Shown: one piece after another, positions 1 through 24,000 of the stretch | Numbering within the stretch: the first letter of the stretch is position 1 | Layout of the letters: every line of letters starts with the position of its first letter | Source: Marinomonas spartinae | Lineage (GTDB): Bacteria; Pseudomonadota; Gammaproteobacteria; Pseudomonadales; Marinomonadaceae | NCBI RefSeq assembly: GCF_900089775.1 | Contig: NZ_FLOB01000008.1 | Location: 158,500 to 182,499, forward strand | DNA: 24,000 nt | Reading direction: 5' to 3' | Program-made: the position numbers and the translations under genes | Notes under the pieces: generated by a model | What the model saw: only the letters and a program-made list of their open reading frames with translations | What the model was told of the DNA's origin: nothing | Database searches by the model: none

Positions 1-401
1 CGCTGCGCCAACATGGACATGGCTTTCTTAGGGGGAATCCCTTTATAACCCTTCTTGGCCACCCAATTCAGCGCTAGCTTGCGTTGGGCTATTTCACTTT
101 CTTGTAACCCCTGAGCCGTATTGGAAACAACCATCAACTTAGCCACTCGATCAGGGTATTTAAGCGTAAACGCACTGGCAACATAGCCCCCCATGGAGAA
201 GCCTAAGAGAAAAAACGGCGAAGTTGGCAAACTGGCTGATAACGACTCGACAATCGCTTCAATACTTTCTTCTTGTGGTAACGGGACATGCTTAAGGGTG
301 ATACCGACCAGCACCTTTTCAATAAACTGCCAGAGGCGCTCATCACACATCGTGCCAGGCAAACAATAGATCACTTTTTCTTCGGTATTGACTAACGTCA
401 T
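1..401 (-). CDS. alpha/beta-fold hydrolase; only the N-terminal ~133 codons are in the window and the 3' end runs off the left edge
   Basis: My own minus-strand translation from the ATG at 399-401 gives MTLVNTEEKVIYCLPGTMCDERLWQFIEKVLVGITLKHVPLPQEESIEAIVESLSASLPTSPFFLLGFSMGGYVASAF... GFSMGG is a G-x-S-x-G nucleophile elbow. It is absent from the ORF track because it is open at the window edge. Confidence 0.65.
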   Translation of the reverse strand, partial: MTLVNTEEKVIYCLPGTMCDERLWQFIEKVLVGITLKHVPLPQEESIEAIVESLSASLPTSPFFLLGFSMGGYVASAFTLKYPDRVAKLMVVSNTAQGLQESEIAQRKLALNWVAKKGYKGIPPKKAMSMLAQ

Positions 402-499
402 TATTAAAAGTCTCTTATGGATGACAACATCATCACTATGGAATTCATACCACTAAAAGATCATGTTACTAAAAGTAGGAGGAAATACTCATAATAACC

Positions 500-1411
500 C
501 TACTTAGAGGCCGTTGATGATACCTTATCAACAGACGACGGCTTGGTAACGAGCGGCTCTTTGACAGGGTAGCGAACCCGCATAAAACTGGCAAAGCGAG
601 GAATACCGCGTTTAGTAAACCCATGATATTGATAAGTAATCACATCGCCAATATGAGGTGGATTGGCACGTTCTTCATCCGTAAACCCCGTCCCAATTTT
701 AAATTGGGTACCAGAAGGCATTTCAACGATTAATGCCCCCAGCATGCCTTTGTACTTACCTTGCCCCAGTGTCTTACCGATGACGGTTGCTTCATCGTCC
801 ATATAAGGCTTGAGCTTCAACAAGTTACCACTACGGCCACTTTGAAACATCGCCGCTTTACGGTGTAACACTAACCCTTCCGCCCCTTTTTTCACATATT
901 CGTCCAGTACATGACTTAATGTTTGGTTATCCGGTACGGTAAATTGTTTGATGGCTTTAACAAAAGGGGTATGAATGCTCTCCACAATACGTACATAACG
1001 CTGGCTGCGCTCAGCAAAATTGTGCTCATAATCTGGCGCATCAAACACCATATAATGAATCTTATGCCACTGAGAATCGATGGGCTCATCTTTGGTGACA
1101 GCAGAAGCTACAAACTGAAAGTCGTGATGTTTGGACCAAAGCTCCCCATCAAGCCAGACCCCTTTTGGCAATGCCTGAATAAACCAAGCAGGCGCATGAA
1201 TCGGCTTTCCTTGACGGCTTAATAATTCGGTGCCTGTCCAAATCCCGCGAATTCCATCATACTTCTCACTCACCAGATAATCCGTAACAGGGTAAGCCCC
1301 CTTTTCATCCCCGTAACGCTTTGCTAATTGCACATCCATTTGTGCGTTTGAGAAGGATGAAAACCACACTCCTACACTGACAACCAACCCTAGAAACACC
1401 TTACTCAACAT
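500..1411 (-). CDS. ATP-dependent DNA ligase, minimal Lig E type with an N-terminal signal peptide (predicted periplasmic)
   Basis: 303-aa ORF with AGGAG 6 nt upstream of the ATG (minus strand caaAGGAGtgaacgATG). The N-terminus MLSKVFLGLVVSVGVWFSSFSNA|Q looks like a Sec signal peptide. Nucleotidyltransferase motifs are present: I SEKYDGIRG (KxDG), III MVFDA, IV EGLVLH, V LLKLKP, VI-like RFASFMRVR. There is no accessory DNA-binding domain. Confidence 0.85.
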   Translation of the reverse strand: MLSKVFLGLVVSVGVWFSSFSNAQMDVQLAKRYGDEKGAYPVTDYLVSEKYDGIRGIWTGTELLSRQGKPIHAPAWFIQALPKGVWLDGELWSKHHDFQFVASAVTKDEPIDSQWHKIHYMVFDAPDYEHNFAERSQRYVRIVESIHTPFVKAIKQFTVPDNQTLSHVLDEYVKKGAEGLVLHRKAAMFQSGRSGNLLKLKPYMDDEATVIGKTLGQGKYKGMLGALIVEMPSGTQFKIGTGFTDEERANPPHIGDVITYQYHGFTKRGIPRFASFMRVRYPVKEPLVTKPSSVDKVSSTASK

Positions 1412-1519
1412 CGTTCACTCCTTTGAACTATTTGATATGACATGAAAAACATCACGCTAAACAAAATTATCGCACTTTGCAAACCCGCCTCCTCCTTTAC
1501 GGTATGGGGTTGCAACCAT

Positions 1520-1552
1520 ACAAAAAGCCCCTGCTCATCGCTGAGCAAGGGC
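1520..1552 (-). terminator. Rho-independent terminator downstream of htpG
   Basis: Minus-strand hairpin GCCCTTGCTCA-(4 nt loop)-TGAGCAGGGGC with one mismatch, followed by TTTTTGT. It lies ~108 nt past the htpG stop. Confidence 0.6.
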
Positions 1553-1659
1553 TTTGATTGGTTTATCGGTTTTAGCTTAACTAATGCCATGCAACGCTAA
1601 GATTACCTAAATATATCATCTAAACTAAACCAAATTCTCTAAAGCGTAAATTCAATAGA

Positions 1660-3588
1660 CTATTTACTTAATTGAACAATCAGTTTGTTCATGCGGCTAA
1701 CAAATGTCGCAGGATCGTCCAACTGACCACCCTCTGACAAAGTAGCCTGTTCAAATAACAACCACGCCATATCCGCAAAACGATCTTCGTCTGTCTCGGC
1801 ATCCATCTTCGCCACAATAGGGTGATCAGGGTTCACCTCAAGGCTAGGCTTAGACTCAGGTAATTGCTGACCCGCTTGCTCAAGCAAACGACGCATTTGC
1901 AGACCCATATCGTACTCACCAACAACTAAGCAGGCGGGTGAATTAGTCAAGCGGTCAGTGCTGTTTACGGCAGTGACTTTCGATTCAAGAACCGTTTTCA
2001 TGCGATCCAGAAGTGGCTTGATTTGCTCTGCTTTTTCTTCTTTCTCTTTCTTCTCTTCTTCGTTTTCAGAATCAGCTAGATCCAATTTGCCTTTGGTAAC
2101 ATCTTGGAAATGCTTACCTTCAAACTCTTGCAGCGAAGACATCATCCATTCATCGATACGGTCACTCAACAACAAGACTTCAAAGCCCTTCTTACGAAGA
2201 ATCTCTAAGTGTGGGCTGTTTTTCGCTGTATTGTGGTTCTCGGCATAGATGTAGTAAATTTTATCTTGACCTTCAGCCATACGGGCAATGTAGTCAGCAA
2301 GAGAGATTGTCTGCTCTGGTGCATCGGTATGAGTCGTACTAAAGCGTAATAGGCCAGCGATCTTATCTTTATTGCCCATATCATCTGCTGGACCTTCTTT
2401 GATCACATTACCGAACTCATCCCAGAACGTCTGGTAGGTTTCTGGATCGTTTTTCGCCATTTTGCCAAGCATATCCAATACACGCTTAGTTAACGCTGCA
2501 CGCATAGAATCAACGGCATGGTCATTTTGCAAAATTTCACGAGATACGTTCAAAGACAAATCGTTTGAGTCCACTACCCCCTTTACAAAACGCATGTATG
2601 GAGGTAGGAACGCCTCTGCTTCATCCATAATAAAGACACGCTGAACATACAATTTCAGACCGCGCTGCATGTCGCGGTTCCAAAGGTCATAAGGCGCTTT
2701 GGAAGGAATGTACAACAGACTGGTGTATTCAAGTTTACCTTCTACCTTGTTATGAGACCATTTAAGAGGCTCTTGGTAGTCATGGGAAATATGCTTGTAA
2801 AACTCTTTGTATTCGTCGTCGGATACATCGTTGCGCGAACGTGTCCAAAGGGCTTTTGCTGAGTTAACCGCTTCGAATTCCGGCGCTTTGTTTTCGTCAA
2901 CTGGCTTAGGATTGCCCTCTTCATCCATTTCTGGATAAACCACTTTTTCCATTTCAACAGGAATAGAAATGTGGTCAGAGTATTTTGTCACTAAAGAGCG
3001 TAGGCGGTAGTTATCGGCAAACTCTTTCTCGTCGGCTTTAAGGTGTAAGGTGATGCGGGTACCGCGTGTCTCTTTTTCAATGTTTTCAACGGTAAATTCA
3101 CCGGTACCATCAGATATCCAACGTACCGCTTCGTCTTGGGCTGCTCCAGCACGACGAGTCTCGACCGTCACCTTATCCGCAACGATAAAGGCAGAATAAA
3201 AACCCACACCAAATTGGCCTATTAATTGACTGTCTTTCTTCTGATCACCGCTTAATTGCTCAAGAAACGCTGACGTACCAGATTTAGCAATGGTACCCAA
3301 GTTAGCAATCGCCTCTTCGCGGGACATACCCACACCATTATCATCGATAATGACTGTATTGGCGTCTTTATCAAATTCAACACGAACGCGTAAATTGGGG
3401 TCTTCTGCAAGAAGGTCTGCATTAGCGACAGACTCAAAACGAAGCTTATCAACGGCGTCAGACGCGTTGGAAATCAGCTCACGTAGAAAAATCTCCTTGT
3501 TAGAATACAAAGAGTGGATCATCAAATGAAGTAACTGCTTTACTTCCGTTTGAAACCCTAACGTTTCTTTTTGAGTATCAGTTGCCAT
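1660..3588 (-). CDS. htpG: Molecular chaperone HtpG (Hsp90 family)
   Basis: I trimmed the ORF-track call 1660..3651 to the ATG at 3586-3588, giving [20 protein letters not shown]..., a typical HtpG N-terminus. AGGAG sits at 3600-3604. Hsp90 signatures [15 protein letters not shown] and GQFGVGFYS are present, and the length is ~642 aa. Confidence 0.95.
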
Positions 3589-3660
3589 CTTTAAACTTGC
3601 TCCTATTTTAATGAACCTCTGGCAAGCCGCCAAAGGGGGATTTCGTTTCACTGGTGAAAC

Positions 3661-3694
3661 ATAAATAAAGCCTCTTGAGGTGATTTCAAGAGGC
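3661..3694 (-). terminator. Rho-independent terminator after the O-methyltransferase gene
   Basis: A 9-bp stem GCCTCTTGA / TCAAGAGGC (3670-3678 / 3686-3694) with a 7-nt loop. On the minus strand it is followed by TTTATTTAT. Confidence 0.6.
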
Positions 3695-3772
3695 TCATCC
3701 TAAAAAAGCAGGAGAAAGTCTTTAAAAAGAGAGATTTAGAATGAAAACAAGAGAAGCATCTTCAGGCGGTTC

Positions 3773-4474
3773 TCAACGCTTACGCACTAACGTTAGACCA
3801 TCACCGATGGGAATCAACGACAAATCCACCGTATGATCGGCATGAATCGTCTCATTCAACGCCCGTACAATATTGGTATCTTTATCAGTGAAAGTATCAT
3901 CTGCCACATTGCCCCACCAAAGAGTGTTATCAATCAGCAAACACCCACCAGGGCGCAAGAGTTGTTTTGCTCGTTCATAGTAAGCAAGTAAGTTTTTCTT
4001 ATCTGCATCAATAAAGATAAAATCAAAGCTGTCACTGCCTGTCTCAAGAAGCGACGTCATAACGGGTAAGGCTTTATCGCAGTAGGTCGTCACCCGATCC
4101 ATCACGCCTGCTTCTTCAAGGTAGCGTGTCGCAATGTCTAACCACATTTGCTTTTTCTCAATAGCGATTAACGACGCGTCTTTAGACATCGCCATGGCCA
4201 TCGACAGTGTGCTATAGCCAGTAAACACGCCAACTTCAAGAATTTTCTTAGGGGCCTGCAATTTAACCAGCAATGCCAGCAACTGCCCGACTTCCGGTGA
4301 CAACTGCATACGTGCCATATGATATTGTGCAGTTTCTCGGCGCAGCGCCTTTAAGATATCATTCTCGCGAACCGACACATCCACCAAATACTGATAAAGT
4401 CGATCATCCATCTTGACCGTGCGATTGGTAGGACGGTCATCTTCTGGTAACGGTTTTGGGAAATTAGGAAGCAT
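3773..4474 (-). CDS. Cation-dependent class I SAM O-methyltransferase (CCoAOMT-like, Methyltransf_3)
   Basis: Family motifs are LEVGVFTGYS (SAM motif I), FIFIDADK (metal/SAM site) and DNTLWWG. The ATG at 4472-4474 overlaps the stop of the upstream gene (ATGCTTCCTAA), suggesting translational coupling. An alternative internal ATG at 4409-4411 (MDDRLYQYL) has no visible RBS. Confidence 0.85.
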   Translation of the reverse strand: MLPNFPKPLPEDDRPTNRTVKMDDRLYQYLVDVSVRENDILKALRRETAQYHMARMQLSPEVGQLLALLVKLQAPKKILEVGVFTGYSTLSMAMAMSKDASLIAIEKKQMWLDIATRYLEEAGVMDRVTTYCDKALPVMTSLLETGSDSFDFIFIDADKKNLLAYYERAKQLLRPGGCLLIDNTLWWGNVADDTFTDKDTNIVRALNETIHADHTVDLSLIPIGDGLTLVRKR

Positions 4475-5195
4475 GAGATTTAATCACCAACCCCCGACTC
4501 AGCGTTTTAAACGTTTTTGAACGAAATTCACGACGATACAATACCCCCACCACCAACAGACTGGCAACCATGCAAAAATACGGGCCAATAAACCACGCAC
4601 TAAAGGCCATCGCAAAATAATAAGCTCGCAAACCATAATTAAACTGATTGGCTGCCAGACTACAGACTTTTGCCATGTGCATCGCATACAACTCACGCTC
4701 GCTTTCCTCTATCCCTCGCTCTGTGGCCAGAGGCGCGCTCCCCACCAGCACAGAGCAAAAATTATACTGACGAACCGACCAAGTGAAGGTAAAAAAGGCG
4801 TAGGCAAAAATCAGCACGAGAATAATGATTTTGATCTCCCATTCCTGCCGACTACTGGGTGCCATTAAGTAAATGTCAGACAGCACCTCTAAGGCTTCTT
4901 TAGAATACTTAAAACCAGCAAAGAGCCCCGCAATAATAATCAGAGAACTTGAGGCAAAAAACAAACTACTGCGTTCAAGATTCGCAATCACAGAAGAATC
5001 CGCGATACGATTATCCCGCCGTAACAAACGTGACATCCATGCCAAACGAAATTGGTGTAACACACTCACTAAGCAGGACTTACGCTTCGAATTATACAAG
5101 GCATAAAAGGCATAGCCCCACCAACAGGAGATAAACACAAAAAACGTTGTTAAATCTAGCGGATCCATCAGGGTAGAAACCGAACTGCTTTCCAT
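4464..5195 (-). CDS. Integral membrane protein, DUF599-like
   Basis: Multi-TM ORF, for example FFVFISCWWGYAFYALY, LFFASSSLIIIAGLFAGF and IIILVLIFAYAFFTF. The segment HQFRLAWMSRLLRRDNRIAD matches what I remember of DUF599 proteins; that assignment is from memory only. The track start at 5207 is TTG, so I used the ATG at 5193-5195 (MESSS...). Confidence 0.55.
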   Translation of the reverse strand: MESSSVSTLMDPLDLTTFFVFISCWWGYAFYALYNSKRKSCLVSVLHQFRLAWMSRLLRRDNRIADSSVIANLERSSLFFASSSLIIIAGLFAGFKYSKEALEVLSDIYLMAPSSRQEWEIKIIILVLIFAYAFFTFTWSVRQYNFCSVLVGSAPLATERGIEESERELYAMHMAKVCSLAANQFNYGLRAYYFAMAFSAWFIGPYFCMVASLLVVGVLYRREFRSKTFKTLSRGLVIKSHAS

Positions 5196-5329
5196 CGTGT
5201 CACTCAACTAAAACAAACAGATTTAAAGAGGCGGTATTAAAGCATTTTTCCCTGCTCATGTCCCCGTTAGAGACTAGGAAAAAACCTTTCATCGCCGCTG
5301 AAACAGCCCCCAAAAGCCAATAAAAAAGC

Positions 5330-5357
5330 TTGCATCATAAACAAATATCGGTATGAT
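5330..5357 (+). promoter_or_regulatory. Candidate sigma70 promoter of the tandem tRNA-Leu operon
   Basis: TTGCAT (5330-5335), a 16-nt spacer, then TATGAT (5352-5357). A GC-rich discriminator TCTCGCC follows and an A-rich UP-like tract (aataaaaaag) precedes. The tRNA starts 21 nt after the -10. Confidence 0.45.
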
Positions 5358-5377
5358 TCTCGCCGTTATCACGACAT

Positions 5378-5462
5378 GCGGATGTGGTGGAATTGGTAGA
5401 CACGCTGGATTTAGGTTCCAGTGCTTCACGGCGTGAGAGTTCGAGTCTCTCCATCCGCACCA
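5378..5462 (+). tRNA. tRNA-Leu (anticodon TAG), class II with long variable arm, encoded CCA
   Basis: Acceptor GCGGATG / CATCCGC. Anticodon stem CTGGA / TCCAG with loop TTTAGGT (U33-TAG-G37). T-arm GAGTTCGAGTCTC. Ends ACCA. Confidence 0.93.
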
Positions 5463-5500
5463 TTTTTATACAACATGTGATAAATCAAATTCTCAATCCT

Positions 5501-5587
5501 GCGGATGTGGTGGAATTGGTAGACACGCTAGCTTCAGGTGCTAGTGGCCTTACGGTCGTGGGGGTTCAAGTCCCCCCATCCGCACCA
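5501..5587 (+). tRNA. tRNA-Leu (anticodon CAG), class II, encoded CCA
   Basis: Nearly identical to the E. coli tRNA-Leu(CAG) architecture. Anticodon stem CTAGC / GCTAG with loop TTCAGGT. T-arm GGGGGTTCAAGTCCCCC. The first 28 nt are identical to the upstream tRNA. Confidence 0.95.
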
Positions 5588-5606
5588 AAAGGTAAGTGCC
5601 ATATTC

Positions 5607-6887
5607 CTACCAAACTTTTGGTAATTCTTCCCATTTGGTTGTATAAGCAGGCGATAGATGATTGCGCTTCATGGCCCATTGTGGTGATACACCTTGTGAT
5701 GCAAAGAAGACGCTACCATGACCACTGTGGTTGATGCGGTCCACCACCTTCATCAACGCCTGTGAATTGGTTTTCATACTGTTCGTTCGAAACAAATCTT
5801 GTTGATAAACTCCATACTCATAGAAATCCGCCAGCATCACGCCGCCTTTCATATAACGAAATCCGTCACGCCATAGGCGACAAAACAACACCTCGGTGAC
5901 ATCCAGTAAGTCCCGCGTATCGTCTGTGGGGTTGGGGAGCTCAACAGACAAAGCATTCCCATAGCGTCCACCTTGAGCATGCGGACTGGTGCGGATGAAC
6001 ACATTCACGACTCGACAAAGACGCTTTTCTCTGCGCAGTTTCTCCGCAGCACGAGTCGTATATTTAGCGATGGCCTCCCGTAATTCCTGTTTTTCCGTAA
6101 TACGATGACCAAATGATCGACTACAAATAATCTGCTGCTTTGTTGGTCGCACCAACTCAAGATCAAGACAAGACACTCCGTTCAACTCTTGCACCGTCCT
6201 CTCCAACACCACGGAAAACTCGCTTCGAATGACCCTAGGGTTAGCATTCGCCAAATCCAATGCCGTGCGAATTCCCCTAGCACGCAACCGCTCGGTGATT
6301 CGACGACCTACGCCCCACACATCACTCACATCAACCAACGACAATAGACGCTTTTGACGCTCAGGATTCATCAAATCCACCACGGCCCCTGTTGCTGGGT
6401 AGCGCTTCGCTGCCTCATTCGCCAGCTTGGCCAGCGTCTTGGTTGGCGCAATCCCCACTCCTACCGTAATCCCCGTCCACTTATCTACTTTTGCTTTTAA
6501 CTGCTTACCAAACGTCAGTAAATCCATGACATATTCGATACCCGTTAGATCTAAGAACGCCTCATCGATGGAGTACACCTCAAGCCGTGGAGCCTCTTCC
6601 TCTAAGATTGTCATCACTCTATTCGACAAATCTGCGTATAGGGCATAATTCGACGAAAAACACACAATGCCGTACTGCCTTATCATCGCCTGAGCCTGAA
6701 ACAGCGGCATTCCCATTTTCACCCCCAAAGCCTTAGCTTCTTTGGAACGCGCCACAATGCAGCCATCGTTATTCGACAGCACAACAACAGGTGTGTATTT
6801 TAAATCTGGACGGAACAATTTCTCACAACTGGCGTAGAAGTTATTGCAATCAACCAGTGCAAAGGCTGCCTTATTAGCCCCGTGCAT
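5607..6887 (-). CDS. umuC: DNA polymerase V catalytic subunit UmuC (Y-family)
   Basis: FALVDCNNFYASCEKLFRPDL, VVVLSNNDGC and YSIDEAFLD are classic UmuC/Y-family motifs. The protein is 426 aa, and its ATG overlaps the umuD stop by 14 nt. Confidence 0.9.
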   Translation of the reverse strand: MHGANKAAFALVDCNNFYASCEKLFRPDLKYTPVVVLSNNDGCIVARSKEAKALGVKMGMPLFQAQAMIRQYGIVCFSSNYALYADLSNRVMTILEEEAPRLEVYSIDEAFLDLTGIEYVMDLLTFGKQLKAKVDKWTGITVGVGIAPTKTLAKLANEAAKRYPATGAVVDLMNPERQKRLLSLVDVSDVWGVGRRITERLRARGIRTALDLANANPRVIRSEFSVVLERTVQELNGVSCLDLELVRPTKQQIICSRSFGHRITEKQELREAIAKYTTRAAEKLRREKRLCRVVNVFIRTSPHAQGGRYGNALSVELPNPTDDTRDLLDVTEVLFCRLWRDGFRYMKGGVMLADFYEYGVYQQDLFRTNSMKTNSQALMKVVDRINHSGHGSVFFASQGVSPQWAMKRNHLSPAYTTKWEELPKVW

Positions 6888-7320
6888 ACTTACGCACCAC
6901 CCCAGTTACCACGCCGAATATTTCCAGTTCCGATTCTTCGGTAATATGAATAGCTTTATAAGCCTTGTTTTTCGGACGCAACAGCACATTGGGGTTTAAC
7001 TCCAACGTTTTCACTGTCATCTCTCCATGAAGGCAAGCAATCACAATATCCCCGTGACGCGCCGTTAGCGAACGGTCGACCACCAACACGTCCCCCGAGT
7101 GAATACCTGCCTCAATCATCGAGTCTCCCTGAACACGCACAAAAAACGTCGCCATCGGGCGGGGGATGCATAATTCATTAAGATCAAGCGTCTTCTCAAT
7201 AAAGTCCTGAGCGGGCGACGGAAAACCTGCCGATACAGACTCAACATAAAGAGGGATCTGGATACGATGATCAGCAATAAAGGAAGCAGAGCTTGAAGAT
7301 CCAAGATAAGTCACGCGCAT
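6874..7320 (-). CDS. umuD: UmuD, LexA-like self-cleaving accessory subunit of Pol V
   Basis: I trimmed the start to the ATG at 7318-7320 (MRVTYLG...), because the longer track ORF would read through its own LexA box. The Ala-Gly cleavage site is in VSAGFPSPA, the Ser nucleophile in GDSM, and the Lys in MTVKTL. Confidence 0.9.
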   Translation of the reverse strand: MRVTYLGSSSSASFIADHRIQIPLYVESVSAGFPSPAQDFIEKTLDLNELCIPRPMATFFVRVQGDSMIEAGIHSGDVLVVDRSLTARHGDIVIACLHGEMTVKTLELNPNVLLRPKNKAYKAIHITEESELEIFGVVTGVVRKYARG

Positions 7321-7333
7321 AGTTAACACCAAA

Positions 7334-7353
7334 TACTGTATATATATACAGTA
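7334..7353. promoter_or_regulatory. LexA SOS box, a perfect 20-bp palindrome
   Basis: TACTGTATATATATACAGTA lies 14 nt upstream of the umuD ATG. It equals the gammaproteobacterial consensus TACTGT-(AT)4-ACAGTA. Confidence 0.9.
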
Positions 7354-7379
7354 TAGTTTCAAACAATACCCATGACCAA
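7350..7379 (-). promoter_or_regulatory. Candidate umuDC sigma70 promoter overlapping the LexA box
   Basis: On the minus strand: TTGGTC (7374-7379), an 18-nt spacer, then TATACT (7350-7355). The -10 overlaps the left arm of the SOS box. Confidence 0.4.
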
Positions 7380-7434
7380 GTGATTTTTTGTAATAAATGG
7401 AATTTAGAGATAGCCAATCCCCCTTACCGCGCCA

Positions 7435-8307
7435 CTAATTAAAGTCCATCTCTGCTGCTGTTGGGTTAAAAATAGCGTTCTCTACAATGATTTGTTCCAA
7501 ACGGCGAGTGGCTTCGTTCGCTTTTGGTGACACAAACAACGACACTTCCATATCTGGCAAAGCGGGCAAGTCACGATAAATCACTAAGTCATCATCTAAC
7601 GTTTGATAAGGTACAATGGCAACCCCCACTCCTGCTCGAACGGCTGCCAACACACCCGATCGACTTTGACTGGTAAAAGCAATGCGATAGGGAATGCCGG
7701 CAGCATCTAATGATTGGCATGCATACTGGCGATGTTGGCACCCCTCTGAAAACACCACCAAAGGTAAAACAGCTTGCATGTGGACAAAATGCCCTTTAGC
7801 ACCGACCCACACCAATTCATCGCGGCGCAAACGAACCCCACCTTTCGTATCCGCTAACATTTCCACCAAAGCAATATCCAACTTGCCTTTATTAAGCAGT
7901 TCCACCAAATAATCGGGGCGATAATCGCAGAACGCCTCTAGTTGAGCTTCCGGATAGCTCAATATGAAGTCTTGCAAAATCGGCGCAAGCGTTCGACTGG
8001 TGTATTGGTCATGAGTACCAAGACGCACTACCCCATCAATGTCCATATTTTGAAAGGAGCCGACTATTTGATCATGCAGATTAAGCAGCTGCTGAGCGTG
8101 GTTTTTTAACTGAATCCCTACCGCAGTCAAACGCACGCCATGCTGTCCCCGCACCATCAACGGATTAGCAATCAAATCTTCGAGACGGTTGAGCTGCATG
8201 CTCACTGTTGAGGGCGCTTTATGCAGTTGTTTGGCGGCCTCCGTCAGGTTCAGAGTGTCCGCTACAACCATAAATGTGCGCAGTAAATTAATCGGTAAAT
8301 CACGCAT
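7435..8307 (-). CDS. LysR-family transcriptional regulator
   Basis: N-terminal wHTH LLRTFMVVADTLNLTEAAKQLHKAPSTVSMQLNRLE plus a ~200-aa substrate-binding domain. It is transcribed divergently from the MFS gene. Confidence 0.9.
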   Translation of the reverse strand: MRDLPINLLRTFMVVADTLNLTEAAKQLHKAPSTVSMQLNRLEDLIANPLMVRGQHGVRLTAVGIQLKNHAQQLLNLHDQIVGSFQNMDIDGVVRLGTHDQYTSRTLAPILQDFILSYPEAQLEAFCDYRPDYLVELLNKGKLDIALVEMLADTKGGVRLRRDELVWVGAKGHFVHMQAVLPLVVFSEGCQHRQYACQSLDAAGIPYRIAFTSQSRSGVLAAVRAGVGVAIVPYQTLDDDLVIYRDLPALPDMEVSLFVSPKANEATRRLEQIIVENAIFNPTAAEMDFN

Positions 8308-8316
8308 ATTTTAGTT

Positions 8317-8331
8317 TTCAATATTGTTGAA
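8317..8331. promoter_or_regulatory. Candidate LysR (T-N11-A) operator in the divergent intergenic region
   Basis: TTCAATATTGTTGAA is the dyad TTCAA-N5-TTGAA and contains TCAA-N5-TTGA, which fits T-N11-A. It lies 10 nt upstream of the LysR ATG. Confidence 0.3.
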
Positions 8332-8447
8332 CGTAGAGTTTAATATTTATCGATTTACCGAACAAACGCAAGTCCCTAATATGGCGACATTCATTGAGTG
8401 TTTTTTATACATCAATCTCATTCGTCACTCTTGCAAGGAGAATTGCA

Positions 8448-9662
8448 ATGCGCCTCGCAGTCACCTTTGGTTTTAATCAGGCTATCAGCCACGGATTTGG
8501 TATGTTTTTATTTGCAGCCTTAGTGCCAATGATGCAGCAGACGCTTGATATCAATAGTTGGTATCTTGCGTTAGCAGGTGCACTCACGCAAATTGCGTAT
8601 CTGTGTGGTGCCATGTTATTAGGCGTGATAGGCCATCGCTTAGATTCAGGTCGTACTTTACTTGTTACGGGCTCACTAACCTCTTCTTTGCTGTTTATCA
8701 TGGGATGGCTAGATAACCCCGTCATCATGATTTGTTTACTGGCCATTATGGCCATCAGCGCCGCGATGAGCTGGGGTTCCATTGTAGAATTGGTAACACG
8801 ACATGGACGCGCTGATCGCACAGCAACGAACCTTTCTATCGCCTCCAGTGGTACCGCGTGGGGTTACAGTGTCAACGGTCTGATTATTTTGTTAATCGCA
8901 CCATTGCTTGGCTGGCGCAGCAGTTGGATGGCAGCGGCAGTGTTGGGTATGCTGGTTGTTTTCACCACTTTCACGCTGCTGAAAAGCATGCGCAACCAAG
9001 CACAAAGCCAAGATATTGATGTTAACTTTGCCGTAGCAATGGGCACAAAACAACTATTTAAAACCGTTCTTCGCGAACGAACAGCATTTCTATCATGCTT
9101 TATGCTCTTGTTGGTTGGCGCCTCTACCATAACATTCACCACTTGGCTAAACACCTACTTAGCAGAACTGTCCTTACCGTCTGCTTTAGGCGGGTATACT
9201 TGGGGTATGATTGGTTTGACTGGTATGATCGCAGGCTTCTTTGTGGGCAAATTGGCTGACAAAAAAGGCCACGGCGTAGCACTCTTAAGCATCTTTGGAG
9301 TCTTTGCCTTAAGCTTGGTGGCGTTTTCTTTTCACCCTGCAAAATTCGTAATGCTCGCAGGGTTTGGCTACGGCATGATGTACTTCCCTATTTGGGGCAT
9401 TGTCGCAGGCTGGGTGAACAAACAATACTCATCGAAAGCCACCATGCAAATCAATGGCATTGGTATGGTTACCTTTGGTCTCGGCGGTACCTTAGGCAAC
9501 TTATTAGCGGGTATGATCCATGAGGCGACCGGCAGCTTACAAAATGTTTACTGGTTAATTAGCGCCCTTGGGATTGCACTGTTTATCTTAGCTATGTACA
9601 TCTACCAAAGTGAGCGTCAAACAAAAACCTCCATGGTGGGGGACATCTCGCCAACGGCCTAA
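8448..9662 (+). CDS. MFS transporter (YbfB/MFS_4-like)
   Basis: The track start at 8394 is TTG, whereas the ATG at 8448 has AGGAG 7 nt upstream. The protein is ~404 aa and highly hydrophobic with many TM segments. The N-terminal GFGMFLFAALVPMM resembles the YbfB/YjiJ subgroup, from memory. Confidence 0.8.
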   Translation: MRLAVTFGFNQAISHGFGMFLFAALVPMMQQTLDINSWYLALAGALTQIAYLCGAMLLGVIGHRLDSGRTLLVTGSLTSSLLFIMGWLDNPVIMICLLAIMAISAAMSWGSIVELVTRHGRADRTATNLSIASSGTAWGYSVNGLIILLIAPLLGWRSSWMAAAVLGMLVVFTTFTLLKSMRNQAQSQDIDVNFAVAMGTKQLFKTVLRERTAFLSCFMLLLVGASTITFTTWLNTYLAELSLPSALGGYTWGMIGLTGMIAGFFVGKLADKKGHGVALLSIFGVFALSLVAFSFHPAKFVMLAGFGYGMMYFPIWGIVAGWVNKQYSSKATMQINGIGMVTFGLGGTLGNLLAGMIHEATGSLQNVYWLISALGIALFILAMYIYQSERQTKTSMVGDISPTA

Positions 9663-9714
9663 CCTCGCATCATCCAACGAGTTGGCCTCAAGCTATAAAA
9701 AAGCAGAAGGCATC

Positions 9715-9757
9715 ACGCTAAAGTATGCGGCTTTGCTCTCATACTTTAGCGTTTTTC
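9715..9757. terminator. Bidirectional rho-independent terminator between the convergent MFS and nitrilase genes
   Basis: A 13-bp stem ACGCTAAAGTATG / CATACTTTAGCGT with a 12-nt loop, followed by TTTTT on the plus strand. It abuts the nitrilase stop codon on the minus strand. Confidence 0.65.
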
Positions 9758-10631
9758 ACATCGGGCCTCGCAAAGCAAATTGCTTGGGCCAATCTCGGTG
9801 ATTAAACACTTGTCCGTGTTGGCGAATGCTGGCGATTTCAGCCAAATCTAGGGTAGCAAATACCCAACCAGCATCAGCATTACCCCCTTGCACCAAAATC
9901 CCATTATCTGGAAAGCCATAATCGACTGGCGTATAGACGCTTGCTCGTCCCATATTCACATCCACCGCTTCTGACCAAGACGCATTGCCAATGGTAGGCG
10001 ACTGTACCACATAACATTGATTCTCCAAGGCGCGCGCTTGGCAACCAATGCGCACCCGATGAAAACCCGCTTGCGTATCCGTACAGCTTGGCACCAACAA
10101 TAAGTCAGCTCCCGCCGCCACTTGCTGTCTGGCAATCATGGGAAATTCTGAGTCATAGCAAATATGAATACCTAAGCGCCCTAAGTCCGTATCAATCACC
10201 TTAATCTGATCACCACTACTAATATGCCATTGCTCGTTTTCAAAGCGTGTCATCATCAGCTTATCTTGGAAATCGATTAACCCCTCAGGGCCAAACAAAT
10301 TGGCGCGATTAACAAAACAGTTACCGCCTTGCAGAGTTGGAAAGGAACTGGCGAGAATCATCACATTATGACATTTGGCCAGTGCCGCATGCAGATCGAG
10401 CCACTTAGGAAGCAGCGTTTGCATAGCGTGAATCTGGCGCTGCAAATCACTGCAAACCTCCTCGCCAAATAAAGACGCCAGCTCCATACTGCCATATTCG
10501 GGAAAAACCAATAACTCTGCTCCCTGTTGCGTCGCCTCCGCGACCCAATTGGTGAGCTTATTAGCAAAGTCTTCCCATGCAGAAAAAAAGCCTATGTCGT
10601 ATTGTGCTGCTGCCAGTTTAAATGCACTCAT
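9756..10631 (-). CDS. Carbon-nitrogen hydrolase (nitrilase superfamily amidase)
   Basis: A candidate Glu-Lys-Cys triad is present: VFPEYG, DFQDKLMMTRFE and IHICYDSEFP. The protein is 291 aa, and its start lies 3 nt after the GNAT stop. Confidence 0.85.
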   Translation of the reverse strand: MSAFKLAAAQYDIGFFSAWEDFANKLTNWVAEATQQGAELLVFPEYGSMELASLFGEEVCSDLQRQIHAMQTLLPKWLDLHAALAKCHNVMILASSFPTLQGGNCFVNRANLFGPEGLIDFQDKLMMTRFENEQWHISSGDQIKVIDTDLGRLGIHICYDSEFPMIARQQVAAGADLLLVPSCTDTQAGFHRVRIGCQARALENQCYVVQSPTIGNASWSEAVDVNMGRASVYTPVDYGFPDNGILVQGGNADAGWVFATLDLAEIASIRQHGQVFNHRDWPKQFALRGPM

Positions 10632-10634
10632 CGC

Positions 10635-11234
10635 TTAAAAGTACTCATAAAGAGATTTCATCCAAAATATCATAGGCTTACGGGTTTCTTCATGGTCGCC
10701 CCTATCTTTCCAGCTAAAATAGGTCATCAATTCTGGCCGTTTCTCATAACCACGATGCTGCCAAAAAGTATCCAACGGTTGATAATCCGCAGGACGAGCG
10801 GGATGATCCTCAGGACGCTGCACGCCGCAAAAGCACGAGTATTTGATCCCCGCAAGGGCTTTTCCATGCGTTTCCCGGTGTTCAAAGAACGCCACCCCCG
10901 CCCCTTGTCCTCGATATTCAGACAACAAGACAGATTCACCACAATAGAAAATCTCGTCAATATTAAAGCCAGCGTCGACAAAAGGCTGTTTTACTTCTGC
11001 TGTCTCATGTCTAAGCGGCACACCTGTTGACGCCCCCACTACTTTATCGCTATCAAAGGCCAGCACAATGACACTGTTTGGTGCGTCAATATAGGTCTTT
11101 AGATAACGCGCTTCGTAAGCCAAATCCCCATCATAAAGATAAGGAAAATCCCGAAACACACGCATTCGCAGCTCAGCAAGTTGAGAAATGTATTGAGTCA
11201 ATTGCGAGCCCGAGAGAGATTGAAAAGTCAGCAT
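10635..11234 (-). CDS. GNAT-family N-acetyltransferase
   Basis: 199 aa. The acetyl-CoA motif A is YRGQGAGVAFFEHRE (Q/R-x-x-G-x-G/A). Confidence 0.75.
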   Translation of the reverse strand: MLTFQSLSGSQLTQYISQLAELRMRVFRDFPYLYDGDLAYEARYLKTYIDAPNSVIVLAFDSDKVVGASTGVPLRHETAEVKQPFVDAGFNIDEIFYCGESVLLSEYRGQGAGVAFFEHRETHGKALAGIKYSCFCGVQRPEDHPARPADYQPLDTFWQHRGYEKRPELMTYFSWKDRGDHEETRKPMIFWMKSLYEYF

Positions 11235-11252
11235 AATGTTATTCCGCCTAGC

Positions 11253-11660
11253 TTAAGCAGAGACCTGGGCAATCCAGTCTTCAAGATTATAGTAGTTGGT
11301 CACACGGGCTACTTTTCCATCGCGGATATCAAAGAAAGCTCCGGCTGGCAGTTTGTAGGTCTGGCCGTTTGCGTCTGGCAACCCGCCATCGGTCCCTAAG
11401 TACTCACCCAGCACAGTAAACTCCACCGCCGCACGGTCACCCGCTGGATTCGACATCACCACAATATCGACAATGGTTTCTTTGTAATTGCGATTCATAC
11501 GCGCCATAAAGGCGGCAAACCTGTCTTTGCCCACTTCACGATTCCCTTGATTAATGTCATGGACCACATCGTCCGTTAGTAACGACAAAAAGGTATCCAT
11601 ATCTTGGGCGTTAAATGCGTCGTAATATTGTTGCAATAATTCAACCGTGGCTTGACTCAT
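11253..11660 (-). CDS. SnoaL-like / NTF2-fold protein (ketosteroid-isomerase-like)
   Basis: I trimmed the TTG track start to the ATG at 11658-11660, which has GGAG upstream. LLQQYYDAFNAQDMDTFLSLLTDDVVHD is a typical SnoaL/NTF2 N-terminal helix. The protein is ~135 aa. Confidence 0.7.
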   Translation of the reverse strand: MSQATVELLQQYYDAFNAQDMDTFLSLLTDDVVHDINQGNREVGKDRFAAFMARMNRNYKETIVDIVVMSNPAGDRAAVEFTVLGEYLGTDGGLPDANGQTYKLPAGAFFDIRDGKVARVTNYYNLEDWIAQVSA

Positions 11661-11785
11661 GGGCAAGACTCCAAACAAAGAAAAATCAAAGCCCGAATGG
11701 TAATAATTTAACTTTGCACGAGAAAGGCTTTTTTAACACGAGTGGCCTAATCAGACAAAAAACTGTCGAGGCTTGAACAAGTTAT

Positions 11786-11821
11786 AAAAAAATCGAACCC
11801 ATTTCTGAGTTCGATTTTTTT
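11786..11821 (-). terminator. Rho-independent terminator after pyrC (symmetric A/T flanks)
   Basis: AAAAAA-ATCGAAC-(10 nt)-GTTCGAT-TTTTTT, 19 nt past the pyrC stop. Confidence 0.6.
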
Positions 11822-11840
11822 ATAGAGCCAACAAACAGTT

Positions 11841-12875
11841 TTATTTTTTCAACTTCCAAGCCACTGGTTTTCCAGCAAAGAAAGGCACTATAGGCTCGCC
11901 ATTCGGCAGAGTAATACTATTTGGCACTTCCCATGGCTCGCGAATCAAGGTAACCGTTTGCGTGTTGCGAGGCAGTCCATAAAAATCCGCGCCGTGCAAA
12001 CTGGCAAAACCTTCTAGCTTATCTAACGCGTCCAGCTCATCAAACACTTGCGCATACAGCTCAAGGGCGGACCAAGCACTGTAGCAACCCGCACAGCCAC
12101 AGTCGGATTCTTTGCGATGTTTAGCATGGGGCGCCGAATCGGTGCCTAAAAAGAATTTCGGCGAGCCGGATTGGACAGCTGCACGCAAAGCCTCTTGGTG
12201 AGTACTGCGTTTGAGCACTGGCAAGCAATAGTTATGGGGACGAATACCACCATCCAACATATCATTGCGATTCAACAATAAATGCTGTGGTGTAATAGTG
12301 GCCGCCACACCTTCGCGGGCATTAAGCACAAAATCAGCGGCATCTTTTGTGGTGATGTGCTCAAATACCACTTTTAAATGTGGCACCCGCTCAACAATAT
12401 TCACCATATGCTGATCGATAAAGGCTTTTTCACGATCAAAAATATCAATGTGTTTTTGTGTCACTTCACCATGAATCAACAACAACATGTCATTGTCTGC
12501 TAGCGCCTCAAACACAGGGTAAAGCGACTCAAGGGAATTCACGCCAGAATCGGAATTGGTTGTCGCCCCCGCCGGATACATTTTTGCAGCAAGAACCCCC
12601 GCTTTTTTCGCCTCTTGAATATCTTGAACGCTGGTTTTATCTGTCAAATAGATCGTCATCAGAGGCGTAAAAGAACTCCCCTCAGGTCGAGCAGCCATAA
12701 TGCGCTCTTTATAACTCAATGCTAATTCAGCATTGATCACTGGCGGAACAAGGTTAGGCATAACGACGGCTCTGGCAAAGCAGCGTGCGGTGGCAGGCAC
12801 CGTTTCGAGCAACATATCCTCGTCACGAAAATGTAAGTGCCAATCATCCGGTTTAATAATAGTAATTTCGTTCAT
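11841..12875 (-). CDS. pyrC: Dihydroorotase, class II (E. coli type)
   Basis: I trimmed the start to the ATG at 12873-12875 ([18 protein letters not shown]...). The sequence is collinear with E. coli PyrC ([38 protein letters not shown]). It is 344 aa versus 348 in E. coli. Confidence 0.93.
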
Positions 12876-13003
12876 TACAGGCCTTATGTGGTAAAGAAGG
12901 GAAAGCCTTTGCATATTAACAGCCGTTTGGATTTTAGCAGAATAAAAACAAAGTCGCAGCGCCCATCTATCGGTTAGGACTGTTCCTTCCACATCACGGA
13001 CAC

Positions 13004-13038
13004 AAAAAAAACCGAACAAATTGCTCTGCTCGGCTTTT
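13004..13038 (-). terminator. Rho-independent terminator after deaD
   Basis: Minus strand: CCGAGCA-(8 nt)-TGTTCGG with one G-U pair, followed by TTTTTTTT. It lies ~55 nt past the deaD stop. Confidence 0.55.
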
Positions 13039-13092
13039 TGATGTCTTCTCAAAACTTATCGTGTATCGAAAACAATAAGCTGATCGGAATGA

Positions 13093-14964
13093 TTAGCTGT
13101 CTTTACGTGGCGCTCTTGGGCGACGATCACCGCGATTGTTATCACGATCACGACCACCAGGAGCACGACGGCGTTCACCAGATGCATTAGAAGGACGGCG
13201 ATCACCAGAAGGACGCTTACGAGCAGAAGGAGCCGCTGCACGCTTGTTCAACGCATCCGCATCTTCTAGCTTGGCAATATCAGATCGCTGACCACAGATA
13301 CGCGTCTTACCCAACTTACCTAGGGCTTCACCTGTCAAATTAGAAGGCAAATCCACTGTTGCAAAGTCTTCATAAATCTCGATATGGCCAATGTAACGAC
13401 TTTCAATATCCGCTTCATTGGCAATGGCACCGACGATATTACCAGGCTTAACACCATCACTGTAACCCACTTGAACCACGTAACGTGTCATCGCCGTATC
13501 TGGATCATCTTTTAACGGCATCGCTTCCGCTGTCACTGGACGCTGTTTACGAGGAGCACGTTCTGGACGGTCGCCACGCGAGCCACGATCTGAGCGGTCA
13601 CCACGATCCGAACGTTCACGACGCTCTTGACGTACTTCCATTTCAGACAATAACAACGAGGTTTTACCTTGAGCCATATGAGCCAACGCCGCCGCCATTT
13701 TTAATGGATCCACTTCGTTTTCTTTTTGGTACTCTTGAACAAGCTCTAAGAAGAAATCAAGATCTTCGTTGTCCATGGTCTCAGTGATGCGCTGTTTAAA
13801 GCGGCTAACACGCTGCTGATTAATGTCAGAAGCAGTAGGCAACTGCATCTTTTCAATGGGTTGGCGAGTCGCACGCTCAATCGCTTGCAACATACGACGC
13901 TCACGGTTAGCAACGAACAAAATCGCGGTACCTGAACGACCAGCACGGCCAGTACGACCAATACGGTGAACATAAGATTCTGTATCGTATGGAATGTCGT
14001 AGTTTACTACGTGACTAACACGCTCTACGTCCAAACCACGCGCTACCACGTCTGTAGCAACAAGAATATCGATCTGACCATTTTTGATGCGGTCAACCGT
14101 ACGTTCACGCAAATTCTGGCTAATGTCACCGTTAAGGGCTTCACAAGCATGACCGCGAGCCGTTAGCTTTTCAGCTAACTCAACCGTTGCCGCTTTGGTA
14201 CGAACAAAGATGATCATGCCATCGTGTTCGTTCATTTCAAGAATACGGGTCAAAGCGTCCAGTTTGTGCAGGCCGCTCACTTGCCAGTATTTTTGCGTAA
14301 TCGTCATAGCAGTTGATGTTTTCGTTACGATTTTTACTTCTTTTGGATTATTCAAATGGCGGTTTGCCACTTGGCGAATCACAGAAGGCATGGTCGCAGA
14401 AAACAGTGCGATTTGGCGCGTAGGCGGTGTTTGCTCTAGGATCCATTCGACATCGTCGATGAAGCCCATGCGCAACATTTCGTCTGCTTCATCCAAAACC
14501 AACGCTTTAAGCGTATCCAGTTTTAGGGTTTTGCGACGAATATGGTCCATAACACGACCAGGCGTACCCACAACGACTTGCACGCCACGTCTTAGCTGGC
14601 GGAGTTGAGTGTCGTATGACATGCCGCCGTAAATGGGCAAAACATGAAAATCTGGAATATTACGGGCATAACTTTGAAATGCTTCAGAAACCTGAATAGC
14701 AAGTTCACGAGTTGGAGCCAATACAAGTAGTTGTGTCGTTTTATCTGTAACATCAATGCGAGACAGCAGCGGAAGCGCAAACGCCGCCGTCTTACCAGTA
14801 CCCGTCTGCGCTTGCCCAAGAAGATCGCGACCTTCTAATAGATATGGAATACTTTGCGCTTGGATAGCTGAGGGTTGCTCATAACCGAGATCGGCAACCG
14901 CTTTAAGAACAGGGGCTATTAGACCCAACGAATCAAATGTAGGCTGAATATCAGCGTCAGACAT
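13093..14964 (-). CDS. deaD: Cold-shock DEAD-box RNA helicase DeaD/CsdA
   Basis: Q-motif GYEQPSAIQ, motif I AQTGTGKT, Ia PTRELA, II DEAD, III SAT, VI HRIGRTGRAG. A DbpA-like C-terminal RNA-binding region and an Arg/Asp/Gly-rich tail are present. The protein is 623 aa. Confidence 0.93.
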   Translation of the reverse strand: MSDADIQPTFDSLGLIAPVLKAVADLGYEQPSAIQAQSIPYLLEGRDLLGQAQTGTGKTAAFALPLLSRIDVTDKTTQLLVLAPTRELAIQVSEAFQSYARNIPDFHVLPIYGGMSYDTQLRQLRRGVQVVVGTPGRVMDHIRRKTLKLDTLKALVLDEADEMLRMGFIDDVEWILEQTPPTRQIALFSATMPSVIRQVANRHLNNPKEVKIVTKTSTAMTITQKYWQVSGLHKLDALTRILEMNEHDGMIIFVRTKAATVELAEKLTARGHACEALNGDISQNLRERTVDRIKNGQIDILVATDVVARGLDVERVSHVVNYDIPYDTESYVHRIGRTGRAGRSGTAILFVANRERRMLQAIERATRQPIEKMQLPTASDINQQRVSRFKQRITETMDNEDLDFFLELVQEYQKENEVDPLKMAAALAHMAQGKTSLLLSEMEVRQERRERSDRGDRSDRGSRGDRPERAPRKQRPVTAEAMPLKDDPDTAMTRYVVQVGYSDGVKPGNIVGAIANEADIESRYIGHIEIYEDFATVDLPSNLTGEALGKLGKTRICGQRSDIAKLEDADALNKRAAAPSARKRPSGDRRPSNASGERRRAPGGRDRDNNRGDRRPRAPRKDS

Positions 14965-15062
14965 GTAAATGTGTACCTTTTTTTGGTGGGAGTAAGGCGT
15001 GCAATCATTTTACATGCCTTAACAAAATTCTCTGGAATTTTCTGAGGAAAACCTAGTGGACT

Positions 15063-15091
15063 ATTATAGCTAAATAATTAAAATTTAGCTA
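15063..15091 (-). promoter_or_regulatory. Candidate deaD promoter -10 (TATAAT) embedded in a 9-bp inverted repeat
   Basis: The minus strand reads ...TAGCTAAATTTTAATTATTTAGCTATAATAG... A perfect TATAAT is at 15063-15068. The dyad TAGCTAAAT-N7-ATTTAGCTA spans 15067-15091. The -35 (TAGCTA) is weak. The site is ~100 nt upstream of the deaD ATG. Confidence 0.3.
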
Positions 15092-15299
15092 GGGGGCTTT
15101 TATCAAAGCCGATAACTTAATGTTTTTTTATTTGTTTCTATGCCAAAAAACTATTTAAAGGAGACCTTTGCAAGATGTCACGAGCGACGCCAAGACGCGG
15201 CAAAAACAGACGAGAAAGCGGAGTTTATAGTTATAAATGAGCATTTGGAGTCTGTTTTTTAACAAAGTATTGGCAAAGGCAGTAGTCGTGCAAAAGCCT

Positions 15300-16067
15300 C
15301 TAAAGGGGTGTTTGACGATAAAACAAACATAATAAGCGATAGACCTCCGGCATAGTATGAATCATCGCCTCCGGCGCCTCAAAGAAGGTTTCACTACATA
15401 CTGCAAAAAATTCCGCTGGACTGGTCAATGCGTATACATCAATAGGTAAAGCTACGTGGTGCTCTACATTTCGTTCTAAACGCCCCCAAGCTGACATAAA
15501 CACATCATGCCACTCTCCTGCGTCCATTCCGGGATGCATCGGCGGTGCCCCATTGGCCCCATCGCGCAGCATGTCTAATTTATGGGCAAACTCATGAATC
15601 ACCACATTGCTCGCTTTGCCATGACGCGCTTGAGGGCCAGACTCTAAAATCGATTGCCATGACAAAATAACTGGCCCACGTAGCCAAGCTTCGCCGCTTA
15701 ATCCTGAGCCTCTTTCATGCACAACACCATCTGCTGTTCGATAGGTTCGTGGCGGAAGAAAGTCCCCTTCATAAACCACAATGCTGTGCACATGATCGTA
15801 CCAATTCAGTCCCAAATGTAAAATTGGCACACAGGCCATGGTGGCCAGTTTCATATAAACAGATTCAGTAAGCTCGAAGTCGCCGCCTGCCGAAAAGCTT
15901 TTACGAACCAAAAAGCGAAAGGTTAATGCTCTTAGCGCAGCTCGCTCTTCCCCTTGAAAGCGCGCCGCCACTGGCCAATCGGCAATGGAAGCCTCCCACA
16001 TTTCTGAGGTAAAGCCAGCTTCTTTAATTCGTCTACTTTCTAACCACTCACGAACATGCTCGAACAT
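15300..16067 (-). CDS. mtfA: MtfA-like zinc peptidase (M90 family, Mlc titration factor A homolog)
   Basis: The sequence is collinear with E. coli MtfA as I recall it (GFEL..., LGL.W, GP.IL.W, IHEFAHKLD as the HExxH motif, EFFAV.SE.FF..P). The track start at 16079 is GTG, so I used the ATG at 16065-16067 (MFEHVREWL). Confidence 0.8.
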   Translation of the reverse strand: MFEHVREWLESRRIKEAGFTSEMWEASIADWPVAARFQGEERAALRALTFRFLVRKSFSAGGDFELTESVYMKLATMACVPILHLGLNWYDHVHSIVVYEGDFLPPRTYRTADGVVHERGSGLSGEAWLRGPVILSWQSILESGPQARHGKASNVVIHEFAHKLDMLRDGANGAPPMHPGMDAGEWHDVFMSAWGRLERNVEHHVALPIDVYALTSPAEFFAVCSETFFEAPEAMIHTMPEVYRLLCLFYRQTPL

Positions 16068-16165
16068 AGTGCCACTCACTTATAGGTATTATCGCCAGCC
16101 GACATGCGAACGCCTTTTCATTGAAAACAACCCCATAGCGCACGCTGAAAAGCACATTATTAATC

Positions 16166-16201
16166 AAAAAACACAGGCGCCCAATGGGCAATCTGTGTTT
16201 T
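16166..16201 (-). terminator. Hairpin terminator downstream of the MetE-like gene
   Basis: AAAACACAG-(16 nt, with an inner GCCC/GGGC pair)-CTGTGTTTT, followed by more T on the minus strand. It lies ~110 nt past the stop. Confidence 0.45.
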
Positions 16202-16312
16202 AACATGACTTTTCTACTCAATGACAAACAATGTTAGACAAAGAGCGATTGTTTTTATAGAAATGGACGAACTCTATAGACCTAAGAAAAGACAAAGACT
16301 TAAGAGTAAAGT

Positions 16313-17446
16313 TTAAGAAGCCCAAACTTGATCAGCCACTTGGTTGAGTAGACGAATTTTATTCCATTGATCATCAATAGTTAGCTTATTACCCTCAGCG
16401 GTCGAGGCAAAACCACACTGGGGACTAATACATAAATTATCTAAAGGAACATAGTCCGATGCTTCTTTAATACGAGCTTTAATCAACTCGGAATCTTCAA
16501 GCTCAGGAAATTTAGAGGTCACTAAGCCCAGCACAATACGCGCCTCTTTTCCTTCGCAATAACGCAATGGAGCAAAGTCCCCTGCTCGGTCATTATCATA
16601 CTCAAGGAAAAAACCATCGTAGTGGGTCGCAAACAAGGCCTTAGCGACCGGCTCATAACCACCGGAGAACAACCAAGAAGACGCATGATTACCACGACAA
16701 ATATGGGTTGTGATCACCAGGTCATCCGGTTTGTCTGCTAAGGATTGATTAATAATTTGCGTACAAATATCACTGATTTTATCGGGATCAATGCCGCGTG
16801 CTACCAAGCCATCACGCTTATCTGCATCTACAAGAAACGCCCAGTTTGTATCGTCAAACTGCAAATAGCGACAGCCGTGGGCATAATAGGCCTGAATCGC
16901 ATCACGATAGGTTTGCGCTAAGTCGTGATAAAACCCATCCACATCGGCATAAATCTCATCTAAACGAGACGAACCATCATTAGCCAAGATTTCTTGACGT
17001 AAGATCATCGTGGGACTTGGAATCGTCGCCTTGGCAACACTCCCATCACCCGTTTCAGCAGCCTTTTTAAGAAAGTCAAAATGCGCTAAGAAGGGGTGGT
17101 TAGGATTAAATGAGACTTTGCCAGACACACGAATATTATAAGAAGGTGCATCTTTTCCTTTAAACTGCTGATTGTAGCCTGCCTCGGGTACATAGCCTTC
17201 CACACCATTAAGGTTTTCTAGGAAATCGATATGCCACCAACTACGACGAAATTCACCATCAGTAATCGCCTTTAACCCTGCCGCTTTTTGCTGCTCAACC
17301 AGCTCTAAAATGGCGCGATCTTCCACCGTGGTTAGTGCCATTCGATCAATAGCACCTTCTTTGAACTCAGCACGAGCTTGATGAAGATATTTAGGACGCA
17401 GATAGCTACCAACAACATCAGCGCGTAAAGGAAAACGAACATCCAT
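16313..17446 (-). CDS. Cobalamin-independent methionine synthase family protein, catalytic (C-terminal MetE) domain only (YxjG/YxjH-like core-MetE)
   Basis: ~377 aa, about half the length of MetE. Zn-ligand motifs are retained: THICRGNH (His-x-Cys), FLEYD (Glu) and SPQCGF (Cys). I trimmed the start to the ATG at 17444-17446, which has AGAGG 7 nt upstream; the track start at 17464 is TTG. Confidence 0.85.
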   Translation of the reverse strand: MDVRFPLRADVVGSYLRPKYLHQARAEFKEGAIDRMALTTVEDRAILELVEQQKAAGLKAITDGEFRRSWWHIDFLENLNGVEGYVPEAGYNQQFKGKDAPSYNIRVSGKVSFNPNHPFLAHFDFLKKAAETGDGSVAKATIPSPTMILRQEILANDGSSRLDEIYADVDGFYHDLAQTYRDAIQAYYAHGCRYLQFDDTNWAFLVDADKRDGLVARGIDPDKISDICTQIINQSLADKPDDLVITTHICRGNHASSWLFSGGYEPVAKALFATHYDGFFLEYDNDRAGDFAPLRYCEGKEARIVLGLVTSKFPELEDSELIKARIKEASDYVPLDNLCISPQCGFASTAEGNKLTIDDQWNKIRLLNQVADQVWAS

Positions 17447-17868
17447 GGAAAACACCTCTTTCAAATCATTTAAGTGACCACCATCGTAAAGACTCCACCC
17501 TCACACGTGAACCAAATTCTCTTCATAGAAAACCTGCATAAAATTCACTTTATTAGAAATGCTCGCTGTCACTCAACTGTGTCCATTAAAGACACCCTCC
17601 ATAAAACGAACAAGAGTCTAACGCCGTTGGATTATGAGAAAACGTATACTTTTTACTATGCATTTTTTGAAAATCAAAAACCTAACCAATTGAATTTAAA
17701 TAATTTTATTAAAAATTATTTTTTTGTTTTTTTATAATATTTTATTTTTCCCAAAAAAATTCATTTCAGTGTAAGAAATCCAAACCTCGTCTCGACTAAG
17801 GAATAGAACATCAATAATCACCTTCGTTTTATTAGAACAAAGAAGGTGAAAAACATTCAGAGTCCGAG

Positions 17869-18456
17869 GTGTGTTTGATAAACCATTTTTTACAAGAGAT
17901 TAGTGCTGGTCACCACGCTTACTGGTTTTTGATAGTAGGCATTATTTTGTTGTCTTACTTACTAGAAGACCTTGCCATTGTTACCGCAGCCTCTTTAGCC
18001 GCCCAAGATCAGCTGCCTATATCATTAGCCATGGTAGCAATCGCATTTGGCATTATTACCGGAGATTTTGGACTGTACTATCTAGGTCTACTCACACGAA
18101 AAGTTCGCTGGCTACGTTATAAAACGCTAACGAATAAATATTTTAAAGTAGTACAAAATAGACTGAGTACAAACGCATTTTTAAATCTCTTCATAATCCG
18201 ATTTACGCCAGGGTTACGGGCAATTGGTTTCACCTTAAGCGGTTTCTTTCTTATTCCATTGCCTATTTTTTTGAGCGCTGTGACCTTTGCTACCACACTT
18301 TGGACAGGCGTTGTATTTGGTGTTGTTTATTACTTAGGAACCCGAGCTTGGCTACAAGCAACACAATATCAATGGTTATTAATCCCCGTTGGTGTTGTGG
18401 CTTTATTAATGATTAATCGCATCATTCGTCGTTCTATTTCAAGAGAGTCATTATGA
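17869..18456 (+). CDS. DedA/VTT-domain (SNARE-associated) inner-membrane protein
   Basis: 195 aa with ~5 hydrophobic helices and the DedA-type motif RFTPGLRAIGFTLSGF. Only GTG 17869 or TTG 17875 are possible in-frame starts, because an in-frame stop lies at 17833. GAGG sits immediately upstream, so start-site choice is uncertain. Confidence 0.72.
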   Translation: MCLINHFLQEISAGHHAYWFLIVGIILLSYLLEDLAIVTAASLAAQDQLPISLAMVAIAFGIITGDFGLYYLGLLTRKVRWLRYKTLTNKYFKVVQNRLSTNAFLNLFIIRFTPGLRAIGFTLSGFFLIPLPIFLSAVTFATTLWTGVVFGVVYYLGTRAWLQATQYQWLLIPVGVVALLMINRIIRRSISRESL

Positions 18457-19586
18457 GTCCAACTATGAATGTTCAATCTATTCAAGAGAATAGAATTAAT
18501 GCAGGGATGCCAAGCCTAGAGATGGATTCTCATCGCGTGGTATCGCCTTTTGAATTCTATCCAACTTGGTTTTTTTATACGCCGGTTGTTTTGCAAAGTT
18601 TGTGGTTAGGACTGCGCTATGGAGATTTACGCTTACCCTTGATCGCTAACCCTAGCATCAAACTGAGCGGCATGGTTGGCGAATCGAAACATGATATTTT
18701 GCAATTAGCAGGACCGGTTGCCAAACAGTGGATTTCTCCCTACGTCACCATAACTAAAACAGAGGAATCGATTGATAAGCAGATGCAGCAGGCATTGCAA
18801 GTATTAAGCATGCAAAAACTGACTTTCCCCCTAGTGGCCAAACCGGATGTAGGATGTCGCGGGGTAGGAGTTAAATTAGTCAATAATAATCAGCAATTAA
18901 CAGAATACATTGAGTCTTTTCCAGACAAGGCCCGCTTTTTATTACAACAAAAAGCGCCTTACCAAGCGGAAGCCGGCGTTTTTTATGTTCGCTACCCTGG
19001 TGAAAAGACAGGAAAGATCATTTCCATGACATTGAAATACTCTCCAAGTGTTATAGGTGATGGTATTCATACGCTTAAAGAGCTCATTGAACGCTGCCCT
19101 CGTGCCGGACAATTAAGCCATCTTTATTTACCTCGCCACCAAGAAAAATTGGATTGGGTATTACCTGCCGGAGAAGAGTACCAATTGGCATTTGCTGGGA
19201 GTCATAGTCGCGGTTCCATTTTTAGAAATGGTAATCCATTTATTACCGATGCATTAAGCAAAAAGTTAGATGAGATCTTAAAAGACGTCAACGAGTATTA
19301 CTACGGACGCCTTGATATCAAATTTCAAAACATAAACCTATTTATGCAAGGTAAAAGCTTTACCATTCTCGAAATAAATGGCGCCAGCAGCGAAGCAACA
19401 CATATTTGGGATAGAACTACCAATCTAAAAGAGATCTTCTCAACACTTTTAGCTCAATATCGCATTTTATTTGAAATTGGTGCCAAGCAAAAAGCCAGAG
19501 GGTTTCGTCCTGACTCGATAATGTCGTTACTGACAGAATGGAAGAAAGAACGTGACTTAAGCAAACATTACCCTACAACAGATTAA
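18453..19586 (+). CDS. ATP-grasp carboxylate-amine ligase (D-Ala-D-Ala ligase/RimK-like fold) with an atypical hydrophobic N-terminal ~110 aa
   Basis: The ATG overlaps the DedA stop (ATGA). ATP-grasp signatures are FPLVAKPDVGCRGVGVKLV (Lys plus Gly-rich loop) and TILEINGASSEATHIWD (the E-x-N Mg ligands). The N-terminal segment SPFEFYPTWFFYTPVVLQSLWLGLRYG is unlike canonical pre-ATP-grasp domains. Confidence 0.8.
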   Translation: MSPTMNVQSIQENRINAGMPSLEMDSHRVVSPFEFYPTWFFYTPVVLQSLWLGLRYGDLRLPLIANPSIKLSGMVGESKHDILQLAGPVAKQWISPYVTITKTEESIDKQMQQALQVLSMQKLTFPLVAKPDVGCRGVGVKLVNNNQQLTEYIESFPDKARFLLQQKAPYQAEAGVFYVRYPGEKTGKIISMTLKYSPSVIGDGIHTLKELIERCPRAGQLSHLYLPRHQEKLDWVLPAGEEYQLAFAGSHSRGSIFRNGNPFITDALSKKLDEILKDVNEYYYGRLDIKFQNINLFMQGKSFTILEINGASSEATHIWDRTTNLKEIFSTLLAQYRILFEIGAKQKARGFRPDSIMSLLTEWKKERDLSKHYPTTD

Positions 19587-19608
19587 CCTTGTGCTTTGTG
19601 AGAGATTT

Positions 19609-20163
19609 ATGCAAACGAACTTAATAACTTTATCACCTGTTCAAAACAGAATGCGCACTTCTATTATTGATGGTTGTATTGAAACCTTACAACAAGGGCA
19701 ACAATTTCTATCATCGATCAGCAATAAAGAATACCAATTAGCGGCGCCGCCTTATGTAACCAGCTCGATTGGCAAACATTTTCGCCATTTATTGGATCTG
19801 TTTTATGCCATTTATAGCAAAAAAGACGTAATTGATTACAACCTACGTCGTCGTGACAGTGTGGTAGAGACATCTCGAATCGTCGCATTAGAAGAAATCG
19901 AGGCATTGATAGCATGGTTAGACAATCTAGACGAACATCAATTAGGCCGTAAAGTGTTGGTCTCCACTGAAGTCTGCTTGAACAGCACGCAAGTGTGCGT
20001 TGTGTCTTCTACCTTTGAGCGAGAACTGAGTTTTGTTGCACTGCATGCAACCCATCACTACGCGATGGCTAACGTCATTGTGCGTTCATTGAAGATCAAC
20101 ATAAGGGCGAACGACACATTTGGCTGCGCTCCAACAACCATATCCTATTTAAGAGGACAATAA
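19609..20163 (+). CDS. DinB/YfiT-like four-helix-bundle metalloprotein (putative)
   Basis: 184 aa from the ATG at 19609; the track GTG is at 19591. The His pattern GKHFRHLLD ... (about 90 aa) ... LHATHHYAM matches the DinB-superfamily H / H-x3-H metal triad spacing. The assignment rests on this motif and on size only. Confidence 0.5.
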   Translation: MQTNLITLSPVQNRMRTSIIDGCIETLQQGQQFLSSISNKEYQLAAPPYVTSSIGKHFRHLLDLFYAIYSKKDVIDYNLRRRDSVVETSRIVALEEIEALIAWLDNLDEHQLGRKVLVSTEVCLNSTQVCVVSSTFERELSFVALHATHHYAMANVIVRSLKINIRANDTFGCAPTTISYLRGQ

Positions 20164-20166
20164 ATC

Positions 20167-20910
20167 ATGTGCTCTGTGACCTGGCAATTAGAGGAAGAAG
20201 GCTACCAAGTCTTTTTTAATCGGGATGAACAAAAGCATCGGGCCTTAGGCCTACCACCTAGACAAATACGACTAGATGATGTCAGCGTGCTGATGCCCAT
20301 TGATCCCGTCGGTCAGGGTAGCTGGATAAGTGTGAATGAACTCGGCTTAACCTTATGCTTGCTCAACAACTATCAAGGGTTATGCCCCAAAGGTACGTTG
20401 ATTAGTCGCGGACAACTACTCAAGAGCCTCTCCTCGAAAACGAGCACAGTGGAAATTGAAAAGGCTTTTAACGCTATTGATCCAATGGCGTATGCCCCCT
20501 TCTTATTGGTTGCGTTTGATCCTGCCTTAACCAAACACAAAATGGACGTCATGGTGTTCGAATGGAATGGACAAGACACTGAGATCTACCCAAGGTCTGG
20601 GCCATTGTTTTCTTCCGGTGTGGATTTAGAGCGCGTGGTGGCACACCGGAAGAAAACCTATGAGGATTTTGTTGCAACGGGAAGACAGGGTTTCAGTCAA
20701 CTGCATGCCAGTCACCATGATGAGCATTTACATACGTCATTTTGTATGCACAGAAACGATGCCCACACCGTGAGTTTTACACAGGTAGTTGTGACGCCAA
20801 ATAGCCAAAAAATGAGCTATGTAGCTGGCTCGCCTTGCACACAATTAAATGAAAAAAACCTTATAAAACATAGCGTTTATTTACCATCGAAAAACGCAAT
20901 GGCGTCCTAA
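20167..20910 (+). CDS. NRDE-family protein (TANGO2/DUF833 homolog) with Cys2 N-terminus
   Basis: The protein begins MCSVTWQLEEEGYQVFFNRDEQKHR, carrying the family-defining Met-Cys start and the NRDE motif. GAGGA lies 9 nt upstream. The start is 4 nt after the previous stop. Confidence 0.8.
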   Translation: MCSVTWQLEEEGYQVFFNRDEQKHRALGLPPRQIRLDDVSVLMPIDPVGQGSWISVNELGLTLCLLNNYQGLCPKGTLISRGQLLKSLSSKTSTVEIEKAFNAIDPMAYAPFLLVAFDPALTKHKMDVMVFEWNGQDTEIYPRSGPLFSSGVDLERVVAHRKKTYEDFVATGRQGFSQLHASHHDEHLHTSFCMHRNDAHTVSFTQVVVTPNSQKMSYVAGSPCTQLNEKNLIKHSVYLPSKNAMAS

Positions 20911-20936
20911 TAATTTTATTAATAAAGGGGTTCAAT

Positions 20937-21377
20937 ATGAAAAAGTATGTATTGGTTTTAATGATGCTGCTGAGCGGCTTTGTCTACGCTAAAGACCCTA
21001 TTTATACCAGTTTCTTTAGCAACAAAGCGTTAGATGGCTACGATACCGTTGCCTATTTTACTGACCATAAAGCAGTCGAAGGCAGCAAACAATACACCAC
21101 CAAATACAAAGGTGCGGATTGGTATTTCTCATCGGCTAAGCATTTAGCGATGTTTAAGAAGACCCCTGAGAAATACGCGCCACAATATGGCGGTTATTGT
21201 GCATGGGCGATTGCCGCTAAAAATGATTTCGCCTCCGCCGACCCTCATCAATGGGCCATTGTGGATAGCAAGCTGTATTTAAATTATGACTCAGAGGTTA
21301 AGGCAAAGTGGGATAAAAACCCAAAAGGCTTTATTAAAATGGGCGACCGCAATTGGCCTAGCCTGATCAATAAATAA
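20937..21377 (+). CDS. Secreted YHS-domain protein (YHS-domain (seleno)protein family, Cys form)
   Basis: Signal peptide MKKYVLVLMMLLSGFVYA|KDP. YHS-type core GYDTVAYF...KYKGADWYFSS and the motif YAPQYGGYCAWA, with the Cys encoded by TGT. AAGGGG lies 6 nt upstream. Confidence 0.78.
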   Translation: MKKYVLVLMMLLSGFVYAKDPIYTSFFSNKALDGYDTVAYFTDHKAVEGSKQYTTKYKGADWYFSSAKHLAMFKKTPEKYAPQYGGYCAWAIAAKNDFASADPHQWAIVDSKLYLNYDSEVKAKWDKNPKGFIKMGDRNWPSLINK

Positions 21378-21388
21378 GGGGGCATAAA

Positions 21389-21850
21389 ATGAAAGCAAAA
21401 TTGGTGAAATATATCCCTACTGTGTTGATTGCATTTATCTTTGTACAATCGCTGTTTTTTAAATTTTCTGGCTCTTATGAGACCCAGTATATTTTTTCCA
21501 CCTTGGGAGCATGGTCTGGTTTCATTTGGTTTGCCCATTATGGTGCCTACCTTATAGGGACGTTTGAATTGATTGCGAGCATCCTGCTGTTTACCCGATG
21601 GCATGGCTTAGGCGCCTTGCTAAGCATGGGAATTATGACGGGGGCAATTTTCTTCCATCTGTTCACACCACTTGGAACCAAAATGCCAGAGTATGATGCC
21701 ATGGGGAACGTTGTTGGCAATGATGGTGGAGAGCTCTTTATCCTAGCGTGTCTTGTCTGGCTGTCGAGTGGTTTTTTAGCCATTCGGGACACTCTTTCAG
21801 TGGATGGAATCCTAAACAAAATGCAGCACAGAAATAAGCGTGTTTTATAA
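21389..21850 (+). CDS. DoxX-family membrane protein
   Basis: 153 aa with four hydrophobic helices and a DoxX-like pattern (LIAFIFVQSLFFKFSG, GTFELIASILLF, GIMTGAIFFHLF). AAGGGGG lies 6 nt upstream. The start is 11 nt after the YHS stop. Confidence 0.72.
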   Translation: MKAKLVKYIPTVLIAFIFVQSLFFKFSGSYETQYIFSTLGAWSGFIWFAHYGAYLIGTFELIASILLFTRWHGLGALLSMGIMTGAIFFHLFTPLGTKMPEYDAMGNVVGNDGGELFILACLVWLSSGFLAIRDTLSVDGILNKMQHRNKRVL

Positions 21851-21874
21851 CAAGAAATCTTTAGGTTGAAAGGT

Positions 21875-21900
21875 GTGTCAGCTAGATTCCTAGCTGACAC
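21875..21900. terminator. GC-rich hairpin between convergent genes (operon end / permease end)
   Basis: A perfect 11-bp stem GTGTCAGCTAG / CTAGCTGACAC with loop ATTC. There is no strong U-tract on either strand, so it could be a bidirectional or Rho-assisted terminator, or an RNA-stabilising stem. Confidence 0.5.
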
Positions 21901-21913
21901 AGACCGATAACAA

Positions 21914-23302
21914 TCAGCTCATGTCTGGCTCAAATAAACCACGTTTCATATAAAACTTGACCCAAACCGCAGCGATAAGGCTAATTACCAGCAATATCCC
22001 ACCGGTAATGCTATAAACCAGTTTCGTCATTTCTGGGGAAGGAGAATTGTTTAAAGCAATATAAACCATAGCCACAATCCCAAGAATCTGAGGAATTGGG
22101 AAAAATGGTGTTTTATAAGGACGATGTAGATCAGGAAGACGACGACGCAACACCATGACATCAATGTGCGCAACAATGTAGGCCAATAACCAGCTCGTTG
22201 TCGCAGCAATAACAAGGGTGATTAGTGAGTTAATGGAAAGAGACAAAAATGGGATCGCAATTAATACTGCCATTAGCACAATGCCTACCCATGGCGCACC
22301 AAAACGGTTAGACGCTTTCAACTGTGGGAAAGCCTGCTTTTGATGAGCCATACCATGCAACATTCTAGGAATAGAAGCCAGAACCGTGTTCATCGTACTA
22401 CAAGTAGCCGTTAGGGCCATAACAGTCGCAATGATCATTCCGCTTTTACCAAACACAGCATCCACGTAGTTCAAATATGGAATAGGCGCCGTCGTTAACG
22501 TTTCTACATTGACATACAAGCTTGCGCCATACACAAAGAGTAGAAATATAGTAAAGATGAAAAATAATGACCCATGCATTGCTCTTGGAATATTTTTGGA
22601 TGGATTCTTGACTTCATTGATCATTGGACAGATAAACTCAACCCCAACCATTAGCCACATAGCCAGTGCGACAAAACCAATAAAACTGCCGTTTAGAACC
22701 CCACCAAAACTCCAATCAACATGAGTGCCTGATAGCACCGGATGTGGCTGGCTAATACCCATCGCCGCAGATAAACCAACCGCAATCAATGCAAAAACCA
22801 AAACAAAAGCCAGTAAGTTTTGTACCTTCGCAAAGATGTCAGCACCCACTAAATTCGTCACACATAGGACCACCAAAATAATCATAGGTACGACTTTAGG
22901 CGGAAATACTCCGGGGAAGACCTGATCTAATACACCATCGACTAGAAACATTTCAACTGGAACAGCCAAAAAAGCCACAACGACGTAACCTGCAAATACA
23001 GACACAATGGCAGGGAAATGACCAATCGCCTTTTGCGTGTAAGTTGCCAATGTTCCTTCCTGTGGAAACATAAGCGACAGTTCAGAGAAACTCATGGCAT
23101 TAAACTGCGCAATAATCAATGCTGTGACCATTGCTGCAATAAATGACATTCCACCTAAACCAATCCCTTGTGTTGAAGAAATCATTGCTCCCTGAACAAT
23201 CACAAGCCCAATACAAATTGCCATCATAGTTGGCAAGTTCATCTTCTTAATGGGTTTTATGTTACTTGTTGAGTCCACTTGCGTGTGTGCTGTGTCGCTC
23301 AT
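21914..23302 (-). CDS. APC-superfamily amino acid/polyamine permease
   Basis: 462 aa with ~12 TM helices. The N-terminal pattern MAICIGLVIVQGAMISS...FNAMSFSELSLMFPQEG is typical of APC permeases. AGGAA lies 8 nt upstream of the ATG. Confidence 0.85.
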   Translation of the reverse strand: MSDTAHTQVDSTSNIKPIKKMNLPTMMAICIGLVIVQGAMISSTQGIGLGGMSFIAAMVTALIIAQFNAMSFSELSLMFPQEGTLATYTQKAIGHFPAIVSVFAGYVVVAFLAVPVEMFLVDGVLDQVFPGVFPPKVVPMIILVVLCVTNLVGADIFAKVQNLLAFVLVFALIAVGLSAAMGISQPHPVLSGTHVDWSFGGVLNGSFIGFVALAMWLMVGVEFICPMINEVKNPSKNIPRAMHGSLFFIFTIFLLFVYGASLYVNVETLTTAPIPYLNYVDAVFGKSGMIIATVMALTATCSTMNTVLASIPRMLHGMAHQKQAFPQLKASNRFGAPWVGIVLMAVLIAIPFLSLSINSLITLVIAATTSWLLAYIVAHIDVMVLRRRLPDLHRPYKTPFFPIPQILGIVAMVYIALNNSPSPEMTKLVYSITGGILLVISLIAAVWVKFYMKRGLFEPDMS

Positions 23303-23595
23303 CTTATTATTCCTATCTTTTTTTATTAGAAACGACCAAATCCTTATAGATTTGGACCGACAATGGGTAACGCATTAGAGATCAGATGCTCTCCAGCAAT
23401 AACTACATTCGGGCTATTTAACAAAGACAAAACCAGACTGAATAATCCCGCTGGATAGTAGAACATCTTTCTTAGGATGGATTCCGAAAGTCTAGAACCA
23501 GTACGCTTGTCTATTTTTTTGGTCATTCTATATAGGAAGCAAAATATGAAAATGTCCCTTTAGTGACATTTTTCTTTTGGGATAGGCTGATCTTA

Positions 23596-23630
23596 GAAAA
23601 TAAAAAAGCGCCTTAGAGGCTAAGACGCTT
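23596..23630 (-). terminator. Rho-independent terminator after the partial right-edge gene
   Basis: Minus strand: AAGCGTCTTAG-CCT-CTAAGGCGCTT (one G-U pair), followed by TTTTTTATTTTCT. Confidence 0.65.
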
Positions 23631-23679
23631 ATAAACAAACATAATAATGGAAGACGGGATTTAGTTTGTCTCGATCACA

Positions 23680-24000
23680 CTAAAGACGGCTATTGCCGTA
23701 CACAAACGAACCATTTTCAACAGAGGCTTGAGGACCAGGAACCGCCTCTCCCGTTTGTGGTGAAACAGGAAAAATAGCATTGATCTGCCCTGTACCAGAG
23801 CTCCCAAAGTATGGCGTCACCACTTCTACTTTTTGATCATAATCCGACCAACCTAATGCCCCCAATAGCATGGCAGTATCATGCATAAACCCTTCACCGT
23901 GACCTTTTGCCGCGTATTCAGGCAGCATTTCACAGAATGTTTTCCACTCTGCGTTTTCCCACATTTCAACCACTCTGTGATCCAAAGTTTCTAAGAATGG
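23680..24000 (-). CDS. Hypothetical protein; only the C-terminal ~106 codons are in the window and the 5' end is off the right edge
   Basis: The frame is open to the window edge (...PFLETLDHRVVEMWENAEWKTFCEMLPEYAAKGHGEGFMHDTAMLLGALGWSDYDQKVEVVTPYFGSSGTGQINAIFPVSPQTGEAVPGPQASVENGSFVYGNSRL*). The track start at 23985 is only an internal TTG. A good terminator follows. I do not recognise the family. Confidence 0.5.
   Translation of the reverse strand, partial: PFLETLDHRVVEMWENAEWKTFCEMLPEYAAKGHGEGFMHDTAMLLGALGWSDYDQKVEVVTPYFGSSGTGQINAIFPVSPQTGEAVPGPQASVENGSFVYGNSRL

Follow-up and report, generated by a model that had tools for sequence, protein, structure and literature searches.

In MprF, a cytoplasmic enzyme that modifies a lipid headgroup works with a lipid transporter, either as a coupled partner or in one fused polypeptide; it uses aminoacyl-tRNA to form an ester on PG, and an alpha/beta-hydrolase is often found alongside. 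The alpha/beta-hydrolases that neighbor MprF (PA0919, AhyD) remove the modification. DedA proteins are lipid transporters that also occur fused to lipid-headgroup synthases, and one DedA protein substitutes for the flippase domain of MprF (PMC10193950). An ATP-requiring amide ligation on the carboxylate of ornithine lipid, the transfer of taurine during cerilipin synthesis in Gluconobacter cerinus, is known biochemically, although its enzyme and gene are not (PMC12971839). In Vibrio cholerae, VCA0646 is a proven ornithine-lipid synthase, the second OlsF of that organism; its expression in Escherichia coli yields ornithine lipid, which is unmodified when VCA0646 is expressed alone (PMC12186959). 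No modified ornithine lipid has been reported in the literature on V. cholerae. Published work treats vca0646-0649, four genes only and three of them without an assigned function, as an operon of "unknown function" that is co-activated by HapR and whose overexpression phenotype requires OlsF and the YHS protein jointly.

Here we describe a related locus in Marinomonas spartinae, within a window (the whole stretch of DNA analyzed) of 24,000 nucleotides. The sequence-only reading had placed six close-packed genes on the plus strand at positions 17869 to 21850, and all of the open reading frames were found there (Table 1). The ATGA overlap of the DedA and ATP-grasp genes (18453-18456) was confirmed, as were intergenic gaps of 4 nt (counting from GTG 19591) or 22 nt (from ATG 19609), followed by 3, 26, and 11 nt. 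The true start of the DedA gene is probably TTG 17875, giving 193 aa, because this TTG is kept in Marinomonas piezotolerans and GTG 17869 is not; for the DinB-like gene, orthologue alignment favors ATG 19609 as the probable start, giving 184 aa. The strong hairpin thought to close the unit (21875-21900) indeed folds at -23.4 kcal/mol (z = -4.69), a stability equaled in 0 of 200 shuffles. Since it is not followed by a T-run, it is not called by a T-run-dependent terminator scan; it probably stops transcription of both the operon and the convergent permease gene. Terminator-like stems inside the operon are weak (5 to 8 bp; 9 found, against 4.6 +/- 2.1 expected) and therefore not convincing. The promoter-like site, the sole good plus-strand candidate upstream of the operon, agrees with the consensus at 10 of 12 positions and is the top plus-strand match in 17400-22000, a region in which the consensus scan found promoter-like sites in numbers not above those in shuffles.

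Table 1 Features of the operon and its borders in the M. spartinae window
Feature	Positions	Strand	Basis or context
Gene 1, DedA/VTT-family	17869-18456	+	ORF list
Gene 2, ATP-grasp	18453-19586	+	ORF list
Gene 3, DinB-superfamily	19591-20163	+	ORF list
Gene 4, NRDE/TANGO2-family	20167-20910	+	ORF list
Gene 5, secreted YHS-domain protein	20937-21377	+	ORF list
Gene 6, DoxX/MauE-clan	21389-21850	+	ORF list
Hairpin, 11-bp perfect stem, 4-nt loop	21875-21900	.	Between operon and convergent permease gene
Promoter-like site TTAAAA, 18-nt spacer, TATAAT	17709-17738	+	Consensus match only; AT-rich, operon upstream region

The gene neighborhood was compared across 44 non-redundant loci, each flanked on both sides by 4 kb or more of sequence, with partners counted within 5 kb of the ATP-grasp gene; the 80 metagenome loci were the best matches to the query and are therefore skewed toward Proteobacteria. 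DedA is present in 42 of the 44 loci, often with the same 4-nt overlap with the ATP-grasp gene. YHS proteins occur in 29 loci, DinB-like proteins in 24, DoxX-like proteins in 23, alpha/beta-hydrolases in 21, and NRDE/TANGO2 proteins in 20. The ATP-grasp family comprises 2648 cluster representatives (50%-identity clusters) at E <= 1e-3. Among the best 150 of these, 83 are single-chain DedA-ATP-grasp fusions, one (P0210) joins DinB to ATP-grasp, and one (P0239) is a TANGO2-hydrolase-DedA-ATP-grasp protein; an alpha/beta-hydrolase is also added in the larger fusions P0213, P0242, P0251, and P0262. NRDE was never seen without DinB among these loci. The invariant core of the unit is thus DedA plus ATP-grasp. 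Of the four-gene core proposed from the sequence, this pair stands, whereas the DinB-like and NRDE proteins are frequent accessories.

That the six genes are unrelated and adjacent by chance has a probability close to zero: beyond the absence of a known pathway nothing favors it, and the partner counts, the fusions, which connect four of the six families as Rosetta-stone links, and the conservation of the unit, in contrast to its flanking genes, refute it. The arrangement is found in Gamma-, Alpha-, and Betaproteobacteria and in Bacteroidota, where Flavobacterium carries a reshuffled order (YHS-DoxX-DinB-NRDE-ATPgrasp). Recurrence over several phyla and the fusions agree with the suggestion of one conserved functional unit.

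The family to which each of the six proteins had been assigned from the sequence proved right; several of the window proteins lie just under Pfam cut-offs and were secured through their orthologues. The DedA/VTT protein (195 aa) has 4 to 5 hydrophobic segments by Kyte-Doolittle hydropathy and aligns to the N-terminal domain of the 83 DedA-ATP-grasp fusions. PF09335 (VTT_dom) is matched by 25 of 27 orthologues (best, 9.7e-15), and E33, D34, G65, D66, R111, P114, G115, and R117 are invariant. We regard this protein as a putative lipid transporter that partners the ligase.

The ATP-grasp protein (377 aa; AF2 model pLDDT 95.6) matches no Pfam or NCBIfam model above cut-off. Its nearest PDB folds by Foldseek are the G-domain of cyanophycin synthetase CphA1 (1.7e-11), GshF, and Ddl (probability 1.0, TM ~0.4 to 0.5), all of which activate an amino-acid or peptide carboxylate and then add an amine. 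The ATP/Mg residues are conserved (K130, D288, and E307 invariant; N309 nearly invariant), and the expected chemistry would likewise begin with formation of an acyl phosphate at a carboxylate of the amino-acid type, which an amine then attacks. The protein differs from these enzymes in its low identity to them (11 to 19%), its coupling to DedA, and a conserved, aromatic and hydrophobic N-terminal helix of the membrane type (about residues 38 to 56). The database name, D-Ala-D-Ala ligase, was rejected: NCBIfam scores are far under the cut-offs for Ddl (15 versus 246), CphA (24 versus 850), and RimK (23 versus 143). Together with the Foldseek identities, these scores uphold the statement that none of Ddl, GshB, RimK, and CphA is closely orthologous to the protein. 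We conclude that it is a carboxylate-amine ligase of a family without a Pfam or NCBIfam model.

The substrate is suggested by the company that this ligase keeps. In 29 of the 44 loci (66%), the ATP-grasp gene has an OlsF/OlsB-family aminolipid acyltransferase domain no more than 5 kb away, and the closest relatives (M. piezotolerans L002 and L012-L022) carry seven genes on one strand, DedA-ATPgrasp-DinB-NRDE-YHS-DoxX-OlsF, with OlsF in last place. No acyltransferase gene is present in the M. spartinae window, where the OlsF orthologue (79% identity) sits at an unlinked locus, and none is nearby in about one-third of the 44 loci. The V. cholerae counterpart by homology, VCA0651-VCA0646, shares the order DedA, ATP-grasp (64% identical), DinB-like, NRDE/TANGO2, YHS, but ends with OlsF (VCA0646; 440 bits to the NCBIfam OlsF model) and has no DoxX-like gene. 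The numbers VCA0650 and VCA0651 follow from consecutive numbering and the published annotation "D-alanine-D-alanine ligase, hypothetical." Published RNA-seq data show the V. cholerae genes to be co-regulated, a point in favor of the aminolipid reading. A reporter with the VCA0649 upstream region was weak in V. cholerae, and VCA0646 has its own salt-responsive promoter (PMC12186959), so that OlsF is not strictly tied to the other genes in its transcription. As an amide-forming ligase stands beside or fused to ornithine-lipid enzymes in most relatives, the operon most likely modifies a membrane aminolipid. We see about an even chance that it is specifically an envelope-lipid modification module, built around the ligase/transporter pair, that makes an amide-linked change on an ornithine-type aminolipid. 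Of three hypotheses in the sequence-only reading, the DedA fusions and the OlsF/OlsB linkage favor the one in which ATP-dependent aminoacylation targets a substrate of the envelope, or one linked to a lipid, that DedA handles.

From these data we infer the lipid substrate, the direction of ligation, and the role of each enzyme as follows. The N-terminal hydrophobic helix of the ATP-grasp protein, together with DedA, would hold the enzyme against the inner membrane on its cytoplasmic side. There it would use ATP to create an amide linkage at the headgroup of a membrane lipid bearing both a carboxylate and an amine, most likely ornithine lipid or a related N-acyl-amino-acid lipid from OlsF. The free alpha-carboxylate could receive an amine or amino acid; alternatively, an amino acid could be attached at the free delta-amine. 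DedA would carry the lipid across the membrane, a synthase-plus-flippase logic like that of MprF, to which the unit has no sequence relationship and from which it would differ in forming an amide on an aminolipid rather than an ester on PG. An OlsF-linked ATP-grasp enzyme could suit a reaction of the cerilipin taurine-transfer type; the analogy is offered as a lead, and our analysis yielded no evidence that links taurine or G. cerinus with this family.

The ligase might itself be an aminolipid synthase, activating a (3-hydroxy) fatty acid as acyl phosphate to N-acylate an amino acid, with a neighboring alpha/beta-hydrolase or OlsA-like domain attaching the other acyl chain. Acyloxyacyl aminolipids would then have a fourth biosynthetic route, one that parallels OlsH/OlsI. 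Loci with no N-acyltransferase in view point that way: some (L009, L037, L044, L052) have just hydrolase-DedA-ATPgrasp, and in others (L036, L039, L042, L046, L060) the domain after ATPgrasp is an O-acyltransferase only. So do the precedents of OlsH, by which lyso-ornithine lipid is made directly with ATP, and OlsI, an alpha/beta-hydrolase acting as O-acyltransferase (PMC12971839). However, the ligase would be superfluous in the two-thirds of loci that already encode an N-acyltransferase (OlsB/OlsF), and the nearest folds use amino-acid or peptide carboxylates, not fatty acids. We know of no ATP-grasp enzyme acting on a fatty-acid substrate, and we consider this proposal rather improbable.

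We also judge it unlikely that the DedA/ATP-grasp pair has a different target in the envelope, be it the PS, PE, or PG headgroup of a glycerophospholipid or a cell-wall precursor linked to undecaprenyl, and that its association with OlsF reflects only a shared envelope-stress regulon. Characterized DedA members do move undecaprenyl phosphate and PE (PMC10193950), a PS-decarboxylase-like gene lies close to the Flavobacterium cluster, and in one locus (L095) the fusion follows an Asp/Glu racemase. That arrangement is reminiscent of the enterococcal racemase/D-Asp ligase pair, which serves peptidoglycan. The third of loci that lack aminolipid genes, and one ATP-grasp representative (P0146) that bears a peptidoglycan-binding domain (PG_binding_1), also count against the aminolipid reading, as do the unmodified product of VCA0646 alone in E. 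coli and the lack of any report of modified ornithine lipid from V. cholerae. Yet Mur, Fem, Pss, and Pgs genes do not recur in the 44 neighborhoods, and the 66% frequency of OlsF/OlsB domains compares with an estimate of well below 1% for such genes per random 10-kb stretch.

The NRDE/TANGO2 protein (247 aa; Pfam TANGO2, 28.8 bits against a cut-off of 22.6) has invariant M1, C2, N18, R19, D20, and E21, and its family profile matches the human TANGO2 structures 8sv7 and 9bwa at 9.8e-24. The invariant C2 and NRDE motif support the idea that its Met-Cys start provides an Ntn-type Cys nucleophile, in agreement with the proposal, from the human crystal structure, that TANGO2 is a Cys-Ntn hydrolase of fatty-acyl amides (PMC13044924). 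We therefore assign it as a putative N-terminal-Cys (Ntn) amidase or acyltransferase. Bacterial HtpA (SO0126) shares the family, Cys2, and the NRDE motif, but its neighbor is a metal transporter, whereas the gene described here lies among genes for lipid enzymes or is fused to them; HtpA has been assigned to heme trafficking, a role disputed for the TANGO2 family (PMC12782551, PMC13044924). The DinB-like protein (190 aa from GTG 19591) scores 22.2 bits to Pfam DinB, under the cut-off of 23; among its 29 orthologues, DinB_2 is matched by 12 and DinB by 10 (best, 1.9e-8). It has conserved His and Arg clusters (invariant H63, R65, H66, Y83, R86, R88, R144, E145, H152, H155, and H156). Judged by family membership, the Cys-Ntn enzyme and the DinB-fold metalloenzyme may work on the same lipid, most plausibly cleaving or transferring an amide-linked group for editing, turnover, or maturation. 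Locus L094 brings DinB_2, OlsF-like, and TMEM164 genes together with a TANGO2-hydrolase-DedA-ATPgrasp fusion.

These two families also bear on the earlier hypothesis that a soluble low-molecular-weight thiol or gamma-glutamyl-type peptide is made and recycled, with an ATP-grasp ligase, a DinB thiol transferase, an Ntn amidase, and DedA or LysE as exporter. Ergothioneine biosynthesis combines DinB folds and Cys-Ntn amidases, GshF is among the top structural matches of the ligase, and Sulf_transp and TauE genes are close by in L008, L041, and L010. In Flavobacterium, a LysE-type amino-acid exporter takes the position of DedA, which would fit a soluble product and counts against a lipid. No cysteine-, PLP-, or methyltransferase-type partner recurs in the neighborhoods, however, and the DedA fusions, lipid acyltransferases, lipid-type hydrolases, and patatin and TMEM164 neighbors indicate lipids, as does the membrane-type helix of the ligase. 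This hypothesis gained no specific support and is highly improbable.

The YHS protein (146 aa) matches NCBIfam NF041384, YHS_seleno_dom, with 157.8 bits (cut-off, 70) and Pfam YHS at 1.6e-10. All 28 aligned members have a signal-peptide-like N terminus and a single invariant Cys, Cys88, in the motif GGYCAW. The invariant Cys recalls the third hypothesis, in which the cluster would primarily serve copper, selenium, or oxidant stress, YHS/DoxX would form its functional core, and the remaining genes would only assist; selenoproteins are found in the YHS family, as its name implies, and AhpC/TSA genes and ECF sigma factors recur in the neighborhoods. In RNA-seq of a delta-VCA0231 strain of V. cholerae, VCA0650-1, VCA0648-9, and VCA0646-7 drop together with cpxP, and copA, copG, msrAB, trx2, and grx drop alongside (PMC7600106). 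Co-expression tells when genes are used, not what they do, and YHS and DoxX occur far less widely than the near-universal DedA and ATP-grasp. A stress module is thus quite improbable, fitting only the V. cholerae expression pattern and the YHS/DoxX arm, and its copper reading is unsupported.

In the aminolipid module, family membership suggests a periplasmic role for the YHS Cys protein, which is secreted, and for its DoxX-type membrane partner; the two may form a thiol/quinone redox pair. The DoxX-like protein (153 aa) is a small integral membrane protein with at least three hydrophobic segments and invariant K25, E60, and H90; it scores 20.5 bits to MauE, under the cut-off of 27, and among 29 orthologues DoxX is matched by 11, MauE by 7, and DoxX_2 by 7. 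Its gene adjoins that of the YHS protein in 21 of the 44 loci.

The six plus-strand ORFs of the Marinomonas spartinae unit are organized as the sequence-only reading had described them, with an ATGA overlap between the first two genes and subsequent gaps of 4 nt (or 22 nt with the later start of ORF3), 3, 26, and 11 nt. Alignment with orthologues suggests that translation probably starts at a TTG codon in ORF1 and at an ATG codon in the DinB-like gene. The hairpin proposed to close the unit is real, with a perfect 11-bp stem (-23.4 kcal/mol, z = -4.7 on folding); it lies between convergent genes and was missed by the terminator scan because it has no T-tract. The flanking genes, which encode a Meth_synt_2-like protein, an M90 peptidase, and an APC permease, are retained only in the other M. 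spartinae strain and are absent from M. piezotolerans and every other locus, and the borders of the unit are therefore those drawn from the sequence. A single good promoter-like match was found upstream on the plus strand. An inverted repeat between this site and ORF1 is partially conserved in M. piezotolerans, and neither the repeat nor the leader as a whole has an Rfam match; across the 24-kb window, Rfam matches at gathering score are limited to two tRNA genes. Alignment of the upstream regions of 12 related operons, in which CpxR-like boxes were sought, revealed no conserved operator. The PADLOC anti-phage models gave zero matches for the six operon proteins, and a role in anti-phage defence was rejected.

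Coordinates of features in the M. spartinae window and in compared loci (each in the coordinates of its own sequence)
Sequence	Feature	Position	Strand
Window	tRNA gene	5378-5459	+
Window	tRNA gene	5501-5584	+
Window	Promoter-like site	17709-17738	+
Window	Inverted repeat, CACCTTC arm	17819-17825	
Window	Inverted repeat, GAAGGTG arm	17842-17848	
Window	ORF1, DedA	17869-18456	+
Window	ORF1, probable TTG start	17875	+
Window	ATGA overlap	18453-18456	+
Window	ORF2, ATP-grasp	18453-19586	+
Window	ORF3, DinB-like	19591-20163	+
Window	ORF3, probable ATG start	19609	+
Window	ORF4, NRDE/TANGO2	20167-20910	+
Window	ORF5, YHS	20937-21377	+
Window	ORF6, DoxX-like	21389-21850	+
Window	Hairpin	21875-21900	
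L003, Flavobacterium sp. H122	LysE-type translocator, phosphatidylserine-decarboxylase-like, and Crp-family regulator genes (two ranges)	7030-7671; 1600-2985	
L004, V. cholerae	CoA-disulfide-reductase-like and YgaP-like proteins	11302-13137	
L092, M. spartinae	OlsF gene	6001-7749	
L094	DinB_2, four-domain fusion, OlsF-like, and TMEM164-family genes	1172-8209	
L095	Asp/Glu racemase gene	5085-5897	
L095	DedA-ATP-grasp fusion gene	6001-7698	

A genome scan with the single protein returned just 3 loci, and our neighbourhood statistics are built on metagenome loci and contig look-ups. The metagenome scan, with a 16-sequence alignment as the query, confirmed 499 relatives; 80 loci were retained and supplemented with the look-up loci, and all ORFs in these loci were searched with profiles of the six window proteins and of OlsF (ornithine-lipid synthase), OlsB-like, and hydrolase seeds. 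Partners within 5 kb of the ATP-grasp gene were counted in the 44 nonredundant loci with at least 4 kb on either side. DedA is present in 42/44 loci, an OlsF/OlsB-family acyltransferase domain and YHS in 29/44 each, the DinB-like protein in 24/44, the DoxX-like protein in 23/44, the alpha/beta-hydrolase in 21/44, and NRDE in 20/44. NRDE occurs together with DinB in 20 loci and without it in none, and YHS and DoxX are found together in 21. These counts indicate that DedA and the ATP-grasp ligase form the invariant core and that the remaining four operon genes are accessory modules that are often present. Of the four proteins proposed to co-occur across genera, DedA and ATP-grasp thus stood as a pair, and DinB-like and NRDE became accessories.

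The same pair is joined in single polypeptides. Among the best 150 representatives of the ATP-grasp family, 83 are DedA-ATP-grasp fusions, each with an N-terminal domain that matches window ORF1; several others are hydrolase-DedA-ATP-grasp fusions, one is a DinB-ATP-grasp fusion, and one is a 1121-aa fusion of TANGO2, alpha/beta-hydrolase, DedA, and ATP-grasp. Every member of the fusion-protein clusters is metagenomic. DedA and the ligase are coupled both physically and genetically, TANGO2, DinB, and hydrolase domains can share one polypeptide with the ligase, and the possibility that the genes are neighbours by chance is excluded. The locus with the 1121-aa protein (L094) begins with DinB_2 and continues, after the fusion, with a divergent OlsF-like gene and a TMEM164-family gene; almost the entire system is here condensed into two genes, with lipid enzymes alongside. 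A Flavobacterium has the genes reordered, as YHS, DoxX, DinB, NRDE, and ATP-grasp. The ATP-grasp gene of Flavobacterium sp. H122 is followed by one for a LysE-type translocator, in the place taken by DedA elsewhere, and a phosphatidylserine-decarboxylase-like gene and a Crp-family regulator gene lie just upstream of the cluster.

The window ATP-grasp protein is 100% identical to MSP8887_02134, with a 97% match in a second M. spartinae strain. An AF2 model built with 49 homologues reached a pLDDT of 95.6, and in a Foldseek search against the PDB it gave 412 matches at E <= 1e-3, of which the 50 listed are all ATP-grasp ligases. The closest folds among the matches listed are the cyanophycin synthetase G-domain, the GshF ATP-grasp domain, and D-Ala-D-Ala ligases, with identities of just 11-19% and TM values of 0.35-0.5. 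K130, D288, and E307 are invariant and N309 is nearly so across 49 sequences; the fold, the conserved Lys, and the Mg-binding Asp/Glu/Asn place the protein in the ATP-grasp superfamily. The active site is an intact one of the ATP-grasp type, and the nearest relatives activate amino-acid-type carboxylates.

As the hypothesis of the sequence-only reading required, the ligase is not a close orthologue of Ddl, CphA, or RimK, and orthology to any of the three was rejected on scores far under the curated NCBIfam cut-offs and on the low identity. The scores are 15.3 bits versus a cut-off of 245.65 for the Ddl model TIGR01205, 24 bits versus 850 for cya_phycin_syn, and 23.2 bits versus 143.4 for rimK_fam, the latter two, which stand for the cyanophycin synthetase/RimK/GshB-type ligases, being local matches to residues 110-215 only; Pfam Dala_Dala_lig_C gives 20.8 bits versus 24, and identity to Ddl structures is 11-15%. 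The orthologues (family representatives P0002-P0120) are mostly named "D-alanine--D-alanine ligase" by NCBI and UniRef. This name looks like a propagated misannotation, as it fits neither the scores, nor the fold match, nor the gene context. The family is covered by neither a Pfam nor an NCBIfam model, carries this wrong label widely, and is large: among 1.84 billion cluster representatives (50% identity), 2648 members were counted at E <= 1e-3, 956 of them at E <= 1e-30, with named matches in at least three proteobacterial classes and in Bacteroidota. The DedA-ATP-grasp fusion class is invisible in domain-architecture surveys because the ligase lacks a Pfam model.

The assignments of the other five proteins rest on profiles and alignments. 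ORF1 alone has no match to PF09335; matches were obtained for 25 of 27 orthologues (25-78% identical), the best at 9.7e-15, and one is precomputed for the V. cholerae orthologue. ORF1 has 4-5 hydrophobic segments, and E33, D34, G65, D66, R111, P114, G115, and R117 are invariant in 27 DedA sequences. The acidic pair and the R-x-x-P-G-x-R motif are what we take to be DedA signatures, and the predicted membership in the DedA/VTT family (PF09335) is borne out by these data. ORF3 scores 22.2 bits versus a DinB cut-off of 23, and a match to DinB or DinB_2 at E < 0.01 was obtained for 22 of 29 orthologues; H63, H66, H152, H155, H156, and an Arg cluster are invariant. By profile, ORF3 would thus belong to the DinB superfamily; a single-sequence AF2 model reached a pLDDT of 40 only, and a PDB profile search gave no match. 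ORF6 scores 20.5 bits versus a MauE cut-off of 27, and among 29 orthologues DoxX was matched by 11, MauE by 7, and DoxX_2 by 7, all weakly (best, 4.7e-5), a weak but consistent indication of a small membrane protein of the DoxX/MauE clan.

The remaining two proteins bear out what had been read from their N termini and motifs. ORF4 passes the Pfam cut-off for TANGO2 (PF05742; 28.8 bits versus 22.6), and C2, N18, R19, D20, and E21, comprising the Cys that follows the initial Met and the NRDE motif, show no variation across 24 sequences. The ORF4 family profile matches the human TANGO2 crystal structures 8sv7 and 9bwa at 9.8e-24. A Cys-Ntn hydrolase activity on fatty-acyl amides has been argued from the human structure (PMC13044924), and by analogy ORF4, a TANGO2/NRDE member, is proposed to be a putative Cys-Ntn hydrolase. 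HtpA-type heme trafficking was judged unsupported for the window copy, as the genomic context of HtpA differs. ORF5, described as a secreted-type YHS protein, scores 157.8 bits versus a cut-off of 70 on NF041384 [YHS domain-containing (seleno)protein], and a signal-like N terminus and a single invariant Cys, C88, are present in all 28 aligned sequences.

The neighbours of the unit point to aminolipids. In M. piezotolerans and the nearest relatives (L012-L022), a seventh gene straight after DoxX encodes a bifunctional OlsF-type acyltransferase, and these operon-linked proteins score 423-440 bits on the NCBIfam OlsF model. Distant loci harbor either a divergent OlsB-like N-acyltransferase gene with an alpha/beta-hydrolase or an O-acyltransferase-only domain immediately after the ligase. 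The linkage of the unit to aminolipid acyltransferases far exceeds any reasonable background. Within the set of loci, M. spartinae alone has all five partners yet lacks an acyltransferase; the species has its OlsF orthologue, which shares 79% identity with the operon-linked M. piezotolerans protein, on another contig. There the gene is flanked by those for a pyridine-nucleotide disulfide oxidoreductase and for an M20 peptidase, and type VI secretion genes lie a few kb further downstream. Recurrent ECF sigma factors, patatin-like lipases, and AhpC/TSA proteins, and a TMEM164-family protein in one locus, point the same way. An ECF sigma factor gene lies beside the cluster in six loci (L008, L027, L031, L041, L066, and L085), adjoined in L008 by a zf-HC2 anti-sigma gene, and this suggests that the cluster is under envelope-stress control in those organisms.

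We give about an even chance that the operon as a whole modifies an ornithine-type aminolipid through the ligase/DedA pair and its partners. It is rather unlikely that the substrate is instead another lipid or a cell-wall precursor. A ligase that is itself a new N-acyl-amide-forming aminolipid synthase working with the hydrolase, comparable to the OlsH/OlsI route, is unlikely, and a soluble product, as in the thiol idea of the sequence-only reading, is highly improbable. These three alternatives draw on the following observations: no modified ornithine lipid has been reported in the V. cholerae literature, one third of the loci have no acyltransferase nearby, the Flavobacterium locus has a LysE-type exporter in the place of DedA, one homologue carries a peptidoglycan-binding domain, and one fusion is preceded by a racemase. 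In that last locus (L095), an Asp/Glu racemase gene immediately precedes a DedA-ATP-grasp fusion gene, after which comes YHS; this hints that a D-amino acid could be the ligase substrate in that organism.

DedA proteins are lipid transporters and are found fused to lipid-headgroup synthases, with one DedA domain replacing the MprF flippase domain (PMC10193950). For modification of an ornithine-type aminolipid, the ATP-grasp protein would form an amide bond on the lipid headgroup at the cytoplasmic face, and DedA would then translocate the modified lipid. The group used may be the free alpha-carboxylate of N-acylated ornithine, resembling the C-terminal carboxylates of cyanophycin synthetase and glutathione synthetase substrates, or its free delta-amine, which is comparable to the lysine side chain on which the enterococcal D-Asp ligase acts. 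The putative Cys-Ntn protein NRDE, with DinB, may cleave or transfer an amide-linked group on the same lipid, and YHS and DoxX would act from the periplasmic side, where they may form a thiol/quinone redox pair. The likeness to MprF-type synthase-flippases is functional and architectural only, and profile searches found no MprF-type (aminoacyl-tRNA-dependent) LPG-synthase domain in the six operon proteins. ATP-dependent transfer of taurine onto the ornithine-lipid carboxylate, as in cerilipin synthesis by Gluconobacter cerinus, was described biochemically in the 1970s, and no gene has been assigned to it (PMC12971839); by analogy, the ATP-grasp family is a candidate for this kind of enzyme.

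The superfamily of each protein and the headgroup synthase-flippase-hydrolase logic of MprF-type systems are already known; the ATP-grasp chemistry, the DedA-ATP-grasp fusion class, the aminolipid linkage, and the recruitment of a TANGO2 homologue are new. Tentatively, we raise the possibility of a widespread, hitherto unrecognised class of membrane-lipid amide ligases, in which an ATP-grasp enzyme coupled or fused to a DedA flippase extends ornithine-type aminolipids with an amino acid or amine, with TANGO2/NRDE as the cognate Cys-Ntn lipid amidase or transacylase; the class could include the long-sought ATP-dependent ornithine-lipid headgroup transferase. If true, this would provide the first physiological substrate class for the TANGO2 family; the human member of this family causes a severe metabolic disease, and its function is not agreed upon. 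That TANGO2 is repeatedly linked and fused to lipid enzymes offers a concrete, testable biochemical hypothesis for a family disputed among heme trafficking, acyl-CoA binding, and Ntn hydrolase activity. DedA proteins are increasingly viewed as lipid flippases, and the near-obligate pairing would provide them with a new enzymatic partner; the OlsF/OlsB linkage suggests an undescribed pathway for modification or turnover of bacterial aminolipids.

Except for papers on V. cholerae, full-text searches revealed no literature joining ATP-grasp, DedA, OlsF, YHS, TANGO2, DinB, DoxX, and aminolipids. The V. cholerae cluster (VCA0651-VCA0646) encodes, in order, DedA, ATP-grasp, a 180-aa DinB-like protein, TANGO2, YHS, and a 581-aa OlsF-type acyltransferase (VCA0646). 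Five genes are syntenic with the window; unlike the V. cholerae cluster, the window has no OlsF, and the hairpin and a convergent permease gene come after DoxX. VCA0646 yields ornithine lipid in Escherichia coli, a species that itself lacks this lipid, is induced at low salinity, and aids resistance to cationic peptides (PMC12186959; PMC12971839). HapR activates vca0646-0649, referred to as "four genes of unknown function," and co-overexpression of vca0646 and vca0647 (YHS), neither singly, leads to cell death (10.1101/2024.09.23.614608). This lethal interaction is consistent with an action of YHS on the lipid product or together with it, and the aminolipid pathway may underlie both the HapR-controlled cell death and the polymyxin-related role of VCA0646. 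In RNA-seq of a VCA0231 deletion strain, VCA0650-1, VCA0648-9, and VCA0646-7 all drop 4- to 8-fold, alongside cpxP, copA, copG, msrAB, trx2, and grx (PMC7600106). The joint decrease indicates that the six genes behave as a single regulatory unit connected with envelope and redox stress. That copper, selenium, or oxidant function is primary is very unlikely; this reading accounts for the YHS/DoxX arm and the expression data only. Just downstream of the V. cholerae cluster, after a glyoxalase-family gene, lies a sulfur/redox neighbourhood, which encodes a CoA-disulfide-reductase-like protein carrying a rhodanese domain, together with a YgaP-like membrane protein.

Follow-up and report, generated by a model that had tools for sequence, protein, structure and literature searches.

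The ligase operon and its base composition

The window, a stretch of 24,000 nt of Marinomonas spartinae DNA, carries an operon in which genes for a putative DedA/VTT-family membrane protein and an ATP-grasp ligase are followed by genes for DinB-like, TANGO2/NRDE-family, YHS-domain and DoxX/MauE-like proteins (Table 1). The elements that the original prediction had read from the letters, namely the ligase reading frame, its ATP-grasp motifs, its aromatic N-terminal stretch and the ATGA overlap with the upstream gene, are all present: the ATG of the ligase (18453-18455) overlaps the TGA of DedA (18454-18456) as cattATGAgtcc. In the closest relatives, the DoxX gene is followed by that of the aminolipid acyltransferase OlsF, whereas here the next gene is convergent and encodes an amino-acid permease. 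The promoter-like element upstream of the operon is a consensus match only, promoter-like sites in this region being no more frequent than the shuffled expectation.

Table 1 Features of the operon in the window
Feature	Coordinates	Strand	Evidence
Sigma-70-like promoter match TTAAAA-18-TATAAT	17709..17738	+	Best match in the AT-rich spacer upstream of the operon; 10/12 consensus
Putative DedA/VTT-family membrane protein, 195 aa, ligase partner	17869..18456	+	ORF; 51% identity to VCA0651
DedA/ATP-grasp start/stop overlap ATGA	18453..18456	+	Sequence
ATP-grasp ligase ORF	18453..19586	+	377 aa, one copy in the genome
Non-canonical N-terminal module, residues 30-79	18540..18689	+	Conservation, no Pfam match, all-helical AF2 model
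Uncharged aromatic-rich helix, residues 35-54, putative interfacial anchor or lipid-binding element	18555..18614	+	Family composition, energy scales
ATP-grasp catalytic core, residues 80-377	18690..19583	+	K130, R286, D288, E307, N309; Foldseek
DinB-like protein	19591..20163	+	DinB E 1.5e-4, below cut-off
TANGO2/NRDE-family protein	20167..20910	+	PF05742, 28.8 bits, above cut-off
YHS-domain (seleno)protein-family member	20937..21377	+	NF041384, 157.8 bits
DoxX/MauE-like small membrane protein, last operon gene here	21389..21850	+	Weak MauE match

A low GC content had been taken as a possible sign of foreign origin. The underlying hand counts for three 60-nt lines are correct (0.333, 0.267 and 0.50), and the GC of both the ligase gene (0.408) and the DedA gene (0.391) lies below the mean of 1927 long ORFs of the same genome (0.453 ± 0.031), as a recent foreign acquisition of the ligase gene or of the whole operon would have it. 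However, these deviations are only z = -1.44 for the ligase, at the 6.5th percentile, and z = -2.0 for DedA; the GC3 of the ligase gene (z = -1.0) also falls inside the genome spread, and its codon-usage likelihood is at the 68th percentile. Moreover, 42 of 60 congeneric species each have one homolog, at 52-97% identity, and synteny of the operon is retained in the nearest relatives. Base composition, codon usage and wide occurrence within the genus speak against the foreign-origin reading, to which we give next to no credence.

An ATP-grasp core behind a conserved aromatic module

Two motifs mark the ligase, VAKPDVGCRGVGV (residues 128-140) and LEING (residues 306-310). Alignments of 38-52 diverse family members show no variation at K130, the nucleotide-binding Lys, at G137, G139 and D288, or at E307 and N309, the pair of the Mg-binding E-x-N; R286, which together with D288 belongs to the GRxD block, varies little or not at all. 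The AF2 model displays an ATP-grasp fold (pLDDT 93.5, pTM 0.91), and a Foldseek search with this model returned 408 PDB matches at E <= 0.001, the top 50 listed being all ATP-grasp ligases. By contrast, Pfam scores lie just under threshold for RimK (20.9 bits vs a cut-off of 21), lower for Dala_Dala_lig_C (20.8 vs 24) and far below for ATP-grasp_3/4, so that the fold is assigned from the AF2 model and from the Foldseek matches. Together with the catalytic residues, the modelled fold places the protein in the ATP-grasp superfamily with high confidence. The Rossmann-like pre-ATP-grasp domain is absent from the model, in which residues 1-96 form helices only.

The best structural matches, which are also the best sequence matches among solved structures, are the G domain of cyanophycin synthetase (CphA; PDB 7ta5, 7txv, 7lgq) and the ATP-grasp half of the bifunctional GshAB (3ln6, 3ln7), with E values of ~1e-10 and TM scores of 0.46-0.50 on the query over ~285 aligned columns; the Foldseek probability is 1.00 to the CphA1/CphA2 G domains, to GshAB and to Ddl. 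CphA and GshAB form, at the expense of ATP, an acyl-phosphate on a peptide or aminoacyl alpha-carboxylate, which is then attacked by an amine. However, they are only 16-18% identical to the ligase, are soluble, act on peptide substrates, have other N-terminal domains and possess neither the uncharged aromatic helix nor a DedA partner.

Known ATP-grasp identities did not fit. Ddl has in common with the ligase the ATP-grasp fold and the nucleotide-binding motif, but the ligase lacks the Dala_Dala_lig_N domain and scores 15.3 bits on TIGR01205 against a cut-off of 245.65, while two true Ddl genes are found elsewhere in the genome (345 and 312 bits). The database name 'D-alanine--D-alanine ligase' is a misannotation, carried by hundreds of genomes including that of Vibrio cholerae, where VCA0650 is likewise so labelled. 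A RimK-type identity was also rejected, the TIGR00768 match (23.2 bits vs 143.4) spanning residues 112-165 only. Since RimK-type ATP-grasp enzymes modify proteins, the weak RimK-family profile matches could be read as a sign that the ligase adds amino acids to a membrane or exported protein encoded in the operon, either at its C-terminus or on a side chain, with DedA or the YHS protein as examples of such a target. This seems very improbable: the matches are below cut-off and limited to the nucleotide-binding strand region, an exported YHS protein would not meet a cytoplasmic ATP-dependent enzyme, and a conserved acceptor tail is not seen. Finally, the thiohistidine-dipeptide ATP-grasp enzymes (JACS 2026), a word-match lead, were set aside, the clusters outlined there centring on an NHISS enzyme, which is not encoded in the operon. 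Our best reading is that the ligase is a catalytically intact ATP-grasp amidoligase of a previously undescribed family.

The N-terminal region was defined from conservation and from the model. The original prediction held that, over the first ~110 residues, a non-canonical module replaces the usual substrate domain; the module is indeed non-canonical, but it extends over about residues 30-79. Residues 1-29 are a variable leader, and with residues 80-125 the protein already follows the canonical approach to the central ATP-grasp domain. The separate profile search proposed with that prediction, run on residues 1-110 alone, gave zero Pfam matches even at E <= 10, and no standard pre-ATP-grasp domain was found. 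Nowhere is the family better conserved than in this module, whose consensus is FEFWPxWxFYxPVxxxxxWLxLRYRxLxLPTxANPxIxxGGxxGESK; E34, P37, Y42, P44, N66, P67, G73, S78 and K79 reach at least 89-99% conservation among 140 representatives. Every one of these residues is found in the ligase of the window (E34...P37...Y42xP44...N66P67...G73...GESK79), whose aromatic stretch, FEFYPTWFFYTPVVLQSLWLGLRYG, corresponds to residues 33-57. The module is all-helical in the AF2 model (pLDDT 87-98), with a helix at residues 38-56.

Charged residues are rare in this segment throughout the family, with frequencies of 0-15% at position 35 and of 0-9% at each of positions 36-54, and aromatic residues are enriched (F at 35, W36, W39, F41, Y42, Y48, W49 and W51). 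E34 precedes the segment and R55/R57 follow it, and both flanks are basic. The figures speak against a transmembrane anchor: the best 19-residue Kyte-Doolittle mean is 0.94, below the threshold of 1.6 that just 14% of the family reach, and on the translocon scale dG amounts to +7.9 kcal/mol (family median +6.5), compared with +1.3 to +3 for the DedA helices. Wimley-White energies are -8.6 kcal/mol for the interface and -12.2 kcal/mol for octanol. The earlier description of this N-terminus as membrane-associating agrees with the favourable interfacial partitioning predicted here, but no membrane-spanning segment is predicted. The hydrophobic segment looks interfacial or monotopic rather than transmembrane, a prediction from composition alone. 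Positive-inside reasoning, applied to the basic flanks of the segment, the C-terminal tail of DedA (NRIIRRSISRE) and the linkers of fused proteins, leads to the same interfacial helix, and the aromatic core of the module would sit in the cytoplasmic leaflet or at the interface of the inner membrane.

Probable coupling of the ligase to a DedA partner

The tight arrangement of the two genes recurs in other loci. Of the 45 loci with separate genes, 15 allow a 4-nt overlap and 4 others a 1-nt overlap; nearly always, the stop codon of DedA and the start codon of the ligase overlap or lie within a few bases. The DedA protein of the window is unmatched by PF09335 even at E <= 10, but its V. cholerae ortholog VCA0651 matches this profile, the LLED, GDxxLY and RFxPGxR motifs are readable in the window protein, and phmmer searches with the latter retrieve the N-terminal domains of 83 fused relatives, those checked with Pfam matching PF09335 at E values of 1e-10 to 1e-16.

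DedA and the ligase are fused in 83 of the 150 best family representatives. These top 150 include 74 DedA-ligase fusions, 8 with an additional alpha/beta-hydrolase domain upstream of DedA, 1 in which a TANGO2 domain precedes the hydrolase, and 1 DinB-ligase fusion. At least 28 switches between the fused and unfused states are counted on the family tree, and fusion and fission appear from these sequences to have occurred repeatedly. In the AF2 model of a natural fusion, P0276, the domains fold well, but the linker (residues 190-223) is disordered and the pTM is 0.65, so that the model is uninformative on docking between DedA and the ligase. A DedA gene is missing beside the ligase in about one quarter of the loci. 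A 2023 survey of DedA subfamilies does not list the DedA-ligase fusion, and because the ligase domain escapes Pfam thresholds, surveys based on Pfam would take these common fusions for DedA proteins of one domain.

The proposal that the ligase acts at the membrane together with DedA is strengthened by the number of fusions and of switches, by the near-universal tight spacing and by the helical N-terminal module devoid of a pre-ATP-grasp domain. We conclude that the ligase is very probably membrane-associated and functionally coupled to DedA, with which it would form one unit whose genes would be translationally coupled here. MprF, an aminoacyl-phosphatidylglycerol synthase fused to a flippase that is not known to be a DedA domain, draws on aminoacyl-tRNA instead of ATP and an acyl-phosphate. 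The resemblance would be one of logic, a head-group enzyme on the cytoplasmic face coupled to a lipid translocator, and is proposed as an analogy and not as homology.

Linkage to OlsF and a proposed role in aminolipid modification

The neighbourhood of the ligase was surveyed in 78 loci of Gamma-, Alpha- and Betaproteobacteria, retrieved with a 12-sequence alignment. DinB-like and YHS genes each lie beside the ligase in 46 loci, TANGO2/NRDE genes in 32 and DoxX genes in 24. In 49 of the 78 loci, an OlsF-like gene lies at most 3 kb away on the same strand, and an OlsF-, OlsB- or OlsA-type acyltransferase gene within 6 kb in 61. The remaining 17 loci, including that of the window, have no acyltransferase gene within 6 kb.

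In M. piezotolerans, whose ligase is 85% identical, and in M. mediterranea, the gene order is DedA-ATPg-DinB-TANGO2-YHS-DoxX-OlsF. The present genome encodes the corresponding acyltransferase, OlsF2, on the same contig ~45 kb from the ligase (C13:129962-131698); it shares 79% identity with the OlsF encoded in the M. piezotolerans operon and is the ortholog of V. cholerae VCA0646. Among 60 congeneric species, the ligase and OlsF2 are jointly present in the same 42 and jointly absent from the same 18, counts that come from related species and not from independent events. We consider it probable that the ligase belongs to the OlsF2 aminolipid pathway, and an OlsF-type aminolipid is the likely substrate handled by DedA.

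The V. cholerae counterparts VCA0650 and VCA0651 are orthologs of the ligase (63-64% identical) and of DedA (51%), and lie upstream of vca0646-0649 in the same gene order and with the same 4-nt stop/start overlap as here. In V. cholerae, OlsF ends the operon and DoxX is missing, whereas here DoxX is present and OlsF is distant. VCA0646, whose gene is induced at low salinity, is a functional ornithine-lipid synthase, which alone yields plain ornithine lipid in E. coli, and V. cholerae at low salt was reported to contain ornithine lipid alone, without modified species (PMC12186959). All six genes (VCA0650-51, VCA0648-49 and VCA0646-47) co-vary in one RNA-seq data set (PMC7600106). Published work covers vca0646-0649 only, and deletion of these genes gave no phenotype in a colony cell-death assay. 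In the literature searched, VCA0650 appears in one row of an RNA-seq table only (PMC7600106), and searches for ATP-grasp enzymes with DedA, TANGO2 or ornithine lipid, or for membrane ATP-grasp enzymes, returned no description of the DedA-ligase module.

One activity of the expected type is on record. ATP-dependent transfer of taurine onto the carboxyl group of ornithine lipid is known biochemically, its gene having been missing since the 1970s (reviewed in PMC12971839). This taurine:ornithine-lipid transferase of Gluconobacter cerinus, which produces cerilipin and is known as an activity only, catalyses the type of reaction expected of an ATP-grasp ligase acting on the ornithine-lipid carboxyl (PMC12971839). 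The ligase is a testable candidate for an enzyme that decorates amino-acid lipids.

With modest confidence, we favour a reading in which the ligase works as an amidoligase at the membrane surface and modifies the head group of an aminolipid made by OlsF, the lipid itself being handled by DedA. OlsF2 would produce an ornithine-type acyloxyacyl aminolipid. Using ATP, the ligase would activate a carboxylate of the head group as an acyl-phosphate, the free alpha-carboxylate of the (lyso-)aminolipid being the most likely target; attack by an amine, be it an amino acid, a taurine-like compound or a polyamine, would then leave a head group longer by one amide bond, and the lipid would be presented or flipped by DedA. 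The DinB-like, TANGO2, YHS and DoxX partners may act on the same lipid or on its turnover. For the substrate, we give even chances that it is the lipid head group itself; that the reaction is specifically the amidation of a carboxylate is plausible but somewhat less secure. More tentatively still, the ligase might be the first ATP-grasp ligase with a membrane-lipid substrate, amidating the free carboxylate of ornithine-type aminolipids in a reaction of the cerilipin class, with DedA as a dedicated flippase and the TANGO2 and DinB-like enzymes acting on the same head group.

The neighbourhood and co-occurrence data would also apply to synthesis of a head-group precursor. In that case the ligase, at the membrane surface, would produce a soluble dipeptide or a modified amino acid, which OlsF2 would N-acylate, and DedA would only flip the finished lipid. 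The closest solved relatives, GshAB, Ddl and CphA, all join amino acids or peptides, and a dedicated second OlsF paralog would suit a different head group. However, since VCA0646 is sufficient to make ornithine lipid in E. coli (PMC12186959), a special precursor is not needed, and it is not obvious why an enzyme with a soluble substrate would keep an uncharged aromatic helix throughout the family or be fused to DedA time and again. We regard this alternative as unlikely.

Less likely again is that the substrate is another envelope molecule bearing a carboxylate or an amine, such as phosphatidylserine, phosphatidylglycerol, a polyprenyl-phosphate-linked intermediate or lipid A; joint membrane remodelling, and not a common substrate, would then explain the link with OlsF. 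DedA proteins are implicated in the flipping of undecaprenyl-phosphate and phospholipids, the 17 loci with no acyltransferase gene nearby would be accounted for, and some loci pair the DedA-ligase unit with an alpha/beta hydrolase only. Against this stand the perfect match in presence and absence between the ligase and OlsF2 in Marinomonas, where the other, housekeeping OlsF paralog is found in all 60 species, and the predominance of OlsF/OlsB/OlsA-type genes, by far the most frequent neighbours in three proteobacterial classes.

Returning to head-group amidation at the membrane surface, this reading, if true, would define a new pathway of aminolipid head-group extension and provide a concrete lipid substrate for DedA and TANGO2. 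The operon makes testable which enzyme class carries out ATP-dependent extension or modification of aminolipid head groups, what a defined DedA/VTT subgroup transports, and on which type of molecule bacterial TANGO2/NRDE homologs act, the latter bearing on the unsettled function of human TANGO2. In single polypeptides, the ligase is joined to a TANGO2 domain, through hydrolase and DedA domains, in P0239, and to a DinB domain in P0210.

Catalytic core and aromatic module of the ligase

The ATP-grasp motifs noted earlier are present in the ligase, a 377-aa protein, with VAKPDVGCRGVGV at residues 128-140 and LEING at residues 306-310. Profile matches were marginal and confined to the nucleotide-binding strand (RimK, 20.9 bits for a cut-off of 21; Dala_Dala_lig_C, 20.8 for 24; TIGR01205, 15 for 246). 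The TIGR01205 score, and the two genuine Ddl genes found elsewhere in the genome (345 and 312 bits), indicate that "D-alanine--D-alanine ligase", the database name of most homologs, is wrong. With the AF2 model (built on 52 sequences; pLDDT 93.5, pTM 0.91), all Foldseek matches listed were ATP-grasp ligases, the best being the G domains of cyanophycin synthetase (7ta5, 7txv; E ~1e-10, TM 0.46-0.50), with bifunctional GshAB next and Ddl after it. The closest solved relatives are enzymes that activate alpha-carboxylates of peptides. Diverse family members all share K130, D288, E307 and N309, and all or nearly all have R286, so the ligase should be catalytically active.

This intact core is preceded by a conserved, uncharged aromatic module instead of a substrate domain. 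Indeed, as anticipated from the sequence, an aromatic stretch is present at residues 33-57 and the usual pre-ATP-grasp domain is replaced: the AF2 model lacks the Rossmann-like domain and shows only helices before residue 97 (H32-35, H38-56, H61-64, H70-73, H79-84, H88-91). Residues 1-110, searched alone against Pfam, matched no family at E <= 10. Alignment of 140 representatives shows residues 1-29 to be variable, while the protein from residue 33 on ranks among its most conserved parts, with E34, P37, Y42, P44, N66, P67, G73, S78 and K79 conserved at 89-99% and a module (residues ~30-79) consensus of FEFWPxWxFYxPVxxxxxWLxLRYRxLxLPTxANPxIxxGGxxGESK. Charged residues occur in 15% of the family at position 35 and in 0-9% at each of positions 36-54, leaving an uncharged stretch rich in Trp, Tyr and Phe, flanked by E34 and, at the opposite end, by R55/R57.

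The N-terminus had been noted to look membrane-associating. Wimley-White energies of the aromatic segment (octanol -12.2, interface -8.6 kcal/mol) favour membrane partitioning, so that interfacial association is predicted. By contrast, a membrane span is disfavoured by a Kyte-Doolittle mean of only 0.94 and by +7.9 kcal/mol (family median +6.5) on a position-independent translocon scale, its values reportedly those of Hessa et al. 2005; for comparison, helices of DedA, the product of the adjoining gene, score +1.3 to +3 kcal/mol on this scale. We put the start of the module, provisionally, in the cytoplasm because the C-terminal tail of DedA (NRIIRRSISRE) is basic, the linkers of fused relatives are Arg-rich, and the residues following the module are basic. 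The aromatic helix is predicted to be monotopic or interfacial, in the cytoplasmic leaflet.

Repeated fusion to DedA

ORF reading of the window yields six closely packed genes on the + strand (17869-21850), and a terminator scan of the region found no convincing terminator between them. The operon is separated from a divergent MetE-like gene by a ~420-bp spacer of ~32% GC (17447-17868), where only one strong promoter-like match occurs, and stops at DoxX, after which comes a convergent amino-acid permease gene. As noted earlier, the ligase ATG overlaps the DedA stop codon (ATGA, 18453-18456).

Features of the operon, the separated aminolipid synthase gene OlsF2 (C13, contig that also carries the operon) and multi-domain relatives of the ligase (P-numbers, family representatives)
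Feature	Position	Strand	Length or architecture	Basis or note
Promoter-like match (best)	17709-17738		TTAAAA-18-TATAAT	in AT-rich spacer 5' of operon
DedA	17869-18456	+	195 aa, polytopic membrane protein	ORF
ATP-grasp ligase	18453-19586	+	377 aa	ORF
DinB-like protein	19591-20163	+		ORF, profile match
TANGO2/NRDE protein	20167-20910	+		ORF, profile match
YHS-domain protein	20937-21377	+		ORF, profile match
DoxX/MauE-like protein	21389-21850	+	small membrane protein	ORF, profile match
OlsF2	C13:129962-131698 (locus L087:1489-3237)	minus		64% identical to VCA0646
P0239			1121 aa, TANGO2-alpha/beta-hydrolase-DedA-ATP-grasp
P0210			543 aa, DinB-ATP-grasp
P0213/P0242/P0251/P0262			805-935 aa, hydrolase-DedA-ATP-grasp

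Searching 1.84 billion cluster representatives returned 2648 relatives of the ligase. An N-terminal domain homologous to the window DedA is present in 83 of the 150 best; the fusions in this set comprise 74 DedA-ligase, 8 alpha/beta-hydrolase-DedA-ligase, 1 TANGO2-hydrolase-DedA-ligase and 1 DinB-ligase proteins. These multi-domain relatives show that three of the five operon partners are fused to the ligase elsewhere. The ligase-domain tree has at least 28 switches between fused and unfused, versus ~43 with shuffled labels; fragments may account for some of the "unfused" entries. At loci with separate genes, DedA and ligase can overlap by 4 nt in 15 cases out of 45 and by 1 nt in 4, and in most of the others the ligase starts within ~25 nt of the DedA stop. 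DedA in cis is not obligatory, since OlsF comes straight after the ligase, with no DedA gene adjoining, at loci L040, L043, L045, L047, L049, L050, L052, L061, L067, L068, L070, L071, L074, L075 and L084, in lineages including Pseudohongiella, Woeseia, Aliagarivorans and Alginatibacterium.

The window DedA shares 51% identity with V. cholerae VCA0651 and, unlike that protein, does not match the Pfam VTT model. Its first predicted re-entrant segment contains an acidic LLED and its second RFxPGxR, features that accompany proton-coupled anionic-lipid transport according to a 2023 DedA subfamily survey. This survey lists fusions to rhodanese, PAP2 and pyridine-nucleotide oxidoreductase; the ATP-grasp fusion is absent from it, likely because the ligase domain falls under Pfam thresholds. 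In the AF2 model of one natural fusion, P0276, both domains fold and the linker is disordered (pTM 0.65), and the DedA-ligase interface is not readable from it.

A dedicated OlsF paralog linked to the ligase by gene neighbourhood and co-occurrence

Among the neighbours of the ligase at 78 analysable loci (Gamma-, Alpha- and Betaproteobacteria), the gene for an OlsF-like bifunctional acyltransferase is the most frequent, occurring at 49 of them, in every case on the ligase strand and no more than 3 kb away. Separate DedA (48), DinB-like (46), YHS (46), TANGO2 (32), DoxX (24) and alpha/beta hydrolase (13) genes come next. When OlsB-like (Acetyltransf_5) and OlsA/PlsC-like genes are included, an aminolipid-type acyltransferase lies within 6 kb at 61 loci. 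At the alphaproteobacterial MAG loci L054, L056, L062 and L066, hydrolase and DedA genes precede the ligase, a stand-alone PlsC/OlsA-like acyltransferase (277 aa) follows it, and the opposite strand repeatedly carries a fumarylacetoacetate-hydrolase-family gene in the vicinity.

In M. piezotolerans and M. mediterranea the same operon runs on into OlsF. Here OlsF2, 79% identical to the M. piezotolerans operon copy, is split from the operon and lies ~45 kb upstream, flanked by genes for a pyridine-nucleotide disulfide oxidoreductase and an M20 peptidase; in a 97%-identical sister species, ligase and OlsF2 are likewise on separate contigs. A more distant OlsF paralog is encoded on contig 33. Operon-type OlsF (at least 47% identical) occurs in exactly the same 42 of 60 congeners as the ligase, and the 18 without the ligase are exactly those without this OlsF, a perfect pattern drawn from related, hence non-independent, species. 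The distant paralog (31-35% identical) is present in all 60.

The ligase homologs in these 42 species are single-copy and 52-97% identical. In the database search, the best match was the M. piezotolerans protein (85%). A foreign origin had been suspected from three hand-counted GC values (0.333, 0.267 and 0.50), which were right. Compared with 1927 long ORFs of its own 4.72-Mb genome, the gene is nevertheless unexceptional (GC 0.408 versus 0.453 +/- 0.031, z = -1.44; GC3 z = -1.0; codon-usage likelihood at the 68th percentile), and nothing points to recent foreign origin.

A candidate role in aminolipid modification

In V. cholerae, the orthologs of DedA and the ligase, VCA0651-VCA0650, lie immediately upstream of vca0649-0646. 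VCA0646, the ortholog of OlsF2, has been shown by experiment to synthesize ornithine lipid and is induced at low salinity (PMC12186959), and vca0646-0649 are activated by HapR but described as otherwise "of unknown function" (bioRxiv 10.1101/2024.09.23.614608). VCA0650-51, VCA0648-49 and VCA0646-47 all decrease by ~2-3 log2 units in one RNA-seq comparison, in which copG, the copper ATPase VC2215, msrB, thioredoxin 2 and a glutaredoxin also decrease (PMC7600106). This is a hint that the VCA genes are regulated together with copper or thiol stress genes, in keeping with the YHS and DinB partners.

We infer that the ligase may sit at the cytoplasmic face of the inner membrane and turn a carboxylate of the OlsF2-made aminolipid into an acyl-phosphate, which an amine would then attack; the obvious candidate is the free alpha-carboxylate of (lyso-)ornithine lipid, which DedA would present or flip. 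ATP-dependent taurine transfer onto the ornithine-lipid carboxyl has been known biochemically since the 1970s, its gene never identified (PMC12971839). Against lipid modification, VCA0646 was reported to yield only plain ornithine lipid in E. coli and in V. cholerae (PMC12186959), and part of the 78 loci lack a nearby DedA or a nearby acyltransferase. The ligase might instead make a soluble head-group precursor, act on another envelope lipid, or carry out RimK-like protein modification. Our literature search found no paper tying an ATP-grasp enzyme to DedA, OlsF or aminolipid modification. Finally, the permease gene adjoining the operon is of the APC family (21914-23302, minus strand), and an APC permease gene also lies just upstream of the unrelated DedA-ligase fusion locus L003 (L003:3659-4966), which could be coincidence or a hint of an amino-acid substrate.
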